Shown here: piece by piece, positions 1 through 64,000 of the stretch | Layout: each line of letters starts with the position of its first letter | Numbering within the stretch: the first letter of the stretch is position 1 | Assembly: GCA_965223075.1 (NCBI GenBank) | Contig: OZ244986.1 | Location: 1,795,591-1,859,590 of the forward strand | DNA length: 64,000 nt | Direction: 5' to 3' | Source of the DNA: Candidatus Marinacidobacterium sp. | GTDB lineage: Bacteria; Acidobacteriota; Vicinamibacteria; Marinacidobacterales; Marinacidobacteraceae | The notes under the pieces: model-generated | The model's input: the letters and a program-made list of their open reading frames with translations, nothing else | What the model was told of the DNA's origin: nothing | Database searches by the model: none | Made by a program: the position numbers and the translations under genes

Positions 1-700
1 TCCAGCGGTCGCTCCACTCCAGCAGTTGGGTGAACACCTCGATCTCTTCCGGCACCTTGTGCAGCCGGAAGTCCCGCACCAGGAGTTCCGCGGAGACGAT
101 CCGTGACGAGTATTCGGGACCGATGGCGTTCTCGATGTACTCCAGGAGCCCGAGGGTGAGCCCGTCGGCCTCGGGCAGCGTGTAGGAGCGGTTGATTCCG
201 ATGCGCTGCGGATCCCGTTCGGCCACCGCGTCCCGAAGGAACGGCGCCACCCCCTCCGGGTGGTAGCCGTAGTAGGTGGCGGCGTCGTAGAGCCAGGGAA
301 CGATGGCGGTGTTCGGCTGCTCGTGGGATCCGAAGAAGAGCTTCTCGATGCCTTCCTCTCCGCGGTCGAAGAACAGGTACACGCCGCGGACCCCGGGGTA
401 TCCGCCACCCACCTCGTCGTGGAGCGGCTCCTCGTTGTTCTCCCGGTCCATGACGATCCACATGTCGATGCCGTGGGCGCGCATGGCCGGTGGCAGCGCC
501 TCGTCGAGTTTCTTCTGCACGATCGTGCGCTTGAGCTCCCACTGTTCCCGCTCCGAAGGAACCCCGTAGGGATTCGTCTCGGCGGGCGGAGGCGCCGTAC
601 AGCCCGAGAAAAGGAGCAGAAAGCCCCAAACGGCGGCCGTTCCCGCGATCAGGGCGCGGGTTCGATCAGGAACAGTTCCTTCTGCGTCGGAATGAGCCAC
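1..700 (-). CDS. M24-family Xaa-Pro aminopeptidase/creatinase-like lipoprotein, paralog of the next gene; 3' part runs off the window start
   Basis: Minus-strand translation gives a lipoprotein signal (AVWGFLLLFSGC) followed by a sequence ~60% identical to the N-terminus of the 649..2073 product (HGIDMWIVMDRENNEEPLH, YYGY, TLPEADGLTLGL). The only in-frame start is GTG at 700-698, overlapping the upstream gene's end. Confidence 0.6.
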   Translation of the reverse strand, partial: MAHSDAEGTVPDRTRALIAGTAAVWGFLLLFSGCTAPPPAETNPYGVPSEREQWELKRTIVQKKLDEALPPAMRAHGIDMWIVMDRENNEEPLHDEVGGGYPGVRGVYLFFDRGEEGIEKLFFGSHEQPNTAIVPWLYDAATYYGYHPEGVAPFLRDAVAERDPQRIGINRSYTLPEADGLTLGLLEYIENAIGPEYSSRIVSAELLVRDFRLHKVPEEIEVFTQLLEWSDRW

Positions 701-2073
701 TTCACCCCCTCGTCGGTGATCTGCGCCGTCTCCTCGAACCGCGCGTACCAGGTCTTGCCGCCCCATTCGGGAACCGGGATGCTCGCGTGGAACTCGATGG
801 AGACCCACTCGTTCGCCTGGAGCGGGAAGCGGACCCGGTCGCCGTAGGCGAACGGGATGTCGGCCGCGATGCGGGCGCCGATGTCGTGCGCCACGTTGCC
901 GACCGAGTGGCCGTACACCCCCACCTCCGGCTCGATCGTGGTGGTCGCGTCTCCGCCCGCGTCGGGCCCCGTGGCCCGGTAGCCGCGGCTTTCCATCTCG
1001 GCGTTGATGGCCGACCAGGTTTCGAAACCGACAGCCCCCGGAACCATCATGCTCGCGTAGAAATCACCGATCTCGTGCGTCGTCCTCCAGACCTCCTGGA
1101 GGCTCTCCGGCATGGCGGTTTCGCCGGGCTTCAGGATGTAGGCGGTCCGCTTGATGTCGATCGCGTAGTGGAGGTAGCGCAGTCCACCGTCAATGCCCAC
1201 GATGTCGCCCGGTTCAAGCGGGATGTCCGGATCGTGAATTGGGAGCAGTTCTCCCTCCCGCACCACCCGGACGGTGCCCCCGCCGGTGAGCCCCAACTCG
1301 AGCGCCCGGTCCAGCAGCCACCAGGAGACATCCTCCGCGGTGGTAACGCCGGTGACGATGTTTTCGGTGGAGAGCGCCTCTTCCATCCAGCGGGCCGACC
1401 AATCGAGCAGATCGGTGTAGATGGCGGTTTCGGCGGGTGTGCGCTGGAGCCGGAAGTCGCGCACCAGGAGTTCGGCCGAGACGATCCGGCTCGCGTACTC
1501 GGGCCCGATCGCGTCCACCAGGAAGTTCCGGAGACCGACCGTCAGCCCGTCGGCTTCGGGAAGCGTGTGCGACGTGTTGACCCCGATCTTCTGCGGGTCC
1601 CGGTCCTCAATGGCTCTCCGGATGTGCGGGGTGAGGCCCTCCCGGCTGTAGCCGTAGTAGATCGTCTCGTCATACACCTGGCTGATGACCGAGTTGGCCG
1701 GCTGTTCGTGAGAGCTGTAGTAGATCTTCTCAATGGTGTCGGAACCGTTGTCATGGAAGATGAACGCACCGCGCACTCCCGCGAACCCGCCCCCGAGTTC
1801 GGCGTGGAGCGGCTCTTCATTGTTCTCCCGATCCAGCACGATCCACATGTCGATCCCGTGGTTGCGCATCGCGGGCAGCAGCGCCATCTGCAGCTTCTCG
1901 GAGATGGCCTCGCGCTGGATTGCGAACCGCTCCCTGGAGTCCGGGATCCCGTAGTCGGAAGCGTCCGGAGCCGCTCGGTCCGACGATCCGGAATCCATCG
2001 TGCAACCGCTCAGGGCGAAAGAGAGCGCCAGCAAACAGCCCGTGCGGACTACAGGGGTCTTCGGTATCGTCAT
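649..2073 (-). CDS. M24-family metallopeptidase (Xaa-Pro aminopeptidase / creatinase fold), lipoprotein
   Basis: 474-aa ORF with a lipobox signal peptide (LALSFALSGC). It has an N-terminal creatinase-like domain and a C-terminal pita-bread M24 domain with conserved D/H/E metal-ligand context (HSVGNVAHD, EWVSIEF). Confidence 0.75.
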   Translation of the reverse strand: MTIPKTPVVRTGCLLALSFALSGCTMDSGSSDRAAPDASDYGIPDSRERFAIQREAISEKLQMALLPAMRNHGIDMWIVLDRENNEEPLHAELGGGFAGVRGAFIFHDNGSDTIEKIYYSSHEQPANSVISQVYDETIYYGYSREGLTPHIRRAIEDRDPQKIGVNTSHTLPEADGLTVGLRNFLVDAIGPEYASRIVSAELLVRDFRLQRTPAETAIYTDLLDWSARWMEEALSTENIVTGVTTAEDVSWWLLDRALELGLTGGGTVRVVREGELLPIHDPDIPLEPGDIVGIDGGLRYLHYAIDIKRTAYILKPGETAMPESLQEVWRTTHEIGDFYASMMVPGAVGFETWSAINAEMESRGYRATGPDAGGDATTTIEPEVGVYGHSVGNVAHDIGARIAADIPFAYGDRVRFPLQANEWVSIEFHASIPVPEWGGKTWYARFEETAQITDEGVKWLIPTQKELFLIEPAP

Positions 2074-2252
2074 CGGGGGGGTGCCTCCAACATCATGGGA
2101 ACCGGATTGTTCGGGCAGGGTGTCTTCGGACTACTCGCAATACAGCCGCCCAAAGTGAAGAGGAGAGCCAGCAGACAGCCGGCACGGAACAGGGGGTTCT
2201 TCGGTATCGTCATCGGGGGTAGCTCCCTCGCGAGCCGCCGTGATCCGAGTGT

Positions 2253-2792
2253 ATGCGGCGCTTTCCGCCCTCACAACACGCTGCTCACCAGCAACCTTGC
2301 ATGCCTGACCCGTCCCGTACCCGGAAGCCACCCCAACTCAGGATTCCGGAACCTCCAGAGCCGACGGCACGCGACCAGGCCGAGTTCGCCCACGCGGTTG
2401 CCGAAACGCCGGCGGATGTCCTCGACGCCGTTGGGGATCTGCCGGCAGCTTCGTCATTCCCGTCGTCCTTCACACTGCTCCGGGAACTTCAGAGCGGTAG
2501 GCGCCGGGTGCGGGACGACAGCGCGATCTCGCTGCGCCAGAAGACCCAGGAGGAGGCGCATCGTCTGCTCGAAAACTTCCTTCGCGCCCGGCAGATTCGG
2601 GGAGACCGCTTCGTGAGCGTGATTCACGGCAAGGGTTACCACTCCCCCGACGGCCGACCCGTGCTGGCTCGGCGCGTTCCCGAATGGCTGACCTCGTGGA
2701 AGCCCGAACTGGTGGCCGCCTGGGGCGAGGCGCGTCGCGAAGACGGCGGGAGTGGGGCCCTCTACGTGGTCCTCGCGTCCACACCGCGATAA
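2253..2792 (+). CDS. Smr-domain protein (YdaL/SmrB-like endonuclease); start codon uncertain
   Basis: C-terminal Smr domain motifs are present: LRQKTQEEA, VIHGKGYHSPDGRPVLARRVPEWL, GGSGALYVVL. The N-terminal 80 aa are low-complexity. Confidence 0.6.
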   Translation: MRRFPPSQHAAHQQPCMPDPSRTRKPPQLRIPEPPEPTARDQAEFAHAVAETPADVLDAVGDLPAASSFPSSFTLLRELQSGRRRVRDDSAISLRQKTQEEAHRLLENFLRARQIRGDRFVSVIHGKGYHSPDGRPVLARRVPEWLTSWKPELVAAWGEARREDGGSGALYVVLASTPR

Positions 2793-2829
2793 CCGCCGAG
2801 GCTTCCGTTACGGCGGCCCGATAGCCCGG

Positions 2830-3645
2830 ATGTCCAAGGCCCCCCGGTCCCGACCCGCGCGAACCGGATGGGATCCTGACCAGTACCACAAGTTCGACGA
2901 CCACCGGTTGCGTCCGGCGCTCGAGCTCCTGCACCGGGTGCAGGTCGCCGATCCGGCGCTCGTTTACGACCTCGGATGCGGCACCGGGACCATCACCCGG
3001 ATCATCGCGGAACGGTTCTCCGCCGCCCGCGTGATCGGCCTCGACAGTTCCCCGGAGATGCTGGCGAAGGCCTCCGCAGAACCGAGCCGAATCGAGTGGG
3101 TCCGGGCCGACATCGCGGGCTGGGAACCCGAGGACGCACCGCAACTCATCTACTCCAATGCCGCCCTGCATTGGCTCGAGGGTCACCGGGCGCTGTTCCC
3201 CAGGCTCTTCGGGTATCTCGCCCCGCGCGGTTGTCTCGCGGTCCAGATGCCGCTCAGTCGCTCCCAGCCGTCCCACGTGTTGATGTGCGAGACCCTGGCG
3301 AACGGCGGCGTAGGCGGCTCGCCGCTGGGCGACGAAGCACTGGCGATTGCCGCCGCGCGCGAGTGGGTACTCGATTCCGATGCGTACTACGATCTGCTGG
3401 CGCCCCACGCGGCGACGCTCGACATCTGGGAGACCGAGTACTTCCACCGGCTCGAAGGCGACGATGCCGTCCTCGAATGGGTCAAGGCGACCGGGCTTCG
3501 GCCCGTCCTGAACGGACTGGCCGGCGCCGACCTCGAGCGCTTCCTCGAGGTGTACCGCAAGCGCTTGCGGACGGCGTACCCGCACCGTGCGGACGGCCAC
3601 ACCGTGTATCCGTTCCAGCGTCTCTTCCTGGTGGCGACGCGTTAG
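2830..3645 (+). CDS. tam: trans-aconitate 2-methyltransferase
   Basis: N-terminus MSKAPRSRPARTGWDPDQYHKFDDHRLRPALELL matches the Tam signature (W-x-x-xQYLKFxDER..PA). SAM-binding motif YDLGCGTG is present. The ORF lister extended the start 26 codons upstream; the ATG at 2830 is preferred. Confidence 0.8.
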   Translation: MSKAPRSRPARTGWDPDQYHKFDDHRLRPALELLHRVQVADPALVYDLGCGTGTITRIIAERFSAARVIGLDSSPEMLAKASAEPSRIEWVRADIAGWEPEDAPQLIYSNAALHWLEGHRALFPRLFGYLAPRGCLAVQMPLSRSQPSHVLMCETLANGGVGGSPLGDEALAIAAAREWVLDSDAYYDLLAPHAATLDIWETEYFHRLEGDDAVLEWVKATGLRPVLNGLAGADLERFLEVYRKRLRTAYPHRADGHTVYPFQRLFLVATR

Positions 3646-3699
3646 GGAACGCCGGTGTTCACACCGGCACCGCCCGCCGGAGGCGGGCGGAATTGCGGA

Positions 3700-3990
3700 T
3701 CGCCAATCCAGAACAAGCGCGGGGACGGCTTGGAACGCCGACCTCTGGTCGGCACAGCGGCCCGCAGGGCCGCGGGCGGTTCCTTTCCGTCCGCCTGCAC
3801 AGGGCGCAGGCACGGGGCCCGCAGCGTTGAGAACGGTCTCTGCCACTCCAAGTCACGGATCACGCGGAACGCCGGGATTTCCGCCGAGAAGGGACCACCT
3901 CGGAGCTGGGGGTCCTTCCCGCCGCCCGCCTTCGGTGGGCTGTGCCGACCAGAGGTCGGCGCTCCGAGCCGTCCCCGCGCTTTTTCGCGG
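3700..3990. repeat. Composite REP-like palindromic element (copy A): ~45-bp inverted arms at 3709-3757 and 3936-3984 around a GCCGACCTCTGGTCGGC core
   Basis: The arms AAGCGCGGGGACGGCTTGGAACGCCGACCTCTGGTCGGCACAGC are reverse complements of each other. The whole ~290-bp unit recurs at 38690-38940 with ~90% identity. Confidence 0.7.
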
Positions 3991-4037
3991 TTGGCGGTTT
4001 GAACTCCTCCTGTGACGCTGAGTATCAGGAATCCGGA

Positions 4038-5288
4038 TCAGGCGGTTTCCGTCCAGCGCGACCCGAACAGCACCAGCACCGCCACGACGCGGACCAGGTC
4101 ATCGAGATCGACCCATTCGTCGGGACCGTAGAAATTCCCGGCGAGGGATCCCACTCCCATCGAGGCCCCGCCCCACAGCCGGATCGGGAAGCGGATGTCG
4201 CTCGCGAGGTGCTCGGTGTATTCCACGGGGTGGCTCCCGGTGATTTCGCCGACCGCGTTCCGGAGTCCTCGGGAGAATGGATCGTCCCAGGGAGTCCGCG
4301 CGGGATTCGCGCGAATCCCTGACGCGGCGATCTCGAAGCGAAACGCGTTGCCGGAGCCGGTTGACGGACGCGCGTGATCCTCGGCGGCGTGGCGGATGGG
4401 GGCCAAGATGCCCGCAGCCGTGCGGTCGCCGCGGAACAGCACCCGCAGCCCGGCGTCACATTGCACGGGCGTCCGGCCCGCGGCCTCTCCGGCGACCACT
4501 CGTCCGAGGTTGAGTTCGCAGTCCGCGAGTTCCCCCTGGCGGAGCGCGTCGACCCACCGAAGACAGGCCTCGAGCGCGTTGCCGCTTTCCTCGAACGGGG
4601 CGCTTTCCGGGGTTCCGATCTCTCGGGGCCGCCCGGACCAGCCGGTGACCCGGAACGCCACGTCGAGGACGCCCCGGCTCGCGTTCTTCAGGATGGCAAG
4701 GCCCGCGCCATTCTCGGGCGGATGCACGTAGAGGCAGTCTCCCGCTTCCGGCATCCGGGCGAGAACCGGAAGGGTGCCACGTGCCCCACCGCCCTTCCCG
4801 TGGACACTGACAAGCAGCGGCGCCTGGCCGCCGTGCCGCCGCAGCAGCGCCGCGGCCACCGCCGCCGCCGCGAGACCCCCCTTGTCGTCTGCGGCCCCGA
4901 GTCCATGGACGCGTCCGTTCCGCAGGGTTGCCTCGCAGGGCGGCGAGGTCCAGCCGTCCACGACAGCCTCGGTATCCACATGCGCGAAGAGCGTGAGGCC
5001 CGCGGGGTCCGGAGGCGTGGCGACCAGGTTCACGGCAGCCTCGGCCGCCGGCGGGGGCGGGCTGAACTCCGGATGATCCCGGAGCCCCTCGCCGGAGTCC
5101 TCCGTGGTCTCGACCGCGAAACCGTTCCGCGCGAGGTAGTCCCGGAGCCGTTCCTGCGCATCTCGGGCGGAGCTGCCATACGGGCTCGGCGCCCCGATCA
5201 GCGCCTCGAGGAGCGTCAGCAGTTCGCCGCGGGCGCCCTCCGCCAGTGTCAGGGCGCGGGCCAGGGTCAAGGCGCGGCGGCGGGACAT
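4038..5288 (-). CDS. M20-family peptidase (ArgE/DapE/CPG2-like deacylase)
   Basis: M20 motifs are present: HVDTEAVVDGWTSPP, GLGAADDKGG, and a dimerisation domain. The ORF lister's start at 5915 adds ~208 aa of Arg-rich junk; the ATG at 5288 (MSRRRALTLARA...) is the likely start. Confidence 0.7.
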   Translation of the reverse strand: MSRRRALTLARALTLAEGARGELLTLLEALIGAPSPYGSSARDAQERLRDYLARNGFAVETTEDSGEGLRDHPEFSPPPPAAEAAVNLVATPPDPAGLTLFAHVDTEAVVDGWTSPPCEATLRNGRVHGLGAADDKGGLAAAAVAAALLRRHGGQAPLLVSVHGKGGGARGTLPVLARMPEAGDCLYVHPPENGAGLAILKNASRGVLDVAFRVTGWSGRPREIGTPESAPFEESGNALEACLRWVDALRQGELADCELNLGRVVAGEAAGRTPVQCDAGLRVLFRGDRTAAGILAPIRHAAEDHARPSTGSGNAFRFEIAASGIRANPARTPWDDPFSRGLRNAVGEITGSHPVEYTEHLASDIRFPIRLWGGASMGVGSLAGNFYGPDEWVDLDDLVRVVAVLVLFGSRWTETA

Positions 5289-5464
5289 GGCGCCCGAATT
5301 GTCGCTGAACGTCCGATCCTCGCTCGCCCGCCGCGACCGGACGGTCGCGGCCGGGAGTCCCGGAGCTCCGGCGCACCCTGCTTCGCCCACGACTTTTCGA
5401 CAAATCGCAAAAAACCTGCGACTACCTCTTGAAAACCGCGGTCCGGCGTGTTGAATGTATAGGC

Positions 5465-5869
5465 ATGAGACTACGACCCGTTCCCTTGGCCGCGATTCCG
5501 CTGGCCGTGGTCGCCATCGCGCTGGCGTGTGATTCTCCGGTAAGCCCTCCGGCTGACGCCCCCGCCGCGACCGCGCCTGCCAGTACTGCGGCCAACGTTC
5601 CCACCGCCGCCGCTCCGCCGAGCCGCTCCTCGCTCGAACTCGTCGGACCGGCGGCCCATTCTGTACTCGGCCTCCAGGAGCATCTCGATCTTCACGTCGA
5701 GCAGGCCCGAGAAATCGAGGAAGACTCCGACGCGCGGGTGCTCGAGGCGTTCCGGGAAGCCGGCGCCTCTGAAGAACAGCTCGAGCGCTGGCGGCTTGCG
5801 CAGGAAGAGAGCCGGAACCGGGATTCGGAGCACCTGCGCGAACTGCTGACTGCTGTCTTGACGCGCTGA
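5465..5869 (+). CDS. Hypothetical lipoprotein
   Basis: Signal peptide with lipobox (AVVAIALAC-DSP), an Ala/Pro-rich linker, and a helical C-terminal domain. No recognisable family. Confidence 0.45.
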   Translation: MRLRPVPLAAIPLAVVAIALACDSPVSPPADAPAATAPASTAANVPTAAAPPSRSSLELVGPAAHSVLGLQEHLDLHVEQAREIEEDSDARVLEAFREAGASEEQLERWRLAQEESRNRDSEHLRELLTAVLTR

Positions 5870-5887
5870 TCACCGAAGCAGCTTCGA

Positions 5888-6178
5888 ATGGCACAAGAGG
5901 AACAGCAAATGACATTCACCTCCCGCGTGGTCGTCGTTTCCACGTTTGTCGTCATGCATGCGTTAGTCGTTGTCGCGGGCGCCACCTGTTGCCTGGACAA
6001 CGTGTTGGCACGGTATGACTCCTGCATAGATTGGGCAGAGTACGACGCCATCATTGAAGCTCGCCAGTGTGGAATCACCGACAGCGAGTGTCGGGACAGA
6101 GCGCTGCAGAGGCTCAACGAGAGGAAGGCCGAGTGCCGCAGGACTCGGGATCAGGAGATGAACGAATGCAACATCTAG
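5888..6178 (+). CDS. Secreted Cys-rich small protein (paralog 1); alternative start at 5909
   Basis: N-terminal hydrophobic signal ending VVAGA|TCC, and 7 Cys in the ~65-aa mature part. C-terminus RKAECRRTRDQEMNECNI is shared with the next gene. Confidence 0.55.
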   Translation: MAQEEQQMTFTSRVVVVSTFVVMHALVVVAGATCCLDNVLARYDSCIDWAEYDAIIEARQCGITDSECRDRALQRLNERKAECRRTRDQEMNECNI

Positions 6179-6495
6179 GCTGGTTGTCCAGCAAACATCG
6201 GGGGCAGAAAATGATGACTATTTCCAGAGTCCGTGCTGTCTTGGTTGTTCTGACGTTCGTCGCCATGCACGCCGCGGTCGTCTTTGCCGGGGCCACCTGT
6301 TGTATTGATGAGGCGATTGAGAGGGCTGATGCCTGCGAAGATCAGGCGCAGGCCGACTCCCTCGCGGAGGCCGAAAAATGCAAGTGGAAACTTCGGCCCG
6401 GAAAATGCCTCGACGCAGTGTACGAAAGGCATCAGGAGAGGAAGGCCGAATGCCGCAGGATCCGGGATCAGGAGATCGCAGAATGCAATATCTAG
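6166..6495 (+). CDS. Secreted Cys-rich small protein (paralog 2)
   Basis: The ATG at 6166 overlaps the stop of paralog 1. The signal MQHLGWLSSKHRGQKMMTISRVRAVLVVLTFVAMHAAVVFAGA|TCC is followed by 7 Cys and a C-terminal ERKAECRRIRDQEIAECNI. The DNA at the 3' end is near-identical to the 3' end of paralog 1. Confidence 0.6.
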   Translation: MQHLGWLSSKHRGQKMMTISRVRAVLVVLTFVAMHAAVVFAGATCCIDEAIERADACEDQAQADSLAEAEKCKWKLRPGKCLDAVYERHQERKAECRRIRDQEIAECNI

Positions 6496-6971
6496 GATCC
6501 AACCCGAAGTGGAAGATTCTCGCTTTCAGCGTCGGGATGGCCGCAGGAGTGTTTGCGTTCCATGTCGTCCCCGCCGAAAGCGTTTCCGAGGCACTGGAAA
6601 CGCTTCCTGAAGCCGCTGTTGCGGCGGCTACGATCTTTGCGGGAACCTTCGTTGGTATCCTGGTGTGGTCGTCAATCGGCGAGTGGTTGAAGAAGCGAAG
6701 GGAACCAAGTGCTCTTGTGTGCGTCGGAGTTGGGATCTGTTTGGCTCTTGCTTTGCTTGGTGTGTATGCCATAGCTATACACAACTTTCTTGACGGTGTT
6801 TTCGAGGGCATTACGACCCCGAATGGTGAACCTTCCGAGGTTTCCTCCGGGTGGCTCCACGACGTTGTCTTCTGGTTGGCGATATCGCTTTGGAATTCCG
6901 TGGGATACGGATTGGCGGTCAGCCCATCGCGGCGCGCTGAGACCGCTTCCACCGCGAAGCAGCCGATTTGA
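6483..6971 (+). CDS. Small integral membrane protein (4 predicted TM helices)
   Basis: The ATG at 6483 overlaps the stop of the preceding gene. Its N-terminus MQYLGSNPKWK is homologous to the N-terminus of paralog 2 (MQHLGWLSSKHRGQK). Four hydrophobic helices are present. Confidence 0.5.
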   Translation: MQYLGSNPKWKILAFSVGMAAGVFAFHVVPAESVSEALETLPEAAVAAATIFAGTFVGILVWSSIGEWLKKRREPSALVCVGVGICLALALLGVYAIAIHNFLDGVFEGITTPNGEPSEVSSGWLHDVVFWLAISLWNSVGYGLAVSPSRRAETASTAKQPI

Positions 6972-7098
6972 TCTCGTTCGGGCACGAAATATGCTTGTTT
7001 GATCCACGGGTAGCGATCCGGCAGGACGCTCCACGGGGGACCGCATGGAGACTCCGAACTCCGAATGGGAACGCACGGATTTCCTTGACGACGCGGAC

Positions 7099-7110
7099 GG
7101 GGGGGGGGGG
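7099..7110. repeat. Homopolymeric G12 tract ~90 bp upstream of the sigma-factor start
   Basis: Twelve consecutive G residues read directly in the sequence. Confidence 0.9.
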
Positions 7111-7196
7111 GCACAGAGGGAGACCGGCCTTCAGTCGAGTCGCGCGACACGTGCGGGCCCGGCGAGGGTGGTCCCGAGCGGTGCGAGCTCGGCGTC

Positions 7197-8084
7197 TTGG
7201 ATCCGGTCGCGCTCTACCTTCGGGACGCCCACCGGCATCGCGGGTTCCGCGGAAGCGAGCCGCAGCGGTGCCGACGCGCCGCGCGAGGCGGCAGTGCGAC
7301 AAATCGGGAAGGGAATGGCGCCGCACCCCGAAAACGAGTCATCTGCGATGTCGGTCGCCAGCGCATGGTCGTCAGGAACCTCGGCCTTGTCGTCGCCATC
7401 GCGAAGAGCTACCGGAACCTCGGGCTGCCGCTCAACGACCTCATCCAGGAGGGCAACCTCGGCCTGCTGGCCGCCGCCCGCCGGTTCGAGCCGAAGCCCG
7501 ACCTGAAGTTCTCCGCCTATGCGTCGCGGCGGATCCGCCAAACGATCTGTCGGGCGCTTTCCCAGCAGTCGAGAACCATCCGCATTCCACTTCGCCGGCT
7601 TGAACGCCGCCGGCACGCCGCCACGGTGGAGGCGGATGAGGAACAGCGGTGCGGCAACGAATGCTGTACGGGGAACAGGCGCGGGTCTCACACGACGGAA
7701 CACGACGCGCAGGAACTCGGCGTGAGCGTCGAGGAACTGCGCTCCACCATCCTCCTGGCGCCGGACGTGGAGTCGCTCGACGCTCCCGCGTCCACTGACG
7801 GCCGCTCCCCCCTTCTGTCGCTTGCGGACCCGAGGTCCGCGGACCCCTGCGAGACCGCCGCCGCGTCAGAGGAGCAGCGGCGCCTGCGTGCCGCGCTGTC
7901 CGGTCTCCCGGACCGCCTTCGATACATCCCGGGGAAACGCTTCGGACTGGGGGGCTGCGAAACATTCAGCCTCGCCGAGATCGGACGCGAACTCCACCTG
8001 AGCGCCGAGCGGGTGCGGCAGTTGCAGCAGCAGGCGCTCGAACTCCTCCGGCACGATTCCGAGTTTCGGGCGCCACCCGCTTGA
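7197..8084 (+). CDS. Sigma-70 family RNA polymerase sigma factor (group 3-like), TTG start
   Basis: Region 2 (RMVVRNLGLVVAIAKSYRNLGLPLNDLIQEGNLGLLAAARRFEPKPDLKFSAYASRRIRQTI) and region 4 HTH (FSLAEIGRELHLSAERVRQLQQQALELLR) are present. The in-frame stop at 7086 limits the N-terminus, and the only in-frame start is TTG at 7197. Confidence 0.7.
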   Translation: MDPVALYLRDAHRHRGFRGSEPQRCRRAARGGSATNREGNGAAPRKRVICDVGRQRMVVRNLGLVVAIAKSYRNLGLPLNDLIQEGNLGLLAAARRFEPKPDLKFSAYASRRIRQTICRALSQQSRTIRIPLRRLERRRHAATVEADEEQRCGNECCTGNRRGSHTTEHDAQELGVSVEELRSTILLAPDVESLDAPASTDGRSPLLSLADPRSADPCETAAASEEQRRLRAALSGLPDRLRYIPGKRFGLGGCETFSLAEIGRELHLSAERVRQLQQQALELLRHDSEFRAPPA

Positions 8085-8141
8085 TCCGATTCGCGGCGGG
8101 CAGTGCCGGCCGCGCGGCGGCGGCCGGTGGGCGGCACCCGG

Positions 8142-9134
8142 CTACGGAGCTTCGTTGCCGATGTCGTACCGCGTAATGGCCTCGACGAGGGCCGGATCCA
8201 CGATGTGCGCCGCGCCGCGCCACACCTCGCGCGCCAAATCCAGGAGAGCCCCGGTTTCCGGATGGGTGAACCGCACCCCCGCCGCCTCGAGCTTGGCGAG
8301 CGCTTCCTCGTCCTGCCGCTGGTATTCCTCGCGCTCCGCTTCCACCGCTTTCCTCGCCGCAGCCCGCACGGCGGCCTGATCCCCGGCGGAGAGCGACGAG
8401 AAGAACCGTTCGCTCATCACCAGCGGCTGCACGAGATACATCCAGCCGATCTCCGACCAGTTGGGCGCCACCTCGAAGAAGCGTTTCGAGAAGTAGTTCG
8501 AGCGGGCGGCCTCCGCGCCGTCGATCACCCCCTGCTCCAGAGCGGTGTAGACCTCCCCGTAGGCCATCGGCAGCGGGTTCGCCCCGAAGGCTTCGAAGGC
8601 CCGCAGGTGAAGCGGGTTCTCCATTGTCCGGATCTTGAGTCCCGCAAGATCCTCCGTCCGCTCCACGGCGCGGTCGCGGGTCATGAGGTGCCGGAGACCA
8701 GCTTCGAAGTAGCCAAGAAGCACGAGTCCCCGCTCCCGGAGCGGTTTCTCGAAGCTTTGCCCGATGGGGCCGTCCAGCACCTCGTACATGTGGGGTCGGT
8801 CGCGAAACAGGTATGGCAGGTCGAAGACCAGCATCTCGGGTGCGAAGGTGGCGAGCGGCGCGTTCGAGGGCGTGGCGATCTCGACCGCCCCGATGATCGT
8901 CAGTTCGATGACGTCCCGCTCGTTGCCGAGGGCGTTGTTCGGGTAGATCTCGACCCCGAGGCGGCCGTTCGTCGCCGCGCCGATCTCCCTCGCGAAGATC
9001 TCGAGCCCCTTCACCGCGGGCTCGTTCGCGGCGGTGCTCGTGCTGGCCTTGATCATGATCCGCCGCTCTTCCGGCGCCCGGCAGCCCGCGGCCAGCACGA
9101 GCGTCGCGAGGACGAGAGGTAAGGGCCGGAACAT
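8142..9134 (-). CDS. dctP: TRAP transporter substrate-binding protein DctP
   Basis: Lipoprotein signal (LVLATLVLAAGC) and a DctP-family fold; the ATG overlaps the dctM stop (ATGA). The 761-aa ORF the lister reports here is this frame read through dctM. Confidence 0.8.
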   Translation of the reverse strand: MFRPLPLVLATLVLAAGCRAPEERRIMIKASTSTAANEPAVKGLEIFAREIGAATNGRLGVEIYPNNALGNERDVIELTIIGAVEIATPSNAPLATFAPEMLVFDLPYLFRDRPHMYEVLDGPIGQSFEKPLRERGLVLLGYFEAGLRHLMTRDRAVERTEDLAGLKIRTMENPLHLRAFEAFGANPLPMAYGEVYTALEQGVIDGAEAARSNYFSKRFFEVAPNWSEIGWMYLVQPLVMSERFFSSLSAGDQAAVRAAARKAVEAEREEYQRQDEEALAKLEAAGVRFTHPETGALLDLAREVWRGAAHIVDPALVEAITRYDIGNEAP

Positions 9135-10417
9135 CACAGCATTCCCAGCCAGCGCGGCAGGATCGTCACCGCGTCCGGAAAGACGGTCATGAGCGCCAGA
9201 ACCGCCACCATGGCGAGCACCGGTCGGACGGTCCAGACCGCCACCTCGCTGATGCTCTTCTTCGCGATCGTGCAGGCGACGAAGAGGGTCGCCCCGTAGG
9301 GCGGCGTCACCATGCCGATGCACAGGTTCACCGAGGCCAGCACCCCGAAGTGGATCGGATCGACCCCGAGCTGCAGCGCCAGCGGAAACAGGATGGGCAT
9401 GATGACGATGATGGCCGAGATGCTCTCCATGAACATGCCCACCACGATAAGGATCACGTTGCAGGCGATGAGGAAAGAGAGCTGACTGCCGGCCAGGGCT
9501 TCCACCTGGCCGCCCACCTGGTCCGGCACCCGGCCCACCGCAATGATCCAGGCGAGGAGGAACGCGCTGGTGGCGACGAAGAGGACGACGCACGAGCGGA
9601 GCGCCGCGCTGACGAGCAACGAGCGCAGATCGCGGACGCGGAGTTCGCGATAGACGAAGAACCCCACCGCGAGGCCGTAGGCGACCGCCACCCCGGCGGC
9701 CTCGGTGGCGGTGAAGATCCCGGCCAGGATTCCCCCGAGCACCACCACCGGCATCCCGAGCGCCGGGAGCGCGCCCAGGATCGCCCGGCCGAGCGAGCCC
9801 TGCGCGGGCGGGGGTCCCTTCCCCGCGGCGGCGGCCGCCGCCTCGTAGCGGCGCGACCTCCGGTGGTTGATCGCGATGAGCGCGCCCGCCATGAGGAAGC
9901 CGGGCACGATGCCGCCCACGAACAGCGCCGCGATGGAGGTCTCCGTCACGTAGCCCATGACGATCATGATGATGCTCGGCGGGATGATCGGCCCGAGGGC
10001 GCCGCCCGCCGCCTGGAGCGCGGTGGCGAAGCCGCTCGGATACCCGCGTTCCTTCATGGCGGGGATCATCATGGAGCCGACGGCCGCGGTGCTGGCGCTG
10101 GAGCTGCCCGAAATGCTCGCGAAGAACATGGATGAGACCACCGACACGATGGGCAGTCCGCCCCGCAACCGTCCCACGACCTCGATGGTGCGCCGGGAAA
10201 TCCCGCAGGCGTTCATGAGTTCGCCGGCGAAGATGAAGAGCGGCACCGCCATCAGCGCCCAGGAGTTGAGCGCGGCGAACGCCCGCTGGGGGATCAGTTC
10301 GAAGGGGATCTGGCCGTCGGCGAAGAGCGCGGCCATGCCGCTCAGGCCGATCGCGAAGGCGACCGGAACTCCGAGCAGGAGCAGGACCGCGAGCGTGACC
10401 AGCAGGGCGGCGATCAC
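9134..10417 (-). CDS. dctM: TRAP transporter large permease DctM
   Basis: 427-aa polytopic membrane protein with typical DctM motifs (MAVPLFIFAGELMN, PPSIIMIVMG). Confidence 0.85.
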   Translation of the reverse strand: MIAALLVTLAVLLLLGVPVAFAIGLSGMAALFADGQIPFELIPQRAFAALNSWALMAVPLFIFAGELMNACGISRRTIEVVGRLRGGLPIVSVVSSMFFASISGSSSASTAAVGSMMIPAMKERGYPSGFATALQAAGGALGPIIPPSIIMIVMGYVTETSIAALFVGGIVPGFLMAGALIAINHRRSRRYEAAAAAAGKGPPPAQGSLGRAILGALPALGMPVVVLGGILAGIFTATEAAGVAVAYGLAVGFFVYRELRVRDLRSLLVSAALRSCVVLFVATSAFLLAWIIAVGRVPDQVGGQVEALAGSQLSFLIACNVILIVVGMFMESISAIIVIMPILFPLALQLGVDPIHFGVLASVNLCIGMVTPPYGATLFVACTIAKKSISEVAVWTVRPVLAMVAVLALMTVFPDAVTILPRWLGML

Positions 10418-10926
10418 GGCTCGCCAACTTCCCGGGCGGATTCCCGGTCGGATTCGTGACCTGTCGTTCCCTGAATTTCGGAAACGATGAGGACCGCCGC
10501 CGCCATCGCCATCAGCACACCGCTGACCGGAACCGCCAGATAGGGCCAGACCATCGAGATCCCGAGGGCCGGGGAGGTCTGGAGGGCCGCGACAGCCAGC
10601 AGGCGCGTCCCGTAGACGGCGAACGCCAGGCAGAAGACCGCCGAAACCAGGAGCACGCCGGTTCGGAGGGCCACGCGGAGGCCGGGCGGGAGCCGGGGCG
10701 ACACGTAGTCCACGGCGAGGTGCATCCCGCGCCGGAGACAGACCGGCGACGCCAGCAGGACCAGCCAGACCTGCAGGAAGCGGGCGAGTTCCTCGGTCCA
10801 GCTCGGCGGGCTTCCGAACAGGTAGCGGGCGCCGACCTGGTAGATCACGAGCGCCGCCATCAGCCCGAGGGCCAGTGCGGCCCCGGTCTCGAGCGTTCGC
10901 CAGAGGCGTTTCAGCAGGCCCTGCAT
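10414..10926 (-). CDS. dctQ: TRAP transporter small permease DctQ
   Basis: 170 aa from ATG 10926 (MQGLLKRLWRTLETG...), with 4 TM helices and a 4-nt overlap with dctM. The lister's longer ORF adds a non-coding-looking extension. Confidence 0.7.
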   Translation of the reverse strand: MQGLLKRLWRTLETGAALALGLMAALVIYQVGARYLFGSPPSWTEELARFLQVWLVLLASPVCLRRGMHLAVDYVSPRLPPGLRVALRTGVLLVSAVFCLAFAVYGTRLLAVAALQTSPALGISMVWPYLAVPVSGVLMAMAAAVLIVSEIQGTTGHESDRESAREVGEP

Positions 10927-11053
10927 GTGAGGTTGGGCGCGACTCACTCTACCTGACGACACCTCGAGGTCCGTCGTCGAAGAATCGACGGGACGACTCG
11001 CGGAAGGCGTGGGGTAGTGTCTGGCGGGTTCTCGCTCACGGAGGCCGGATTCA

Positions 11054-12031
11054 ATGGCCAAACAGGCTGTCTCCCTCGTTCTGGTCGCCCTGTGCGGGGC
11101 CGCCGCGTGCTCCGGCGGTGACGGCGAGGCGGTGACTCCCACGGCCCCCACCGCCACTCCGTCGCCAGCGCCGCCGGCTGAGCCGCCGCCGGAGCCCGAG
11201 GGGCCACCGCCACCACCGCCGCTCGACCTGACACCGCCGCCGGCGGACCCGACTCCGGTTCCCCCGGCGGATGTGGACTGTGAGGACTGGGCCGAGCTGC
11301 GGCCGACCGGCTACATCGTCCAGAACAACGTCTGGAACAAGGGTCAGATTCTGGGTTTCGAGCAGTGCGTGATGCGGCGCGTGGTCGAAGGCGAGGATCA
11401 GTACGGCTGGCGTTGGCGGTGGCCCTCGCAGCACGGCGCAGCCCTGCGGCCGTACCCGGCGTACCACGTCTCCAACCACGAAGTCCGGGCCTACCCGGAG
11501 ATCAAGTTCGGTTACAAGCCGTGGCAAGGGTTCTCGACGTCGCCGGATCTGCCCCAGCGAATCTCCGATGTCCGTGATATCCAGGTGGACTACGAGGCGT
11601 ATCTGCGGGTTGAGGGGGACTACAACGTGGCGCTTTCCATGTGGATTACGCGCGACAGCCCACCCACGCCGGAGAGCATCACCCACGAGATCATGATCTG
11701 GGTGGACCGCTCGGATTGGGAACCGAGCGGCTCCGATGACCGCGTGGCGGAGGCCGACATCAACGGCGCCGACTACACCGTTTACGTGCGCCAGAACGAG
11801 AACGCCCCGGAGGCGCACGCCTCGCTGATCGGGCAGAAGTACGTGGCGTTCGCCGCGCACGAGGACCAGTTCAACGGGACGATCAACCTCGCTGCGTTCC
11901 TCGAATACCTGGCCGAGGAGGGTCATGTTCCCGACGACCACTACGTGAACAACGTGGAGCTGGGCACCGAGGTCCTCGACGGCAGCGCGGGGGAACTCTG
12001 GCTCAAGAACTTCGAGGTCACCGTGCGCTGA
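11054..12031 (+). CDS. Glycoside hydrolase family 12 endo-beta-1,4-glucanase, lipoprotein
   Basis: Lipobox (LVALCGAAAC), a Pro/Thr-rich linker, and GH12 catalytic motifs NNVWN and EIMIWV. Confidence 0.75.
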   Translation: MAKQAVSLVLVALCGAAACSGGDGEAVTPTAPTATPSPAPPAEPPPEPEGPPPPPPLDLTPPPADPTPVPPADVDCEDWAELRPTGYIVQNNVWNKGQILGFEQCVMRRVVEGEDQYGWRWRWPSQHGAALRPYPAYHVSNHEVRAYPEIKFGYKPWQGFSTSPDLPQRISDVRDIQVDYEAYLRVEGDYNVALSMWITRDSPPTPESITHEIMIWVDRSDWEPSGSDDRVAEADINGADYTVYVRQNENAPEAHASLIGQKYVAFAAHEDQFNGTINLAAFLEYLAEEGHVPDDHYVNNVELGTEVLDGSAGELWLKNFEVTVR

Positions 12032-12144
12032 GAGTCTCAAGGACCCGCGCCGGCATCCAGGGACCACCGGTCGGGGACGCGCGCCGTCCGCTCGGCGAGC
12101 ACCGGCGCGATTCGAAGGCAGCCCGCGCCCTACAATCGCCGCCC

Positions 12145-13548
<1,404 letters not shown>

Positions 13549-13760
13549 GGGAAGGAGCAGGGAACGCCGGTGTTCACACCGGTACCGCTGCGCGAAAGCG
13601 CAGCGAAACCGTGCCTCGCTGACAGAGAAAAATCGCGGGGACGGGTTGGACCGCCGACCTCCGGTCGGCACTGCTCGCCGGAGGCAGGCGGCGGGACGGA
13701 CCCCGACGCCAAACCCCCGAGTAGGCTCCGCACAGCGGCGCGTCGGACGGAGCAGTGGAG
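13549..13760. repeat. REP-like mosaic palindromic element
   Basis: Contains CCGGTGTTCACACCGG, CGCGAAAGCGCAGCG and GACCGCCGACCTCCGGTCGGC palindromes shared with other intergenic regions. Confidence 0.6.
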
Positions 13761-13784
13761 GTGACGTCCGGTCACCTTGCCTCC

Positions 13785-14048
13785 ATGCGCATCACTCTCA
13801 ATATCGCCGACGACATCCTCCGGGAGCTGAAGCGCCTCGCCCGCGTCCGTAAGCGCTCGCTCAATCGCGTGACAGACGACATCCTGAGAGCCGGATTGAA
13901 GCGAGAGACCCGGGGCCAGTCGCCCGGACGGTATCGACAACGGGTCTTCGATCTCGGGGAACCTTTGGTGAACCTGGACCATTCGCTGCGCATCGCTGCG
14001 GCTATTGAGGACGAAGAGACGGCGCGAAGGCGCGACACTGGGAAATGA
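13785..14048 (+). CDS. Ribbon-helix-helix antitoxin (VapB-like)
   Basis: MRITLNIADDILRELKRLARVRKRSLNRVTDDILRAGL is a typical RHH antitoxin N-terminus. Its stop overlaps the downstream ATG (ATGA). Confidence 0.6.
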   Translation: MRITLNIADDILRELKRLARVRKRSLNRVTDDILRAGLKRETRGQSPGRYRQRVFDLGEPLVNLDHSLRIAAAIEDEETARRRDTGK

Positions 14049-14173
14049 TTTCCGTCGATCTCGCGACGGATGGCCTTCTGATGGCACTGGCCTTTCTCAC
14101 ACGGGCCACCCTGGGGGATCGGGTGCGCACCGCGCCCACCTTACGAGCGAACCGGCACTACGGAATCGACTGA
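14045..14173 (+). pseudogene. Truncated PIN-domain toxin remnant (42 codons)
   Basis: MISVDLATDGLLMALAF resembles a VapC N-terminus (M-I-x-hD), but the ORF stops after 42 aa where the duplicated dapA 3' fragment begins. Confidence 0.35.
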
Positions 14174-14346
14174 ACGCCGAGCACTCCGATGTCGATGAGG
14201 AGCGTCCTCAGCTCGTCACCCTCGGACTCGTCAAGACGGCGGGTGGGGAGCCGGCTCGGGTCGCCTTTCCTGCCGGTCAACTCGAGCGTCGCGTTGATGA
14301 CGGGGCTCTCCGCTCCCGCGCCGCCTTCAAGCCGAGTTTTCCCCAT
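14158..14346 (-). pseudogene. Duplicated 3' fragment of the DapA-family gene at 16838..17785
   Basis: ~190 bp at 14150-14335 are ~88% identical to 16815-17000. The encoded 62 aa (...AESPVINATLELTGRKGDPSRLPTRRLDESEGDELRTLLIDIG) match the C-terminus of the intact gene. Confidence 0.75.
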
Positions 14347-14445
14347 TGCCCGCTGAGGGTGAGAAGGAACGGGCCGGAATTCCGTCTATGGGAACAGAGG
14401 GGGACACCGCTGTTGTCTTCCGACGCATCCCCCGAGGAGTTCCCG

Positions 14446-14970
14446 ATGTCCACCCAGCCCGCCCCGGAGCGGCCGCCACCCGAACCGACGCCGAAGCCGG
14501 CCCGGCCACCGGCTGACCCCCCACCTACCGGCCCGGAGGCTACGGCCCCGAGGCCAGCCGAGGAAGGCGCCATCTTCCGCGCGTTCCTGGACGCGGGTGC
14601 CGAGGCCAGGGTCGCCTATACTGCGGAAAAGCGGATATACACCATGGTTTCGGAAGTCGTCGCCCCGCAGCTTCAGCCGTTCCTGGTGGAGATGCGCCGA
14701 CTGTCTGCCGCCCACGAAAGGCGGTTCGAGGCACAGGATCGCCGATTCGAGGCACAGGATCGCCGGTTCGATGAACTGGACCGGCGGCTGGACAACCTGA
14801 CGGCAGCCGTGACGGCGCAAGGAGAAAAGCTCGCGGAACACGACCGGAAGCTGGAGGTCATCGTCGCCCGCCTCGACGCCATGAAGGTGCTCGGGCAGGT
14901 CATTCTTGGCGCGTTGGCTCTCCTGATCACGGCGCTGATCGCGGTGTTCGGCTTCCTGTTCACGAACTGA
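14446..14970 (+). CDS. Coiled-coil protein with C-terminal TM anchor (DUF1640-like architecture); tandem RRFEAQD repeats
   Basis: Pro-rich N-terminus, a coiled coil with RRFEAQDRRFEAQDRRFDELDRRLDNL, and a C-terminal hydrophobic helix VILGALALLITALIAVFGFLF. Confidence 0.5.
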   Translation: MSTQPAPERPPPEPTPKPARPPADPPPTGPEATAPRPAEEGAIFRAFLDAGAEARVAYTAEKRIYTMVSEVVAPQLQPFLVEMRRLSAAHERRFEAQDRRFEAQDRRFDELDRRLDNLTAAVTAQGEKLAEHDRKLEVIVARLDAMKVLGQVILGALALLITALIAVFGFLFTN

Positions 14971-15086
14971 GCGCGGGCGGCAACAGCTCCGGTAGCTCCG
15001 GTCCGCCGCGGAAGCCCACCGGTCGAGGCCGATACGGATCATCGGCTGCGGGCACGGGCCACACTCGGCCCGTGGGGGGCCTTCCC

Positions 15087-16425
15087 CATAAGCGCTAACA
15101 TAGAAGTTCGGACGCGAAGAAAGCCCGAACTTGGGGGCTCCGGGTGCGCGGTGGCTCGGCCAAGGATCTGGCAATGCCCTTCCAATCGTGGACAACGCGG
15201 GCGAGTGGCATCCGAGGCTTGATGGCTCCCACCACGTCGTCCAGGACATAGGCGAACTCACGCCACGCGCTGGGTGTCCGTTTCCGCCGCCAGTTCGTAT
15301 CCCCAGGGGGAAACGGACTCGGCGTGGCGGATGAGCTTCTCCACCAGCAGCGCCACCAGAAGCTTGCCGTACAACCAGGCCCGGGCGCTGTCGTCATCGT
15401 ATTTGGGCAGATGCCCCAACTCCGCCAGAGACTTCAGCCGCTTGAAGACCAACTCGACCTGCCAGCGGGTCCGATACCACTCCAACACCTGCCGGGCAGA
15501 GAAGTCCGCCTCGGGAAAGTTCGTGAACACGATCACGAACTTGGCGAACTCAACCGTCTTGGGCTGGATCTCGGTGCCCTTCCGGCTGGCGTCGCTCCGG
15601 ATCTTCTTCTGCGCCTGCCGGATGGCTTCCCGGCTCTTGCGCACCGCGCAGATCCGACCCGCCACCGTCCCGCCGTCCGCCGCTACCACCCGCGCCGGCC
15701 AGAACCCGATCTGGTCGGCGCGCCGCAGCGAACGCACGGTCTCCAATAGGTCCAACGGCTCCCCCACCGCGCTTTGCAACGCCAGCGCCCGGGTGTTGAC
15801 CCGGACCGTCGCATAGCCCCCAGAATGCGCCACGTGAACGAGCCCCGGCGCCCGCGCGTAGCCCCGGTCCGCCACTACGTGGTCCCCAGACTGGATCGGA
15901 AAGTGCGTCAGCGACTCTCCGCTTCCCTTCCCCTCCGTCGCCGTAACTCGGAAAAAATCGCACGAAAGCGACGGCAAGCGCACGCTGTAGTGGATCCGCC
16001 ACAACGAACCCGTCTTCCCCGGTTCCCTCACCGTCGTCGCGTCCATCGCCCGAATCTGGAACCCGCCCTCCGCGGCACGCGACAACCCCTGCTCTCGGAA
16101 CAGCTCCACGCACAGCGCCTGCAGCCATCCCCCCGCGTTGCGCAGCCGCTTCATCAGCGCCACGTCCGACAGCTCCGCCAAACCCACCTGCCGCGCTCGG
16201 ACCGCCGTCTCGCGCAGCGAATACCCACACCCCAAATGCATCAACAGCACCCGCAGCAGGTTCTCCACCGACTTGATCCCCCGAAGTCTCTTCAGCGCCC
16301 CGGTGTCCGCCGCCAACTCCCGCCAGTTCCCCGGCAAGAACGACTTCACGAGGTCCCAGTCCTCTTGCATCCCGTCGCTCCCCTCCACACTTCCCAGCGC
16401 GAATGGAGCCTATGTTAGCGCTTAT
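15087..16425. mobile_element. IS4-family insertion sequence, 1339 bp, 16-bp perfect terminal IRs and a 13-bp target-site duplication
   Basis: Left end ATAAGCGCTAACATAG (15087-15102) and right end CTATGTTAGCGCTTAT (16410-16425). Flanking direct repeats GGGGGCCTTCCCC lie at 15074-15086 and 16426-16438. Confidence 0.85.
15258..16388 (-). CDS. IS4-family DDE transposase
   Basis: 376 aa. The YRTRWQVELVFKRLKS motif is characteristic of IS4 transposases, and a DDE/RNaseH fold is present. Confidence 0.8.
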   Translation of the reverse strand: MEGSDGMQEDWDLVKSFLPGNWRELAADTGALKRLRGIKSVENLLRVLLMHLGCGYSLRETAVRARQVGLAELSDVALMKRLRNAGGWLQALCVELFREQGLSRAAEGGFQIRAMDATTVREPGKTGSLWRIHYSVRLPSLSCDFFRVTATEGKGSGESLTHFPIQSGDHVVADRGYARAPGLVHVAHSGGYATVRVNTRALALQSAVGEPLDLLETVRSLRRADQIGFWPARVVAADGGTVAGRICAVRKSREAIRQAQKKIRSDASRKGTEIQPKTVEFAKFVIVFTNFPEADFSARQVLEWYRTRWQVELVFKRLKSLAELGHLPKYDDDSARAWLYGKLLVALLVEKLIRHAESVSPWGYELAAETDTQRVA

Positions 16426-16439
16426 GGGGGCCTTCCCCT

Positions 16440-16837
16440 TGTCCCATGAAAGAAGGCAGCGACAAACCACTCGCAGCGCTGCGCGCCGCTGTGCCGACCT
16501 CCACCCGAAGAAACTCCCATGATCGGGCCTGCCGCACGCCCTGCCGGACAAAATGGCGCGGCACTCACGCTGGCCTGGCGCCACATCATCGGCCCTGGTT
16601 TCGCGCTCCCGCGCGATGCCGGCCGGAGGCCGGCGTTCCAAGCCGTCCCGGCCATTGCGCCGTCGGCTTTACGCGCTCTCAAGCCCATCGGCACTGTCGG
16701 CGTCCGGTCGCGGCTGCACTTTCACAGCAACTGCCCAGAGGTCGGCGGCCAGTTCTCCCGGTGGGGGCCCCTTGCCTCACCGCCACCTCTCGCTGATCCC
16801 TACCCCGCGTTTCGAGCGCTTCGCGAGCGAAACGGCA
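16440..16837. repeat. REP-like mosaic palindromic region
   Basis: Contains GGTTTCGCGCTCCCGCGCGATGCCGGCCGGAGGCCGGCG and GCCAGTTCTCCCGGTGGGGG modules found elsewhere in the window. Confidence 0.55.
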
Positions 16838-17785
16838 CTAAGGATCCGGCTGAACGCCGGGCATACCGATGTCGATGAGGAGCGTTCTCAGCTCGTCGCG
16901 CTCGGACTCGTCGAGGCGCCGGGTGGGGAGCCGGCTCGGGCCGCCCTTCCTGCCCGTCAACTCGAGCGCCGCGTTGATGACGGGGCTCTCCGCTCCGGTG
17001 CGGCGCCACATCCGCACCCGGAAGTCGTACCACGGCCAGTTGACGGCACTCAGTCGCTTCTGCGCCGCGACGTAGTCGCCCGCTTCCAGCAGACGAAAGA
17101 CCTCGAGGTCGTGCTCGGGCCAAACGGTGCACAGGTGGGTGATGTATCCCCGCCCTCCGAGCATGTGGGTCATGGCCTGGAGACCGTAGTTGTCGATGAC
17201 GGCGAGACGCTCCCGGAAGCGCTCGACCCCGCGCTGGTAGTCCAGGACGCCGCGCGCGGTGGACCACTTGAGGGCGGCACAGCGAGGCAACTCGGCGAGG
17301 CGTTCGACCTCGTCGAGTGACATGTCATAGCCCTCCCAGTAGGTGTTGTAGATCATGATTCCCAGCGTGCTCGTGGCTTCGTGCACCGCTTCGAACACCC
17401 GGTAGCAGTCGTCGGGAGACGAGGCGTAGTAATAGCCGGGCGCGAGCTGGATGCCCCAGGCGCCGATGTCCTCGGCGAAGCGCGCGAGCTCGATGGACCG
17501 AGCGGGGTTCGTGTCCTGTGCTCCGACCAGCACCGGCGTCCGGCCATCGGCCGCCCGCACGATGGTTTCGCTGACTGCCTTCCTCTCGTCGAGCGTCAGC
17601 ATCGGGAAGTCGCCCCCGGCGCCGGCGGCCAGGAGGACACCGCTTCCGGTCCGAACGCCTCGTTCCACAACGTAGCGAACGTTCTCCCGGACGGCGTCGT
17701 GATCGACGCTGAGGTCATCGTGGTAGTGGGTGATGACCGGAATCAACGGTCCACAAATGGTTCGCTTGGCGTCCGCCGGAGTCAT
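16838..17785 (-). CDS. Dihydrodipicolinate synthase-family lyase (DapA/NAL family)
   Basis: 315-aa TIM barrel with DHDPS-family hallmarks (GTTGE-like GSGVLLAAGAGGDF, Schiff-base lysine context). It sits adjacent to a Na+/solute symporter. Confidence 0.7.
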   Translation of the reverse strand: MTPADAKRTICGPLIPVITHYHDDLSVDHDAVRENVRYVVERGVRTGSGVLLAAGAGGDFPMLTLDERKAVSETIVRAADGRTPVLVGAQDTNPARSIELARFAEDIGAWGIQLAPGYYYASSPDDCYRVFEAVHEATSTLGIMIYNTYWEGYDMSLDEVERLAELPRCAALKWSTARGVLDYQRGVERFRERLAVIDNYGLQAMTHMLGGRGYITHLCTVWPEHDLEVFRLLEAGDYVAAQKRLSAVNWPWYDFRVRMWRRTGAESPVINAALELTGRKGGPSRLPTRRLDESERDELRTLLIDIGMPGVQPDP

Positions 17786-17814
17786 GGCTCGAGTCTCCCT
17801 TCCGCTCTGCGAGT

Positions 17815-19359
17815 GTGTTATACGCCACCGCGCAGATGAATCAAGGCCTGGCCGTCTCCGACTGGCTCGTTCTCGCGGGCTACGCGGGCCTCACTCTCTG
17901 GCTCGGTTGGTTCTACGGACGACGTCAATCGTCGACGAGCGAGTACTTCCTCGGGGGCGGCCGGCTTCACCCCGTCGCCGTGGGCGTCTCGCTGTTCGCA
18001 ACGCTCGTCAGCACGGTGTCCTACCTGTCCGTGCCCGGCGAAACCCTCGGGCGGGGGCCCGTCCTTCTCGTTCAGCTCCTGGCGCTCCCCGTCGTCTATT
18101 TCGTCGTCGGCTACGGGCTGCTTCCGGTCTATATGAAGCACCGGGTGACGAGCGCCTACGAACTCCTCGAAGTGCGCCTCGGCGCCGGGGCGCGGCTCCT
18201 GGGGGCTTCGATGTTCATCGTTCTTCGTCTCGCGTGGATGTCGCTTCTCGTGTATGCGGCAGCGGTGGCGATGACGGTGATGATCGGCGCCGGCCCATCC
18301 GCGGTACCCCTCATCGTCCTGTGCACGGCGGTCGTGGCGGTCGTCTACACATCCCTCGGAGGCCTGCGCGCCGTCGTCGTCACCGACTGCATCCAGTCCA
18401 CGCTGCTACTCGCGGCGGCGCTTCTGGTTCTCGGCATCGTGACCCTGGAGCTCGGTGGCTTCGAATGGTTTCCGACGACGTGGCATGCCAATTGGGACTC
18501 TCAACCTCTGTTCAGCACGAACCCGGCGACGCGCGTGACCGTGTTCGGGACGCTGATGTCGACGCTCGTTTGGCACGCGGCCACCGCGGGCGGCGACCAG
18601 GTTTCGGTGCAGCGATTCATGGCGACGACCGATTTGCGCGCGGCCCGGCGGGCCTACGGGACCCAGTTGGCGGCCATCACCGTGGTTACGCTCGTGCTGG
18701 CGCTCGTCGGCTTGGCTCTTCTCGGTTACTTCGAGGCCCATCCCGAGCGACTCGGCGAGGCGATGTCGCTTCGCGCCGACGCGGACCACGTGTTCCCGTT
18801 CTTCATCGCCCACCGACTTCCACCCGGCATCTCCGGACTCGTCGTCGCCGCCATGTTCGCCGCCGCCATGTCCAGCGTCGACTCCGGCGTGAACTCGATC
18901 TCAGCGGTGGTGCTCACTGACTTCGTGGGACGTTTCGGTGCGCGTCCGCGCGACGACGCGAGCAAGCTCGGGCTGGCCCGCCTGCTCGCCGCGGCGACCG
19001 GCGGAGTCATCGTGCTCGGAAGCTTCCTCATGCACCTTGTCCCCGGCAACATCACCGAGATGACGTCGAAGACGTCGAACCTCCTGACCGCGCCGATCTT
19101 CGGTCTCTTCCTCTTCGCGCTGTTCATTCCCCGAGTGCGTCCCGTCGGAGCAACCGTGGGCACCGCGGCAGGGTTCGCCGCGGCCGTGCTCGTCGCGTTC
19201 TCCGGACCCATCTTCGGAGCCCATGCCGAGACCGGTGGCGACCCGGTGAGCTTCCAGTGGATTGCTCCGGTGGCGCTCCTGGTTCAGGTCGTCGTGGGCT
19301 GGACGGTGAGCTACGTGTTGGAGAACCGCACGTCGCGAGGGAGTACGCTCGGAGCTTAG
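17815..19359 (+). CDS. Sodium:solute symporter family (SSF) transporter
   Basis: 514 aa with ~13 TM helices and SSF motifs (SEYFLGGR, GGLRAVVVTDCIQ). Confidence 0.75.
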   Translation: MLYATAQMNQGLAVSDWLVLAGYAGLTLWLGWFYGRRQSSTSEYFLGGGRLHPVAVGVSLFATLVSTVSYLSVPGETLGRGPVLLVQLLALPVVYFVVGYGLLPVYMKHRVTSAYELLEVRLGAGARLLGASMFIVLRLAWMSLLVYAAAVAMTVMIGAGPSAVPLIVLCTAVVAVVYTSLGGLRAVVVTDCIQSTLLLAAALLVLGIVTLELGGFEWFPTTWHANWDSQPLFSTNPATRVTVFGTLMSTLVWHAATAGGDQVSVQRFMATTDLRAARRAYGTQLAAITVVTLVLALVGLALLGYFEAHPERLGEAMSLRADADHVFPFFIAHRLPPGISGLVVAAMFAAAMSSVDSGVNSISAVVLTDFVGRFGARPRDDASKLGLARLLAAATGGVIVLGSFLMHLVPGNITEMTSKTSNLLTAPIFGLFLFALFIPRVRPVGATVGTAAGFAAAVLVAFSGPIFGAHAETGGDPVSFQWIAPVALLVQVVVGWTVSYVLENRTSRGSTLGA

Positions 19360-19377
19360 GAGTCCACAAGAGAACTC

Positions 19378-19719
19378 ATGACGCGCACGCTCGCCGCAAT
19401 CGCTCTTCTCGTCTTCCAGATCGTCATGATCGGCTACGCGCGCTTCGTCCCGTCTCGCTACTTCTGCTGGGCGCCGATGGACTCCCAGAACCTCTACTCG
19501 ATCACAGTCGTCATCGACGGTCGCGAGCTCGACCCCGAAGAGATCGAGACGCGCTATCGGCAGCCGGCGAAGGGCGGCAACTGGCAAGCCATCCAGCACG
19601 TGCTCGACAAGGTCCGGCAGTACGAGCAGACCTACGGCCGAGACGACGGCGCCCGAGTCGTCGTCGCTTACACCGTCAACGGACGTCCGGAGGAGACGTG
19701 GACATGGCCGCCACGATGA
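19378..19719 (+). CDS. Small membrane-anchored hypothetical protein, translationally coupled to the HTTM-DCC gene
   Basis: N-terminal TM helix (LAAIALLVFQIVMIGY). Its stop overlaps the next ATG (ATGA at 19716-19719). Confidence 0.45.
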   Translation: MTRTLAAIALLVFQIVMIGYARFVPSRYFCWAPMDSQNLYSITVVIDGRELDPEEIETRYRQPAKGGNWQAIQHVLDKVRQYEQTYGRDDGARVVVAYTVNGRPEETWTWPPR

Positions 19720-20879
19720 AACCGTCGTGGAATCCGCTGCGGCTCGGCAACACGCCGCTCCCCGTGCCGTTGCTGCTGTCGGCCAAGCTCATCGTGATCA
19801 CGATGCTCGCGACCGGCCACGTGTGGACGCTCCCAGATCCGTTCCTTCCCTTCCTTTCCGTGTTCGATCGGATCGGGGATCCCGCCGCGTTCCGAACCGC
19901 GCTGCAGATCCTGTTCCTCGTCGGCTCCGCCGGTCTGCTCTTCAACCGCAGGGTGCGACTGGCTTCCTTCGTGGTCGGTGCGACGATACTCGTCGGGATC
20001 GCCTCGTCGAGGATCTACTGGGCCAACAACACGTTCTTCGCCGGGGCGTTTCTCACGCTCATCGGACTCTACGCGTCGGAGCGGTCGGTCTGGCTCCTGC
20101 GGGCACAGGTAGCGCTGATCTACTTCGGCGCGGCACTCAACAAGGTGCTCGATCCCGACTGGCTCTCCGGTCAGTTCTTCGAGCACTGGGCGGTCGTCAA
20201 CCTCGAGCACGACCTCTACATCCGCGTCGCCGCTCTTCTGCCACCGATGGCGCTGTCCAAGTTCATGTGCTGGGCGACGATCGCGACCGAACTGAGCATC
20301 TTCGTCGGCTTCATCTTCCCGCGCTGGTGGCCTCTCGCGATTTGGCTCGGCATCCTGTTTCACGCGTCGATGACGATCTTCACCGGAATCACGTTCGTTC
20401 TGTTCCTCTACGTAGCGCCCGCCGCATATCTCGCGTTCGCCCGCTGGCCCAAATCGACCACGGAGGTCATCTACGACGGCGATTGTGGAATCTGCGCGAA
20501 GACGAAACGGTGGTTCGAGACCCTCGACCTCGAAGGCGCCTTTCGCTGGACCACGTACCAGAGTGGAATCGGCGACCGCTTCGGTATTTCCCGGGACGCC
20601 CTTGCGAATCGTCTGCACATCGTCACCGGCGGCAAGCAAATCGCTCAGGGCTTCCACGCGTTCAAGCTGATGCTGCTCTACAACCCGGTCACCCATTTGG
20701 TCATGCTCGGCGTTCTCCTGAGCTTGCACTGGGGACCCGCGTGGGCGCGGAGCGTCGCGATCCTGGGCATGATCGGGTTCTTCTTTCCCATCTTCGACCG
20801 CATCGGCCAAGCGGCGTACGACCTCGTCGCGCAGAACCGGGGCCGCATCGGTTCCGAGCCGACGTGCGCCGTCGAGTGA
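19716..20879 (+). CDS. HTTM (vitamin-K gamma-carboxylase-like) membrane domain fused to a DCC-family thiol-disulfide oxidoreductase (DUF393)
   Basis: The N-terminal ~270 aa are polytopic with HTTM-like motifs. The C-terminus carries the DCC signature YDGDCGICAKTKRW. Confidence 0.65.
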   Translation: MKPSWNPLRLGNTPLPVPLLLSAKLIVITMLATGHVWTLPDPFLPFLSVFDRIGDPAAFRTALQILFLVGSAGLLFNRRVRLASFVVGATILVGIASSRIYWANNTFFAGAFLTLIGLYASERSVWLLRAQVALIYFGAALNKVLDPDWLSGQFFEHWAVVNLEHDLYIRVAALLPPMALSKFMCWATIATELSIFVGFIFPRWWPLAIWLGILFHASMTIFTGITFVLFLYVAPAAYLAFARWPKSTTEVIYDGDCGICAKTKRWFETLDLEGAFRWTTYQSGIGDRFGISRDALANRLHIVTGGKQIAQGFHAFKLMLLYNPVTHLVMLGVLLSLHWGPAWARSVAILGMIGFFFPIFDRIGQAAYDLVAQNRGRIGSEPTCAVE

Positions 20880-21050
20880 GGCACCGTGAACGAGTCCGTA
20901 GCCCCGCCGTCGCACCGGAACGTCGACAGCCGGCATGGCGCGCCGGCAAGGGGCCCCACCGGGAGAACTGGCCGCCGGCCTCCAGGCCGGCACAGCCCGC
21001 CGAAGGCGGGCGGCGGCAAGAACCTCCAGTTCCCAGCTGGTGCCCGCAGA
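20880..21050. repeat. REP-like palindromic element (CCCACCGGGAGAAC / GCCGGCCTCCAGGCCGGC modules)
   Basis: Modules shared with 22230-22290, 48690-48800 and 50660-50700. Confidence 0.55.
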
Positions 21051-21054
21051 TCGG

Positions 21055-21200
21055 GCTACTGCGACATGTTCCCGTCCAATCGACTCCGCTACTGCGACAT
21101 GTTCACCCGGCAGGCCGGGCTAATGCGACATGTTCGCACCCAGCCGACCCCCGCTACTGCGACATGTTCACCCCGCAGATCGGGCTACTGCGACATGTCC
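21055..21200 (+). repeat. Array of five 17-bp direct repeats (GCTACTGCGACATGTTC) with 14-17-bp unique spacers (period 31-35 bp)
   Basis: Repeats at 21055-21071, 21088-21104, 21119-21135, 21153-21169 and 21184-21200. The core GACATGT(T)C is palindromic. The array is absent from the paralogous duplicate segment at ~22290. Confidence 0.8.
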
Positions 21201-21540
21201 CTCCCCCGGCCGACTCGTCCGGAACGGCGTGTCTGGGCAGCGGCGTCGCGCCGTGACAGGCGGGAATCTCCAACTCGACTTTTCCACATCGCCGCCTCGA
21301 CGCGGGAAGAATCGGGACGGGATTCCGTCTGAGGTGGTAGGACGGAGACGTCGCGTTTCCCGTCACCGCACTCCACGGAGGAATTCCCGATGCTGGACAC
21401 CGACCACACCCCGCCGACGCTCACCGCCGACCCGCTCCGGAGGGCCGTCCTTCCGCCGACCCCGCCGATTCTCCGCGCCGGGACAACACCGGCGCCGAGA
21501 CCGTCGAACGATCTCCGGTCGCGTGCCGCAGGCTGGTAGC

Positions 21541-22110
21541 ATGAATCCCGCACAGGTTGCAGAAGCAGTGTTCGACAGCCACCGGTTCGTGAAGCGGCTC
21601 ACCGAGGCCGGCATGGCGGAAGGGTTGGCCGAGGTTCTGGCCGAAGAGCACATGGGTCCATGGATCAGGAACGTCGCCACGAAGACGGACGTGGCGATGA
21701 TCCGGAAGGATCTGGAAGACGCCGAAGCGAACATCCGGAGGGACGCCGCCACCAAGACGGACGTGGCGAACGCAGAAGTGAACATCCGGGGGGATGCCGC
21801 CACGAAGACGGACTTGGAAAACACCGAGGTGAATATCCGGGGGTACGCCGCAACAAAGAAGGATCTGGAAAACACCGAGGCGAATTTCCGGGGGTACGCC
21901 GCCACGAAGACGGACGTGGCGATGATCCGGAAGGATGCGGAGAACACCCAGGCGATGATCCGGAAGGATGCGGAGAACACCCAGGCGATGATCCGGGCGG
22001 ATGTAGACAAACGGATCGCCGAACTGCGTGCCGACCTCATCAAGTGGATGTTCGGGGCGCTGATGGCCCAAGGGGCTCTTGTGGTGGCCCTCATCAAGCT
22101 GTTCTCGTAG
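21541..22110 (+). CDS. DUF1640-like coiled-coil protein with C-terminal TM anchor; contains 42-bp in-frame tandem repeats
   Basis: N-terminus FDSHRFVKRLTEAGMAEGLAEVLAEEHM and C-terminus RIAELRADLIKWMFGALMAQGALVVALIKLFS match the DUF1640 pattern. Five tandem ~14-aa repeats (ATKTDxxNxEVNIRG) lie at 21765-21900. Confidence 0.6.
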   Translation: MNPAQVAEAVFDSHRFVKRLTEAGMAEGLAEVLAEEHMGPWIRNVATKTDVAMIRKDLEDAEANIRRDAATKTDVANAEVNIRGDAATKTDLENTEVNIRGYAATKKDLENTEANFRGYAATKTDVAMIRKDAENTQAMIRKDAENTQAMIRADVDKRIAELRADLIKWMFGALMAQGALVVALIKLFS

Positions 22111-22395
22111 GCCGCGCTTCTCGAACGCTCACCCTGTCGCGATCCGCAACGGAAGCTGCCGGGGGGCGCTGGGCGGCGTTTCCGCGTGAACCCGGAGCGC
22201 TGCAAGCCTGACGGCGCGCTCATGAGGGGCCCCACCGGGAGAACTAGCCCGGACCTGCAGCCAGTCCTGCCGAAGGGAGCCGGCATCGTCCGCCGCCGGC
22301 GTCGAGCCGTGACATGCGGGAATCTCCAAAGCGACTTTTCCACATCTTCGCCCCAACGCGGGAAGAACCGGGCCGGGATTCCGTCGGAGTAGTTA

Positions 22396-22576
22396 ACAGC
22401 CTGTGGTGAAACTCACGCGGCGTTCAAGCGGCGATGCATCCCGGCTGAACCGCGCCGCTTTGCGGCGCTCTGCGTTGCGTTTCGGTCGAAATACACTCGG
22501 TATTCCTCCCTCACGCGCCTTGTCAGCCGGGCGCCTCACCGCTCTCGGCGCTCACGCGAGTTCCACCACAGGCTGT
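22396..22576 (-). mobile_element. MITE copy 1 (~181 bp), TIR AACAGCCTGTGG, flanked by TA
   Basis: Terminal inverted repeats ACAGCCTGTGG...CCACAGGCTGT with TA on both sides. ~85% identical (reverse orientation) to the copy at 58797-58997. Confidence 0.8.
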
Positions 22577-22766
22577 TAAGACGGAAACATCGAGTTTCCG
22601 TCACTGGACTCCAGAGAGGAACTCCCGATGCTGTACACCGACCACAGCCTTCCAGCGCTCACCGCAGACCCGATCCGGAGGGCGGCCTCGCCGATTCTCC
22701 GCGCCGGGACAACACCCGCGCCGGGACCGTCGAACGCTCTCCGGCCAGATGCAGCAGGTTGGTAGC

Positions 22767-22877
22767 ATGACTCCCGCACAGGTTGGAGAAGCAGTGTTCG
22801 ACAGCTACCGGTTCGTGAATCTGTTCTGGAACGTTCGTAAGCCGCGCCCCGCGCGCGCTCAGGCAGAGAGGGAGTAG
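22767..22877 (+). pseudogene. N-terminal remnant of a DUF1640 paralog (36 codons)
   Basis: MTPAQVGEAVFDSYRFVN then diverges. The upstream DNA is paralogous to 21363-21540. Confidence 0.5.
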
Positions 22878-22886
22878 AGCGGACTC

Positions 22887-23141
22887 ATGCCCTTCGCCTT
22901 CGACACCGCCGCCGCAGCGGACACTCTCCAAAAGGCTGGCTTCGATCCACACCACGCTCGCGCCATCGTAGACGTGTTCAAGAGCGTAGATGACTCTCTC
23001 GCAACAAAGGCGGACCTCGCTCCTTTGGCTACGAAAGCGGATGTCGCCAACGCGATCGCTGCAGCCGAGCGGCGACTCATGGTCGCCATAATCGGGGTTG
23101 CCGGAGTTCTGTTCGCCGCGCTTCGCCTTTCCCAGCAATAG
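22887..23141 (+). CDS. DUF1640-like small coiled-coil protein with C-terminal TM anchor
   Basis: FDTAAAADTLQKAGFDPHHARAIVDVF, an ATKADL repeat, and a C-terminal TM VAIIGVAGVLFAAL. Confidence 0.5.
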   Translation: MPFAFDTAAAADTLQKAGFDPHHARAIVDVFKSVDDSLATKADLAPLATKADVANAIAAAERRLMVAIIGVAGVLFAALRLSQQ

Positions 23142-23144
23142 GCA

Positions 23145-23501
23145 GTGTTCGACAGCCACCGGTTCGTGAAGCGGCTCACCGAGGCCGGCATGGAGGAAGG
23201 GCTGGCCGAGGTTCTGGCCGAAGAGCACATGGGTCCATGGATCAGGAACGTCGCCACGAAGACGGACGTGGCGATGATCCGGAAGGATCTGGAGAACACT
23301 CAGACGAACATCCGGGGGGACCCCGCCACGAAGACGGACGTGGCGATGATCGGGAAGGATCTGGACAACACCCAGGCGATGATCCGGTTGGATGTGGAGA
23401 AACGGATCGCCGAACTGCGTGCCGATCTGATCAAGTGGATGTTCGGGGCGCTGATGGCCCAGGGGGCTCTGGTGGTGGCCCTCATCAAGCTGCTCCCGTA
23501 G
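23145..23501 (+). CDS. DUF1640-like coiled-coil membrane-anchored protein (paralog, GTG start, fewer internal repeats)
   Basis: ~85% identical to the 21541 gene at both ends, but with only two ATKTD repeats. Confidence 0.55.
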   Translation: MFDSHRFVKRLTEAGMEEGLAEVLAEEHMGPWIRNVATKTDVAMIRKDLENTQTNIRGDPATKTDVAMIGKDLDNTQAMIRLDVEKRIAELRADLIKWMFGALMAQGALVVALIKLLP

Positions 23502-23823
23502 GCCGCGCTTCTCGAACGCGCACCCCGTCGCGATCCCGCGCCGGAAGCTGTCGGGGACGCTGAGCAGGGGTTCCGCATGAGGTCCGGAGCGCTGCGAGCC
23601 TGACGGCGCGCTGGCGAGGGAAGCCGACCTCCGGTCGGCATCGTATCCACAACCAGGCCCCGCGAATCACGGGAGTCTTGAGAAACCGGCGGATCCGGCC
23701 GAGGCCGAGCGGCATCTCTTCCGCTTCCGTCACCGGGGAGATGGCTCGTTCCTCCGGAGGTGCGGGCGGCAGAGCTTCCTCCGGGGAACCCCTGCGCTGG
23801 ATGGTACCGGGAGGGTGGCCGGC

Positions 23824-25122
23824 TCATCCCTCCAGGTAGCGGGTGGCGGCCAGCAGGCGCGCCGTGATGGCGTCGAAGATTGCAACCTCCATTGCCTGCG
23901 GGAAATCGTCAGGTAGGCCTTCACGCACGGTCTCGAAGGCCCCGGCGCGAATCTCGATCAGTTCCGAAAAGAGGCTTCGAAGGACTCGCGCGGGGACACC
24001 GGCGGCTCTTGCGGTCTCGACGAAATGCCGCGGTTCGATGCACTCCACCACCCGCAACCCGGCGCCTCCCACCGCGAGCGACATCATCGCTTCGTCGGCC
24101 GGAAGCCCCCCGCCGGTGAGCGCCGGCTGCACCGAGACGATGTCGTAGAGCGGCGCGAGGCGGAACCTGCTCCCGGGGAGCAGCCGCAGGCTGTAGTTCT
24201 TGGCATGGCCGTCAATCGCGGCGAGGAGCCAGAAGACGATCTGCGCCCGGAGGAAACTGCGCCGGTCTGCCTCGGACACGACCGAGCCTTCGAACAACTC
24301 GAGGAGCCGGATCATCCCCGGTCCCCCGTCCATCTCGTACTTGCGACCCGACGGGATCCCGAGCGCCTGCGCGAGATCCTCGTGGGGCACCCGCAAGAGC
24401 CGGCCGCCGCCGGCCCACCGCCGGTCGAAACGTTCGACCACCAGGACCCGAACCTCGCCGAAGTCTGCGATCCGAGCAGGCGCCACATCCAGCCCGAACG
24501 CCGACGCCAGGCTCAGGCAGAGGAACTCGTTCTCGACGCTCCGGCTGAAGTCCACCCCCATCAGCGAGCCGATCTGAGGCTTCAGGATGTGGGTCGTCGG
24601 CGTGAATCCGCGCGGGAGTTGCCAAACCCCACCCGAGAGCAGCAGGGCCGTCTTGCGCTGGGCGCCCGCGAGCGAGATACGAAACCGTGGGCCGACCCCG
24701 AGGGGACGCCGGTCCAGTTCCGAAACGAGCCGCGCCACCTCGTCGTCCGCAATCGGCGTCCCCAGAACGGCACCGGGCGGGCCGGGATCCTCCCCTTCCG
24801 GGACGAAGGTCAGCGCGCCCGCCGAACAGCGGCCGAGGTACGCGAGCAGGTTGTAGGGGTGAGTGTCCGGAGCATCCACGCGCGCAGCCAGCCGGGCGCG
24901 CACTCCCTCGGAGTCGGGCAGCAGATTGTCGAGAAACCGGAATACCGGCACCCCGCGGTGACCGGCCGGATCAAGCGGCAACGAGAGCGAGACCGGCGTG
25001 GCGCCCTTCCAGGCGAGCCACTCCGCGTCATATGCAAGCGTGAGCCCGGACGGCGTCCGGGTCAGGGTTCCGAGACGCCTCCCGTTCTCGAAGAGGCGGA
25101 GGGTCCGGCCGACAGACCTCAT
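23824..25122 (-). CDS. hipA: HipA serine/threonine kinase toxin
   Basis: HipA N- and C-terminal domains are present, including HAKNYS, PQIGS and GAQRK motifs. The preferred start is ATG 25122 (MRSVGRTLRLFENGRRLG). Confidence 0.8.
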   Translation of the reverse strand: MRSVGRTLRLFENGRRLGTLTRTPSGLTLAYDAEWLAWKGATPVSLSLPLDPAGHRGVPVFRFLDNLLPDSEGVRARLAARVDAPDTHPYNLLAYLGRCSAGALTFVPEGEDPGPPGAVLGTPIADDEVARLVSELDRRPLGVGPRFRISLAGAQRKTALLLSGGVWQLPRGFTPTTHILKPQIGSLMGVDFSRSVENEFLCLSLASAFGLDVAPARIADFGEVRVLVVERFDRRWAGGGRLLRVPHEDLAQALGIPSGRKYEMDGGPGMIRLLELFEGSVVSEADRRSFLRAQIVFWLLAAIDGHAKNYSLRLLPGSRFRLAPLYDIVSVQPALTGGGLPADEAMMSLAVGGAGLRVVECIEPRHFVETARAAGVPARVLRSLFSELIEIRAGAFETVREGLPDDFPQAMEVAIFDAITARLLAATRYLEG

Positions 25123-25138
25123 TCCGCAAGTCCCGGGT

Positions 25139-25387
25139 TCATTCGAGATCGTCCCGTTCAGCGAGCACCCACTGGCGGTCCCGGAGCACGACCTCCCGGC
25201 CGAGGACCGCAAGCAACCGGAAGACGGTATCCATCCGGGTTCCGGGCGCGCCGTTTTCGGCGGCGGAGACCGTGGCCTGCCGCAGCACGCACGCCTCCGC
25301 CAACTCCGCCTGGGTCATGCCCCGCCGCCGTCGGAGAGACCGAATCGCCTGACCGAGGGCGCGCGGGCTCGTTGCGATGGGATCCAT
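25139..25387 (-). CDS. hipB: HipB XRE-family HTH antitoxin
   Basis: 82 aa with HTH_3 motif LGQAIRSLRRRRGMTQAELAEACVLRQATVSAAENG, immediately upstream of hipA. Confidence 0.75.
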   Translation of the reverse strand: MDPIATSPRALGQAIRSLRRRRGMTQAELAEACVLRQATVSAAENGAPGTRMDTVFRLLAVLGREVVLRDRQWVLAERDDLE

Positions 25388-25439
25388 GGGGCTATTCCGA
25401 TATACGCCGTATCGTATACTGCACGAATATACGCCAAAC

Positions 25440-25750
25440 CGCAAATCACCCATCCGACCGACGGTCCGGGCCGACAGGGACCGCCGACCTCCGGTCGGCA
25501 TCGCCCGCCGCGGGCGGGCGAAACCGGCAGTAACCCTCCAATAGATGGCGGCGAGCGAAACGGCGCTCACGTAGGCAACCAGGTCGCCATCCCGCAGAAT
25601 CCCCGTGCTTCGCTTCCGCGGACCGCCGGCTGTGACACTTCCGGTCAGTTGCCCGGGCCGGCGGCGCGCCGCCAGCACGGGTTTCGCCCTACCGGGCGAT
25701 GCCGGTCTGGAGACCGGCGGTCCCTGGCCCTTCCGCCGCCCGTCGCTAGC
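25440..25750. repeat. REP-like mosaic palindromic region
   Basis: Contains GACCGCCGACCTCCGGTCGGCATCGCCCGCCGCGGGCGGGCGAAACCGGCAG and GATGCCGGTCTGGAGACCGGCGG modules. Confidence 0.6.
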
Positions 25751-25751
25751 C

Positions 25752-27701
25752 CTACCCGCGTGCGTGGCGGAGCGGGATCCGGATCAGGAACCAGCCGAGC
25801 ACTATGAACACCAGGAAGCCGGGCACGCCGGACGGCATGGCCACGAGCGTCGGGAACTGGTAGTCCCAGACCGCAAACCCAGATAGCGCCACGCCCATCA
25901 ACGCCTCGCCCGCGATGAGTCCGGACGCGATCAGCGTCCCGGCACTCTCCCCGAGGGACCGCCGCTCCGCCGGCAGCGAAGCCATCTGGCGGTCGCTCAG
26001 CCAGCGGAAGAAGCCGCCGACGAAGATGGCGAAGGTGGTCTGAAGCGGCAGGTACATCCCCACCGCGATGAGCATCGGGGAGGGCGCCTGGATCAGGATG
26101 AGGAAGAAGCAGAGCGCGATCCCGAAGATCACGAGCGGCCAGCGCATGTCGCCGCCCACGATGCCCTGGGAGAGAAGCGCCATCAGGCCCGCCTGGGGCG
26201 CGGGTAGCTCTTCGCCTCCAACGCCGATTCCGCCCGAGGCGATGTCTCCCTGGTGGAGGAGCATCATCGGGAGGACGAGGAAGAACGAGGCGAAGATCAC
26301 CCCGAGGATCTCGGCCCATTCCATACGGAACGGAGTTCCCCCGAGGATCTGACCCACCTTCAGGTCCTGGAGCATGTCCCCCGCGACCGCGCAGGCACAG
26401 CAGACCACCGCGGCAACACCCAGCACCGCCGTCACCCCCTGCATGCCGGTGACGCCGAGGAAGGTCATCAACAACGCGGCCAGCAGGAGCGTCGAGATGG
26501 TCAGGCCGGAGACCGGGTTCGAGGAACTCCCGATCACCCCGACCAGATAGCCGGCGACCGCCGAAAAGAAGAACCCGGCGATGATCATCACGATCGCCGA
26601 GCCGAGCGCGCCGAGCGGCTGGCCGGTGTAGTAGTTGTAGAGGAAGAAGGTCGGGATGACGAGGGCCACCACGCCCGCCGTGGTCCAACTGAAGGAGATG
26701 TCGCGGTCCTTCTCCTCGCCCGATCCGGCCGGGTGGCCGGTCCGGATTTCGGCTATCGAGCGCCGGAGTCCCTCGCCGAGCGACTTCCGCATCCGGAGCA
26801 GCGTCCAGACCGCACCGGCGATCATCGCCCCCACGGCGATCGGCCGCACGAGCTCCGCCCAGACGACGCTGCTGACCGCGCTCCAATCGGCACCCGCCGC
26901 CGCCAACCGGTTCGCGTCCGCGAACTCGGGGTTGAAGAAGAGGACCGCCGGGATCATGAACCACCACGCGAAGACCCCACCGGAGAAGGTGAGCGCCGCC
27001 AGCCGGAAGCCGATGATGTAACCCACCCCCAGGTAGGCGGGCGAAGCCGACGGGGTGGAAAAGGGGAACACCCCGGGCTGGGCCGCCGCGCCGAACGTCT
27101 GGCCGCCGACGGCGACCGACCCCTGGAAGGAGCCGTACCCGAAGGCGCCGGCGATCCGGTCGGTGAAGAGCTGGATCCCTTTCGAGTTCTTGAGGACCTC
27201 GATCAGCGCGCCGACGCCCATCATCTGGAACAGCAACCGCCCACCGCTCGCTCCCTTCCCGGCGCGGTGGATCTCGGCGGCGGCGACCGACTCGGGGAAC
27301 GGCAACTCGGGATCGTTGACCATGCTCCGCCGCAGGATGACGACGAACAGGATGCCGAGCAGCCCACCAACCAGCATCAGCAGGGTGCTCTCGAGGTAGT
27401 GGAACTCCTCCCACGCCCCCACCATCAGGAAGGCCGGGAGCGTGAAGATCGCCCCGGCGGCGAGCGCCTCGCCCACCGACGCGGTGGTCCGGGCGATGTT
27501 CTCTTCAAGAAGGCTGCCCCCCTTGAAGAGCCCCCGGATGACCACCATGGAGACGACCGCGGCCGGGAAGGTGGCGGCAACCGTCTGGCCGGCGCGGATG
27601 CCGAGGTAGGCGTTGGCCGCCCCCAGCACCACGGCCATGAACAGGCCGAGGAGAAGAGCCCGGAGCGTGAACTCGCGGGAACTGCCGGATGAGTTCGCCA
27701 T
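25752..27701 (-). CDS. OPT-family oligopeptide transporter
   Basis: 649-aa polytopic protein with OPT-superfamily architecture and motifs (NAYLGIRAGQTVAATFPAAV...). Confidence 0.75.
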   Translation of the reverse strand: MANSSGSSREFTLRALLLGLFMAVVLGAANAYLGIRAGQTVAATFPAAVVSMVVIRGLFKGGSLLEENIARTTASVGEALAAGAIFTLPAFLMVGAWEEFHYLESTLLMLVGGLLGILFVVILRRSMVNDPELPFPESVAAAEIHRAGKGASGGRLLFQMMGVGALIEVLKNSKGIQLFTDRIAGAFGYGSFQGSVAVGGQTFGAAAQPGVFPFSTPSASPAYLGVGYIIGFRLAALTFSGGVFAWWFMIPAVLFFNPEFADANRLAAAGADWSAVSSVVWAELVRPIAVGAMIAGAVWTLLRMRKSLGEGLRRSIAEIRTGHPAGSGEEKDRDISFSWTTAGVVALVIPTFFLYNYYTGQPLGALGSAIVMIIAGFFFSAVAGYLVGVIGSSSNPVSGLTISTLLLAALLMTFLGVTGMQGVTAVLGVAAVVCCACAVAGDMLQDLKVGQILGGTPFRMEWAEILGVIFASFFLVLPMMLLHQGDIASGGIGVGGEELPAPQAGLMALLSQGIVGGDMRWPLVIFGIALCFFLILIQAPSPMLIAVGMYLPLQTTFAIFVGGFFRWLSDRQMASLPAERRSLGESAGTLIASGLIAGEALMGVALSGFAVWDYQFPTLVAMPSGVPGFLVFIVLGWFLIRIPLRHARG

Positions 27702-27819
27702 GCCGCCTCCTTGGAACGAGGGATGGGCCAGTTCGGCGTTATATCACCGAGCGGGGGTGATGGAGGCCCCCATTGCGCCAGCAGCCCGGACCGCCTCCAG
27801 CGGTGCGTAGAATGCGGGG

Positions 27820-28812
27820 ATGCTCGATATGAAGGTGATGGAACGAAATCGACGGACACCGGTTTCCGAGTTGGAGTTCGTCGGCTGCGAGCCGATCCGG
27901 GTGAGCGCGGCCGAGATCGAGGGTCCCGAGTGGGAGGGACGCCGCGTCGAGTACTGGCACGCGCTGACGGAGACGGCTTGGCTGGTGCGGGAACCGACGA
28001 GCCCGTACCACGAAGTTCCGTCGCGTCGCCTTCCGGCCCTGGTGGAGCGGATCTGCCAGGCCCGCGGGTCGGCGGCCCGGTGCTTCGGTTCGTCCGATCT
28101 GCGGATTCGGGAAGAGGACGGATCGCTCGGCGATCTGATGCAGGCGGACGAAGCGGTGTACCTGCGCCCCGGCAAGGCGAAGATGCCGCGGGGCGCCGCA
28201 CTGATCGTGGGAGAGGATGACCCGCCGGACGTCGTGCTGGAGGTGGACAACACGACGGACGTTCGGCGCGGCAAGCTGATCGCGTATGCGGAGTGGGGGT
28301 TCCCCGAGATCTGGGTGGAGACGCCGGACGAGGGTTCGCCGAGCCGGCCGCGGGCCCTCCGGCCGCGGCTGGCGCTCCATGTGCTGGAGGACGGACGGTA
28401 CCGGGAGTCCATGGAGAGCCGGGCGTTTCCGGGGTGGCGCGCGGAGGAGATCCACCGCGCCCTGAACGAATCGGAGCTGTCGCTGGCGACGGATGCCGCG
28501 CTCTGGCGGGTGGGGCGGGCGCTCGGGGAGCGGGAGGGAACGGTCCCGGAGGACGATCATCTGCTGCGGCGGATGGAACGGCGGGGACATGCCCGAGGAC
28601 TCGCAGAGGGCCAAACCCGGGCGGCGCTGGAGGAACGGGCAGGGATGGCAGCGGCGATTCTGCGTCACCGCGGCGTCGCGGTTTCCCCCGACTTCCCGGC
28701 CGGTCTCTCCCGAGACGACCGCGCCATCCTTGCGGCGGCCTCCCCTGATGACGTCGTCGAGGCGGCCTCCGGCGCCGCCACCCTGGCCGACTTCCTCGCC
28801 CGTCTCCAGTAG
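27820..28812 (+). CDS. Uma2-family (DUF820) PD-(D/E)XK endonuclease fused to a C-terminal DUF4351-like domain
   Basis: Uma2 core PDVVLEVDNTTDVRRGKLIAYAEWGFPEIWV. The C-terminal RRMERRGHARGLAEGQ...AILRHRG...LADFLARLQ resembles DUF4351 of Rpn/YhgA-like proteins. Confidence 0.65.
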   Translation: MLDMKVMERNRRTPVSELEFVGCEPIRVSAAEIEGPEWEGRRVEYWHALTETAWLVREPTSPYHEVPSRRLPALVERICQARGSAARCFGSSDLRIREEDGSLGDLMQADEAVYLRPGKAKMPRGAALIVGEDDPPDVVLEVDNTTDVRRGKLIAYAEWGFPEIWVETPDEGSPSRPRALRPRLALHVLEDGRYRESMESRAFPGWRAEEIHRALNESELSLATDAALWRVGRALGEREGTVPEDDHLLRRMERRGHARGLAEGQTRAALEERAGMAAAILRHRGVAVSPDFPAGLSRDDRAILAAASPDDVVEAASGAATLADFLARLQ

Positions 28813-28854
28813 CCCAGCGCAAAAAGGGCGGCGGCATCCTCGCCGCCCTCCCGA

Positions 28855-31800
28855 ATGCACGAAAGAAGCGGTCAGCTCTTTTTCGCCCCCACGGACCTCA
28901 GCCGGTTCCTTTCGTGCCGGCACCTGACGAGCCTTTCCCGGAGCGTTGCCCTGGGTGAGCAGTCCCGGCCGCCCGAGTACGAAGATCCCCGGTTGGAGGC
29001 GCTGATCGAGGCCGGAAGAAAGCACGAGGCGGTGATCCTGGAGCGGTATCGGGCCGAAAGCCGCACCGTAGAGATCGTGGATCGCGACACGCCAGAGCGC
29101 CGGGCGCGCACCCTCGATGCGATGCGGCGCGGCGTGGACGTCATCTACCAAGGGTTACTCGCCCACGGGCCATGGAGTGGCTACCCCGACTTTCTGGTTC
29201 GGGTGCCGCGACGGAGCACACTCGGCGGGTGGTCCTACGAGGTGGTGGACGCCAAGCTCGCCACGGTGCCGAAGGCCGATGCAGTGCTCCAGATCGCCGT
29301 TTATTCGCGGCTTCTGGAGAAAGCACAGGGCGGAGTTCCGGTGCATATGCACCTCGAACTCGGCCGCCACCAGGGACGGGAGAGCTTCCGGGTGACGGAC
29401 TTCGCCGCGTTCGAGCGCGCCCTCGTCCGGCAGCTCGACGAGCACTGCGCCGCGCCATCGGACACCTACCCGGAGCCGGTCGAGTTCTGCGAGCGCTGCG
29501 ACTGGAACGCCGCCTGCAAGGACCGGCGGCGGGCGGACGATCACCTGTCGCTGGTCGCGAATACCACCCGTCATCAACGCCGCCGGCTTGAGACACAGGG
29601 GATCACGACCCTCACGGGTCTGGCGCGGATCACGCTTCCACTGGACCCACCGCTGGCGCGGGTGGCGCCGGCCGCGCTCCAGCGCATCCACCGGCAGGCG
29701 AACGTGCAGCGCACGGGGCGCCAGTTGAACCGGACTTTCTACGAGCTGGTGGTGCCTCCCGAGGACGGACGGGGACTACTGCGGCTCCCTCAGCCCTCCG
29801 CAGGAGATCTGTTCTTCGACATCGAGAGTTCTCGACCGGGGGCGGACGAGGCTCTCGAATACCTGTTCGGGTTGGTCGATCGCGACGGCCAGTACGAAGA
29901 CCGTTGGGCCTTCGACCGGGCCCGCGAACGCCGGGTTTTCGAAGATTTCCTGGATCTGGTGGCTGAACGCCGTGAACGCTTCCCCGACCTCCACATCTAT
30001 CACTACGGGAGCTACGAGACCGGGGCCCTGAAGCGCCTGATGTGCCGCTACGCCACCCGCGAGGACGCGATGGACGGGCTGCTCCGCCGCCAGGTCTTCG
30101 TGGACCTCCTGCAGGTCGTGCGGCAGGGGGTGGTGGCGTCGGTGGAGAGTTACTCGATCAAGGAAATGGAGCCGTTCTTCGGTTTCGAGCGGGAACAGGA
30201 ACTCCTCGAAGCAAACCGGGCGCGCGCCCGGATGGACGCCTTGCTCGATTCCGGGGACGCCGCTGCGGGCACGCTTCCAGGGGATCGGGAGCTGATCCGC
30301 CGCTACAACCGCGAGGACTGCCTATCCGCGCTGGAACTCCACGGATGGCTCGAAGGGCGGCGGCTCGAACTGACGAACCGCGTCGGCTTACGGGAGCGGC
30401 CGGTCGTGGAAATCTCCCCGGAGGACGAACAGGCGCAAACGGAGGCCGCGGCGCGGGTATCGGAACTCGTCGCCCGGCTCGCGCAAGGTCCCGAGGAGGA
30501 GGCGGACGCGCGGCGGCTCCTGGGCCATCTGCTCGACTACTACCGGCGGGAGGACAAGTCGACATGGTGGGAGTACTTCCGCGTGAAGGATCTCGACGCG
30601 CAGGAACTGGTCGAAGACCCGGCACCGCTAGGCGGACTGGAGTTTGACCAGGACATGGGGCCGGAGAAGCGGTCCGTGCTGCATCGTTACCGGTTTCCTC
30701 TCCAGGAACACCGGATCAAGGCCGGCAAGAAGGTCGAGGATTTCGACACCGGCAGGTCGCCCGGTGATGTGTTCGAAATCGCGGACACCACGGTGACCCT
30801 CAAGCGCAGCAGCACGGCCCGGCGGCAACCTCATCCGCGGGCGTTGGTGCCGGACGAGCACGTGCGCCCGGCCCCCAAACCGGGTTCCCTGTTCCACCTC
30901 GGCGAACTGGTCGCGGACCATGGATTCGCCGATGACAGTCCCCGCCGGGCGGCCTTCGATCTCCTTCGCCGGATCCCGCCGCGCGACGGCATAGCCGGAG
31001 AACCGCTGGTCCATCCGGGCGAAAACATCCTCGCCGCCGCCCGCCGTCTTGCGCTCGGCCTCGACCGCGGCGTGCTGGCGGTCCAGGGACCGCCAGGCAG
31101 CGGCAAGACCTACGTTGGCGCCCGCATCGTCACCGCGCTGCTGGCGGCCGGACGGCGGGTGGGAGTCACGGCGCAGAGCCACCGCGTCATCACGAACCTG
31201 CTGGACAGCGTGTGCTCGGCGGCGACGGAGGAGGGAGTCGTCTTCCGGGGCATCCAGGGGGTGCGGGAGACGGGTTGCGACGATCCGCGGATCGCGGTCC
31301 TGCCCGGTCCCTCGAGGCTGACCGCCGAGGCCGCAGCGGCCCCCGACGTCCGGCTCATCGGCGGCACCGCCTGGGTCTGGTCCCGGGAGGACATGGCGGA
31401 CTCCGTGGACGTGCTGGTCGTGGACGAAGCCGGGCAGTTCGCCCTCGCGGACGCGCTCGCCTCCGCGCCGGCCGCGAACAGCCTCGTCCTGCTCGGCGAC
31501 CCCGCCCAGCTCGACCAGGTAACCCAGGGCGTCCACCCGGAGGGATCCGTTGCCTCCGCGCTCGGCCACCTCCTCGGCGAGCACCAGACGATGCCGGCCG
31601 ACCGCGGCCTCTTCCTGGCAGCGACCTGGCGGATGCACCCGGACATCTGCCGGTTCACCTCGGAGCAGTTCTACGAGGGCCGGCTGGAAGCGCGGCCGGG
31701 CCTGGAGCGGCAGGGAATCCGCGGAGGGCCAATCCCTGGTGCGGGACTCCGCTTTGTCCCCGTCACGCACGCAGGCAACCAGACGGAATCGCGAGAGGAG

Positions 31801-32229
31801 GCCGGACGGGTCGCCGTCCTCGTTGATGGCCTACTGGAAGGCGCGTCGTGGACCGATTCCTCAGGAGCCACGCGACGGGTTACACCTGACGACATCCTCG
31901 TAGTAGTCCCATACAACGATCATCTCGCCCTGCTGGACCGCCAACTCGGGGACCGCGTGCACGGGGTGGGAACCGTGGACAAGTTCCAGGGCCAGGAGGC
32001 CCCTATCGTGTTCTTCTCGATGGCGACCTCGACCCCGGAGGCGGCCCCGCGGGGGATGGACTTCCTCTATTCGGCGCACCGCCTCAACGTGGCGACGTCG
32101 CGAGCCCGCTGCCTCGCGGTCGTGGTGGCAAGTCCGGAATTGTTCTTTCCGGAGTGCAAGACCCCGCACCAGATGCGGCTCGCCAACGCCTTCTGCCGGT
32201 TTCGTGAGTTGGCGGAAACGGTCCCATAG
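28855..32229 (+). CDS. Large nuclease-helicase: Cas4-like PD-(D/E)XK Fe-S nuclease + RNaseH-like (TM0106-type) exonuclease-like domain + Upf1/Dna2-like SF1 helicase
   Basis: N-terminus: YPDFLV...YEVVDAKL nuclease motifs plus a CxxCx5C cluster (CERCDWNAAC). Middle: DLFFDIES and YHYGSYE (DnaQ/RNaseH-like). C-terminus: Walker A GPPGSGKTY, Walker B VVDEAGQ, DKFQGQE and NVATSRAR. Confidence 0.75.
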   Translation: MHERSGQLFFAPTDLSRFLSCRHLTSLSRSVALGEQSRPPEYEDPRLEALIEAGRKHEAVILERYRAESRTVEIVDRDTPERRARTLDAMRRGVDVIYQGLLAHGPWSGYPDFLVRVPRRSTLGGWSYEVVDAKLATVPKADAVLQIAVYSRLLEKAQGGVPVHMHLELGRHQGRESFRVTDFAAFERALVRQLDEHCAAPSDTYPEPVEFCERCDWNAACKDRRRADDHLSLVANTTRHQRRRLETQGITTLTGLARITLPLDPPLARVAPAALQRIHRQANVQRTGRQLNRTFYELVVPPEDGRGLLRLPQPSAGDLFFDIESSRPGADEALEYLFGLVDRDGQYEDRWAFDRARERRVFEDFLDLVAERRERFPDLHIYHYGSYETGALKRLMCRYATREDAMDGLLRRQVFVDLLQVVRQGVVASVESYSIKEMEPFFGFEREQELLEANRARARMDALLDSGDAAAGTLPGDRELIRRYNREDCLSALELHGWLEGRRLELTNRVGLRERPVVEISPEDEQAQTEAAARVSELVARLAQGPEEEADARRLLGHLLDYYRREDKSTWWEYFRVKDLDAQELVEDPAPLGGLEFDQDMGPEKRSVLHRYRFPLQEHRIKAGKKVEDFDTGRSPGDVFEIADTTVTLKRSSTARRQPHPRALVPDEHVRPAPKPGSLFHLGELVADHGFADDSPRRAAFDLLRRIPPRDGIAGEPLVHPGENILAAARRLALGLDRGVLAVQGPPGSGKTYVGARIVTALLAAGRRVGVTAQSHRVITNLLDSVCSAATEEGVVFRGIQGVRETGCDDPRIAVLPGPSRLTAEAAAAPDVRLIGGTAWVWSREDMADSVDVLVVDEAGQFALADALASAPAANSLVLLGDPAQLDQVTQGVHPEGSVASALGHLLGEHQTMPADRGLFLAATWRMHPDICRFTSEQFYEGRLEARPGLERQGIRGGPIPGAGLRFVPVTHAGNQTESREEAGRVAVLVDGLLEGASWTDSSGATRRVTPDDILVVVPYNDHLALLDRQLGDRVHGVGTVDKFQGQEAPIVFFSMATSTPEAAPRGMDFLYSAHRLNVATSRARCLAVVVASPELFFPECKTPHQMRLANAFCRFRELAETVP

Positions 32230-32412
32230 CGACGCGCATCCTGCTTCCTCGGGCGGGCGATGCGGGCTGGGAGGCAACGGTCCCCGGTTGGCGTGCGTTC
32301 TCGGAGGCGGGTCTCCCGGACTCCCGCTCTCCTTTTGTCTGGCGAACCGTAACTTTTCAATCTGCCGATGGGTATATTTTCATTTAGCCGAACTGATGTT
32401 TACAATCTGCCG

Positions 32413-33675
32413 ATGGTCCGGAACACCATCTACCCCCGCTTCGTCGAGCCGCGCCTCGCCGAAGCGCTCGCAGATTCTCCTGCCGTTCTGATCCACGGTC
32501 CCCGCCAATCCGGGAAGACCACCCTCGCCCGCCGGTTCGGACAAGGTCGCGGTTACGCGTACATCAACCTGGATGACGACACCCTGCGGGACGCCGCCGA
32601 GGCGGATCCGGTTGGCTTCGCCGCCGATTTGCCCGAGCGCGTCATTCTGGACGAAGTGCAGCGGACTCCATCGCTGTTCCGGGCCCTGAAGACCGAGATT
32701 GACCGGAGGCGGACGCCGGGCCGCTTCCTGATGGCGGGCTCGACCCAGGTGCTGCTCCTACCGCGGTTGTCCGACTCGCTGGCGGGCCGCCTGCAGATCG
32801 TGCGGCTCCATCCGCTGTCGCAGGCGGAACTCACGGGTCGGATTCCCGACTTCCTCGACACGGTCTTCGGCGACGGCTTTCCGATGGCCCACAGCGAGCG
32901 ACTTGGACCGCAACTGGCCGGGCGGATCGTCGCCGGGGGATATCCGGCCGCGCTCGCCCTGCCGACGGAGCGACGCCGAGCCCGCTGGCTCCGCGACTAC
33001 ACAGCGGCGCTCGTGGAGCGTGACGTACGGGACGTAGCCCGGATCGGAGCGCTGGAAGCCCTGCCCCGACTGCTCGGCGTCGCAGCCGCCCAAACCGCCG
33101 GGCTCTTCAACGTGAACGATTTGGCCTCGCCCTTCCAACTCACACGCCCCACGATCCGCAGCTACCTGACGCTCCTTGAACGGATATTCCTGCTGGCGCG
33201 CCTGCCCGCCTGGCAGAGCAATCGCGTGAGCCGCCTGGTCAAGACACCGAAGCTCCACTTCGGCGACACCGGCCTGGCGTGCGCCCTGCTGGGCGCGAAC
33301 GCCGAGGAACTGGCCCGGAACCGAACGCTGCTGGGCCAACTACTGGAGACGTTCGTGTTCCAGGAACTGAGCCGGCAGGCGGACTGGAATGACGACCCGA
33401 TGACTTTTTTCCATTTCCGCGACCGCGACGGAGTCGAGGTGGATCTGGTGATCGAGCGGGCCGGTGGGGCCGTCGCCGGAGTGGAGGTCAAGGCATCCTC
33501 CACGGTAAGGGGTCGCGACTTCCGGGGACTCCGCAAACTGGCGAATGCCACCGGGGACCGATTCGCGTCCGGGGTAGTGCTCTTCGACGGGGAAACCAGT
33601 GCGCGGTTCGGCGAACGTCTGTTTGCAGTGCCGATTCGAAGGTTGTGGGAGGCACCTGGAGGCGGAGGCGGGTAG
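32413..33675 (+). CDS. AAA_14 ATPase with DUF4143 domain (paralog 1)
   Basis: Walker A HGPRQSGKTT and DUF4143 C-terminal domain. The lister's start at 32368 is also possible. Confidence 0.7.
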   Translation: MVRNTIYPRFVEPRLAEALADSPAVLIHGPRQSGKTTLARRFGQGRGYAYINLDDDTLRDAAEADPVGFAADLPERVILDEVQRTPSLFRALKTEIDRRRTPGRFLMAGSTQVLLLPRLSDSLAGRLQIVRLHPLSQAELTGRIPDFLDTVFGDGFPMAHSERLGPQLAGRIVAGGYPAALALPTERRRARWLRDYTAALVERDVRDVARIGALEALPRLLGVAAAQTAGLFNVNDLASPFQLTRPTIRSYLTLLERIFLLARLPAWQSNRVSRLVKTPKLHFGDTGLACALLGANAEELARNRTLLGQLLETFVFQELSRQADWNDDPMTFFHFRDRDGVEVDLVIERAGGAVAGVEVKASSTVRGRDFRGLRKLANATGDRFASGVVLFDGETSARFGERLFAVPIRRLWEAPGGGGG

Positions 33676-33844
33676 GGAACGTTCCGCGGCGGGTACGGAA
33701 GCGGTGAGCGGTCGTGCCATCCGGGGTTACGCGAAGGTGCGGCACTCATGTTGGCGGAGCGCGGCGTCAGCGGCGCTGGTTTCGCGCTCCCGCGCGATGC
33801 CGGCCGGGAGGTCGGCGCCAGTTTTTCCGGTGGCGGCCCCTGCG
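33676..33844. repeat. REP-like palindromic element
   Basis: GGTTTCGCGCTCCCGCGCGATGCCGGCCGGGAGGTCGGCGCC module. Confidence 0.5.
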
Positions 33845-35425
33845 CTACTCGGCCGCCATGGGGCGGTCGCGGTCGTGGTCCACGACGCAGAAGAAGCCGA
33901 ACGGCTCGGCGGTCTCGTTCCGCAACTGGTGGGCCTCCAGCGGGCCGACGCAGGCGACGTCGAGATGCCGCAGCGGCAGCCGGCGATCTCCGAGGAGGAG
34001 GACGCCTTCCCCGCGCGCTCCGATGACCACGTGGGTGTGGACATGCCGCTCGAAGCTGGTGTGGCCGCCCGGCTCGACCTCGAAGTAGCGAAGATCCGAG
34101 CGCGTGCGCTCCCCGAATTTCCCGACGAGTTCCACCCGCCGCACGCCCCGGAACGCGAGATCTCGAGCGTCCTTGTAGGGCGAGCTGTCGCGCCCCTCCC
34201 AGTTCCAGTCGCGGCTGAAGGTCAACCGGCGAGGCTCCGGAAGCGCGGGGCGCGGCAGATCCGCCGGTTCCATGGCGACCTCGGGGTGGGATTCGCGGAT
34301 CCTCGCGAGGATCTCCCGGGTTCCCGCCTCCACGCCGCCGGCGTGGCCGAGCAGCGCCCCGCCAATCAGCAGCACCGTGTCCGGGCCGTAGGTCTCGCAG
34401 ATGCGTTCTACATCGGCCGGTCCCATTCCGCCGGCGGGGGCCGGCCACGCCGGACGCAGCGTGCCGAGCGGCTCCCGGAGCCGGCCGGTGATCTCCGAGC
34501 ACTCGGCCGCCGAATACGCAAAGCGGCCGCCCGCGTTCGGAAACACCGAAATGTCCGCTCCGGCCAAGCGGAACAGTGTCCCGAGCAGGACTCCGTGGGC
34601 CACTCCCTGCGCCTCCGCGTGGGTGTAGGCCCCGGTCAGCGAGGGGTGCGCCATGAAGATCAGCGGGTAGCGCTCCGCCAGCGCCCGCACCGTGTCGAGG
34701 CCGGTGATCATCGGGCAGATGAGCACTCCGGGAAGGCCGGCCTCGGCCACGAACTCGACGAAACGTTCGAGATCCTCCGCCCGGGCACCGGCGTGGGGAA
34801 GGTAGAGGCACCTTCGTCCGGTCGCCTGGTTGGCCCGCTCCACCGCCTCGCCGCAGACGGCGACGCGGCGGCGAAACCCTTCGAAGTCGTCGGTCAGGTT
34901 CTGGTCGTCCTTGACCAGATCTCCACCAGCCCGCGCAAACGCGCCCGCTATCGCGGCCAACTCGGGGACGCTCGAGCCCCGGGGCTTTACCGCCGTGGCC
35001 AGCAGCGGACGCCCGAGCACACCGCAAAGCCGCCGCACCCCTTCGACGCCGTGGTTCGGTCCCGGGAGGCTCTCGAGCAACGCCTGGGGTGGCTGCAGAT
35101 CGACGAGTCGCACGCCGCCGTACATCGAGGCGTTGCCGATCGCCACGCTCAGCAGGCCGAAGAGATCCGTCGCGAGGTCCGCCGCGTAGCTGATGGTGAT
35201 TCGGGAGGCGCCCGGAGCGTCCGGGTCGGGCGCTACCGACTCGACCTTCCCGACGATTTCGTCCTGAATCCGTCCGGGTGGAATCAGCGACTGCGGAATC
35301 TCTACCGTCTGCTCGATGGCGATGGCGCGGGCGAACTCCTCCGGGTCCCCGGAGTTCGCCTGCAGCCGGTAGACGGCGGTTACCCGATCGGGATCGGGCG
35401 GCGCCTCCCGCACGTTCGGTTTCAC
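33845..35425 (-). CDS. RuBisCO-like protein (form IV RLP) fused to a C-terminal cupin domain
   Basis: RLP large-subunit fold with GGDLVKDDQNL (the RuBisCO KDDE motif region). The C-terminal ~110 aa form a cupin (RYFEVEPGGHTSFERHVHTHVVIGARGEG). The start overlaps the tsaD stop by 4 nt. Confidence 0.7.
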   Translation of the reverse strand: MKPNVREAPPDPDRVTAVYRLQANSGDPEEFARAIAIEQTVEIPQSLIPPGRIQDEIVGKVESVAPDPDAPGASRITISYAADLATDLFGLLSVAIGNASMYGGVRLVDLQPPQALLESLPGPNHGVEGVRRLCGVLGRPLLATAVKPRGSSVPELAAIAGAFARAGGDLVKDDQNLTDDFEGFRRRVAVCGEAVERANQATGRRCLYLPHAGARAEDLERFVEFVAEAGLPGVLICPMITGLDTVRALAERYPLIFMAHPSLTGAYTHAEAQGVAHGVLLGTLFRLAGADISVFPNAGGRFAYSAAECSEITGRLREPLGTLRPAWPAPAGGMGPADVERICETYGPDTVLLIGGALLGHAGGVEAGTREILARIRESHPEVAMEPADLPRPALPEPRRLTFSRDWNWEGRDSSPYKDARDLAFRGVRRVELVGKFGERTRSDLRYFEVEPGGHTSFERHVHTHVVIGARGEGVLLLGDRRLPLRHLDVACVGPLEAHQLRNETAEPFGFFCVVDHDRDRPMAAE

Positions 35426-36486
35426 CGGTGGCGCCGGGACCTTCGCGGGCCCTGCTCCCCAAGCCGCAACTCGGTGTCTGCCGTGAGGTCCGCGCCTGCC
35501 GTCTCGCCCCGCAGGAGCGCCAGATGACCGGCGGCGGCGATCATGGCCGCGTTGTCGGTGGAAAGGGCGATGCTCGGGTAGAAAACGGGCAGGCCGCGCT
35601 CCTCACCGAGAGCGTGGAAGCGGGCACGGAGCGCCGAGTTGGCGGCTACCCCGCCGGACAGCAGGACCGCCCTCACTTCGAACATGTCAAGCGCGCGGTC
35701 CACCGAGCGGCGGAGCGCCCGCACCACCGCGGACTGGAAGCTGGCCGCAAGATCGCAGAGATCTTTTCGGCCGGCAGGATCCTCCCCGTCGGCCAAAGGC
35801 GCGATTCCTTCCTGCTCGATGAGCCGAAGGACCTGGGTCTTGAGGCCCGAAAAGCTGAAATCGAGTTTGGCGCCGTCCGAAAAGTGAGGGAGCGACAGCA
35901 GGTGGCGGTTCGCCTTGCCGCGCTGCGCCAACCGGTCGAGCACCGGACCGCCCGGATAGCCGAGCCCGAGCCGTTTCGCGAGCTTGTCGTACGCCTCGCC
36001 GGCCGCATCGTCGCGGGTCTTGCCGAGCAGCCGGTAGGAACTCTCGCCTTCGAGCAGGAAGAGACTCGTGTGTCCCCCGGAAACCACCAGCGCCAGCGCC
36101 GGGTGGGGAACCTCGCCGCCTTCCAGATAGCAGGCCCGGATGTGCCCCTCGATGTGGTCCACGCCCACCAGCGGAATGCCGCGGGCGAACGCGAAGGCCT
36201 TGGCGAAAGAGACCCCGGCAAGCAGCGCTCCAATGAGTCCCGGGCCACTCGTTACCGCAACCGCCTCGATGTCCGCGAGCCCCACGCGGGCCTCGCTCAG
36301 CGCTTGCCGCACCACCGGTGAAAGGTGCAGGAGATGCTGCCGGGACGCGATCTCGGGCACCACCCCACCGAAGGCCGCGTGCTCGGCGACCTGCGACGAA
36401 ACGACATTCGAGAGGATGCGCCGGCCGTCCTCGACAACCGCCGCCGAGGTTTCGTCGCAGGAGGTCTCGATCCCCAGGATGAGCAT
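35422..36486 (-). CDS. tsaD: tRNA N6-adenosine threonylcarbamoyltransferase
   Basis: MLILGIETSCDETSAAVV, VDHIEGH and GGVAAN motifs. The ORF lister fused it to an upstream junk extension; ATG 36486 is the real start. Confidence 0.85.
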   Translation of the reverse strand: MLILGIETSCDETSAAVVEDGRRILSNVVSSQVAEHAAFGGVVPEIASRQHLLHLSPVVRQALSEARVGLADIEAVAVTSGPGLIGALLAGVSFAKAFAFARGIPLVGVDHIEGHIRACYLEGGEVPHPALALVVSGGHTSLFLLEGESSYRLLGKTRDDAAGEAYDKLAKRLGLGYPGGPVLDRLAQRGKANRHLLSLPHFSDGAKLDFSFSGLKTQVLRLIEQEGIAPLADGEDPAGRKDLCDLAASFQSAVVRALRRSVDRALDMFEVRAVLLSGGVAANSALRARFHALGEERGLPVFYPSIALSTDNAAMIAAAGHLALLRGETAGADLTADTELRLGEQGPRRSRRHR

Positions 36487-36491
36487 GGGGT

Positions 36492-37244
36492 TCAGGGAGC
36501 GGCGCCAAACAGACGCTCCATGCCGCGCCTCCAGAAGGGTCCGTTGCGGACCAGGTCGGTCACGTCGGCGGTGAGCATCTCGGAGCAGGCCCGTTCGTGA
36601 CAGGTCTTCCAGTCCGGTCCATCGGGCCGCCCTAGTCGCCCCACGGCGAGAAGGTCGATACGCTCCTCCGCCGAGAGAGCGCCGAGCCGGGCAGTGAGGC
36701 GGCTGCGCGCCAGCGATTCGACCGTCTCCCCGGTGGCGGAGAGGAGATCGTAGGCCTGCGCGAGCGCCACCACGGTCGACCGGGCGATCACCGGCGCCAC
36801 GGCCGCCGCGCCGATCTCGTCCGCGAAGTCGTCGGCGCCGAGATAGCGCACCGGGATTCCGAGCGCACTCGCCTCGACCTTGTTTGCGAGCCTCCGGTCG
36901 GCGGTAACGAGCGGCGATCCGGTCTTCTCCGCACAAGTGAGATAGAGAGCGTCGTACACCGGGTGGTCGAGCGCCAGGGCTATCCCGGCGGCGCGATGAA
37001 CGAAGCGACCGGGCGGATGCAGAGTTATCTCGTACGGGAGGCGTCCGAGGAGGTTCAAGTGCTCCATTACGTCGGGAAGCTGTCCGCGGCGGAATTTCTT
37101 CCAGCAGACATTCGCGAACTCCGCGAGCAGCAGGTCGGGAGCATGCAGTTCCAGCCGGTGGGCGCGCAACAGCTTGGCCGTCCCGGCCAGTTCCTCGGTT
37201 ACGGACCACTTGACGACGACGCTGGCGTCGACCGTCAGCCTCAC
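36492..37244 (-). CDS. PIN-domain (VapC-like) protein with ~110-aa C-terminal extension
   Basis: The four PIN acidic residues sit in VDASVV, LLAEF, YDALYL and VTADRRL. It overlaps the upstream RHH antitoxin (ATGA) and ends 5 nt before tsaD. Confidence 0.6.
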   Translation of the reverse strand: MRLTVDASVVVKWSVTEELAGTAKLLRAHRLELHAPDLLLAEFANVCWKKFRRGQLPDVMEHLNLLGRLPYEITLHPPGRFVHRAAGIALALDHPVYDALYLTCAEKTGSPLVTADRRLANKVEASALGIPVRYLGADDFADEIGAAAVAPVIARSTVVALAQAYDLLSATGETVESLARSRLTARLGALSAEERIDLLAVGRLGRPDGPDWKTCHERACSEMLTADVTDLVRNGPFWRRGMERLFGAAP

Positions 37245-37477
37245 CGGTCCCGATCTTCGCGCAACAGCAGGACGCTGTCCGTCTGGGGAATGTCGGCGGT
37301 CATCCGGGAGAGCGCGTCGGTGCGCTCGCGAAACTGCACCATGCGCTGTATCCGGTCGAACCGCTCCGTCAGTGCGCGCCGGGCCTCGGCCTCCATCGAA
37401 CGGTCGTTCGCCTTGGCCTCCGCCTTCAGCGCCTGGATCACCCGATCATCAAGGTTGCGAATTGTGAGACTACCCAT
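37241..37477 (-). CDS. FitA/VapB-like ribbon-helix-helix antitoxin
   Basis: MGSLTIRNLDDRVIQALKAEAKANDRSMEAEARRAL is a typical FitA-like RHH. Confidence 0.65.
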   Translation of the reverse strand: MGSLTIRNLDDRVIQALKAEAKANDRSMEAEARRALTERFDRIQRMVQFRERTDALSRMTADIPQTDSVLLLREDRDR

Positions 37478-37554
37478 GGCGGCTCCTTCTGAGTGAAGGC
37501 ATCATGCTAGCACATCGCATTCACGATGAGGCAAATCGCTGCAGCAGATCGGAT

Positions 37555-38598
37555 TCAGCGGGCAAGCTGCCCGAGAGAGGGGCCCAAGGGAGGCCGGGCG
37601 ATGCCGCGCTCGGTGACGATTGCGGTGATGTAGCGGGCGGGAGTGACATCGAAGGCCGGGTTCCAGACCGGGACGCCCTCGGGCGCCACCCGCTCCCCGG
37701 CAATCTCGACGAGTTCCTCCGGACCACGCTCTTCAATGGGGATGTCCGCCCCGGTGGGCGTTTTCAGATCCACGCTCGAAAAGGGCGCCGCCACCAGGAA
37801 CGGGACGTCGTGTTCCTTCGCGAGCACGGCAGCCTGATAGGTGCCGATCTTGTTGGCGATGTCGCCATTCGCGGCGATCCGGTCGGCGCCCACGACGACC
37901 GCGTCGACCCCTCCCCTGGCGAGCAGGGCGCCGACCATCCCGTCGGTGATCAGAGTCACCGGAATCTTCTCGGCCATCAGTTCCCAGGCGGTGAGGCGAG
38001 CGCCCTGAAGGTACGGCCGGGTCTCGGGTGCGAAGACCTCGACCCGGCGGCCCGATTCCACCGCCGCGCGGACGATCCCGAGCGCGGTGCCGTAACCCGA
38101 AGTGGCAAGGCTGCCTGCGTTGCAATGGGTCAGGACGCGGGCCGGCCCGCCGCCGGGGGGCAACAGGCCGGCGCCGAGCGCGCCGAGACGGCGGTTCGCG
38201 TCCAGATCCTCCGCGGCGATCCGGTTCGCCTCGTCCTCGAGGCCGGCGACGAGTTCAGCGGGCGCCTGTGACAGTGCCGAATCCAGCCGAGCCCGCATCC
38301 GATCGAGCGCGGCCCGGAGATTGACCGCAGTCGGCCGGGTGTTCAGGAGCTCGGCCGCCAGGCCGTCGAACCGGTTCGCCGCAGGGTCGGTGTCAGGACC
38401 GCGGGCGAACCCGAGGACCACCGCGTAGGCGGCAGCAACCCCGATCGCCGGAGCGCCGCGAACGACCATGTCGCGGATGGCCTCTCCAACCTGGCCGGGT
38501 TCGGCGCACTCGATCCAGACCTCTTGCGAGGGGAGCCGGCGCTGGTCCAGCAGAGCGAGGACGCGGCGCTCGGAGTCCCACCGGAACGGACGGACCAT
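37555..38598 (-). CDS. mtnA: S-methyl-5-thioribose-1-phosphate isomerase
   Basis: eIF2B-like fold with mtnA motifs (THCNAGSLAT, GADRIAANGDIANKIGTY). Confidence 0.8.
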   Translation of the reverse strand: MVRPFRWDSERRVLALLDQRRLPSQEVWIECAEPGQVGEAIRDMVVRGAPAIGVAAAYAVVLGFARGPDTDPAANRFDGLAAELLNTRPTAVNLRAALDRMRARLDSALSQAPAELVAGLEDEANRIAAEDLDANRRLGALGAGLLPPGGGPARVLTHCNAGSLATSGYGTALGIVRAAVESGRRVEVFAPETRPYLQGARLTAWELMAEKIPVTLITDGMVGALLARGGVDAVVVGADRIAANGDIANKIGTYQAAVLAKEHDVPFLVAAPFSSVDLKTPTGADIPIEERGPEELVEIAGERVAPEGVPVWNPAFDVTPARYITAIVTERGIARPPLGPSLGQLAR

Positions 38599-38599
38599 C

Positions 38600-39260
38600 C
38601 GAGCACCCTAGCAGCCGGTAGTGAAACCCAGGCGGCCCAGTTGCTGTGAAAATGCCGTCGCGCTGGGACGCCGACAACCCGGATGGCGCGCAGGCAAGGG
38701 AACGCCGACCTCCGGTCGGCACAGCGGCCCGCAGGGCCGCGGGCGGTTCATTGCCGTCCGCCTTCACGGGGCGCAGGCATGGGGCCCGCAGCGCTGCGAA
38801 GGTGTCTGCCATTCCAATGTACGGATCACGCCGAACGCTGGGATTCCCGCCGAGAAGGAACCACCTCGGAACTGGGGGTCCTTCCCGCCGCCCGCCTTCG
38901 GCGGGCTGTGCCGACCGGAGGTCTATACCTTTCCGGGCATCACTTTTTCATGGGGCAGACAGCTTGCGAACGAATGGCGCCGGAGGGGGTGCGTTGGGGC
39001 GCGGCCGGTAGCCGGGGGGCGGCGTCAAGAGGAGGAAGGCGGCGCAGGTTCCGAGCTGGCCGAACCTCATCTGGGCTGGTGTCGATTCCCCGAGGGGCAA
39101 GCCCATTTTTCCTGCTTCCGGCCATGAAACTGCTCCCCGCCCATCCGCGGCGGCGAAGGCACCCGGAGGGCCGGAGCGCAGCGGAGGAGGCGCGCCGCGC
39201 CTTGCCTTCGTCGCCGTGGATGGGCACGATGCTCTCCTCCTGCCGGAACCCTCTGTGCCA
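38600..39260. repeat. REP-like region including composite element copy B (38690-38940)
   Basis: ~90% identical to 3700-3990 over ~230 bp. The right arm is degenerated. Confidence 0.65.
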
Positions 39261-39309
39261 ATGTAGGTGAGACCATTTGCCCGTCTCCTATTAGTGAGGG
39301 TGAGAAGGA

Positions 39310-39801
39310 TTGGAGTTGGTGATGAGAACGAACGCGCCAAGGGGTTTGACCGCGTCGTCGGCCACGGAGCGAGCCCGGAGGGCGAGCGCAGAGGCCGACG
39401 ACGCGGTCGCGATCTTGCCGGAACCCCAGGTGGTGGCGACGCCGAAGCGCCGCCGGTTCACCGCCGAATACAAGCGCCGGATCCTGGAGGCGGCCGACGC
39501 GTCGCGCGAACCGGGGCAAATCGGCGCCCTCCTGCGCCGGGAGGGGCTGTATTCCGCCCTTCTCAGCAAATGGCGTGCGCAGCGTGACCGGGGGGTCCTC
39601 AACGCCCTCGCACCCAGAAGGCGGGGACGCAAGCCCGTGCACCGCACTGCGGACCAGGTTCGCATCGCCGAACTGGAACGCGAGAACGAAACCCTCCGCG
39701 GTCAGTTGCAGCAGGCCGAGCTGATCATCGATGTCCAAAAAAAAGTCGCGAGTCTGCTGGGCGTGAAACCCCCGGACGGGAAGCACGAGCCCAACTCATG
39801 A
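39310..39801 (+). CDS. IS3-family transposase OrfA (HTH)
   Basis: HTH/leucine-zipper protein (RRFTAEYKRRILEAAD..., ELERENETLRGQLQQAELI). Its stop overlaps the orfB ATG. Confidence 0.75.
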   Translation: MELVMRTNAPRGLTASSATERARRASAEADDAVAILPEPQVVATPKRRRFTAEYKRRILEAADASREPGQIGALLRREGLYSALLSKWRAQRDRGVLNALAPRRRGRKPVHRTADQVRIAELERENETLRGQLQQAELIIDVQKKVASLLGVKPPDGKHEPNS

Positions 39802-40811
39802 GCGCCGTGGAATCGCTCTCCGGGTCCGTGGGTGTCCGTCGCGCCTGCGAACTCCTCGGCGTGAGCCGCGCCAGTTGGTACCGCGCTCGTCAGAGCCGAT
39901 CCACAGCCCGCGCTCGCCCACGACCGCCGCTCGCGCTCCGCCCTCACGAGCAGGAGAAAGCCCTGGCCGTGCTTCACGCGGAACGCTTTGTGGACCAGGC
40001 GCCGCGCGCCATCTATGCGACCTTGCTCGAAGAAGGGCGTTACCTCGCCTCGGTGCGCACCCTTTACCGGTTGTTGGCCTCGCGGGGCGAGGTGCGGGAG
40101 CGGCGGGCACAGCGCCGACATCCCAACTACTCCCGGCCGGAACTGCTCGCGACCGCCCCCAATCAACTCTGGTCCTGGGACATCACCCGGCTGAAGGGTC
40201 CCGTGAAGTGGACCTATTTCCACCTGTATGTGATCCTGGATGTCTTCAGCCGCTGCGTCGTCGGCTGGATGGTCGCTCACCGGGAGTCGTCACGGTTGGC
40301 CGAGCGGCTCATCCAGCACTCCTGCGAAAGCCACGGCATCCGCCCCGGACAACTGACCCTGCACGCCGACCGCGGCTCCTCGATGAAATCCAAGCCGGTC
40401 GCGCTGCTGCTGGCCGATCTCGGGGTCACCAAGACCCACGCGCGCCCCCACGTCTCCGACGACAACCCCTTCTCGGAGGCCCAGTTCAAGACCTTGAAAT
40501 ACCGACCGGACTTCCCCGACCGGTTCGGATCCATCGAAGACGCCCGTGCTCACTGCGAAGCCTTCTTCCATTGGTACAACCACGAACACCGACACTCCGG
40601 TATCGCCCTGTTCACTCCCGCCGACGTGCACCGCGGCCTCGTAGCGCTGCGTCTCCAGACCCGACAGGCCACCCTCGATGAAGCTTTCAGAGCACATCCC
40701 AACCGATTCAAGGGCAACCCGCCGGTCGCCCACCGGCCCCCCCACACCGTCTGGATCAACCGGCCAGCCTCCGAGTCCAACACGCCACACAACCACCCCG
40801 TTGCCCCCTAA
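39798..40811 (+). CDS. IS3-family transposase OrfB (DDE integrase)
   Basis: rve integrase core: WSWDITRL, HADRGSSMKS and FHWYNHEHRHSGIALFTP. Confidence 0.85.
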   Translation: MSAVESLSGSVGVRRACELLGVSRASWYRARQSRSTARARPRPPLALRPHEQEKALAVLHAERFVDQAPRAIYATLLEEGRYLASVRTLYRLLASRGEVRERRAQRRHPNYSRPELLATAPNQLWSWDITRLKGPVKWTYFHLYVILDVFSRCVVGWMVAHRESSRLAERLIQHSCESHGIRPGQLTLHADRGSSMKSKPVALLLADLGVTKTHARPHVSDDNPFSEAQFKTLKYRPDFPDRFGSIEDARAHCEAFFHWYNHEHRHSGIALFTPADVHRGLVALRLQTRQATLDEAFRAHPNRFKGNPPVAHRPPHTVWINRPASESNTPHNHPVAP

Positions 40812-41127
40812 ATGCAAACCAAAGTGGTCTCACAGTCATTGACACCTTCCGGAAGCAGGAAAACCACGTTTCCTTTTTTTCTGGGCCCTCCGGTGTGAGA
40901 GGCACCGAAGGGCCCTACCTCACCAACCTGTTAGCCGACCCGCCGGGAGCAACCAACCGGAGGCGCGTGTCTTGAACACCTACGCCGGACTGTGCCTCGA
41001 CGGGTCATTGGCCGTGATCGACGCACAGTAGAAGGGCAGCGCCATCGAGCAGCCAGTATAGGCCCACGCGGACATCACGGCGGCTGACTTCCCCACGAGG
41101 GACTCCCCTCGGAAGGACAACAGCGCC

Positions 41128-42375
41128 ATGACACCTCCTTTTCTTTTTTTCGTCGGCATCGATTGGGGCTCGACGACCCACCATGCATGCCTGCTGGACG
41201 CGCACGGTTCGGTTCGCGGCAGCCGGGCCTTTCCCCACGGGGGCGCGGGCCAGGCGGAGCTCGTCCGCTGGCTCCTGGAGGAGACCGGCGCCGCCCCCGG
41301 GCAGATCGCGGTCGCCATCGAGACGCCCCACGGCCCCGTCGTCGAAGGGCTGCTCCTCGCCGGTTTTGCGGTCTTCGCCATCGGTCCCGCCCAGATCCGC
41401 GGCTCCCGCCGCCGCTACGTCTCCTCCGGGGCCAAGGACGACCCCCGCGATGCCTGGATGCTCGGTCGCGCCCTGCGCGCCGACCCCGACCTCTTCCGAC
41501 GGCTCCACCTGGAGGAGTCTCTCGTCCTCCAGCTGCGGGAACGCACCCGCACCGTCAACGAGTTGACTTGCCAGCGCACCCGCCTCTGCCACCAGATCCG
41601 ACAGCAGCTCTGGCGCTATTACCCCCAACTCCTCGCCATCCCCGACCTCCTCAACCAACTCACCCACCCCTGGTTCGTCGAACTCTGGAACAAGGCCAAA
41701 ACCCCCGCACGGGCCCTCAAGCTGCGCCTCTCCACCCTCGCCAAACTCCTCAAAAAGCACGGCATCCGCCGACTGAACGCGAAAAGCCTGCGGGAGATCC
41801 TGCGCGCGTCCGCGCTCTCCGTCGCCCCCGGAACCGCCGAGGCCGCCTGCCGAGCCCTCCAGGGCCTCTTCGCCCAGGCACACACCACCAACCAACTCCT
41901 CGCCCAGGCACGTCAAGACATCCGCGAACTGCTGAAGGCGTTCTCCCAGAACCACGCCGACGACCAACGCCCCGACGACCCCACCATCCTCCTCTCCCTG
42001 CCCGGAGTCGGGGTCTACGTCCTCAGCACTCTCTTCGCCGAAGCCTTCGCCCTGCTCCAACGCCGCGACTACCCCGCACTCCGCGCCCGCTCCGGAGTCG
42101 CCCCCGTCAGCATCCAGTCCGGCAACACCCGCTGGGAGATCCGCCGCCTCGCCGTCCAGCACGAACTCAGAAACGCCCTCTATCACTGGGCCCGCGTCGC
42201 CGCCCAACACGACCCCCTCAGCAAGGCCCGCTACCGCGCCCTCCGCGCCCGCGGCTTCTCCCACGGCCGTGCCCTCCGCACCGTCGGCGACCGGCTCCTC
42301 GCCGTCGCCTGCGCCATGCTCAAAAACGGCACCCTCTACGACCCCAAGCTCTCCCGAGACAAGCTCGCCGCCTGA
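41128..42375 (+). CDS. IS110-family transposase
   Basis: N-terminal DEDD domain (FVGIDWGSTTHHACLLD) and C-terminal Transposase_20 HhH (LLSLPGVGVYVLSTLFAE). The IS ends are not definable by eye. Confidence 0.8.
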   Translation: MTPPFLFFVGIDWGSTTHHACLLDAHGSVRGSRAFPHGGAGQAELVRWLLEETGAAPGQIAVAIETPHGPVVEGLLLAGFAVFAIGPAQIRGSRRRYVSSGAKDDPRDAWMLGRALRADPDLFRRLHLEESLVLQLRERTRTVNELTCQRTRLCHQIRQQLWRYYPQLLAIPDLLNQLTHPWFVELWNKAKTPARALKLRLSTLAKLLKKHGIRRLNAKSLREILRASALSVAPGTAEAACRALQGLFAQAHTTNQLLAQARQDIRELLKAFSQNHADDQRPDDPTILLSLPGVGVYVLSTLFAEAFALLQRRDYPALRARSGVAPVSIQSGNTRWEIRRLAVQHELRNALYHWARVAAQHDPLSKARYRALRARGFSHGRALRTVGDRLLAVACAMLKNGTLYDPKLSRDKLAA

Positions 42376-42804
42376 ACAACTCCTCCAACCAAAAAAGGAG
42401 CTTCAGAGGGAGCCGGTGGAACGTGTGGGAAACGCGCTCCTCTCCGCCGCGGACGGCGAACAACCGCCGACGCGGCGCCGCGTTTCCCAACGCCCGGGGA
42501 GATCGCTCCCCCTCCCACCAGTCTCCGAAACCCCCAACCACCTCGCATCCCGATCTCCCCGGGACGGCACTTTCCAACCGCTACCAGGCACCGGCCCGCA
42601 GCCCCCCTTTACCCCCTTGACAAAAGGTAGAAGGTCCGGCGTTCCCTTGCCTGCGCGTCGCTCCGTCTGGTGGCTTGGGAGCCATGCGCCATGTTCAGTG
42701 TCCGCGTGGCGCCTCCTGCGACTCGGCGAGCGCTCCCGAGTATGAAAAATGCGGGCTAGCAGTCCACCGGGAGGACTGGCCGGCGTTCCCAATGAGTTCG
42801 ATCG

Positions 42805-42836
42805 GCGCGGACCGGGCAGAAGAGCCCGGTCCGCGC
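42805..42836 (-). terminator. Hairpin (13-bp stem, 6-nt loop) downstream of atpE
   Basis: GCGCGGACCGGGC-agaaga-GCCCGGTCCGCGC lies 10 nt after the atpE stop. No U-tract follows, which is common in high-GC genomes. Confidence 0.4.
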
Positions 42837-42845
42837 CAACCGGAC

Positions 42846-43169
42846 TCAGGTGTTCCAGCGGACGAAGAAGATGATGAGCGCGGTGACGAAGGCGTAGATG
42901 ACGAGCGACTCGATCAGCACGAGGCCGAGGAGCAGCGAGAACCGGATCTGCGCGGCGGCGCCGGGGTTTCGGGCGAGGGCCTCACAGGCGCCGGCAACCG
43001 CGCGTCCCTGGGCCGTGGCGCCAAAGGCGGCAGCGATGGCGATCGCCCCGGCCGCCGAAATCAGCGCCCACTGGCTCACCACCGGATCCCAGGTCCCTTG
43101 GGCGAAGACCGGGGAAGCGGCGAGAACGCCGAAGACGGCCAGCAGGGTTGTCCGAGACTTGTTGGACAC
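42846..43169 (-). CDS. atpE: F0F1 ATP synthase subunit c
   Basis: Two-helix hairpin with the conserved carboxylate in LIESLVIYAF and a Gly-rich helix 1. Confidence 0.8.
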   Translation of the reverse strand: MSNKSRTTLLAVFGVLAASPVFAQGTWDPVVSQWALISAAGAIAIAAAFGATAQGRAVAGACEALARNPGAAAQIRFSLLLGLVLIESLVIYAFVTALIIFFVRWNT

Positions 43170-43194
43170 GGTTGTTTTCTCCTTGGTCTGGGAA

Positions 43195-43884
43195 TCAATG
43201 TTCCTCGGCGGCGACCGCGCCGCCGAGGTAGATGACGGTGAGCATGGTGAACACGAACGCCTGGAGGGTGCTCCCGAAGACCCCGAAGGCCATCATCGGG
43301 ACCGGCACCACGAACGGGATCAGGAAGGCGAACACGATGACCACCAGCTCTTCGCCGAAGATGTTGCCGAAGAGCCGGACCGAGAGCGACAGGATGCGGC
43401 TCAGATGGCTGATGATCTCGATCGGCAGCATCAACACGGCGAGATACGGGCTCGGGCCGAGGAAGTGTGCGAAGTACTTCCTCGCGCCGTGCGCCCGGAT
43501 GCCCTGGAAGTTGTAGTAGAAAAAGGCCACCAGCGCGCAGCCCACCGGCATGTTGATGCTGACCGTGGGGGAAGAGAAATACGGCACCAGCCCGAACAGG
43601 TTGCTCACCAGGATGAAGAGAGCGAGGGTGCCGACGAGACCCAGGAAGGGGCGTCCCTTCGCTCCCACATTGTCCCGGAGCAGCGAGAGCAGCCCGCCGA
43701 CCAGCCCTTCGAGGAGCAGTTGGAGCCGGCCGGGGTTTTCGACCGAGATCCGGCGGCGGAAGAAGATCGCGAAGCCGGAGAGAACGACCGCCACGAACAC
43801 CGCCATCACCACATGGTCGGGCGGATGGGCATGGAACCACTCCTCGATCCAGTGGGTGAGGGCTGAGGAATGGTGGATTTCCAT
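43195..43884 (-). CDS. atpB: F0F1 ATP synthase subunit a
   Basis: 229 aa with 5-6 TM helices and the conserved Arg context (LSVRLFGNIFGEELV). Confidence 0.8.
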   Translation of the reverse strand: MEIHHSSALTHWIEEWFHAHPPDHVVMAVFVAVVLSGFAIFFRRRISVENPGRLQLLLEGLVGGLLSLLRDNVGAKGRPFLGLVGTLALFILVSNLFGLVPYFSSPTVSINMPVGCALVAFFYYNFQGIRAHGARKYFAHFLGPSPYLAVLMLPIEIISHLSRILSLSVRLFGNIFGEELVVIVFAFLIPFVVPVPMMAFGVFGSTLQAFVFTMLTVIYLGGAVAAEEH

Positions 43885-43923
43885 GGTCGCGCGAAGAATG
43901 GGGGCCGAAAGAAAGAGGAACGG

Positions 43924-44376
43924 TCAGCGGGCGTCGGATGGGGGCTCCTCCCTGCCCTCCGGTCGATCCGGTGGAGGAAGGGGTGCCGGTGTACGAAGGG
44001 CCGCGAAGCCCCCGCTTCCAAGCTCCAGCAGGACGGCCAGCAGCGGCGCGCCCAACCCGCACACGACGCCGATCACGTCGGCGTTCCAGAGCGCAATTAT
44101 CGCAAACAGCGCCCCCCCGAGCAAGATGTAGCGAACCCCGGTGAGCGCCGCGAGCGCGATTGCCGAGCGGGCCGAAGCGGCGGCGGTCAGGCCCGCAACC
44201 GTCCGGCGGAGGACGACGATGTTCAGGACCGAGACCGTCGCTCCGCCGAGCACCGAGAGTCCGATCCGGGGACCGAAACTCAGTCCGATCAGTCCGGCGG
44301 CGGCTCCGAAGGCGAGAGCCCGGCGGGTCAGCCGCACCTCGCGGGTGCCATCAGGCGGTGTTTCCGACTCCGTCAT
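43924..44376 (-). CDS. atpI: ATP synthase protein I-like membrane protein
   Basis: Small 4-TM protein immediately upstream of atpB. Confidence 0.5.
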   Translation of the reverse strand: MTESETPPDGTREVRLTRRALAFGAAAGLIGLSFGPRIGLSVLGGATVSVLNIVVLRRTVAGLTAAASARSAIALAALTGVRYILLGGALFAIIALWNADVIGVVCGLGAPLLAVLLELGSGGFAALRTPAPLPPPDRPEGREEPPSDAR

Positions 44377-44648
44377 GAGTCCTCGCTCCCGGGGTCTTTA
44401 CCCGGCGGGTCATCCCCCGCGACTGCCGAAGCGGCGTGGATCACGTTCCGGAGCCCGGCGACGATTCCGAAGCCGAGGAAAACCAGGAAGAGCCAGGGCG
44501 CGGTCCCCAGCCAGCGGTCCGCCAGCCAGCCGGCGGCGGCGCCGATCACGATGGCCATCGGCACCGAAAAGCCGAGGCTGAGGAGAGTCAGCATTCGGGC
44601 GCGCGGCGCGACTTGCGGAGCGCGTGGGGGCTCGCCGGTCACCGGCAA
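44373..44648 (-). CDS. AtpZ/AtpR-like small membrane protein of the F0F1 operon (start may be at 44594)
   Basis: Two-TM protein (LGFSVPMAIVIGAAAGWLADRWLG). ATGA overlap with atpI. Confidence 0.5.
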   Translation of the reverse strand: MPVTGEPPRAPQVAPRARMLTLLSLGFSVPMAIVIGAAAGWLADRWLGTAPWLFLVFLGFGIVAGLRNVIHAASAVAGDDPPGKDPGSEDS

Positions 44649-44684
44649 CGCTCCGCCGCCAGCGGGGGGCGGAGTGCGGCGTTC

Positions 44685-46283
44685 TCAGTCGTCGCTGGGG
44701 ATGGGAGGCGCGCTATCGAGGCCGCTGTCGAGCTCCAGCAACTCCGCCGGCAGCGGCGGAGCTTCGGCCGTCTGCGCGCTGTCTGGAGAGACCCGCTCCA
44801 CGATGGCCGCCACCGGAACCGCGAGCTTCTCGAGGAACGGCTTGGGATAGACCCCGATGAAGATGCAGAGTACGACGATCGGCAGGAGCGTCGCGTTCTC
44901 GCGGCTGGTCACATCGGCGAGGGAGCGGTTCTCGTCCTTGTCCAGCTTGCCGAACATCACCCGCTGGTAGAGCCAGAGCAGGTAGGCGGCGCCGAGGACG
45001 ATTCCGGAAACGGCGAACGCCGCGTACACCCAATCCACCTGGAAGATGCCCTGGAGGATCAGGAACTCGCCGATGAAGCCGTTGAGCATGGGCAGTCCCA
45101 TGGAGGCGAGCGCGATGATGAGGAAGAGCGCCGCGTACTTCGGCACCACCTTGGCGATCCCGCCGTAGGCGGCGATCTCGCGCGTGTGGCGCTGCTCGTA
45201 CATGATGCCGACGAGCAGGAAGAGTCCCCCGGTGGACAACCCGTGGTTGATCATCTGGAGGATGCCGCCCTCGAGACCCAGGTTGTTCAGCGCGAAGATG
45301 CCGAGCATCACGAAGCCGAGGTGGCTCACCGAGCTGTAGGCGACGAGGCTCTTCCAGTCCTTCTGGGCCAGCGCCACGAGCGCCCCGTAGATGATTCCGA
45401 TGATGGCGAGGGTGGCCACCCACCACACCGCCTCCCGGCTCGCCTCGGGCAGGAGCGGGATCGAGAAACGGACGAATCCGTAGGTGCCCATCTTCAGCAG
45501 GACGCCCGCCAGAATCACCGAACCGGCGGTGGGTGCCTCGACGTGGGCATCCGGCAGCCAGGTGTGGAAGGGGAACATCGGGACCTTGATGGCGAACCCG
45601 ACGAAGAAGGCGAGGAACACCCAGAACTGGAGACCCGAGGCGTACGAGGTGTCCATCAGCCGGAGCAGGTCGAAGGTGTATTCCCCGGTCGCCCCGAAGT
45701 GGGCGAAGTAGAGCGCCAGGATGCCGAGCAGCATCAGCACGCTGCCCACCAGGGTGTAGAGGAAGAACTTGATGGCCGCGTAGAGCTTCCTCGGCCCACC
45801 CCAGACGCCGATCAGGAAGTACATCGGGACCAGCATCACTTCCCAGAACACGTAGAACAGGAAGAAGTCGAGCGAGACGAAGACGCCGAGCATGCCGGTC
45901 TGGAGCAGCAGCAGGAAGATGTAGTACTGCTTGACGCGCTCGGTGATGCCTTTCCAGGAGGACAGGATGGCGATGAAACCGAGCAGCGTGGTCATCAGGA
46001 CCAGCAGCAGGCTGATCCCGTCCAGGCCAAGGTTGTATTCGACCCCGATGCTCGGGATCCACTCGTAGCGTTCCCCGAACTGGAACTGCGGCCCGGCGGC
46101 GTCGAAGGCGAACCAGAGCGGCAGCGAGATCAGGAACCCGATGAGCGCGGCGCCGTTGGCGATCCAGCGGACGCGGTCGTCTTCGTTCTTCTTGACGAAG
46201 AACAGGATGAAGAGCGCCGCAATCGCCGGAAAGAAGACCACCAGCGAGAGGATCGGGAAGTTGAAGGGGTTGTTCTCGAACAT
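44685..46283 (-). CDS. nuoM: NADH-quinone oxidoreductase subunit M
   Basis: WLPDAHVEAPTAGSVILAGVLLKMGTYGF is the NuoM/ND4 signature. Confidence 0.85.
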   Translation of the reverse strand: MFENNPFNFPILSLVVFFPAIAALFILFFVKKNEDDRVRWIANGAALIGFLISLPLWFAFDAAGPQFQFGERYEWIPSIGVEYNLGLDGISLLLVLMTTLLGFIAILSSWKGITERVKQYYIFLLLLQTGMLGVFVSLDFFLFYVFWEVMLVPMYFLIGVWGGPRKLYAAIKFFLYTLVGSVLMLLGILALYFAHFGATGEYTFDLLRLMDTSYASGLQFWVFLAFFVGFAIKVPMFPFHTWLPDAHVEAPTAGSVILAGVLLKMGTYGFVRFSIPLLPEASREAVWWVATLAIIGIIYGALVALAQKDWKSLVAYSSVSHLGFVMLGIFALNNLGLEGGILQMINHGLSTGGLFLLVGIMYEQRHTREIAAYGGIAKVVPKYAALFLIIALASMGLPMLNGFIGEFLILQGIFQVDWVYAAFAVSGIVLGAAYLLWLYQRVMFGKLDKDENRSLADVTSRENATLLPIVVLCIFIGVYPKPFLEKLAVPVAAIVERVSPDSAQTAEAPPLPAELLELDSGLDSAPPIPSDD

Positions 46284-46410
46284 TCGGCTTATCCGGAGCT
46301 AGCGGGCACGCATCCGCCAGTGGTGAAACTCTGAAGACGCCCACTCGCGGCGCAAAGCGCCGCGGGGGGAGGGGTGCGGGGAGGGGGTTTCCCCTTCCCC
46401 GCGAAAGACG

Positions 46411-46441
46411 GTGGATGGATTCGCTCTGCGAATCCATCCAC
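46411..46441 (-). other. Perfect 14-bp-stem hairpin in the nuoL-nuoM intercistronic spacer
   Basis: GTGGATGGATTCGC-tct-GCGAATCCATCCAC, adjacent to a G-rich tract (46350-46400). Confidence 0.6.
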
Positions 46442-46537
46442 CAACCCGTGGGGAAAGTGTCCCGCCCGTACCCGATCCGCCACCTTCGTGGCGCGGGATA
46501 TCACACGGGTCGGGCGGGGCGCTTTCACCACGGACTG

Positions 46538-48562
46538 CTAACTCCACAGGGTGAGGGCCCCGGCGAGCAGGACCACGGCGAACAACATGAGAAGGGCGTA
46601 GTTCTGGAAGAGCCCGGTCTGGAGCCGGCGGAACCGCCCGGATGCGGCAGACAGAATCTCGGCAACCAGGTTGACCGCGCGGTCCACGAGGTTCTGATCG
46701 CTCAGATCGGAGAGATCGCCGGAGAGCCGCGTCACCGACGCGGCTCCGTTGACCGCCCCGTCCACGACCCGCTGATCGAAGCGGTAGAGGCCCTCGCCGC
46801 CGCGGACCGTTCCGTTCACCGCCGTCGCATCGTAGATCTCGTCCACGTAGTACTTGTTGAGCAGGGTCTGGTAGACGCGGCTGCCAGCGAGCGAGGCGTC
46901 CCGGGTCGGCCCCATCCAATAGCGCCGGTAGGCAAACCAGATTCCGCCGGCGGCGAGGGCCACCGAGATCGCCATGAAGGCGTACTCCACGGCGTACGAA
47001 GCGTGGTGCGCTGCGGCGGGCGCGTGGCCGCCGGCGAAGATGGCGGGCTCGAGGAAGTGCTCGATGCGGTTGGCGCCTCCCAAAGCAGCGGGGACTCCAA
47101 CGAAACCGGCAAGCACCGACCCACCAGCCAGAATGACGAGCGGGACCGTCATGGAAGGCACGGACTCGTGGAGGTGCTTCTCCATCGCCGCACCCCCGCG
47201 GAAATCGCCCCAAAACGTCATGATCACCTGCCGGGTCATGTAAAAGGCGGTCAGCGCGGCCGCCACGGCGGCGAGCGCCCAGAGCACCGAGTGGCCGCCG
47301 TCAATGGTCTTCCAGAGGATCTCGTCCTTGCTGAAGAACCCGGCGAGCGGCGGGATGCCGGCGATCGCGACGGTGGCGATCATGAAGGTGTACGCGGTCC
47401 TGGGCATATGGCGCGCGAGGCCGCCCATGTTCCGCATGTCCTGCATCTCGGTGTAGTGGCGCTTCCCGCCGGAGGCGTGCTCGGCGTGCTCCATGGCGTG
47501 GATCACGCTGCCGGACCCGAGGAACAGGCACGCCTTGAAGAAGGCGTGGGTCAGCAGGTGGAAAATCGCCGCCGCGAAGGCCCCCACGCCCGCGCCCAGG
47601 AACATGTAGCCAAGCTGGGAGACCGTGGAGTAGGCGAGAACCTTCTTGATGTCGTTCTGGAAGAGCGCGATGGAGGCCGCGAAGAGGGCGGTGACCGCGC
47701 CCACGGTAGCGACGAGCGCCATCGCCGCCGGGGCGTGCGAGAAGAGCACCCCGCTCCGGGCCACCATGTACACCCCGGCGGTCACCATGGTGGCCGCGTG
47801 GATCAGGGCGGAAACCGGGGTCGGCCCCTCCATCGCGTCCGGCAGCCACACGTAGAGCGGGATCTGGGCCGACTTGCCGGCGGCGCCGACAAAGAGCAGC
47901 ACCCCGATCGCGGTCAGCACCCCGCCGTGCATCTCCGAGGCCGAGATCTGACCCATCACCCCGTAGAAGTCCAGCGTCCCGAAGGTGACGAAGGTCAAAA
48001 ACACCGCGAGGATGAAGCCGGCGTCCCCGATCCGGTTCACGATGAACGCCTTCTTCCCCGCCTGGGCTGCCGCCGGCCGCTCGAACCAGAAGCCGATCAG
48101 CAAGTAGGAGCAGAGCCCGACTCCCTCCCAGCCGATGAACAGGAGCAGCATGTTCGCTCCCAGAACCAGGCTCAGCATGAAGAAGGTGAACAGGTTCAGG
48201 TAGGAGAAGAACCGGCTGAAGCCCGCGTCGTGGCTCATGTAGCCGAGCGAGTAGATGTGGATCAGCAGGCCGATTCCGGTGACCACCAGGGTCATCAGCA
48301 TCGAGAGCGAATCGAGGCGGTACGCCCAGTCCACGCCCATGCTCGGGATCCAGGAGAACAGGGACTGCTCGACCCTGGCGGACGCCCCACCCTCGGCGAG
48401 GAAGACCGTGAAGAAGAAGCCCAGCGCGATCAGGAAGGAAGCGGCCACCGACCCGCAGGCGAGAAGGCCGCTCAGCCGCTTGCCGAGGCGTTTCCCGAAG
48501 AGACCGTTGATCGCGGCACCCAACCCGGGTATCACCGGGATGAGCCAAAGCAGGGAGTTCAA
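46538..48562 (-). CDS. nuoL: NADH-quinone oxidoreductase subunit L
   Basis: 674 aa with WLPDAMEGPTPVSALIHAATMVTAGVYMVAR. Confidence 0.85.
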   Translation of the reverse strand: MNSLLWLIPVIPGLGAAINGLFGKRLGKRLSGLLACGSVAASFLIALGFFFTVFLAEGGASARVEQSLFSWIPSMGVDWAYRLDSLSMLMTLVVTGIGLLIHIYSLGYMSHDAGFSRFFSYLNLFTFFMLSLVLGANMLLLFIGWEGVGLCSYLLIGFWFERPAAAQAGKKAFIVNRIGDAGFILAVFLTFVTFGTLDFYGVMGQISASEMHGGVLTAIGVLLFVGAAGKSAQIPLYVWLPDAMEGPTPVSALIHAATMVTAGVYMVARSGVLFSHAPAAMALVATVGAVTALFAASIALFQNDIKKVLAYSTVSQLGYMFLGAGVGAFAAAIFHLLTHAFFKACLFLGSGSVIHAMEHAEHASGGKRHYTEMQDMRNMGGLARHMPRTAYTFMIATVAIAGIPPLAGFFSKDEILWKTIDGGHSVLWALAAVAAALTAFYMTRQVIMTFWGDFRGGAAMEKHLHESVPSMTVPLVILAGGSVLAGFVGVPAALGGANRIEHFLEPAIFAGGHAPAAAHHASYAVEYAFMAISVALAAGGIWFAYRRYWMGPTRDASLAGSRVYQTLLNKYYVDEIYDATAVNGTVRGGEGLYRFDQRVVDGAVNGAASVTRLSGDLSDLSDQNLVDRAVNLVAEILSAASGRFRRLQTGLFQNYALLMLFAVVLLAGALTLWS

Positions 48563-48639
48563 AACGGCTTACGGAGCACTCCTGAGTACGGGCATGGACG
48601 GCGCGCGGAAGGTACCGGATCGGCGGCTTTAGGTCAACG

Positions 48640-48895
48640 CGTGAAGGGCCGATTCAGCCACCGGAAGAGTGGCCCAGGCACGGGAACCCCCACCGGGAGA
48701 ATGGGCCGACCTCCGGTCGGCGCCGCACCCCGGGAAGAGCGCGGGGACGGCTTGGAACGCCGACCTCCAGCCAGTCCTCCCGGTGGGGGCCGGCATCGCC
48801 CCCCCGCACGCGGGCGAAACCCGCAGATTCCCAATCCTCCGGTTGGCGGCATCGGCGGCCTTGCATCCCGTGACGGGATAAACTGCGTCGTCCCG
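48640..48895. repeat. REP-like mosaic palindromic region
   Basis: GGCCGACCTCCGGTCGGC, AGCGCGGGGACGGCTTGGAACGCCGACCTCC and GGCATCGCCCCCCCGCACGCGGGCGAAACCCGCAG modules. Confidence 0.6.
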
Positions 48896-49189
48896 ATGCG
48901 GATTGTCGCCAAGCGCACGCTGCGCTCTTACTGGCTGCGGGAGCCACGAGCGGAACAACCGCTGAAGGCGTGGTACGCCGTAGCCGCAAAAGCTGATTGG
49001 GCCTCCCCGGCAGACGTGAAGAAGGACTACCGGAACGCGAGCTTTGTCGCGGGCGACCGGGTCGTCTTCAACATTGGCGGAAACAGGTACCGACTCATCA
49101 TTCGTTTCGACTATCCGAAACGCATCGGGTTCGTGCGTTTCGTCGGAACGCACGTTCAGTACGACGCGATCGAAGCGTCCACAATCTGA
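48896..49189 (+). CDS. higB: HigB-like (RelE/ParE superfamily) toxin
   Basis: 97 aa; VFNIGGNRYRLIIRFDYPKRIGFVRFVGTHVQYD matches the HigB_toxin family pattern. Confidence 0.7.
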   Translation: MRIVAKRTLRSYWLREPRAEQPLKAWYAVAAKADWASPADVKKDYRNASFVAGDRVVFNIGGNRYRLIIRFDYPKRIGFVRFVGTHVQYDAIEASTI

Positions 49190-49202
49190 CGAGGAGTTTG
49201 CG

Positions 49203-49577
49203 ATGAACATCAAGCCCATCAAGAGCGAAAGCGACTACGACGCGGCGTTGGCTGCCATCGATCTCCTCATGGGCGCGCCACTCGACACACCGCAAAGCGA
49301 CGAACTCGAGATCCTCGTGACGCTGGTCGAGGCCTACGAAGCCGCGCGCTGGCCCGTGGAGGCCCCCGATCCCGTCTCGGCGATCCAGCACGTCATGGAG
49401 GCCCGCGGCCTCCGGCAGAAGGACCTCGCCGCCCTGATTGGCTCCCAGCCACACGCTTCGGAAGTACTCAATCGCCAGCGCCCACTGACCCTGCCGATGA
49501 TCCGGGCCCTGTCGGCCGAGTGGCGCCTTCCTGCCGACCTGCTGGTCCGCGAGTACGACTTGGCGGCGGCGCGGTAG
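49203..49577 (+). CDS. higA: HigA-like HTH antitoxin
   Basis: 124 aa immediately downstream of higB, with a C-terminal HTH (RGLRQKDLAALIGSQPHASEVLNRQRPLTLPMIRAL). Confidence 0.65.
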   Translation: MNIKPIKSESDYDAALAAIDLLMGAPLDTPQSDELEILVTLVEAYEAARWPVEAPDPVSAIQHVMEARGLRQKDLAALIGSQPHASEVLNRQRPLTLPMIRALSAEWRLPADLLVREYDLAAAR

Positions 49578-49956
49578 ATCGCGCCGACCGGCCCCGCGGC
49601 CCCCAGGGCCACCAACCGCGTATCGCCGTACGCGTAGACAGTGCTGCCGGCGAGGGAACGCCGGTCGTCAGACCCGCGCCGCGGCGCGGAGCGCAGCGAG
49701 AGCACGTATCGCCGACGGAGAAAAAGCGCGGTGACGGCTTGGAACGCCGACCTCTGGTCGGCATCGCCCGGTAGGGCGAAACCCGCCCCACGGCACAGCC
49801 TCACGCCTGCGTCAAGTCTTCGCTCTTCCATGGGCTCTCACGGAGCGATTCCCCAGAAAGTATCGATTCTTCTCACTGAATGGCGAAAAAGCACCGTTTT
49901 TTCACCACCCCCTGCTGATTTCCACCATCCAACCTGGAATCTCGATTCGTGCTAGC
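49578..49956. repeat. REP-like mosaic palindromic region
   Basis: AAAGCGCGGTGACGGCTTGGAACGCCGACCTCTGGTCGGCATCGCCCGGTAGGGCGAAACCCGC module. Confidence 0.6.
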
Positions 49957-49983
49957 ATGATGACAGCATCCACGGGAACCACC

Positions 49984-50211
49984 ATGCCTACGCTCACGAT
50001 CAGGAACCTCCCAGCCAGCACGGTCGCTACGCTCAAGGGACTCGCTGCGCGGAACGGCCGCTCGATGGAACAGGAAGTGCGCGAGCTGCTGGCCGGGTAC
50101 ACCGCCGAGCGCCGGTCGGTGCTTGGACAGCTTGAGGAGGATTGGGCTCGGCAGACGCGGCGGCCGACGGCCGCAGAAATCGATCGTTGGATGGCGATCG
50201 GCCGGCCGTGA
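49984..50211 (+). CDS. vapB: FitA/VapB-like RHH antitoxin
   Basis: MPTLTIRNLPASTVATLKGLAARNGRSMEQEVRELL is homologous to the antitoxin at 37241..37477. Confidence 0.65.
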   Translation: MPTLTIRNLPASTVATLKGLAARNGRSMEQEVRELLAGYTAERRSVLGQLEEDWARQTRRPTAAEIDRWMAIGRP

Positions 50212-50615
50212 AAGCCGTCGTCGACACCAACGTCGTCGCGTATCTGTTGCTCGGAAACGAAGAATTCGTCCAGGAGTCGCGCACCTTCATCGGGAACCTG
50301 GACGAAGGCATGGCGCCGGCGGTCTGGGAAGCGGAACTCGCAAACGTCGTCTGGATGGCGGTTCGACAGGGCGTGATGCCGCTCCCGGAGGGCGGCAAGC
50401 GTCTGAGCGCCGCCGCGCGTCTCGGTATTCGGTCCGTATCAACCCAATCCCTCTGGCACGGCGCGCTGGTTCGGGGCGTTCGCGCCGGCATCGCGGCGTA
50501 CGATGCGCTCTTCGTCGAGTTGGCGATCCGGGAATCGCTGCCCCTGGCGACCTTCGACCGCAGAATCCTCGCGGCGTTTCCGGGCGTTGCCTACCGCCCC
50601 GGCACCTTGGCCTGA
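50208..50615 (+). CDS. vapC: VapC PIN-domain toxin (GTG start overlapping antitoxin stop)
   Basis: VKAVVDTNVVAYLLLG plus PIN acidic residues. Confidence 0.65.
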   Translation: MKAVVDTNVVAYLLLGNEEFVQESRTFIGNLDEGMAPAVWEAELANVVWMAVRQGVMPLPEGGKRLSAAARLGIRSVSTQSLWHGALVRGVRAGIAAYDALFVELAIRESLPLATFDRRILAAFPGVAYRPGTLA

Positions 50616-50619
50616 CGGC

Positions 50620-50990
50620 TGGATCCGAATCGCGGTAGCACCCGCCCGCGGCCAGCGATGCCAGCCCCCACCGGGAGAACCGGCCATGATCGGGTCCGCC
50701 AGCACGCCCCGCCGGGCAGGAAAACAGGGTGGAACACCCGCGGTGGCGGCACGCAGCGTCATCCGCGCTGGTTTCTGGCTCCCGCGCGACCCGCCAAGGC
50801 CGCGAAACACGCGGCGCCAACGCCCTTGCAGCGCGGCGGCATCGGAATGCCTGTCACAGATTGATATAAATTTCACCACATCATGACGAAAAAAGTGTGT
50901 TTTCTCACCTCCTCATGCTAAATTTTGCCGATATCAGCCGTTTCGGAAGCGAGATTTCCTGCTGATTGACCAACGCGGAGGGTACGCCAC
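50620..50990. repeat. REP-like region (CCCACCGGGAGAAC and GGTTTCTGGCTCCCGCGCGA modules)
   Basis: Shares modules with other spacers. Confidence 0.5.
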
Positions 50991-50993
50991 CTG

Positions 50994-52394
50994 ATGAAAC
51001 AGGGAGACCTCCAACAACTCCTCGCCGCCACCAACCGCTGGCGAAGAGATCCGTCCGGCTGGCAAGAAACCGATCCCGATCTGCGCGCCGCCGCCCAGGC
51101 GCCCTTCCACTACGCGGCGGGGATTCTGGACGACCTGGAGCCAGGCGGGTTGTACGTGCTCCGCGGCCCGCGACGCGTTGGGAAGTCCGTCGAACTCAAG
51201 CGAACCATCGCCTCCCTGATCGCGGGTGGCGCGGACCCGCAGCGGATTACTCACTTCGCGGTGGACGGGTGGCGTGCCGACGAACTCCGCGGGTTGATCC
51301 GGGCGACCCGCGCGTGGCTTCCGGATCACGGACTTCGCTACTGGTTCCTCGATGAGATCACCGGGGTGCGCGGCGGTTGGGCCGAGCAGATCAAGTGGCT
51401 CCGCGACAACGATTCGCAATTCCGCTCGGATACGGTCGTCCTGACCGGATCTTCGGCGACCGACCTGACGGAGTCCATCGGAACGCTCGCCGGCCGGCGC
51501 GGCCCGGTTGCGAGACCCGACCGCACGCTGTTGCCGATCGGTTTCCGCTCCTTCGCCCGGCTGGTGTCAAGCGGCGAGACGCCCTCGGACAGCCACCCGG
51601 ACCAGCTTGGCAACATTACGGACGCGCAGCTCGCTGAAGCAGCCGCCGAACTGTCGCCGTGGCTCGACAAGTTGACCGCCGCCTGGGAGACCTACCTGCA
51701 GGTCGGTGGGTTCCCGCGCGCGGTCTCATCGTGGATGACAGACCGGTCCCTCGAAACCCCGCTGAACTCGGAATTGATGGACCAGCTTCACGGCCGGGCC
51801 TTCCGTTCCGGCGAGTGGTCCCGGCCGCAGACCTCTGCCCTGCTGGCCCGCCTCTCCCGGGGTCTCGGCTCTCCGGCCAATGTGTCCGCCATCGCCCGCG
51901 ACCTGGGGATGCAGGTCTCCACCACCCGGCGGCGGCTCGACGATCTGCGGGACGCCTTCGTGATCTGGCCGTGCTACCGGGAGCGCAGCCTTCTTCCCCA
52001 ACTCCGCGCGCAGGAGAAGATCTATTTCACGGACCCGGCCTTCTCCCGCCTCACGGCCCACCCCCCGCCGGACCTCACCCAGCTCAGCGAGCAGCAGTTC
52101 GGCATGGCGCTGATGCGGAATAGAGAGCAGCGGTCGCCGGGGGCGTTCCACGACGCCGATCAGGTTCTCTACCACCGAAACGCCAGCCAGCGGGAGATTG
52201 ATTTCGTCGGCCCGAACTTCGGCGGGCTCGCCTTCGAATCGAAGTACGTGGACGGCGACTCCCGGCGGGGACTCCGCACGCTCCGCTCCTCCCCATGGCG
52301 CGGAATCGTCGCCACCCGCAGCGAATTGAACCTCGACGACCCCGATCTACCCGCCGTCCCCGCCGCTCTGCTTGCCGCGCTGCTGGATGCCTGA
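50994..52394 (+). CDS. AAA_14 ATPase with DUF4143 domain (paralog 2)
   Basis: Walker A LRGPRRVGKS, Walker B RYWFLDEI, and a DUF4143 C-terminal domain. Confidence 0.7.
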   Translation: MKQGDLQQLLAATNRWRRDPSGWQETDPDLRAAAQAPFHYAAGILDDLEPGGLYVLRGPRRVGKSVELKRTIASLIAGGADPQRITHFAVDGWRADELRGLIRATRAWLPDHGLRYWFLDEITGVRGGWAEQIKWLRDNDSQFRSDTVVLTGSSATDLTESIGTLAGRRGPVARPDRTLLPIGFRSFARLVSSGETPSDSHPDQLGNITDAQLAEAAAELSPWLDKLTAAWETYLQVGGFPRAVSSWMTDRSLETPLNSELMDQLHGRAFRSGEWSRPQTSALLARLSRGLGSPANVSAIARDLGMQVSTTRRRLDDLRDAFVIWPCYRERSLLPQLRAQEKIYFTDPAFSRLTAHPPPDLTQLSEQQFGMALMRNREQRSPGAFHDADQVLYHRNASQREIDFVGPNFGGLAFESKYVDGDSRRGLRTLRSSPWRGIVATRSELNLDDPDLPAVPAALLAALLDA

Positions 52395-52567
52395 CGGCCC
52401 GCGCAGCGGTCCGGCACGCGGCTCTCGGGCACTCTTCGGGGCGAACCTTTCCCATGGTCCGCCGGAACATCGAGCCGGGGACACGCACTCCCGCCGCACG
52501 TCCAGCTACACCCCGCCGCCTTTCGATCTGGAGCAGGTCATTGTTCTGGCGCGGAATCGGGCGCTGA

Positions 52568-53359
52568 TTACGTGACGCTCTTGATGTGCCCGCCGTCCAC
52601 GGCCAGCACCGTGCCCGTGATGTAGCTGGCGCGCTCCGATACGAGAAACGCCGCGGCGGCGGCGAACTCCTCGGGTTCTCCGACCCGGCCCAGCGGAATG
52701 TCCGCCGACCACTCGGCGTACACCTCGTCGACAGAACAGGCGCGCGACTCTGCGAGATGGTCCGCCAGTTCGACGAGCCGCGCGGTGCGCGTGTACCCCG
52801 GACAGAGCACGTTGGCGAGCACCCCGTGGGGCGCGGCCTCGTTCGCGAGCGACTTCATGAACCCCGCGATTCCCGACCGCGCGGTGTTGGAGAGAATGAT
52901 GTCCGGCACCGGCTGCTTCACCGAGATCGAGGCGATCGCGAGGACCCGCCCCCAGCGCCGGGCGATCATTCCGGGAAGCGCCGCCCGCACCAGGTTCACG
53001 CAGGAGAGCAGGTTCTGCTCGAGCGCGTCCCGCCACTGCTCGGGCGTGGTGTCCTTGAGGCGGGTCGGGGGCGGACCCCCGGCGTTCGTCACCAGGATGT
53101 CCACCCGTCCGAACCGCTCCTCCGCAGCCCGAATGAACCCGAACGCGGCCTCCGGATCGCCAACGTCTACCTGGTGGGCCAGCACGTTCACGCCGTGACG
53201 GCTTTGGATCTCCGCGGCGGTGTGTTCGAGAGCATCCCGGCCCCTGGCCCCGATCGCAATCCGCGCCCCTTCGGCAGCCAGTGCCTCGGCAACGGCGCGG
53301 CCGAGCCCCTGACTACCCGCGGCGACCACGGCGGCCCGCCCGGCGATACCGAGATCCAT
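52568..53359 (-). CDS. SDR-family oxidoreductase
   Basis: Rossmann GxxxGxG (AAVVAAGSQGLGRAV), NAG, and the catalytic motif with YTRTARLVE context. The likely start is ATG 53359. Confidence 0.75.
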   Translation of the reverse strand: MDLGIAGRAAVVAAGSQGLGRAVAEALAAEGARIAIGARGRDALEHTAAEIQSRHGVNVLAHQVDVGDPEAAFGFIRAAEERFGRVDILVTNAGGPPPTRLKDTTPEQWRDALEQNLLSCVNLVRAALPGMIARRWGRVLAIASISVKQPVPDIILSNTARSGIAGFMKSLANEAAPHGVLANVLCPGYTRTARLVELADHLAESRACSVDEVYAEWSADIPLGRVGEPEEFAAAAAFLVSERASYITGTVLAVDGGHIKSVT

Positions 53360-53563
53360 CGGGCGTGGAGGTCGGAGCCGCTCAGTCGCCTTGGGACCAG
53401 GCGGCGTGAGCACCGCGCGTGGGACAGCGCCCGACGACGCGAACCGTGCGCGGCGCGTGGCTTCCACGCAGGAGCCGAACCGCTGGGTGGCGGTGCGCCG
53501 TTTCGCCCGCCGACGGCGGGCGATGCCGGTCTGAAGACCGGCGCTCCCACGCCTGCCGCGCCA

Positions 53564-53896
53564 TCAGGAGTACTGGCGTTCCTTGCAGGGGACGCAGACC
53601 CGCGTCCAGGGCACCGCCTCCAGCCGGAGGCGCGGAATCTCGTCCTCGCAGTCGGAACAGATGCCGAACTCTCCGGCCTCGATCCGGGCGAGCGCCTTGT
53701 CGATCGCACGGAGCAGCTTCGCGTCGTTTTGCTGAAGCTGAATCACGATCTCGTCGTCGTTCGCCACCATGGACCGGTCCCCGTCATCTCCATGCGGCGG
53801 GGTCCGCGAGAAGGCGCGCGTGTGGACAAGTTTTTCGATGGCGGCTTTCTTGGCGAGAAGATTCGCTTCGTGCAGTTGCAGTTCTTCGGGTGTCAT
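53564..53896 (-). CDS. dksA: DksA/TraR-family zinc-finger transcription factor
   Basis: Coiled-coil N-terminus plus C4 zinc finger CSDCEDEIPRLRLEAVPWTRVCVPC. Confidence 0.8.
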   Translation of the reverse strand: MTPEELQLHEANLLAKKAAIEKLVHTRAFSRTPPHGDDGDRSMVANDDEIVIQLQQNDAKLLRAIDKALARIEAGEFGICSDCEDEIPRLRLEAVPWTRVCVPCKERQYS

Positions 53897-53955
53897 TTTC
53901 GGAGTCTGCCTACCGATTCACGCCGCGTGCGGCACAGAAGAATTGGCCAAGTATA

Positions 53956-54507
53956 TCAACCGTTACGAGTACTTCCGGAAGGGCGATGGGCAGTGTCTCC
54001 GGCGAGCAGTTGGAGGGCGTGTGGGATCGTCGGAGCCAGCGTCCGGAGGCCGCTCTTGACGGCTTGGGGGCTCCCCGGCAGCACGATCACCAGGGTGGCG
54101 CCGATGCTCCCGGCAAGGCTCCGGGAAAGCACGGCCATAGGCGTATCCCGAAGACCCTCGGACCGCAGCAGTTCACCGTAACCGGGCAGTTCGCGATCCA
54201 GGAGAGGCGTGACCGCTTCCGGGGTGCGGTCCCGGGGGCCGAGGCCGGTTCCGCCGGTAGTCAGCACCAGGCGGATGCCCGAAGCCGCCCACGCCTTGAC
54301 TCTTTCCCGGATGGCTTCCACGTCGTCGGGCACGATCGCCGAGTCGGCAATTGAGAACCCGAGTTCCTGGAGGATCTCGCGTGCGATTACCCCGGAGCGA
54401 TCGGGAACGACTCCGGCGGCGCACCCGTCGCTGGCCGTCAGAACCGCGGCGGTCCTCACCGGCGGTGCATCGCGATTGGAGGAAGGCGGCGAATCGGCAG
54501 CTCTCAT
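53956..54507 (-). CDS. MoaB/MogA-family molybdopterin biosynthesis protein
   Basis: MoCF_biosynth domain (GGTGLGPRDRTPEA, GSP). The start is approximate: the N-terminal ~34 codons of the lister ORF are unlikely to be translated. Confidence 0.65.
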   Translation of the reverse strand: MRAADSPPSSNRDAPPVRTAAVLTASDGCAAGVVPDRSGVIAREILQELGFSIADSAIVPDDVEAIRERVKAWAASGIRLVLTTGGTGLGPRDRTPEAVTPLLDRELPGYGELLRSEGLRDTPMAVLSRSLAGSIGATLVIVLPGSPQAVKSGLRTLAPTIPHALQLLAGDTAHRPSGSTRNG

Positions 54508-54592
54508 TTGAAATCCGGCCCGGGAGCCCGTCCAGCCAAGGCGCAGGCGGCTCGGGGCCGGTCCCGGGTTTGCGTCAGAATAGCCATTCCTC

Positions 54593-55540
54593 ATGCAAAT
54601 GCGGCCCACCCGTCGGCATCTCCGGAACTGGCGGGGAATTGTGGTGGCGGGAACGCTGGCGCTGACCCTCTGCGGATTGACGGCGCTGGCCGGCCCTCTC
54701 CTCCAGCAGGCCTACCAGTTCCGGGTGACGGTGGACCTGATCTCGCTCAACGTCACCGTGACCGACGGTCGTGAGCGGTTCATCACCGACCTGATCGAGG
54801 AGGATTTCTCGGTCTACGAGGACGGCATCCTCCAGGAAATCGGGGCTTTCTCGCGGGAGGACCTGCCCATCCGCATGGTGCTGCTGCTCGACACCTCGGC
54901 CAGCATGGTGGACAAGATGCACTTCGCCCAGGAGGCGGCGGTCCGGTTCACCCGGACCCTGCGCATCGAGGACGTGGCGCAGGTGGTCGAGTTCGGCAGC
55001 AACGCCAACATCCTGCAGAAGTTCACCAACAGCCATGGCGATCTCGAACAGGCCATCCGGATGACCCAGGCGGGCGGGACGACGAAGCTGCACAACGCCA
55101 TGTACATCTCGCTGCGCTCGCTTGAGCGCCAGCGTATGGAAGCCCACCGGCAAGCCATCATCCTCCTGTCCGACGGCCGGGACACCAGCTCGCTCGTCAC
55201 CTTCGAACAGGTACTCGACCTGACCAAGGACACCGACGTCGTCATCTACTCCATCTCGCTCCAGAACACCGCGCGCCGGCGGGGACGGCGCTTCTCCGAG
55301 GCCGAGCACGTCCTCAAAAACCTGGCCGAAGAAACTGGCGGCCAGTGGTTCTTCCCTGCCGAACTGGCGGAATTGGAATCGGTGTACGACCGGATCGCCG
55401 AGGAACTGAAGAGCCAGTACAACGTCGGCTACATCTCCAACAATCCGCGGCAGGACGGCGCCTGGCGGCGCATTGTGGTGCAGACCAACCGTCCCGATCT
55501 GCGGGTACGAACCAAACTCGGCTACTACGCGCCGGGTTAG
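54593..55540 (+). CDS. Secreted von Willebrand factor A-domain protein
   Basis: Signal peptide, then MIDAS motif DTSASM with downstream T and D residues. Confidence 0.7.
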   Translation: MQMRPTRRHLRNWRGIVVAGTLALTLCGLTALAGPLLQQAYQFRVTVDLISLNVTVTDGRERFITDLIEEDFSVYEDGILQEIGAFSREDLPIRMVLLLDTSASMVDKMHFAQEAAVRFTRTLRIEDVAQVVEFGSNANILQKFTNSHGDLEQAIRMTQAGGTTKLHNAMYISLRSLERQRMEAHRQAIILLSDGRDTSSLVTFEQVLDLTKDTDVVIYSISLQNTARRRGRRFSEAEHVLKNLAEETGGQWFFPAELAELESVYDRIAEELKSQYNVGYISNNPRQDGAWRRIVVQTNRPDLRVRTKLGYYAPG

Positions 55541-55556
55541 CAGCCTGTGGAGGAAG
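55540..55556 (+). repeat. Solo MITE terminal repeat (TA-GCAGCCTGTGGAGGAAG) at the VWA/dgt junction
   Basis: 17/17-nt match to the left TIR of MITE copies 2 and 3, preceded by TA. No partner end was found downstream. Confidence 0.5.
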
Positions 55557-56665
55557 AAGGGCACTTACGGCCCGTTGCCTGCCGCAGCGCCCGCACCGCG
55601 GGACGCCGCTGGCCGGAAGCGTCCGAATCGTTTCGGACGGCGTATCAGCGGGACCGGGACCGGGTCATCCACTCGAGCGCCTTCCGCCGGCTTCAGTACA
55701 AGACGCAGGTCTTCATCAACCACGAAGGCGACCACTACCGGACCCGGCTCACCCATACCCTCGAGGTCGCGCAGGTCGCGCGGACGATCGTCCGGGCGCT
55801 CCGCCTCAACGAAGACCTCACCGAAGCCGTGGCGCTCGCTCATGACCTCGGGCACACGCCCTTCGGCCACGCGGGGGAAGAGGTTCTCGACGGCCTGATG
55901 CGGAATCACGGCGGGTTCGAGCACAACATCCAGTCCTTCCGCATCGTGGACGAACTCGAGCGCGCCTATCCGGGCTTTGCTGGCCTCAACCTGACCCGCG
56001 AATCGCGGCATGGGATCTTCGCCCATTCGAGCCGGACAGGCTTCGTTCCGGATGACCTTCGGGGCCTGGGTCCGCCGCCCCTCGAGGCGCAGGTTGCGGA
56101 CATCGCCGACGAGATCGCTTACAGCGCCCACGACATGGAAGACGGCCTCTCCTCGGGCCTGATCGGAGTTTCCGACCTGGAGCAGGCGGCGCTGTTCCGG
56201 CGGCACTGGCCCGGGTCTGCCGGAGAAGGACAGAACTACGGGCGAGTGAACGTCCGTACCCTGCTTCGCGGAGTCATCGCAGACCTCGTGGTCGCGCTCG
56301 TCGAGGAAACCGAGCGCCGGATCCGGGATTCCGGAATCGAGGAGTCCGGAAGGAGCGGCCCGGGAGCGCCCGAGTCGGTGTCACCCGTTGTCGAGCTTCC
56401 CGCACGCCAGGACAGCGAACTGCGGGAACTCAAGACGGTCCTCCACGAACGGCTGTACCGCCATCCGCGCGTCGCGGCAACTACCGAGGCCGAGACGCGG
56501 CGGCTGCCTGACCTCTTTCGCTACTACCTGGAAACGCCGGGGGACCTGCCGGCCCACTTCCAGCAGCGGATCGGGCCATCGTCCCGGGAGCGGGTGGTCT
56601 GCGATTACATCGCCGGCATGACCGACCGCTTCGCGACCTGGGACCACCAGCGGCGCTACGGCTGA
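55547..56665 (+). CDS. dgt: dGTP triphosphohydrolase-like HD-domain protein
   Basis: SFRTAYQRDRDRVIHSSAFRRLQYKTQV and an HD motif (HTLEVAQVAR...HDLGHTPFGH). The putative GTG start lies inside the solo TIR. Confidence 0.8.
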   Translation: MEEEGHLRPVACRSARTAGRRWPEASESFRTAYQRDRDRVIHSSAFRRLQYKTQVFINHEGDHYRTRLTHTLEVAQVARTIVRALRLNEDLTEAVALAHDLGHTPFGHAGEEVLDGLMRNHGGFEHNIQSFRIVDELERAYPGFAGLNLTRESRHGIFAHSSRTGFVPDDLRGLGPPPLEAQVADIADEIAYSAHDMEDGLSSGLIGVSDLEQAALFRRHWPGSAGEGQNYGRVNVRTLLRGVIADLVVALVEETERRIRDSGIEESGRSGPGAPESVSPVVELPARQDSELRELKTVLHERLYRHPRVAATTEAETRRLPDLFRYYLETPGDLPAHFQQRIGPSSRERVVCDYIAGMTDRFATWDHQRRYG

Positions 56666-56674
56666 TCCGCCGCG

Positions 56675-57925
56675 TCATCCCCACAGCGTGGAAACCGGCA
56701 CCGCGGTGATGCGCTCGCCGAGCGGGTAGCGGTGCGGCCCGGTGTGGAGCACGACCCCGCCGAGGAACCGGTCGCCGAGCTCGTCGCGCAGCCACAGCAG
56801 GTGGCGCGCGTCGCCCGGACGCGGAGCGGCGCTCGCCTTGATCTCGAACCCGACCACCCGACCCCCGATCAGCTCGGCAAGCACGTCCACCTCTCGCCGG
56901 CCCTGCTCCTGCCGCAGATGGTAGAGCACCGGCTCGCTCGCCGCGACGGCCGCCTCGGCGCGTAACTGGGCGACGACGAACGTATCGAGTACGCGACCCA
57001 GCAGATCTCCGTCGGCCAGCACCGACTCCAGATCGGCACGTGCCACGGCAGCCAGCAACCCGGCATCGGCCAGGTACCGCTTCGGCGCCCGGGTCAAGCG
57101 CTTCAACCGGTTCGACGCCCAGGCGGGGAGTGCGTGGACCACCGCAAGCGATTCGAGAAAGCGCCCGTAGGCGGCCCCGGTACGCCGGTTGATTCCAGCG
57201 GCCTCGTGAAGCGTCCGTTCGGTTGCCATCCCGGCGGAGTTGAGGGCGCAGGCGCCGAGAAACCTCCGGAGGCGCGCGGGGTCGCGGCCGTTTTGCACCC
57301 CCGGCGGATTACGGGTGACGAGGTGTTCGGCGTAGCTCCGGTACCAGCGCCGGGACGCCTCGGCCGAGGGCGCGAACGCCGGCTCGGGAAACCCGCCCGC
57401 CAGTGCGAGTTCGAGAACCCCGCGAAGATCGGGGGGATCGGCCGCTGGGCGAAGTTCCTCGCCAGCGGCGATCCGGTCCAGCAGGGGTCGGGGAGATCGG
57501 CCGAAGCGCTCCGAGACCGTCAGCGGGTGCATTTCCACCCGGATCACCCGCCCTACGCCGGGCCAGCCTCGGGCGTCTCCCTGAGCCCGCACCGAGCCGG
57601 TCAGCAGGAAACGCCCCGGACGCGGGTCGGAATCCACCGAGCGCTTCACCGCGCCGAGGACTTCCGGGACCGCCTGCCACTCATCGAGCAAGACCGGCTC
57701 GCGCCGGTTCCGAAGCGCCGCGTCCGGATCAGCCCGAAATGCGACCGCCTCCGCCTCCCGGTCGAGGCGCACGACCGTCGCCGCGTGTCGAATCGCGGTG
57801 GTGGTCTTCCCGGTGGCCCGCGCTCCGGTCACCATCACCGCCGGATGGTCGGCAAGCAGTCCAGGAATATGCCGATCGAGAAGACGCGGGCGGTAGACAT
57901 CCATCGTCCCGGCAGGATACCGCAA
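56675..57925 (-). CDS. AAA_14 ATPase with DUF4143 domain (paralog 3)
   Basis: Walker A VTGARATGKTT, Walker B VLLDEWQ, and a DUF4143 C-terminal domain. Confidence 0.7.
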   Translation of the reverse strand: MRYPAGTMDVYRPRLLDRHIPGLLADHPAVMVTGARATGKTTTAIRHAATVVRLDREAEAVAFRADPDAALRNRREPVLLDEWQAVPEVLGAVKRSVDSDPRPGRFLLTGSVRAQGDARGWPGVGRVIRVEMHPLTVSERFGRSPRPLLDRIAAGEELRPAADPPDLRGVLELALAGGFPEPAFAPSAEASRRWYRSYAEHLVTRNPPGVQNGRDPARLRRFLGACALNSAGMATERTLHEAAGINRRTGAAYGRFLESLAVVHALPAWASNRLKRLTRAPKRYLADAGLLAAVARADLESVLADGDLLGRVLDTFVVAQLRAEAAVAASEPVLYHLRQEQGRREVDVLAELIGGRVVGFEIKASAAPRPGDARHLLWLRDELGDRFLGGVVLHTGPHRYPLGERITAVPVSTLWG

Positions 57926-58119
57926 AAACGCGTCTCGAACTACCTCTATTCCGCATCATTGACTACCTATATTCCACACTCACTCCTGCTGCTTTCGTTG
58001 GTGCCCGAGCCTCGGTCGCCCCCTCGAGTCCGCAATCGGGCCACCTGGTGGCGTGTCCGCCTGAGGCGCCGGCGCCAAGCCGGACCGTCCTGAACCCGCT
58101 GGCGCCAGTAGGAAACCGG

Positions 58120-58773
58120 TCAGCGTTGCGGACGGGTTTTCGGGGGTGGATCCGCCGGAGAATCTTCCCCGCCCTGGGTCTCCGGCACCGGAGCAATGCC
58201 ATAGATCGGCTCATCCTCGATGGGTTCGAGGTACTTCTCGACTCCCGGCGGCCCGAGCCGGCGAAGCGCCGTGGTCGTTCCCTGCGAAACCCACGAGGAC
58301 GCGCCGACCCGGACGAACATTTCGACCTCGACGTCTTCCCAGAGTTCGTTTTCGAACATCCGCTCCGGAGAGCCCTGCGAAAGGTAGTTGGAATCCGCGC
58401 GCAGGGTGTGTTCCCCGGTCGCCTCTCCCGGCGCGAGGGGTCCTTCGGAAACCGAGTGCAGGTATCCCGTGCCCCAGGCTTCTTCCGGCGCCGACTCGCG
58501 ACGGAAGACCGACATCACCTGCACGTACTCGACCGGTTCCGGATTCGTGTTCTGCACGCGGAAGCGCACCGCCGGGCGGATGTAGTTGTTGCCCTCGGAA
58601 TCCCGGCCGCGAACGGCCCAATAGGCGACGAGCTCGGGCAGTTCCATCCTCCCCGCGGTCGCGTTGTCCTCGGTGTTGACGCACCCCGGAACTCCGATCG
58701 ATGCGGTGAGTACGAGGGGCAGCACGGCCGCAAGGCCAACACCGGACGAGAGAAACAAGCGGCGAAGACTCAT
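58120..58773 (-). CDS. Hypothetical lipoprotein
   Basis: Signal peptide with lipobox (SIGVPGC). No family recognised. Confidence 0.45.
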   Translation of the reverse strand: MSLRRLFLSSGVGLAAVLPLVLTASIGVPGCVNTEDNATAGRMELPELVAYWAVRGRDSEGNNYIRPAVRFRVQNTNPEPVEYVQVMSVFRRESAPEEAWGTGYLHSVSEGPLAPGEATGEHTLRADSNYLSQGSPERMFENELWEDVEVEMFVRVGASSWVSQGTTTALRRLGPPGVEKYLEPIEDEPIYGIAPVPETQGGEDSPADPPPKTRPQR

Positions 58774-58796
58774 GGAAACCTGGAACCGGAAGCGCT

Positions 58797-58997
58797 AACA
58801 GCCTGTGGAGGAAGTGACGTGAGCACCGAGAACGGCGAGGCGCGCGGCTGACAAGGCGCGTGAGTGAGGAATACCTAGTGTATTCCGACCGAAACGCAAC
58901 GATGAGGGCCGCGTAGCGCCAGTTCTCCCGGTGGGGGGCCGTTTCAGCCGGGATGCATCGCCGTTCGAATGCCGCGTGACTTCCTCCACAGGCTGTT
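58797..58997 (+). mobile_element. MITE copy 2 (201 bp), TIR AACAGCCTGTGGAGGAAG, TA/T flanks
   Basis: The left end AACAGCCTGTGGAGGAAGTGACGTGAG is the reverse complement of the right end ...CGCGTGACTTCCTCCACAGGCTGTT. It lies in the divergent promoter region between the lipoprotein gene and the ABC operon. Confidence 0.8.
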
Positions 58998-59096
58998 TAC
59001 AGCCAGTATAGACTGCCGGGCCGGTCGACCCGCTGACTCCGGAGCGGGAGACCGCCAGGACCGAACGCCATCGAGACACCGCCCCTCGGAACAGCC

Positions 59097-60134
59097 GTGG
59101 AACCCCTCGTCCTGGTGGACCGCGTCTCCAAGCGCTACGGAAGGACGCTTGCGGTAGCGGATCTCAGCTTCGGTGTCGCGAAGGGAGAGGTTCTCGGTTT
59201 CCTGGGGCCGAACGGCGCCGGGAAGACGACCACCATGCGGGTCATCACCGGCTTCATGCCGCCCACCGAAGGACGGGTACTGGTTGCCGGGCTCGACATT
59301 TCGGAGGCGCCCCTCGACGTCAGGCGGCGCATCGGGTATCTGCCCGAAAACCCGCCCCTGTACCCCGAGATGGAGACCGCCGCCTTCCTCGAGTTCGCGG
59401 CACGGCTCCGGGGAGTTCCCCGAAGCCGGATTCCGCAAGCGGTAGATCGCGCGATCGAACGCTGCGCCCTCGGAGAGGCCCGCGAACACATCATCGGGAA
59501 GCTGAGCCGTGGATTCCGCCAACGGGTGGGGCTCGCGCAGGCGCTCGTCCACGAACCCGAGCTGCTGGTCCTTGACGAGCCGACCGCCGGCCTCGATCCC
59601 AAGCAGATCCACGAGACGCGCGAGCTCATCCGCGCGCTGGCGGGTGAGCGCACGGTGGTGCTCTCGACCCACATCCTCCCCGAGGTGGCGGTCACCTGCG
59701 ACCGGGTGGTCATCATCGCCGGTGGACGGCTGCTCGCCGAAGACACCCCCGAACGGCTGGTTACGCGGCTGGGCGCCGCGCAGCGCGGCCGCGGAAACTG
59801 GGAAATCGAGACCGCCGCGCCCGCGGAAGCCGCTGCTGCCGCCCTCCGTTCCGTCCCCGGCGTAGCCCGCGTGGAGGCCGGTCCCGAGACCGCCGAAGCG
59901 ACCTCGATTCTGCTGGTCGAAGCGGCGGGCGACCGCGGCGTCTCGACCGAGTTGGCGCGCGCCCTCCTCGAAGCCGGTTGTCCGCTCTACGGCCTGCGCC
60001 GGGGCGGCGCGAGCCTCGAAGATGTGTTCCTGGCGCTCACCACCGAGGAGATGCAGGCGGAGAGCGCCAGCGACGCCGGCGACGACTCCCGGGACGGCGC
60101 TGGCATTCCTGAGGTCCCGAAAGAAGACTCATGA
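59097..60134 (+). CDS. ABC transporter ATP-binding protein
   Basis: Walker A GPNGAGKTT, signature LSRGFRQR, Walker B LLVLDEPT. Confidence 0.85.
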   Translation: MEPLVLVDRVSKRYGRTLAVADLSFGVAKGEVLGFLGPNGAGKTTTMRVITGFMPPTEGRVLVAGLDISEAPLDVRRRIGYLPENPPLYPEMETAAFLEFAARLRGVPRSRIPQAVDRAIERCALGEAREHIIGKLSRGFRQRVGLAQALVHEPELLVLDEPTAGLDPKQIHETRELIRALAGERTVVLSTHILPEVAVTCDRVVIIAGGRLLAEDTPERLVTRLGAAQRGRGNWEIETAAPAEAAAAALRSVPGVARVEAGPETAEATSILLVEAAGDRGVSTELARALLEAGCPLYGLRRGGASLEDVFLALTTEEMQAESASDAGDDSRDGAGIPEVPKEDS

Positions 60135-60901
60135 GGAACGCGCTGACCATCGCCCGGCGCGAGATAGGCGCCGCCCTCGCCTCCCCGGTGGCCTACGTCC
60201 TCTTCGGAGCGTTCGCGTTCCTCTACGGGTACTTCTTCGCCGACTACCTCCAGAGCTTCGTGGAGGCCGGCATGCGGATGAGCCAGATGGGGGGCTTCAG
60301 CGGCGGCACTCTGAACGTGAACACCGACCTGATCCGCTGGCTCATGGCGAGCACCGCCATCCTGGTGCTCTTCCTGATGCCCCTGCTCTCCATGCGCACC
60401 GTGTCCGAGGAAATCCGGTCGGGGACCATGGAGTTGCTGCTGACGGCGCCGATCACCGACGGGCAGATCGTATTCGGCAAGTTCCTCGCGGCATTCGCCC
60501 TCTACTGCGGGATGCTGGCGCTCACGGGGCTCCACCTGGGCGTCCTGTTCTGGTTTTCCCAACCGGAGGTCACACCCGTCCTCGCCGCCTACCTCGGTCT
60601 GGCGTTGCTGGGAGCCGGACTGCTTGCGTTGGGCCTCTTCTTCTCGAGCCTCACCCGGAACCAGATCGTGGCCGGACTCCTGACCTTCGGAGCGCTCCTC
60701 GTCCTCTGGCTGCTGGAGTTCGCGGGCGCGCGCGGCGGAGACATGGGCCGCATCCTCGCTTACCTCTCGGTGACCGGACACCTGGAGGGATTCGCACGCG
60801 GGGTGATCACGACCCGCGATCTGGTGTTCTACCTGTCCTTCGCCGGGTTCTGGCTCTATCTCGCCCGGGAGTCGGTGCGCTCCCGCAGGTGGCGCGGATG
60901 A
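60131..60901 (+). CDS. ABC-2 family transporter permease
   Basis: 256 aa with 6 TM helices. ATGA overlap with the ATPase gene. Confidence 0.75.
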   Translation: MRNALTIARREIGAALASPVAYVLFGAFAFLYGYFFADYLQSFVEAGMRMSQMGGFSGGTLNVNTDLIRWLMASTAILVLFLMPLLSMRTVSEEIRSGTMELLLTAPITDGQIVFGKFLAAFALYCGMLALTGLHLGVLFWFSQPEVTPVLAAYLGLALLGAGLLALGLFFSSLTRNQIVAGLLTFGALLVLWLLEFAGARGGDMGRILAYLSVTGHLEGFARGVITTRDLVFYLSFAGFWLYLARESVRSRRWRG

Positions 60902-62457
60902 GCGCCGGGTTCGCGCGTCTGCGCACCGCCCTTGGCCGCCGGAGCACCCGGGAGGGAGCCAACCTCGGACTGACGGCGCTCCTTCTCATCGCCGTGCTGA
61001 TCGGCGTCAACTACGTGGCGAACCGGCGTAACGTGACTTGGGACACCACTTCCGGGGGCCAGTTCAGCCTCGCCCCGCAGACGATCCGCATTCTCGAGGA
61101 GCTCGACCGCGACATCCGCCTCGTCGTGCTGGATCAACCCCGCGCTGCCGGACGGACTGTCGAACTGTTCGAGAGGTACGCCGACCGTACCGATCGGGTC
61201 TCGTGGGAGGTCATCGACCAGGAGGCCGAGCCCGCCCGGGCGCGGGCTTACCAGGCGACCGCCGAAGCCGGAATTCCCTTCGGCACGGTGGTCGTGGAGA
61301 GCGGCGGACGGCAGGAGCGCGTCACTGCCCCGCAGGAACAGGACATCACGAACGCCATCGTGAAGCTTCTCAAGGGTGAGACCAAGAAGGTCTACTTCAC
61401 GACCGGGCACCAGGAGCGTTCGCTCGAAGAGACCGGCGCCGGCGGCCTCTCCGCAATCCGCTCCCGACTCGAAGAGTCGAACTACGAGGTTGCCGCGTTG
61501 GCGCTGCTCGAGCGGGTCGAGGAAGGCGAGGTCCGAATCCCCGAGGATGCGGCCGCCGTGGTGATCGCCGGCCCCCGGCTGGATCTGCTCGAAGCCGAGG
61601 CCGCTGCTCTCGCTGCCCACGTCCGCGCGGGCGGGAAGGCGATGCTGCTGCTCGACCCTCCGGATCCGCCGGGCACCCCGGACCAAAGGCTTGAACTCAC
61701 TGGACTGGCCGGGGAATTCGGGGCGGCGCCCGCCGGGGACGTGGTGATCGACGCCAGCGGGGTGGGTCAGCTCTTCGGCTTCGGGGTAGAGGTCCCCCTC
61801 GCCGCCTCCTACGGGTTCCATCCAATTACCCGCGGCTTCGTGAACGCGGCCACGGTCTTCCCCCTCGCGCAGAGCCTGATCGCTACCGCGCCGGATGCAC
61901 TCCCCGAAGGCGTTCGCCTTTCGGAGCTCGTCCTGAGCTCCGATGTCAGTTGGGGCGAACGCGATCCCGACGAACTCGAGACCGGCGAGGTGAACGCGGG
62001 GGACGACGACCGGACCGGCCCCCTGAGGCTCGCTTACGCAGTCCACGTCGAGACGGGCGACGAAGAGAGTCTGGCGGAGGAAACGAGCGTGGAGGAACCG
62101 GGCCCGGTGGATGTCGCGGCCGCCCCGGACACCGGTCCCGAAGGAGAGTCGGGAGAAGAACCCACCGAAGACCCCGCCACCGAAGACCGGGAAGGACGCC
62201 TGGTGATCGTCGGGGATTCCGACTTCATCGGGAACAACCTGGCTCTGGCGCCGCTCGGAAACGCCGACCTCTTTCTCAACATGGTGAACTGGCTCACCGA
62301 AGACGAAGATCTGATCGCGATCCGTCCCCGTACGGCCGAGGATCGGCGAATCACCATGACCTCGGCGCAGGTAAGAAACGTCGTCCTCCTGAGCCTCGTG
62401 TTCCTGCCCGGGTTCTTTCTCATCTGGGGCGTCACGGTCTGGTGGTCGCGGCGGTGA
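60898..62457 (+). CDS. GldG-like ABC-transporter auxiliary protein
   Basis: N-terminal TM helix, a large periplasmic domain, and a C-terminal TM (VVLLSLVFLPGFFLIWGV). ATGA overlap with the permease gene. Confidence 0.65.
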   Translation: MSAGFARLRTALGRRSTREGANLGLTALLLIAVLIGVNYVANRRNVTWDTTSGGQFSLAPQTIRILEELDRDIRLVVLDQPRAAGRTVELFERYADRTDRVSWEVIDQEAEPARARAYQATAEAGIPFGTVVVESGGRQERVTAPQEQDITNAIVKLLKGETKKVYFTTGHQERSLEETGAGGLSAIRSRLEESNYEVAALALLERVEEGEVRIPEDAAAVVIAGPRLDLLEAEAAALAAHVRAGGKAMLLLDPPDPPGTPDQRLELTGLAGEFGAAPAGDVVIDASGVGQLFGFGVEVPLAASYGFHPITRGFVNAATVFPLAQSLIATAPDALPEGVRLSELVLSSDVSWGERDPDELETGEVNAGDDDRTGPLRLAYAVHVETGDEESLAEETSVEEPGPVDVAAAPDTGPEGESGEEPTEDPATEDREGRLVIVGDSDFIGNNLALAPLGNADLFLNMVNWLTEDEDLIAIRPRTAEDRRITMTSAQVRNVVLLSLVFLPGFFLIWGVTVWWSRR

Positions 62458-62458
62458 C

Positions 62459-63859
62459 ATGCGCAGGACAACGCTCCTCGCCCTGCTGGCGGCGGTGGCC
62501 GTTGCCGGCTGGATCGCGCTCTTTGAGCGGGAAAAACCCACCGCCGATGAAGGGCAGCCGGTATTCGGTGTGGACGAGGCCGGAATCCTCGCCGTCGAGA
62601 TAGAACGTCCGGGCGAACCCACCGTCCGCCTGACCCGGGACAACGAGGGATTCGTCGTCGCCGAGGGCGATGGCCCGGAGTCATCCGCTGACTCCGGCGA
62701 GGTTGACCTGCTGCTGCAAAACGTAGGATCACTGCGCTTCGAGCGGGAACTGGAGGGTGTTCGGGAAGAGGATTTCTCCGAGTTCGGCCTCGCCCCAGCG
62801 GGACTCGTGATCCGGGTGTTCCCGAAGGGAGATTCCCGCAACGCTCAACCGCTCACCGCCGGTTTTGGCGATGAGACTCCGGCGTCCGGAAACCGTTACC
62901 TCCGCCTCGGCGACCGGGTCCTCGTGACTTCGGCCTTCGCGCGGGACAACTTCGACCGGGACGCCTGGAACCTCCGGGACAAGCGGGTGTTCCGTCTCGA
63001 TGCCCCGGCGGCGCGACGCCTCCGGCTCACCACCGGCGCTGGACAGGCAGTCGAAGTGGCGCGGGAAGAGGGCCTCTGGACCATCGTCCGCCCCTACCGG
63101 CTGGCGGCGGACCCCTACGAGGCGTCGCAGTTCGCATCACGGCTGCTGGACGCCGAGATGGCCGGCCTGGCGGCGGATACCGGCGCCGCCGGAGAAGACC
63201 CCTTCGGGCTGAATCCTCCACGCCTGAGCGCAGAGCTGGAACTGGTGTTCGGACCTCAGGAGCAAGCGGCCGCGCACACCATCCACTTCGGTGGCGAGAC
63301 CCGGACGCCGCCGGGAGTCTTCGCCCGTATCGAGCCGGATCCGCTGGTCTTCGTCGTCGGTCGTCCGCTCTTTGACGCGCTCCACGAAGCTGCCGGCGCC
63401 GAGCTGGAGAGCCTCAGGTACCTGCGTCTCTTTCGTTTCGCCGGCTTCCGGGCGGCCGCGCTCCGCGTCACGAGCCCGGAGGGGGAGTTCTTCTTCGAGC
63501 GGCGCGAGGGGGAGGAGGGTCGCGAGTGGACAATGGAGGCCGGCGGCTCGACCCCTACCCAGGTCGATCCGGCGGCGGTCGAGGACCTTCTCTACAAGCT
63601 CAACTCCACGGACGCCGATAGTGTGGACGCGGCGAACCTGCCGGAAGCAGGCGCCGAATGGACCATCGCGGTGACGGAGCAGACCGATGACGGCGAGGGG
63701 AGGACCGAACCCGAAACGGTACGCCTGAGAGTCTCCGCCGCCGGGGAAGCACACGCGCTTCGGGCCGGCGACGAGAGGACGCTGGCGGTCAGCGCGGACG
63801 CCTGGACAGCGATCACCGACCTGTTCGCCGCCGCCCGCGCCCCTGCGGCAGAATCCTTA
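62459..63859 (+). CDS. DUF4340-domain protein (usual partner of GldG); its native 3' end is replaced by MITE copy 3
   Basis: Signal anchor, then a repetitive beta-rich domain. The reading frame runs into the MITE at 63860 and on to the window end. Confidence 0.55.
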
Positions 63860-63997
63860 GCAGCCTGTGGTGAAAGTGACGTGAGCACCGAGAACGGCCA
63901 GTTCTCCCGGTGGGGGCGAGGCGCCCGGCTGACAAGGCGCGTGAGGGAGGAATACCGAGTGTATTCCGACCGAAACGCAACGATGAGGGCCGCGTAG
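63860..63997 (+). mobile_element. MITE copy 3 (partial, runs off the window), same orientation as copy 2
   Basis: TA-GCAGCCTGTGGTGAAAGTGACGTGAGCACCGAGAACGG... is ~90% identical to 58797-58935. Confidence 0.75.
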
Positions 63998-64000
63998 CGG

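Follow-up and report, generated by a model that had tools for sequence, protein, structure and literature searches.

The window, the entire 64,000-nt stretch of DNA analyzed here, contains three plus-strand open reading frames, g1 (27820-28812, 330 aa), g2 (28855-32229, 1124 aa) and g3 (32368-33675, 435 aa), separated by short spacers of 42 nt (g1-g2) and 138 nt (g2-g3). They occupy a variable spot with two conserved borders, both encoded on the minus strand: to the left, an OPT oligopeptide transporter (25752-27701; Pfam OPT), whose protein is 93-99.7% identical among relatives, and to the right, a gene for a RuBisCO-like protein/cupin (33845-35425; Pfam RuBisCO_large/Cupin_2; 94-98% identical). 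A minus-strand toxin-antitoxin pair (23824-25387), composed of hipA (23824-25122; Pfam Couple_hipA/HipA_C) and hipB (25139-25387; HTH_31/HTH_3), forms the left-hand accessory content and has no copy beside the transporter in the related loci L005, L091, L092 and L094. Gene calls on the same contig agree with the first-pass annotation that hipBA and the OPT transporter flank the cluster. Beyond the RuBisCO-like gene lie tsaD, a PIN/FitA-like RHH gene and then mtnA (Pfam, same contig). Opposite-strand open reading frames of 380-470 aa overlie g1 and g2; all domain matches fall on the plus-strand frames, and we therefore took them to be high-GC artefacts.

The palindrome GCCGACCTCCGGTCGGC, a REP element previously listed among the cluster's flanks, recurs at no fewer than nine sites over the 64-kb window, and is thus a genome-wide intergenic repeat and no island border. 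Its sole copy within the cluster is degenerate (32252-32284). This copy forms a REP-like hairpin in the plus-strand region between g2 and g3 (32230-32412), together with two copies of CAATCTGCCGATGG (at 32358 and 32404) and, ahead of g3, a promoter-like site read from the sequence (TTTTCA-18-TACAAT, 32377-32406). The true start of g3 is probably 32413, giving a 420-aa protein, instead of 32368. The 64-kb window contains no tRNA or tmRNA integration site and no Rfam RNA at gathering score.

The first gene encodes a predicted PD-(D/E)XK endonuclease of the Uma2 (DUF820) family. Its match to Pfam Uma2 (PF05685; E = 8.8e-9, 35.5 bits) exceeds the gathering cut-off of 27, making it a member, and the Uma2 half of an earlier Uma2-DUF4351 assignment therefore stands. 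The DUF4351 half does not: no Pfam family matches residues 171-330, the C-terminal 160 aa, at E ≤ 10, the C-terminal half of about 150 aa is without any Pfam match, and the precomputed record for this gene gives Uma2 alone. The third gene encodes an AAA_14 ATPase (3.7e-26) joined to DUF4143, a PD-(D/E)XK domain (1.5e-46), as first annotated. It is also an ordinary member of the PADLOC defence candidate PDC-S01, which it matches end to end and without difference (E = 4.6e-166; aa 15-428, model positions 7-419 of 422). PDC-S01 proteins fuse an ATPase to a PD-(D/E)XK domain (PMC12988326; PMC3424549), and they are very abundant single-gene candidates (PMC12988326). A paralogue of g3 lies 23 kb away on the minus strand (56675-57925).

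The domain matches and conserved residues of g2 show a chain that joins a predicted intact Fe-S nuclease, a predicted intact DEDDy proofreading-type exonuclease and an Upf1/Dna2-type SF1 helicase, bearing out the three-part description given earlier. Residues 1-228 (28855-29538, plus strand, as are all regions of g2) form a Cas4/AddB/Dna2-type PD-(D/E)XK nuclease with a four-cysteine Fe-S signature, according to TIGR03491 and a weak PDDEXK_1 match. Residues 319-499 (29809-30351) form an RNase H-fold, PolB-like DEDDy 3'-5' exonuclease module (Pfam RNase_H_2, 4.9e-20). Residues 500-730 (30352-31044) have no Pfam match; in the AF2 model they carry the long stalk helices (475-578) and the strands (596-666) of a beta-barrel, 1B-like domain of the Upf1/Dna2-like helicase type, and a stalk with an OB fold is a hallmark of the UPF1/DNA2-like family (PMC11090510). 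Residues 731-1124 (31045-32229) form the SF1B Upf1/Dna2-type helicase core, with AAA_11, AAA_12 and AAA_30 matches across residues 733-1093, a Walker A motif (GPPGSGKT) and a Walker B motif (DEAGQ).

Across 64 homologues, conservation of the catalytic residues of g2 is either complete or above 90%. The Fe-S cysteines (C21, C212, C215 and C221) and the nuclease residues D112, D132, K134, Q146 and Y150 are invariant, while the nuclease residue E129, the exonuclease residues D322, E324, D417, Y484 and D488, the Walker A stretch G745-T752 and the Walker B residues D857 and E858 are each invariant or above 90%.

By its sequence, g2 is a member of a catalogued family, TM0106/COG2251/TIGR03491. It matches the NCBIfam model TIGR03491, 'TM0106 family RecB-like putative nuclease', far above its cut-off (E = 3.3e-75, 253.8 bits against 97.45), with residues 13-499 aligned to model positions 4-462 of 462. 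The family has the same domain order over its full length, consisting of a DUF83/Cas4-like nuclease, a PF13482 exonuclease and a tandem AAA helicase, and we found no structural difference in g2. The combination of these domains had been thought undescribed; however, the nuclease-exonuclease-helicase architecture of COG2251 was published in 2014, including the PF13482 RNase H-like 3'-5' exonuclease domain, which often precedes a tandem AAA (helicase) region, and its exonuclease was classed as family F.13 within the 3'-5' exonuclease clade (PMC3985635). The NCBI annotation pipeline likewise gives the TM0106 name to many plasmid homologues. A literature search for 'TM0106 family' or 'RecB-like putative nuclease' found no paper naming the family, and a wider search returned unrelated Dna2 and RecBCD papers. 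PADLOC 2.0 holds no full-length model for g2; its matches are limited to the generic helicase half (MkoA, MkoC and DpdJ).

In its modeled structure g2 resembles Dna2, which also places an Fe-S PD-(D/E)XK nuclease N-terminal to an Upf1-like SF1B helicase with a stalk and beta-barrel in one chain. The leading Foldseek matches are the Dna2 structures 5ean, 5eaw and 5eax, each with more than 1000 aligned columns (best match 5ean, E = 1.4e-22). However, the global TM score is just 0.33-0.35, and g2 has an additional HhH-like linker and DEDDy exonuclease between nuclease and helicase. A phmmer search of the PDB matched the helicase region to Upf1, IGHMBP2, Sen1 and Dna2; sequence orthology to Dna2 over nuclease and helicase fails, as similarity is confined to helicase motifs (residues 1009-1093 only, E = 6.4e-7). 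Unlike the eukaryotic enzyme, g2 is bacterial and its family plasmid-borne, and an RPA-type partner is not evident.

Among defence systems, an earlier link to Nhi and Hachiman-type effectors found no backing in the PADLOC matches. Nhi (nuclease-helicase immunity), reportedly described in staphylococci by Bari et al. in 2022, shares with g2 a single polypeptide with a nuclease and an Upf1-like SF1 helicase, and a single-gene defence logic, but its nuclease is of another type and it lacks the added exonuclease module; matches at E ≤ 0.01 include no Nhi-named model, and this PADLOC version may not contain one. Hachiman pairs HamA, a DUF1837 nuclease, with HamB, an SF2 DExH helicase; none of g1-g3 matches either protein, and the helicase of g2 belongs to SF1. 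Mokosh has a related Upf1-like helicase core (MkoA, 7.1e-38; MkoC, 4.7e-22), but these matches are confined to residues 831-1112, and g2 lacks both the PLD nuclease (Pfam) and the Mokosh N-terminal regions. The AddAB, RecBCD and AdnAB enzymes also couple a helicase to RecB-type nucleases and act at DNA ends, as predicted for g2. AddB and Cas4 share the four-cysteine Fe-S nuclease signature, and RecBCD also destroys phage DNA. In contrast to these heteromers, g2 is a single chain with an Upf1-like SF1B motor instead of a UvrD-like SF1A motor, and its DEDDy exonuclease replaces the second RecB nuclease.

The contents of the spot were compared across nine clade loci, all located via the helicase itself: the window's own locus (WIN), L008, L003, L005, L022, L091, L092, L093 and L094. 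The helicase-nuclease lies between the OPT and RuBisCO-like genes in 9/9 of these helicase-anchored loci, and its constant presence is a biased observation because every locus was found through it. OPT-anchored sampling of JGI metagenomes yielded just L095 and L096 as close contigs, and each stops inside or just past Uma2; in L096, the 500 nt past Uma2 are repeat-like sequence and not helicase. Five arrangements were seen between the borders: Uma2-helicase-ATPase; Uma2-helicase remnant-ATPase-helicase-MNT-HepT; Uma2-helicase-MNT-HepT; ATPase-helicase; and the helicase alone. Uma2, the ATPase, the MNT/HepT toxin-antitoxin pair and hipBA are variably present, and the ATPase may lie upstream or downstream of g2 or be absent. 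The spot is rich in toxin-antitoxin and defence genes, in keeping with the defence-island-like setting first noted.

Alleles of g2 have been swapped between near-identical strains. L008 and L093 differ little in their flanks (dS = 0.029) and greatly in the helicase (dS = 0.72, dN = 0.17), while the reverse holds for WIN against L091/L094 (flank dS = 0.67, helicase dS = 0.43). Between WIN and L008, divergence is limited to a block at about 28900-32100, with 95-99% identity in Uma2 and the ATPase. An identical OPT protein occurs on two contigs with differing island versions, and L003 carries a deleted remnant of the window-type helicase allele as well as a second, intact copy. Within the clade, g2 is under purifying selection (dN/dS of about 0.2).

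Homologues of g2 are far more widely spread. At E ≤ 1e-30, at least 1655 clusters (50% identity) match the first 730 aa of g2, most of them proteins of 1110-1220 aa, and the family occurs sporadically in many phyla at 41-47% identity across them. Fifty-nine plasmids carry a full-length homologue, 26 of them conjugative; none was found in phage genomes, which we counted as neutral. We took a census of 78 diverse genomes or loci with a full-length homologue, which gave 71 immediate neighbours upstream and 76 downstream. Uma2 adjoins the homologue twice, both times upstream (2/71), and DUF4143 once upstream and once downstream. All-against-all clustering of neighbours within four genes on either side found no family in more than 5 of the 78 loci, and the complete triad is restricted to the window's genus.

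The first-pass annotation had read Uma2, the helicase-nuclease and the AAA_14-DUF4143 ATPase as a single system of three genes for defence or DNA processing, and had named freely varying neighbours as the finding that would speak against it. The shared strand and short spacers fit this reading, as do the same gene order in L008 and an AAA_14-DUF4143 gene adjoining the helicase or one gene off in L003, L022, L091, L094 and L006. Yet the triad is not co-conserved and the neighbours of each gene do vary freely, with neither co-occurrence nor order kept across unrelated genomes or close relatives. The ATPase changes sides or is missing, Uma2 is absent from 5/9 clade loci, and in one same-pair comparison the genes have discordant dS values (dS = 0.06 for Uma2 and 0.04 for the ATPase, against 0.50 for the helicase). 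In L003, intact Uma2 and ATPase genes flank the deleted helicase remnant. The promoter-like site of g3, its second copy and the abundance of PDC-S01 as a single-gene candidate argue likewise, and we regard a three-gene system as largely refuted and exceedingly improbable. A smaller unit, confined to this clade, in which Uma2 is co-transcribed with the helicase-nuclease as its partner, is improbable as well. Their spacer is a constant 42-43 nt in the four loci of nine that carry Uma2 (WIN, L008, L003 and L005), and no terminator-like site was found on the plus strand between them; but L022, L091, L092, L093 and L094 have an intact helicase without Uma2, Uma2 is rare upstream of the diverse homologues, and near-identical Uma2 genes accompany helicase alleles that are 20-27% different between strains.

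A role in repair is possible for g2. It could be a housekeeping repair or replication enzyme, a single-chain Dna2/AddAB analogue acting in double-strand break resection, on flaps or at stalled forks, to which its neighbours would be irrelevant. Dna2 tops the Foldseek search over the whole chain, all catalytic residues are conserved, the dN/dS ratio is low and the syntenic position is the same in all nine helicase-anchored loci; in addition, on one plasmid a homologue shares an operon with co-oriented SbcD- and SbcC-like repair genes. However, the g2 allele phylogeny conflicts with that of the flanks, and replacement among near-identical strains is unusual in a core repair gene. The sporadic, divergent phyletic spread, carriage on plasmids and the frequency of known defence genes as immediate neighbours also argue against a housekeeping enzyme, which we consider unlikely.

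The reading we prefer, with a rough probability of 0.6, is that the interval between the OPT and RuBisCO-like genes is a variable spot holding three independent single-gene nuclease elements, of which g2 is a stand-alone DNA-end degrader, probably directed against mobile elements. The helicase-nuclease would be a long-term resident of the spot, while g1 and g3, the latter with its own promoter-like site and a position relative to g2 that shifts among relatives, would be separate, mobile genes of the multi-copy type that use the same landing spot. Judging from its homologues, the helicase may load at a free DNA end or flap and move 5'→3', threading the loaded strand into the Fe-S nuclease as in Dna2, and the DEDDy module may trim the displaced 3' strand. 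With the Fe-S nuclease acting on one strand and the DEDDy module on the other, we propose that a single polypeptide could degrade both strands. Its targets would be foreign DNA that is linear or nicked, for instance a phage genome, a replication intermediate or DNA arriving by conjugation.

Consequently, we do not consider the three-gene 'system' worth pursuing as such; the large gene alone is, belonging to a populous family and carrying three apparently intact, predicted nucleic-acid-processing activities in one chain. The population-level allele turnover of g2 and the neighbourhood census are new here. A repair function would make g2 a bacterial alternative to AddAB/RecBCD in a single chain. 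An immune function would bring a Dna2-like single gene into the nuclease-helicase defences, and with it a compact enzyme possibly able to degrade both strands of DNA. We tentatively suggest, at somewhat less than even odds, that the TM0106-helicase family as a whole is an unrecognised, widespread, Dna2-like single-protein immune enzyme that attacks both strands of linear or nicked invader DNA, and that frequency-dependent selection drives whole-allele exchange at a fixed chromosomal site, both among strains and among species, perhaps evading phage or plasmid inhibitors. Known and candidate defence genes make up, as a raw fraction, about one in five of the immediate neighbours of g2 homologues; at E ≤ 1e-10, these neighbours include SngC, BrxH, a type III REase, AbiEii, HEC-05, SAVED-TIR, ZorA, DrmD, DpdF, MTase_I and PsyrT.

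Three plus-strand open reading frames lie at exactly the positions reported by the first-pass annotation, which had proposed that they act as one defense or DNA-processing system: a Uma2 gene (27820–28812, 330 aa), a helicase-nuclease gene (28855–32229, 1124 aa; hereafter the helicase) and an AAA_14-DUF4143 ATPase gene (32368–33675, 435 aa). We compared the surroundings of helicase homologs in 80 loci, sampled at one genome per species and restricted to full-length proteins with 37–81% identity. Using phmmer, a Uma2 relative was found within 10 kb of the homolog at one locus only, from the same genus, and an ATPase relative at four. In Pfam scans of immediate neighbors, Uma2 accounted for 2 of 71 upstream genes, and DUF4143 for one on that side and for 1 of 76 downstream. 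When all genes up to four positions away on either side were clustered all against all, no conserved partner emerged, every family being limited to at most 5 of the 78 loci. These neighbor scans do not support a three-gene system, the lack of co-conservation being the very outcome that the first-pass annotation had named as refuting it; in our preferred reading, each gene is independent of the other two.

The NCBIfam model TIGR03491, ‘TM0106 family RecB-like putative nuclease’, matches residues 13–499 of the helicase (3.3e-75), while Pfam places RNase_H_2 at residues 319–499 and the SF1 helicase families AAA_11, AAA_12 and AAA_30 at residues 733–1093, bearing out the earlier description of a nuclease, an RNase H-like exonuclease and an SF1 helicase in one protein. 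Across an alignment of 64 full-length homologs, the Fe-S cluster cysteines (C21, C212, C215, C221), the RecB-type nuclease residues (D112, E129, D132, K134, Q146, Y150), the DEDDy exonuclease residues (D322, E324, D417, Y484, D488) and the helicase Walker A (G745–T752) and Walker B (D857, E858) motifs are invariant or >90% conserved, which suggests that each of the three catalytic modules is active. In an AlphaFold2 model (mean pLDDT 80.9), long stalk helices (475–578) and a beta-barrel (596–666) precede the two RecA-like domains; stalk helices with a beta-barrel are the hallmark of Upf1/Dna2-like helicases (PMC11090510). The top match in a whole-chain structural search of the PDB was Dna2 (5ean, E 1.4e-22), followed for the helicase half by IGHMBP2, Upf1 and Sen1, and PDB sequence searches agree with these matches.

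This domain combination had been thought undescribed, but the same architecture, a DUF83-like nuclease with a PF13482 exonuclease and tandem AAA, has been on record as COG2251 since 2014 (PMC3985635), and the NCBI pipeline routinely gives such proteins a TM0106-type name. The helicase is a member of TM0106/COG2251, and all three genes are further members of known, uncharacterized kinds. Its N-terminal 730 aa matched 1655 clusters at 50% identity (E ≤ 1e-30), the best matches being mostly 1110–1220 aa, the full fusion. Homologs occur in Acidobacteriota, Chloroflexota, Alpha- and Gammaproteobacteria, Bacteroidota, Actinomycetota, Planctomycetota and others; full-length copies are found on 59 plasmids, 26 of them conjugative, in hosts including Rhizobium, Sphingobium and Piscirickettsia, and none was found in the phage genomes searched. 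By a rough count, as a raw fraction, about one-fifth of the immediate neighbors at diverse loci match a PADLOC model (E ≤ 1e-10), including Shango SngC, BrxH, a type III restriction enzyme, AbiEii, HEC-05, SAVED-TIR, ZorA, DrmD, DpdF, a type I methylase and PsyrT; many of the remainder are ordinary metabolic genes. A three-gene set (~808, 439 and 765 aa) adjoins the helicase in three to four unrelated loci (L024, L028, L034, L048, L063 flanks) and may be a separate neighboring defense system. On plasmids the gene sometimes belongs to operons of other kinds: on the Sphingobium plasmid pNIN3 (5892–15102), two WYL-domain regulators bracket the homolog together with an SbcD-like and an SbcC-like gene, and on an Ensifer plasmid (113–10369) it is part of a four-gene same-strand array whose other members include a hypothetical protein of 1034 aa and a ‘helicase-related protein’.

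Contig gene calls confirm hipA, hipB and an OPT transporter on the left flank, as first described, and place a RuBisCO-like/cupin gene, tsaD, a PIN/RHH pair and mtnA on the right. The window genome is close to ‘Candidatus Marinacidobacterium’, and nine loci of this clade have the OPT and RuBisCO-like/tsaD/mtnA flanks in common and differ in what lies between. From OPT to the RuBisCO-like gene, the order is Uma2-helicase-ATPase in the window and L008, Uma2-helicase remnant-ATPase-helicase-MNT-HepT in L002–L004, Uma2-helicase-MNT-HepT in L005, ATPase-helicase in L022, L091 and L094, and helicase alone in L092 and L093. The ATPase lies on either side of the helicase depending on the locus, with an extra copy on the far side of OPT in L091 and L094, and the presence of hipBA also varies. 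Because the helicase itself was used to locate all nine loci, they do not establish that every member of the clade has it; anchoring a metagenome scan on OPT instead gave just two close contigs, neither long enough to score the helicase.

The unexpected and striking observation is the turnover of helicase alleles within this spot. Between the window and L008, dS is 0.50 for the helicase, 0.06 for Uma2, 0.04 for the ATPase, 0.26 for OPT and 0.22 for the RuBisCO-like protein; against L003 it is 0.58 for the helicase, 0.04 for Uma2, 0.10 for OPT and 0.00 for mtnA. The helicase tree conflicts with the flanks across all locus pairs. L008 and L093 have flanks at dS 0.029 and dN 0.004 and helicases at dS 0.72 and dN 0.17, and L091 and L094, although more distant from the window (dS 0.67 in the flanks), have alleles nearer to its own (helicase dS 0.43) than its closest relatives do. 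One identical OPT protein sequence adjoins two island versions. Scanning the window against L008, nucleotide identity falls from 95–99% to 66–89% only between ~28900 and ~32100, the body of the helicase ORF, and the gene's ends and both neighboring genes are conserved.

L003 retains a remnant of the window-type helicase between Uma2 and the ATPase (7927–8396; also in L002, L004 and L175), in which the first ~300 nt and last ~140 nt (window 28855–29153 and 32092–32229) are joined by a ~2.9 kb deletion; a second, intact allele (79% identical) and an MNT/HepT pair lie downstream. Over its first 80 nt and last 159 nt the remnant shares 97% identity with the window gene, against only ~72% over nt 80–305, making it a mosaic. 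Overall dN/dS is ~0.2, which marks the alleles as old and functional, not decaying. They diverge most (48–65% identity, local dN/dS up to ~0.6–0.9) at residues 601–660 of the beta-barrel domain (window 30655–30834) and 781–840, an insertion in the first RecA-like domain (31195–31374), which are possible interaction surfaces.

Our best reading of the helicase is a stand-alone enzyme. From the observed domains and conserved residues we infer, by homology, a polarity, substrates and a biological role: starting at a DNA end or flap, the helicase would unwind with 5′→3′ polarity, the Fe-S nuclease would cut the tracked strand in the fashion of Dna2 and the DEDDy exonuclease would trim the other strand. 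We favor an anti-mobile-element role, given that alleles are replaced at a fixed site, plasmids carry the gene, its phyletic spread is sporadic and defense genes are among its neighbors. The same enzyme could instead act in DNA repair, a reading that we keep alive: synteny is constant in the sampled clade, the gene is under purifying selection, a plasmid homolog is linked to SbcCD and the protein resembles Dna2, a likeness of fold and not of orthology. What remains of interest at the locus is the helicase, a candidate enzyme for single-gene immunity or end processing whose allele turnover is striking.

The first-pass annotation compared the architecture with Nhi and Hachiman. The likeness to Nhi is one of logic only, a nuclease and an Upf1-like helicase in one chain, and no Nhi-named model was among the matches to PADLOC, a library that may lack such a model. 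Hachiman was rejected because HamA and HamB are absent and the helicase is SF1, and Mokosh because the match is limited to the helicase core.

The Uma2 gene matches Pfam Uma2 above the gathering score (8.8e-9), the sole domain in its precomputed record. The DUF4351 domain once assigned to it was not recovered, its C-terminal 160 aa matching no Pfam family at E ≤ 10; it is an ordinary Uma2 protein whose C-terminal half has no assigned family. Uma2 and DUF4143 are both PD-(D/E)XK families, and in some lineages Uma2 is noted for an association with mobile elements (PMC3424549). The ATPase, with both annotated domains matched in Pfam, is an ordinary member of the PADLOC candidate PDC-S01 (end-to-end match, 4.6e-166), reported as the fourth most common prokaryotic defense candidate, unvalidated (PMC12988326). 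A diverged paralog 23 kb away (56675–57925, minus strand; phmmer E 6.4e-58) makes the family multi-copy in this genome. The ATPase probably starts at 32413 and is preceded by its own promoter-like site, TTTTCA-18-TACAAT. Two copies of a 14-nt motif, CAATCTGCCGATGG, 46 nt apart within 32358–32417, each end in an in-frame ATG with the promoter-like site between them, and may be a duplicated start region or operator.

The palindrome GCCGACCTCCGGTCGGC, earlier taken to border the island, is a genome-wide REP-like element: intergenic copies at 3737, 3944, 13653, 16618, 23623, 25483, 38704, 48705 and 49746, at least nine sites across the whole window, rule it out as a border marker, and a degenerate copy lies at 32252–32284. 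No tRNA gene was found in the window, nor did Rfam return any RNA. Hairpins of a second type, 75% alike, lie after the OPT gene (25661–25719) and after the RuBisCO-like gene (33759–33817). On the minus strand (33845–38598), the RuBisCO-like/cupin fusion overlaps tsaD by 4 nt, the two being called as a single 880-aa product in the ENA contig; the fusion is upstream of a PIN/FitA-like RHH toxin-antitoxin pair and of mtnA (methylthioribose-1-phosphate isomerase), an arrangement that points to a methionine-salvage cluster. The stretch 21043–23640 is repeat-rich, with several small ORFs lacking a Pfam match, a 72-nt tandem unit (23245–23388) and 146-nt copies at 22000 and 23391; its matches in L008 have a 64-nt period. 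It includes a MITE-like element of ~190 nt with 25-nt terminal inverted repeats, TTAACAGCCTGTGGTGAAACTCACG (22389–22579), which recurs in L008 (16865–17038 and 20965–21129), where one copy splits the RuBisCO-like gene from tsaD, and similar sequence follows Uma2 on metagenome contig L096 (~430–470).

Follow-up and report, generated by a model that had tools for sequence, protein, structure and literature searches.

Two described helicase-nucleases come close to the protein considered here: Dna2, whose architecture includes a stalk and a beta-barrel (PMC4716839), and Bad of Geobacillus stearothermophilus, a DNA2-like Fe-S helicase-nuclease with ssDNA endonuclease and 5'-3' helicase activity (PMC7430649). 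In Dna2 the polarity with which ssDNA is bound precludes a simple cooperation between helicase and nuclease (PMC4716839). Wilkinson et al. 2020 also mention that Mycobacteria and Rhodococcus have DNA2-like proteins of a 'second class' (PMC7430649), which may be the TM0106-plus-helicase family to which the present protein belongs. Majorek et al. 2014 reported that members of COG2251 join PF13482 to a PD-(D/E)XK domain and to AAA domains in tandem, this C-terminal tandem being frequent, and predicted PF13482/COG2251 to be a 3'-5' exonuclease, placing it in the 3'-5' exonuclease clade and grouping PF13482 with PolB-type proofreading exonucleases (PMC3985635). A literature search on 'TM0106' returned no relevant paper and no experiment on the family.

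The window, the whole 64,000-nt stretch of Candidatus Marinacidobacterium sp. DNA that was analysed, carries on its forward strand a complete gene for a 1124-aa protein predicted to join two nucleases and a helicase. Its modules and the two neighbouring genes are as follows.

27820..28812, + strand: Uma2-family (restriction-endonuclease-like) gene, context only (Pfam Uma2, E 8.8e-9)
28855..32229, + strand: complete gene, TM0106-family RecB-like nuclease fused to an SF1B helicase (ORF and translation)
28855..29544, + strand: Cas4/RecB-type PD-(D/E)XK nuclease, residues 1-230 (TIGR03491 coverage, conserved motifs)
29545..29808, + strand: helical linker, residues 231-318 (helices in the AlphaFold model; sequence part RRRLETQGITTLTGLA)
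29809..30384, + strand: RNase H-like (PF13482, YprB/PolB-exo type) predicted 3'-5' exonuclease, residues 319-510 (PF13482 match, conserved residues)
30385..31056, + strand: putative Dna2/Upf1-type stalk and beta-barrel accessory module, residues 511-734 (secondary structure of the model, Foldseek)
31057..32229, + strand: SF1B (Upf1/Dna2-like) helicase core, RecA domains 1A and 2A, residues 735-1124 (AAA_30, AAA_11 and AAA_12 matches)
32413..33675, + strand: AAA_14/DUF4143 ATPase, context only (Pfam; PADLOC defence candidate PDC-S01, E 4.6e-166)

The ORF opens with an ATG at 28855 and its stop codon ends at 32229, and in the alignment its start methionine lies in line with that of the homologues. 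Long spurious ORFs are common in GC-rich DNA and one homologue is broken into two, so it had to be considered that the ORF might be due to chance, to an assembly error that joined separate genes or to the decay of a gene into a pseudogene; these readings are already refuted by a codon-position GC of 0.75/0.47/0.83, like that of real genes of the window (67% GC), by a profile E-value down to 1e-75, by collinear full-length homologues numbering in the hundreds and by catalytic residues that are all intact. An earlier note, made from the letters of this DNA and its translated reading frames, had proposed a Cas4-like nuclease, an RNase H-like domain and an SF1 helicase in one chain, and the profiles agree with it on all three. 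Every motif it quoted is found in the translation: YPDFL (110-114), EVVDAK (129-134), the cysteines C212-x2-C215-x5-C221 (with C21 in addition), FFDIES (320-325), YHYGSYE (382-388), GPPGSGKTY (745-753), VVDEAGQ (855-861), DKFQGQE (1042-1048) and NVATSRAR (1078-1085). Among 146 diverse full-length homologues the cysteines, RecB motifs, DEDDy residues and helicase motifs are all near-invariant.

The same note had called the fusion unusual, which it is not: it is a widespread, already named bacterial family, of which this protein is an ordinary member rather than a rarity. The identical full-length architecture occurs in thousands of proteins, and the species with a full-length homologue number at least 597 and belong to many phyla. 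The gene is carried by 69 plasmids (26 of them conjugative, and some of 51-150 kb), and the plasmid copies are annotated 'TM0106 family RecB-like putative nuclease', the name that PGAP routinely uses for full-length proteins; no homologue was found in phage genomes. Rv1251c of M. tuberculosis may be an orthologue of these TM0106-plus-helicase proteins. The gene itself is routine: NCBI/ENA already contain a 100% identical protein (P0001), the family has a name, and a description of the fusion has been in print since 2014.

Residues 13-499 of the protein match TIGR03491 ('TM0106 family RecB-like putative nuclease') over the whole model (positions 4-462 of 462), with 253.8 bits against a curated cutoff of 97.45 (E 3.3e-75), and this makes the protein a member of that family. 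The match takes in both the Cas4-like Fe-S nuclease and PF13482 RNase_H_2, as the earlier note had recognized, and it spans the N-terminal 44% of the protein, the only part that the family name covers, rather than the two thirds that had been supposed. The four cysteines (C21, C212, C215 and C221) form a predicted 'iron-staple' Fe-S site, and the nuclease keeps its catalytic residues in the RecB motifs D112, E129-x2-D132-x-K134 and Q146-x3-Y150; the cysteines and D112, D132, K134, Q146 and Y150 are each conserved in 142-146 of the 146 homologues. PDDEXK_1 scores 18.4 bits on this module, under its cutoff, and by fold the region weakly resembles the Dna2 nuclease and Cas4 (8d3l_I). A profile of the N-terminal half matched none of the PDB sequences, and no solved structure of the N-terminal module was found. 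A separate model of residues 1-515, built from a 9-sequence alignment, was poor (pLDDT 65); a PDB fold search with it gave no significant match, the weak list for the region being mostly RuvC, RNase T and RNase H. A CRISPR-associated Cas4 role was ruled out: the PADLOC Cas4 model reaches only E 0.019, there is no cas context, and the Pfam and PADLOC families listed for the genes next to homologues at 79 loci include no Cas family. The linker that follows (residues 231-318) has no significant Pfam match in this protein; PF14520 has a precomputed match in the linker region of two homologues, and the segment is possibly helix-hairpin-helix-like.

The middle region matches PF13482 RNase_H_2 over nearly the whole profile (72.6 bits against a cutoff of 22, E 4.9e-20, residues 319-499, profile positions 1-164 of 165), and its fold matches include giant-virus 'YprB RNase H-like' proteins (E 1e-10 to 7e-9). 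Its DEDDy-type residues are D322 (146/146 homologues), E324 (145/146), E388 (143/146), with D417 in addition, and Y484-x3-D488 (144/146 for each), the residues of this module being conserved in 142-146 of the 146; they were allotted to motifs Exo I, Exo II and Exo III by pattern and not by superposition. The label 'DnaQ/RNaseH-like' given earlier thus stands in its second half, and 'DnaQ-like' is loose, since PF13482 groups with the PolB-type enzymes and the motif pattern is DEDDy.

Residues 511-734 have no Pfam match. The full-length AlphaFold model (pLDDT 82.7) places here two long helices (522-543 and 547-577) and a six-stranded beta-barrel (596-666), and as modelled the segment (residues about 511-734) is part of the helicase side and not of the TM0106 arrangement. 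The helicase core was thought to be of the AAA_11/AAA_12 type, and Pfam bears this out (AAA_12 84.9 bits, E 7e-24; AAA_11 38.3 bits, E 2e-9; both with a cutoff of 27), with a further match to AAA_30 (E 5e-12). It carries the Walker A sequence GPPGSGKT, the Walker B sequence DEAGQ, GDPxQL, TVDKFQGQE and NVATSRAR, and motifs I, II, III, V and VI are invariant among the homologues. The best PDB fold match of the full-length model is Dna2 (5EAN; E 5e-26, over 1238 columns); next come IGHMBP2, Upf1 and senataxin, which like Dna2 are 5'-3' SF1B enzymes, with Foldseek alignments to IGHMBP2 and Upf1 spanning about 650-720 columns. A 5'-3' polarity of translocation would follow from membership of this subfamily.

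The sequence relatives of the helicase raise a different possibility, that of an Upf1-like RNA helicase fused to ribonucleases and engaged in RNA surveillance or in degrading the RNA or R-loops of an invader. The PDB sequence matches are Upf1, IGHMBP2, senataxin and Dna2 (Sen1 is also among the best solved relatives), the first three being the closest, and the best similarity in PADLOC-DB v2 is to the helicase cores of Mokosh, MkoA (residues 831-1098) and MkoC (910-1112), with DpdJ (741-1096) matched as well. The similarity to Mokosh is, however, confined to residues 831-1112 in a protein without a PLD nuclease, and over the full length the best fold match is Dna2. To our knowledge, moreover, Fe-S RecB/Cas4 nucleases and PolB-type DEDDy exonucleases have been DNA enzymes in all characterized cases, and an RNA-directed role is very improbable.

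Judged from its domains and its context, it is about an even call that the protein is a stand-alone bacterial Dna2-like degrader of DNA ends, able to work with both polarities. The protein would load at an exposed ssDNA terminus or where ssDNA meets dsDNA, and its SF1B motor, driven by ATP, would travel 5'->3' on the loaded strand, which would be threaded through the Fe-S-stapled RecB/Cas4 nuclease and cut there, as in Dna2 and Bad. Trimming of 3' ends would fall to the additional DEDDy exonuclease of PolB type, which Dna2 lacks and which has not been reported for Bad, the strand so assigned to it being pure conjecture. With a nuclease and a 3' trimming exonuclease in one chain, a single polypeptide could attack a DNA end in both polarities. 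Given the constraint that polarity imposes in Dna2, the coupling of nuclease and helicase assumed here may not hold. The earlier suggestion of a processive end-resection or degradation machine fits the whole-length fold match to Dna2, and remains inferential.

The surroundings of the gene bear on what such an enzyme might be for. Upstream, 42 nt separate the end of the Uma2 gene from the nuclease-helicase gene, which has the same orientation, and Uma2 also adjoins the gene in two close relatives, L001 and L002; it accounts for 2 of 109 scanned adjacent genes, and is common to close relatives only and no conserved partner. Downstream, the start of the AAA_14/DUF4143 ATPase was set at 32413 after the gene call in L001, and a promoter-like site at 32377-32406 is that gene's own; a promoter and terminator scan around the nuclease-helicase gene gave nothing above chance. 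Nearby in the window are TA pairs of the HipBA and PIN/FitA kinds as well as two IS elements, and no tRNA genes were found in the window as island markers. An operon or multi-gene system was ruled out: when up to four genes per side were clustered all-against-all at 79 loci, no cluster occurred in more than 6.

Genes adjacent to the homologues include strong PADLOC matches to SngC, DpdF, HEC-05, BrxHI and PsyrT and, by Pfam, GmrSD, SMC-like ATPases and TrwC relaxases; many of the chromosomal neighbours have housekeeping functions, peptidases and MFS transporters for example. All 10 of the plasmid loci inspected lie amid defence, TA or mobile-element genes (a raw count), and their neighbours include WYL regulators and McrBC-like, SbcCD-like and Hhe-like genes. 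Defence genes are in any case abundant in the accessory regions of plasmids. The defence candidate PDC-S01 next door, the defence-type adjacent genes and the plasmid loci are together suggestive of residence in defence islands. A divergent WYL regulator recurs upstream in plasmid loci, and WYL regulators co-localize with defence systems (PMC9122601).

The same enzyme could instead serve its own cell, as a housekeeping or stress-induced Dna2/AddAB-like factor for end resection or for processing flaps and forks, and several observations are in keeping with this. The fold resembles Dna2 over its whole length, and all the activities predicted to be needed for resecting an end on two strands are present and conserved. 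An SbcD/SbcC-like pair lies directly downstream of the gene on a Sphingobium plasmid, SMC/SbcC-like neighbours occur in about 4 of the 79 loci, and an ImuA-ImuB-DnaE2 mutasome and DinB adjoin a Rhizobium copy. Some WYL regulators control DNA-damage regulons, which would suit such a role. Nevertheless, across the 79 loci no repair gene shows conserved synteny with the gene, TA, restriction-like and defence-candidate genes dominate the neighbours, copies are borne on plasmids, including those of 51-150 kb, and the frameshift that splits one plasmid copy suggests that the gene is dispensable. Core repair is thus a possibility to be taken seriously, and one from which we lean away. As a Dna2-like end degrader, the protein would have a horizontally mobile accessory function with no obligate partner, at home in defence islands, and would most likely destroy or process foreign or aberrant linear DNA.

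A bolder version is offered tentatively and is rather unlikely as it stands, namely that TM0106-plus-helicase proteins make up a defence system of a single gene, very widespread and so far unrecognized. Each would be a RecBCD-like machine in one chain, in many cases under WYL-type control, that destroys invading linear DNA or the replication intermediates of plasmids, and the extra 3'-5' exonuclease would enable the one protein to erase both strands. Against a defence role may be set the PADLOC results, with no system match beyond generic helicase-core similarity, the lack of copies in phage genomes, the many housekeeping neighbours on chromosomes and some DNA-damage contexts. The family is very large, extends across phyla and has three conserved predicted catalytic activities; were it to consist of stand-alone defence or end-processing enzymes, thousands of genes would gain an annotation, and there would be a compact bacterial model for the coupling of nuclease and motor in the manner of Dna2.

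Comparison with known systems places the protein nearest to Dna2 in fold. Dna2 (5EAN, 5EAW) shares with it, in the same order, the N-terminal Fe-S-stapled PD-(D/E)XK nuclease, the helical stalk, the beta-barrel and the C-terminal SF1B helicase, whereas the DEDDy exonuclease and helical linker between nuclease and stalk are extra in the 1124-aa protein, and no counterpart of the N-terminal OB/Rpa-binding part of Dna2 was identified in it. Sequence identity is only about 14% with a TM-score of about 0.35, only residues 1009-1093 resemble Dna2 in sequence (E 6e-7), and TIGR00376 gives 87.9 bits against a cutoff of 348.9; the low identity, the inserted DEDDy domain and the TIGR00376 score rule out a Dna2 orthologue. 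Bad, compared by description only, is likewise a bacterial single-chain Fe-S nuclease and SF1B 5'-3' helicase that occurs sporadically and beside restriction-modification-type genes, but no RNase H-like domain has been reported for it (PMC7430649).

AddAB, AdnAB and RecBCD are functional analogues, being ATP-driven processors of DNA ends that act on both strands with RecB-type nucleases (Fe-S-stapled in AddB). They differ in being multi-subunit, in using SF1A (3'-5') motors alone or with RecD, and in having no DEDD exonuclease, whereas the protein described here has a single SF1B motor in a single chain. Among anti-phage systems, Nhi is alike in being a single-protein nuclease-plus-helicase effector, and Mokosh shares the COG1112/Upf1-like helicase core (MkoA, E 7e-38, over residues 831-1098). 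No PADLOC-DB v2 system protein is matched at full length and no Nhi model is matched at all, which rules out membership of Nhi; membership of Mokosh is ruled out by a match to the C-terminal half of the helicase only and by the lack of both a PLD nuclease and a MkoB partner. WRN also joins a DEDD-type 3'-5' exonuclease, of the same clade (PMC3985635), to a helicase in one chain, a resemblance by analogy only, since its helicase is an SF2 RecQ 3'-5' enzyme and it has no PD-(D/E)XK nuclease. The family in which the protein finds its full counterpart is TIGR03491/COG2251 (cluster F.13 of the RNase H-like superfamily; Majorek et al. 2014), of which it is a member with the same architecture.

The gene reads as a single open reading frame on the plus strand, from the ATG at 28855 to the stop at 32229 (1124 aa), and its GC content by codon position (0.75/0.47/0.83) is as in real genes of the window, where overall GC is ∼67 per cent. 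The earlier note had described a fusion of a Cas4-like nuclease, a DnaQ/RNaseH-like domain and an SF1 helicase; all of its quoted motifs are found in the translation, each at the expected position, which bears out the observation, and its domain interpretation is correct. Residues 13–499 match the entire TIGR03491 model ('TM0106 family RecB-like putative nuclease'; score 253.8 bits, cutoff 97.45, E 3.3e-75), and Pfam places RNase_H_2 (PF13482) at residues 319–499 (E 4.9e-20) and AAA_30, AAA_11 and AAA_12 at residues 733–1093. Generic PD-(D/E)XK models are marginal (PDDEXK_1, 18.4 bits; PADLOC Cas4, E 0.019), and the full RecB/Cas4 signature is present (D112, E129-x2-D132-x-K134, Q146-x3-Y150, and cysteines C21, C212, C215 and C221). 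A profile of the N-terminal half found no match in the PDB, and solved relatives identified by sequence are restricted to the helicase part (Upf1, IGHMBP2, senataxin/Sen1 and Dna2).

Conservation was scored in 146 full-length sequences, comprising this protein and 145 representatives of 50 per cent-identity clusters:

Fe-S site: four cysteines, kept in 142–146 of 146
RecB nuclease: D112 in 145, D132 in 142 (Glu in 4), K134 in 145, Q146 in 145, Y150 in 146
DEDDy exonuclease: D322 in 146, E324 in 145, E388 in 143, D417 in 142, Y484 in 144, D488 in 144
Helicase: Walker A and B as well as motifs III, V and VI, all essentially invariant

To judge from these sequences, purifying selection acts on all three catalytic modules, and those of the present protein are intact. 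The middle region is RNaseH-like by its PF13482 match, and the N-terminal nuclease retains its conserved catalytic residues. The seventh sequence in an alignment of homologues (A3) is full length and keeps the nuclease motifs despite a degenerate exonuclease site (FAAID versus FFDIE, SSVP versus SYET, CNRDD versus YNRED), which suggests that the 3'-5' exonuclease is occasionally lost in the family.

The fusion had been called unusual, and this is wrong. Over 5600 proteins reached E≤1e-10 in a word-indexed search, and almost all of the best 120 are full length (about 1100–1260 aa) with the same Pfam set; searching 1.84 billion cluster representatives exhaustively returned 2839 at E≤1e-30, the best 150 being nearly all single collinear matches across residues ∼1–1120. 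When a single genome from each species was scanned, homologues turned up in at least 597 species, those listed including Acidobacteriota, Chloroflexota, Alpha- and Gammaproteobacteria, Bacteroidota, Planctomycetota, Actinomycetota and Thermotogae; the nearest among the matches listed is a Ca. Marinacidobacterium MAG (81 per cent identity). The gene is also on 69 plasmids, full length in 59, and most plasmid copies listed bear the annotation 'TM0106 family RecB-like putative nuclease'. NCBI and ENA already contain an identical protein, and Majorek et al. grouped the family with predicted 3'-5' exonucleases, kin of the PolB exonuclease (PMC3985635). The protein is thus typical of a family that is named and very common, and its modest interest lies in what that family may do rather than in the locus at 28855–32229.

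The gene's surroundings in the window are as follows:

23824–25480 and 36492–37477, two toxin–antitoxin pairs on either side of the region, one made up of HipA and a HipB-like HTH gene, the other of a PIN toxin and its FitA-like RHH antitoxin
27820–28812, Uma2-family gene, ending 42 nt upstream
32358–33675, the next gene, an AAA_14/DUF4143 ATPase matching the PADLOC defence candidate PDC-S01 (E 4.6e-166)
39310–40811, IS3-family element
41128–42375, IS110-family transposase

The two insertion elements, 6–10 kb from the gene, lie inside a 4.1-kb insertion (38637–42772, between mtnA and ATP synthase genes) relative to L001, a 98–99 per cent identical metagenome contig. At about 325–330 aa, the Uma2-family (restriction-endonuclease-like) gene has an unusual length for its kind, being long, and the 42-nt gap holds a GC-rich hairpin (28830–28847) with a terminator score on the minus strand only. 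A 14-bp direct repeat, CAATCTGCCGATGG, occurs at 32358–32371 and 32403–32416 in the 5' region of the ATPase gene, with an in-frame ATG inside each copy; since the copies overlap both ends of a promoter-like site (32377–32406), they could be an operator. On the minus strand at 33845–36487, a TsaD/Kae1-like carbamoyltransferase ORF (35422–37209 frame) shares 4 nt with an ORF for a RuBisCO-like protein plus cupin (33845–35425). L001 calls the two as one 880-aa fusion, and a 1-nt indel near 35494 separates it from the window; either a genuine fusion, a frameshift or an error in the sequence could account for the arrangement. Short repeats of about 80–270 bp (83–96 per cent identical), possibly a dispersed repeat or a miniature element, recur in the window and L001 (22394–22537, 63906–64000, and internally at 21.3–23.6 kb).

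Clustering of up to four genes per side at 79 loci revealed no conserved partner, no family occurring in more than six loci. The 109 adjacent genes scanned with Pfam and PADLOC gave a mixed picture that includes housekeeping genes (e.g. peptidases, MFS transporters), SF2 helicases that very strongly match SngC, DpdF, HEC-05, BrxHI and PsyrT, and SMC/SbcC-like ATPases, GmrSD, Uma2 and TrwC relaxases. All 10 annotated plasmid loci inspected had defence, toxin–antitoxin or mobile-element genes around:

VapBC, integrase, HNH and SNF2
L083: HEPN, DUF3883 and WYL upstream; SbcD/SbcC-like genes downstream
Abi gene upstream; 3'-5' exonuclease and DUF4011 (Hhe-like) gene downstream
Helicase operon of three genes
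L086 (Rhizobium johnstonii): ImuA-ImuB-DnaE2 and DinB upstream; SIR2 and ATPase downstream; homologue split in two
WYL regulator close by
Ubiquitin-like/E2/E1 cluster
Two loci with HEPN and WYL upstream, one with McrB-like and McrC genes downstream
DUF2357

In three alphaproteobacterial plasmids a divergent WYL-domain regulator lies just upstream of the TM0106-helicase gene (L083, 5892–6875; L089, 4460–5434; L091, 4447–5421). It adjoins HEPN in L089 and L091 and, in L083, DUF3883 preceded by HEPN; what lies downstream differs among the three, being SbcD/SbcC-like genes, McrB/McrC-like genes or one large hypothetical gene. Co-localisation of WYL regulators with defence systems has been documented (PMC9122601). 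The L086 homologue (6001–9397), annotated as overlapping nuclease and 'DEAD/DEAH box helicase' ORFs, is probably a frameshifted copy. In a gammaproteobacterial MAG (L051, 12511–12750), a fragment corresponding to C-terminal residues 1042–1121 only (65 per cent identity to the present protein), 1.1 kb downstream of a full-length gene, looks like a remnant of another copy.

The association with defence genes is no more than suggestive. Its mobile distribution, the absence of any partner gene, its carriage on plasmids and its defence-rich neighbourhoods make conflict with foreign DNA the preferred role for the gene; the main rival is DNA repair, to which the SbcCD-like and mutasome neighbours and the analogy with Dna2 point. 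No homologue was found in the phage genomes searched. Among predicted folds in BFVD, giant-virus proteins match residues 1–515 at E 1e-10 to 2e-5 (A0A3G4ZWN9, A0A5K0U8I2, E3T4R0, A0A5J6VIM9 and A0A3G5AGZ9, from Faunusvirus, Yasminevirus, Cafeteria roenbergensis virus, Megaviridae and Sylvanvirus).

An AlphaFold2 model built from a 43-sequence alignment (mean pLDDT 82.7, pTM 0.70) predicts the following:

1–230, alpha/beta nuclease domain
231–318, helical linker
319–510, RNase H-like alpha/beta domain
522–543 and 547–577, two long helices
596–666, six-stranded beta-barrel
735–1124, two RecA-like domains

Mouse Dna2 (5EAN, E 5e-26) is its top PDB match by Foldseek, over ∼1230 columns, which hence take in nuclease and helicase alike; behind it rank IGHMBP2, Upf1, senataxin, Aquarius and nsp13. 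Dna2 is ordered as nuclease, beta-barrel on a stalk of two long helices, and helicase domains 1A and 2A, with a central tunnel that takes threaded ssDNA (PMC4716839). Because the whole-length fold match and this published architecture agree with the model, the predicted overall architecture is Dna2-like, except that the nuclease is followed by an inserted linker and DEDDy exonuclease.

By analogy with its families, the helicase would be an SF1B 5'-3' ssDNA translocase, the Fe-S nuclease, like those of Dna2 and Bad, would cut the ssDNA that is threaded through it, and the DEDDy domain would take nucleotides off 3' ends, the strand on which it acts being a predicted assignment. Bound-DNA polarity in Dna2 speaks against simple motor–nuclease cooperation (PMC4716839). 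A role directed at RNA is unlikely because both nucleases are DNA-type. With motor, Fe-S nuclease and DEDDy exonuclease combined, one chain could degrade or resect both strands of a DNA end, and the end-resection or degradation machine proposed in the earlier note is a reasonable hypothesis. Bad is a bacterial Dna2-like Fe-S helicase–nuclease characterised by Wilkinson et al. (2020), who also mention a second class of Dna2-like helicase–nucleases for Mycobacteria and Rhodococcus (PMC7430649). RecBCD, AddAB and AdnAB employ several subunits to process both strands of an end, whereas here a single polypeptide would do so.

Follow-up and report, generated by a model that had tools for sequence, protein, structure and literature searches.

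A RuBisCO-like protein fused to a cupin within an mtnA-tsaD gene unit of Vicinamibacteria is a probable bifunctional enzyme of the MTA-isoprenoid shunt

Candidatus Marinacidobacterium sp. carries a gene in which a RuBisCO-like protein (RLP) is joined in frame to a cupin domain, and this RLP::cupin fusion is genuine, far beyond what chance or sequencing error could produce. The fusion is a joined variant of a known two-enzyme step. Judged from its sequence, it is probably a bifunctional enzyme that converts 5-methylthioribulose-1-phosphate (MTRu-1P) into 1-deoxyxylulose-5-phosphate (DXP), with release of the methylthio group. For the locus as a whole, the best explanation, which we consider likely, is a fused shunt enzyme encoded in an mtnA-tsaD-rlp::cupin unit, together with an inserted ribbon-helix-helix (RHH)/PIN module.

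Within the window, which is the whole 64,000-nt stretch of DNA analyzed here, all five genes of the array lie on the minus strand, and the features are as follows:

37555-38598, minus strand: mtnA, S-methyl-5-thioribose-1-phosphate isomerase (347 aa; TIGR00512, 430.6 bits versus a cut-off of 279)
37493-37524, no strand assigned: imperfect 32-nt palindrome inside the mtnA-RHH spacer; the minus strand reads GTGAATGCGATGTGCTAGCATGATGCCTTCAC
37241-37477, minus strand: FitA-like RHH antitoxin (78 aa; PF22513, 56.9 bits versus 27)
36492-37244, minus strand: PIN-domain toxin with a DUF3775-like C-terminal domain (250 aa; PF01850, 37.9 bits versus 23.6)
35422-36486, minus strand: tsaD, tRNA t6A37 threonylcarbamoyltransferase subunit (354 aa; TIGR03723, 398.5 bits versus 296.1)
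33845-35425, minus strand: RLP::cupin fusion gene (526 aa; RuBisCO_large and Cupin_2)
34271-35425, minus strand: RLP domain of the fusion (residues 1-385), DeepYkr type, putative MTRu-1P 1,3-isomerase
34238-34270, minus strand: Pro-rich interdomain linker of the fusion (approximately residues 386-396)
33845-34237, minus strand: cupin domain of the fusion (residues 397-526 and the stop codon), putative 1-methylthioxylulose-5-phosphate (MTXu-5P) methylsulfurylase

The mtnA product also matches Pfam IF-2B in a profile search (275.8 bits), and tsaD starts at the ATG at 36486, a mechanical open reading frame reaching 37209 being overextended. The fusion gene starts 2.1 kb downstream of mtnA on the same strand, in agreement with the 2 kb given in the original prediction. 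Four-nucleotide overlaps (GTGA) join the RHH gene to the PIN gene and tsaD to the fusion gene, which has a GTG start codon; the latter overlap had been reported as ATGA. Gaps of 0 to 5 nt had been claimed around the RHH-PIN pair, and this is correct for the distance from the PIN stop codon to the tsaD ATG (5 nt) but not for the spacer between the mtnA stop codon and the RHH start, which measures 77 nt. Similarly, the C-terminal extension of the PIN protein is present, although it spans about 130 aa, not 110, because the PIN domain occupies residues 5 to 121. Co-transcription across these junctions is plausible. Taken as a whole, the earlier observation and its interpretation are each borne out in part, with three corrections concerning the overlap, the gap, and a contrast between clades that is addressed below.

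The RLP half matches RuBisCO_large at fusion residues 128 to 370 (74.9 bits versus a cut-off of 30.1), and its best match in the PDB is 3QFW, an RLP from Rhodopseudomonas palustris (E value of 1.3e-64, 221.9 bits, 40% identity), followed by lower scores for 4NAS (157 bits) and Bacillus subtilis MtnW (143 bits). A Foldseek comparison with 3QFW gave a TM score of 0.91 and an rmsd of 1.9. No MtnW or RuBisCO model of NCBIfam is passed at its cut-off by this half; the MtnW equivalog models are the leading NCBIfam matches by E value, yet they score 199.8 versus a cut-off of 409 and 153.8 versus 513.6. Several motifs are common to the RLP half and 3QFW and are absent from MtnW, namely, KPRG, KDD(Q/H) instead of KDDE, and FPNxGGRFAY, with an Arg at the position of RuBisCO K334; also shared with 3QFW is IGGxLL, where MtnW has GGGxHGHP. 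Moreover, 54 fusions are all identical at K147, K172-D173-D174, R301, G332-G333, and G355-G356. A neighbor-joining tree groups the RLP half with 3QFW, away from MtnW and form III RuBisCO. The phylogenetic placement called for by the original prediction, as evidenced by both tree and scores, thus supports assignment of this half to the predicted DeepYkr-type isomerases and not to the Ykr/MtnW enolases. The proposed contrast between DeepYkr and a Rhodospirillum-type clade was mistaken, as the Rhodospirillum rubrum RLP is itself of the DeepYkr type (PMC5893883, PMC4958253). The fused RLPs do differ from 3QFW in two respects: a six-residue loop absent from 3QFW, YTHAEAQGVAHG, is retained in them, and they carry Gln where 3QFW carries His in the KDD(H) motif. 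Because of these differences, the substrate or product could differ.

For the cupin half, the Cupin_2 match at residues 447 to 515 falls slightly below the Pfam cut-off (26.2 versus 27.2 bits), and PDB matches confirm the cupin assignment. Phmmer returned 3IBM (9.2e-30), 3JZV, which is R. rubrum Rru_A2000 (4.5e-19, 36% identity), and 3KGZ (2.2e-18). Rru_A2000 has been named MTXu-5P sulfurylase (PMC4958253), and the cupin half is a homolog of this R. rubrum methylsulfurylase. Alignment with the Mn-cupin TM1459 was used to assign the putative metal ligands E459, H461, H465, and H499, all intact, and these are invariant among the 54 fusions, as are H463, Q500, C513, R519, D520, and the RDRP motif. 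The linker is a variable stretch of the fusion alignment with a conserved length. AF2 confidence drops there, with a pLDDT of about 55 over residues 390 to 400 and below 50 at 395 to 398, and the alignment of the stand-alone cupin 3IBM begins at fusion residue 397.

We infer the following route for the fusion. MtnA would supply MTRu-1P, the presumed substrate, which the N-terminal DeepYkr-type RLP domain would isomerize to MTXu-5P. Connected to it through the short Pro-rich linker, the metal-dependent cupin domain at the C terminus would then strip the methylthio group from MTXu-5P in a thiol-dependent reaction. Of the two products, DXP would feed isoprenoid synthesis, and a methanethiol equivalent would serve to rebuild methionine. 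This reading is preferred because the RLP half is DeepYkr-like and the cupin half matches Rru_A2000 with its ligands intact, and it agrees with the original prediction that the isomerase and methylsulfurylase of the shunt may reside in one protein. R. palustris RLP1 and its cupin carry out both steps in vivo (PMC5893883). Compared with the shunt of R. rubrum and R. palustris (Rru_A1998/RPA2169 RLP and Rru_A2000/RPA2170 cupin), the families and their order are the same, and the catalytic Lys and Asp residues, the cupin metal ligands, and the association with mtnA are alike. In contrast, the fusion is one polypeptide with a Pro-rich linker of about 10 to 25 residues, its host is an acidobacterium (Vicinamibacteria) and not an alphaproteobacterium, and it has KDDQ instead of KDDH and keeps the six-residue loop.

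A first alternative, which we consider unlikely, is that the same two folds act on a different substrate outside the MTA-isoprenoid shunt. The RLP would isomerize another ketose phosphate, such as 5-deoxyribulose-1-phosphate from 5'-deoxyadenosine salvage or an unidentified sugar phosphate, and the cupin would perform another metal-dependent step. Consistent with this idea are the modest identities of the two halves to characterized enzymes (36 to 40%), the loop and KDD(Q) deviations from 3QFW, and the functional diversity of RLP clades, for example, OiaX in NCBIfam, although the OiaX model itself scores the RLP half at only 85.9 bits versus a cut-off of 700. Also, in hosts other than the Vicinamibacteria clade, the gene mostly stands alone, with neither mtnA in most phyla nor another conserved pathway neighbor, and the nearest unfused RLP (P0121) is flanked by SDR and Ldh_2 genes, with no cupin. 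A further point against the shunt reading is that genes for MtnP, Dxr, O-acetylhomoserine sulfhydrylase, and the thiol cofactor were not found within the 64-kb window. Arguing for the shunt instead, the best characterized relatives of the two halves are two consecutive shunt enzymes, and the RLP-then-cupin order matches the R. palustris locus tags RPA2169 (rlp1) and RPA2170 (cupin) (PMC5893883). Moreover, mtnA is tightly linked throughout the Vicinamibacteria clade: wherever the fusion of a related locus reaches 74% identity or more, mtnA is situated upstream of both tsaD and rlp::cupin. It also adjoins a gammaproteobacterial fusion (L043).

The operon-like array is conserved across the Vicinamibacteria clade, in keeping with the linkage of mtnA and the fusion that the original prediction described, and the ancestral unit there is mtnA-tsaD-rlp::cupin. 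TsaD identity is 89 to 97% in loci with fusions of 79% identity or higher and is about 80% in L004/L022. Most likely, tsaD is a passenger gene whose product plays no chemical part in the pathway.

Upstream of this unit, a 3.7-kb insertion (38924-42631) lies 325 nt from mtnA and splits atpB/atpE from mtnA. It contains two elements:

39310-40811, plus strand: IS3-family element
41128-42375, plus strand: IS110-family transposase

Pfam matches in this insertion comprise HTH_Tnp_1, rve, DEDD_Tnp_IS110, and Transposase_20. The insertion is missing from a contig of a close relative (L087), the flanks of which are 96.6 to 99% identical to the window.

Co-transcription of the RHH/PIN pair with its neighbors had been suggested, and comparison of relatives shows that the pair is no integral member of the operon. 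Counting distinct loci, with L003, L011, and L022 treated as duplicates of L002 and L004, RHH and PIN genes occupy the mtnA-tsaD slot in nine. Three loci carry an RHH joined to another domain there, one carries SprT-like genes, and six have an empty slot, among them L016, where mtnA and tsaD are 4 nt apart. The PIN proteins are 58 to 69% identical where flanking genes are 80 to 97% identical, and in one genome the PIN is 99% identical despite less similar flanks, which together suggest cassette exchange. Elsewhere, an RHH of the same size (78 aa) and Pfam family precedes long-PIN homologs in unrelated contexts, one of them beside a PglZ gene. On these comparisons, the RHH/PIN-DUF3775 pair is a self-contained, mobile VapBC-like module that landed in the mtnA-tsaD intergenic slot. 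It shares with VapBC/FitAB type II toxin-antitoxin modules the 4-nt RHH-PIN overlap, an upstream palindrome, a mobile spread, and four acidic PIN residues (D6, E42, and D116 invariant and D98 at least 90% conserved in 20 homologs). It differs from them in being embedded inside a housekeeping operon and in its toxin, which has the DUF3775-like C-terminal domain (a weak 19.2 bits here, 35.5 bits in the 270-aa ortholog of L008); this uncharacterized architecture of 250 to 286 aa recurs in about 80 clusters.

The module also has its own palindrome and the 77-nt spacer that contains it. All 10 related loci bearing the RHH gene keep the palindrome within an otherwise variable spacer. The palindrome is likely the operator of the RHH antitoxin, brought in by the module. 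Within it, TGCTAGCAT resembles an extended -10 element, and a scan for consensus sigma-70 promoters found none. Any promoter or operator here would drive tsaD and rlp::cupin too, a point in favor of functional integration of the pair with the operon, whether as a tRNA-cleaving PIN tuned via TsaD-dependent t6A or as a regulator of the sulfur-salvage genes. The tight junctions on either side of the PIN gene and the identical site in the nine loci (fusion identities of 82 to 96%) are compatible with such integration. We nevertheless consider it improbable, given that six related genomes have an empty slot and four have different cargo, that the module has unrelated neighbors elsewhere, and that the PIN sequence changes far more quickly than the genes around it.

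Another candidate identity, an MtnW-type enolase joined to an MtnD-type acireductone dioxygenase (ARD) of classical, oxygen-dependent methionine salvage, was rejected on the model scores and is effectively refuted. Its appeal is that ARD/MtnD is a cupin fold and MtnW an RLP that leads the NCBIfam matches, and that pathway fusions exist, as in Tetrahymena MtnBD (PMC3698126). The YkrW/MtnW RLP of Bacillus and Geobacillus, a 2,3-diketo-5-methylthiopentyl-1-phosphate enolase, indeed shares the RuBisCO-like fold at about 30% identity and likewise acts in methionine salvage downstream of MtnA. However, the fusion fails both MtnW equivalog models by a wide margin, has DeepYkr motifs in place of KDDE and GGGxHGHP, and has as its partner a methylsulfurylase-type cupin, not MtnX or MtnD; neither Pfam nor the PDB gave an ARD match for this cupin, whose matches to Rru_A2000-type cupins lie at 1e-18 to 1e-29. 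Tetrahymena MtnBD and MtnAK likewise merge consecutive MTA-recycling steps, but they comprise other enzymes, belong to the oxygen-dependent classical branch, and occur in a eukaryotic host.

Finally, the fusion is widespread. Full-length RLP::cupin homologs make up more than 120 protein clusters (501 to 584 aa, 53 to 94% identity), and both Pfam domains were found in all but one of the 120 clusters listed. In all 80 genome loci kept, from at least 80 species genomes, the match to the query spans both domains in one frame. The idea that an assembly or frameshift artefact united two separate genes, for which no support was found beyond the existence of unfused RLPs of the same family, is already refuted by this unbroken frame in 80 independent genomes and in the protein clusters, which come from several sources, by the conserved linker length, and by an AF2 model that is confident for both domains. 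The fused form is undescribed in the literature searched, a scope that leaves out Erb 2012 and Warlick 2012, and its recognition is useful for annotation. Hosts belong to at least four phyla, represented by Vicinamibacteria (Acidobacteriota), Gammaproteobacteria, Planctomycetota, and KSB1, and a cupin is attached in 35 of 140 near-full-length representatives of the RLP family (50% identity representatives).

Five minus-strand genes form the array around the RLP::cupin fusion:

37555-38598, minus strand: mtnA (TIGR00512, 430.6 bits, above the equivalog cut-off of 279)
37241-37477, minus strand: FitA-like RHH antitoxin of 78 aa (PF22513, 56.9 bits)
36492-37244, minus strand: PIN protein of 250 aa, with a PIN domain at residues 5-121 (PF01850, 37.9 bits) and a weak DUF3775 match at 182-227
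start ATG at 36486, minus strand: tsaD (TIGR03723, 398.5 bits, above the equivalog cut-off of 296.1)
33845-35425, minus strand: RLP::cupin fusion of 526 aa, with RuBisCO_large at residues 128-370 and Cupin_2 at 447-515

The mechanically called tsaD ORF is over-extended, and the true start is the ATG at 36486, preceding MLILGIETS. The RHH and PIN genes overlap by 4 nt (GTGA), and tsaD overlaps the fusion gene by another 4 nt. This second overlap had been described as ATGA; the sequence reads GTGA, with GTG as the start codon of the fusion. Gaps of 0 to 5 nt had also been claimed around the RHH-PIN pair, which is correct between the PIN stop and the tsaD start (5 nt) and incorrect between mtnA and the RHH gene, where the spacing is 77 nt. 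Long antisense ORFs in the five-gene region (67-70% G+C) were set aside as composition artefacts.

The possibility that a frameshift artefact created the fusion is excluded by a single frame across loci, conserved domains, and a confident structural model. At all 80 of the loci kept from a scan of species genomes, the query matched over both domains in one frame, which upholds the original prediction of an RLP joined in-frame to a cupin. Alignments of 10 and of 54 fusions revealed that both domains are strongly conserved and that variation is confined to the stretch between them, and an AlphaFold (AF2) model has a mean pLDDT of 89, with a drop at residues 390-400 only. The window protein is 96% identical to the fusion protein of OZ252286.1.

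Fusions of this kind are widespread. A search of 5.8 billion proteins returned, among the matches listed, at least 120 homologue clusters of 501-584 aa that are 53-94% identical to the window protein, and both Pfam domains are present in all but one of the listed fusion clusters. When one genome per species was scanned, 183 related stretches were confirmed, and the hosts belong to Acidobacteriota (Vicinamibacteria, including "Candidatus Marinacidobacterium"), Planctomycetota (including Schlesneria, Planctomicrobium, and Phycisphaeraceae), many Gammaproteobacteria (including Lysobacterales, Rhodanobacteraceae, Thiotrichales, and Immundisolibacterales), and KSB1. Among representatives at 50% identity, the cupin is carried by 35 of 140 near-full RLP-family sequences, some with longer linkers or further additions. 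Fused and unfused representatives are interleaved in a neighbour-joining tree of these 140 sequences, which is star-like with weakly separated branching. The family also holds other architectures, such as P0131 (726 aa), in which an inositol-monophosphatase-like domain precedes the RLP at the N-terminus, and P0232 (781 aa), in which two cupin stretches follow the RLP. Several RLPs among P0131, P0232, P0130, P0186, and P0226 have long extensions that lack a Pfam match.

Sequence and structural comparisons point to a DeepYkr-type enzyme for the RLP half. It has the RuBisCO large-subunit fold, as evidenced by a PF00016 score of 74.9 bits (cut-off, 30.1), and its AF2 model matches the R. palustris RLP structure 3QFW with a TM of 0.91 and an rmsd of 1.9 Å. 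3QFW is also the best solved relative (E 1.3e-64, 221.9 bits, 40% identity over 349 residues), against 139-157 bits for MtnW-type proteins (4NAS, 157; MtnW, 143), at most 143 bits for true RuBisCOs of forms I-III, and about 100 bits for the Photo-clade RLPs 1TEL and 2QYG. The PDB library lists 3QFW as the RLP of R. palustris; because 2QYG is the other RLP of this species, rlp2 of the Photo clade, 3QFW should by elimination be RLP1/RPA2169, its DeepYkr enzyme. RLP1/RPA2169 acts in vivo as an MTRu-1P 1,3-isomerase (PMC5893883). A proposed choice between DeepYkr and a Rhodospirillum-type clade reflected a misunderstanding and is a false contrast, because the R. rubrum RLP is itself of the DeepYkr type (PMC4958253, PMC5893883).

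Two other assignments for the RLP half were rejected. The first was the MtnW (YkrW) DK-MTP-1P enolase, for whose models the window protein scores 199.8 with NF007095 (cut-off, 409) and 153.8 with TIGR03332 (cut-off, 513.6). The window protein and 3QFW share KP(R/Q)G as well as FPNxGGRFAY, with Arg at the RuBisCO K334 position, neither of which MtnW has; they carry KDD(Q/H) where MtnW has KDDE, and IGGxLL replaces GGGxHGHP. In a crude neighbour-joining tree, the window protein, 3QFW, and all 140 representatives stand apart from MtnW/4NAS and the form III outgroup, and the clustering with Ykr/MtnW that would have counted against the predicted placement was not seen. The second was a bona fide RuBisCO (forms I-III). 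TIGR03326 gives 150.4 against a cut-off of 497, and the fusion reads KDDQ instead of KDDE, HP instead of HR, and IGGALL instead of GGGxxGHP, lacking E204, R295, and the GGGxxGHP motif. None of the NCBIfam cut-offs for MtnW, RuBisCO forms II and III, or OiaX was reached by the fusion. As expected of a DeepYkr-type RLP, the active-site lysines equivalent to RuBisCO K175 and K201 and the Asp metal ligand are present, and residues K147, K172, D173, D174, R301, G332/G333, and G355/G356 are invariant in 54 of 54 fusions. Compared with 3QFW, fused RLPs have Gln in place of His after KDD and retain a six-residue loop.

For the cupin half, residues 397-523 match three small stand-alone cupins, namely 3IBM (E 9.2e-30), 3JZV (E 4.5e-19, 36% identity, residues 14-133 of its 166), and 3KGZ (E 2.2e-18), with which the fusion shares the C-terminal motif GF(L/F)C..(D/N)..RD(R/K)P. 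3JZV is Rru_A2000 of R. rubrum, identified as the MTXu-5P sulfurylase (PMC4958253), and so the similarity to the R. rubrum methylsulfurylase that had been put forward was found. Pfam Cupin_2 scores 26.2 bits on this half, slightly below the cut-off of 27.2. Alignment with the Mn-cupin TM1459 predicts E459, H461, H465, and H499 as metal ligands; these residues, along with H463, Q500, C513, R519, and D520, are invariant in all 54 fusions, and in the 10-sequence alignment no position of the RDRP motif varies. A fusion of MtnW with acireductone dioxygenase (MtnD) was also considered. The model scores and motifs of the RLP half speak against it, and no MtnD similarity of the cupin half appeared in Pfam or PDB, which therefore removes this alternative. 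Because the alignment of the stand-alone cupins starts exactly at the end of the linker, the RLP::cupin protein is a simple end-to-end joining. In R. palustris, the adjacent genes rlp1 (RPA2169) and cupin (RPA2170) lie in a locus-tag order that is the same as the domain order of the fusion (PMC5893883).

These assignments suggest a putative route through the MTA-isoprenoid shunt, with steps allotted to the fusion by homology and gene linkage and their chemistry taken from work on R. rubrum and R. palustris (summarised in PMC5893883). MtnA would make MTRu-1P, and the RLP domain would isomerise it to MTXu-5P (and MTRu-5P). The tethered cupin domain would then release the methylthio group using a thiol and a bound metal, leaving DXP. 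Because the free R. rubrum RLP yields a 3:1 mixture of MTXu-5P and 1-methylthioribulose-5-P (PMC5893883), we speculate that fusion could favour the hand-over of MTXu-5P between domains. In Pfam scans that covered 30 further ORFs of the 64-kb window, mtnP, dxs, dxr, and an O-acetylhomoserine sulfhydrylase gene (metY) were all absent. A far-reaching version of this proposal is that the fusion is a substrate-channelling bifunctional enzyme with which many uncultured members of Acidobacteriota, Planctomycetota, and Gammaproteobacteria convert MTA without oxygen into DXP and methanethiol. In some of them it would supplement Dxs, or even take over from it, at the start of the MEP pathway, and it would be an overlooked source of volatile methanethiol in marine and soil microbiomes; we regard this version as quite unlikely.

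Both enzymes and the shunt pathway were known already, and databases contain the fused architecture in abundance, filed under names that are generic or misleading. The full-text literature searched does not describe an RLP::cupin fusion, although an earlier mention elsewhere is possible. The fusion is a tidy "Rosetta-stone" case that introduces no new principle. Still, that two consecutive enzymes are naturally joined gives independent genomic support for the joint action of a DeepYkr RLP and a cupin, and a single polypeptide is a convenient target for testing the channelling of MTXu-5P. PMC5893883 and PMC4958253 place the shunt in some proteobacteria and Meiothermus; with the fusion, Vicinamibacteria, Planctomycetota, many Gammaproteobacteria, and KSB1 become likely further hosts. 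Many fusions carry the JGI label "ribulose-bisphosphate carboxylase large chain" (among names from the sources in the protein search), and in metagenome surveys such RuBisCO labels could be mistaken for signs of carbon fixation and raise the number of genes assigned to it. By their cupin tail, these proteins are easily recognised as sulfur-salvage enzymes.

The neighbourhood of the fusion gene was analyzed by comparing five window proteins by tblastn against 86 homologous fusion-gene loci (81 distinct). Every relative with a fusion identity of 74% or more keeps the order mtnA, intergenic slot, tsaD, rlp::cupin. In more distant Vicinamibacteria and in the other phyla, the fusion gene stands alone, except at L043, a gammaproteobacterial locus with mtnA immediately downstream of it. 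Clustering of flanking ORFs from the 81 distinct loci yielded no recurrent pathway gene outside Vicinamibacteria, where recurrent neighbours are lineage-specific only (e.g., a neighbour common to eight Lysobacterales-type loci), and no neighbour besides mtnA that recurs across phyla. We treat tsaD as a passenger that has no visible chemical link to the pathway.

The window encodes an OPT-family oligopeptide transporter (25752-27743, minus strand). Such a transporter is located within a few kilobases of the fusion gene in ten Vicinamibacteria loci (L002, L004, L012, L016, L019-L021, L023, L028, and L084), and its gene directly follows the fusion gene in L004. Glutathione, the thiol on which the R. 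rubrum cupin relies, is transported by some OPT proteins; a connection between transporter and fusion through glutathione is speculative.

The slot between mtnA and tsaD holds a VapBC/FitAB-like pair, in which the RHH gene is directly upstream of and overlaps a PIN gene with four conserved acidic residues (D6, E42, D98, and D116). RHH plus long PIN occupies the slot in nine distinct loci (L001, L002, L007-L010, L015, L087, and the window), while the slot is empty in L013, L016, L017, and L019-L021, with mtnA and tsaD 4 nt apart in L016, and is taken up in L004 by a SprT-like gene together with a further ORF. In L012, L014, and L018, the same RHH sequence continues in frame into an unrelated C-terminal domain. 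That domain (in L012, RHH-fusion at 4071-4826) is about 150 aa long with no Pfam match and takes the place of the separate PIN gene, so that domains have been swapped within one chromosomal slot. The PIN protein is just 58-69% identical where flanking genes are 80-97% identical. For instance, it is 58-61% identical in L001, L007, and L008, where tsaD and the fusion are 94-97% and mtnA 90-95% identical. The L009 copy reaches 99%, with flanks that resemble the window less than those of L007 do. This pattern fits cassette exchange and suggests either exchange or fast evolution. The window PIN is about 20 residues shorter than the 270-aa forms, and the PIN-DUF3775 architecture is common to about 80 clusters. 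Pairs of a 78-aa RHH and a 275-277-aa PIN also occur in unrelated contexts, such as beside a PglZ gene.

A 32-nt imperfect palindrome at 37493-37524, inside the 77-nt spacer that precedes the RHH gene, is kept in 10 of 10 related loci with that gene, and the remaining spacer is variable. Within it, TGCTAGCAT appears to resemble an extended -10 element. Between 33500 and 39300, a consensus promoter scan found no sigma-70 sites and terminator-like matches were not above chance expectation; no riboswitch or other RNA was detected upstream of mtnA, as Rfam was empty at gathering thresholds across the whole window. We conclude that the mtnA-tsaD-rlp::cupin operon is probably the older unit and that the RHH/PIN pair, a VapBC-like module complete in itself, was inserted into it. 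Neutralisation of PIN by RHH and autoregulation at an operator are putative, with the conserved palindrome upstream of RHH as their basis. The case illustrates how a housekeeping operon can take in a mobile module along with the module's own putative control element, which is instructive but ordinary.

The surroundings of the fusion gene (23824-33675 and 50970-57955) are rich in defence or toxin-antitoxin-type genes:

23824-25314, minus strand: HipA
27811-28812, plus strand: Uma2 nuclease
28855-32229, plus strand: RNase_H_2 and SF1 helicase protein of 1124 aa
32368-33675, 50970-52394, and 56675-57955: three AAA_14/DUF4143 ATPases

In relatives, a HepT/MNT pair lies directly downstream of the fusion gene in place of these genes.

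Upstream of mtnA, the window carries a 3.7-kb insertion relative to L087, whose flanks are 96.6-99% identical:

38924-42631: insertion between atpB/atpE and mtnA, 325 nt upstream of the mtnA start
39310-39801 and 39798-40811, plus strand: IS3-family element ORFs inside the insertion
41128-42375, plus strand: IS110-family transposase inside the insertion

The insertion may isolate the mtnA operon from upstream transcription. A non-coding repeat of about 230 bp, which may be a MITE-like element, has long copies at 38699-38923 and 3732-3957 (91% identical) and fragments at 20979-21044, 13656-13704, 25486-25520, 23599-23640, and 16695-16733. L007 and L009 also have a related piece, located downstream of the fusion gene.
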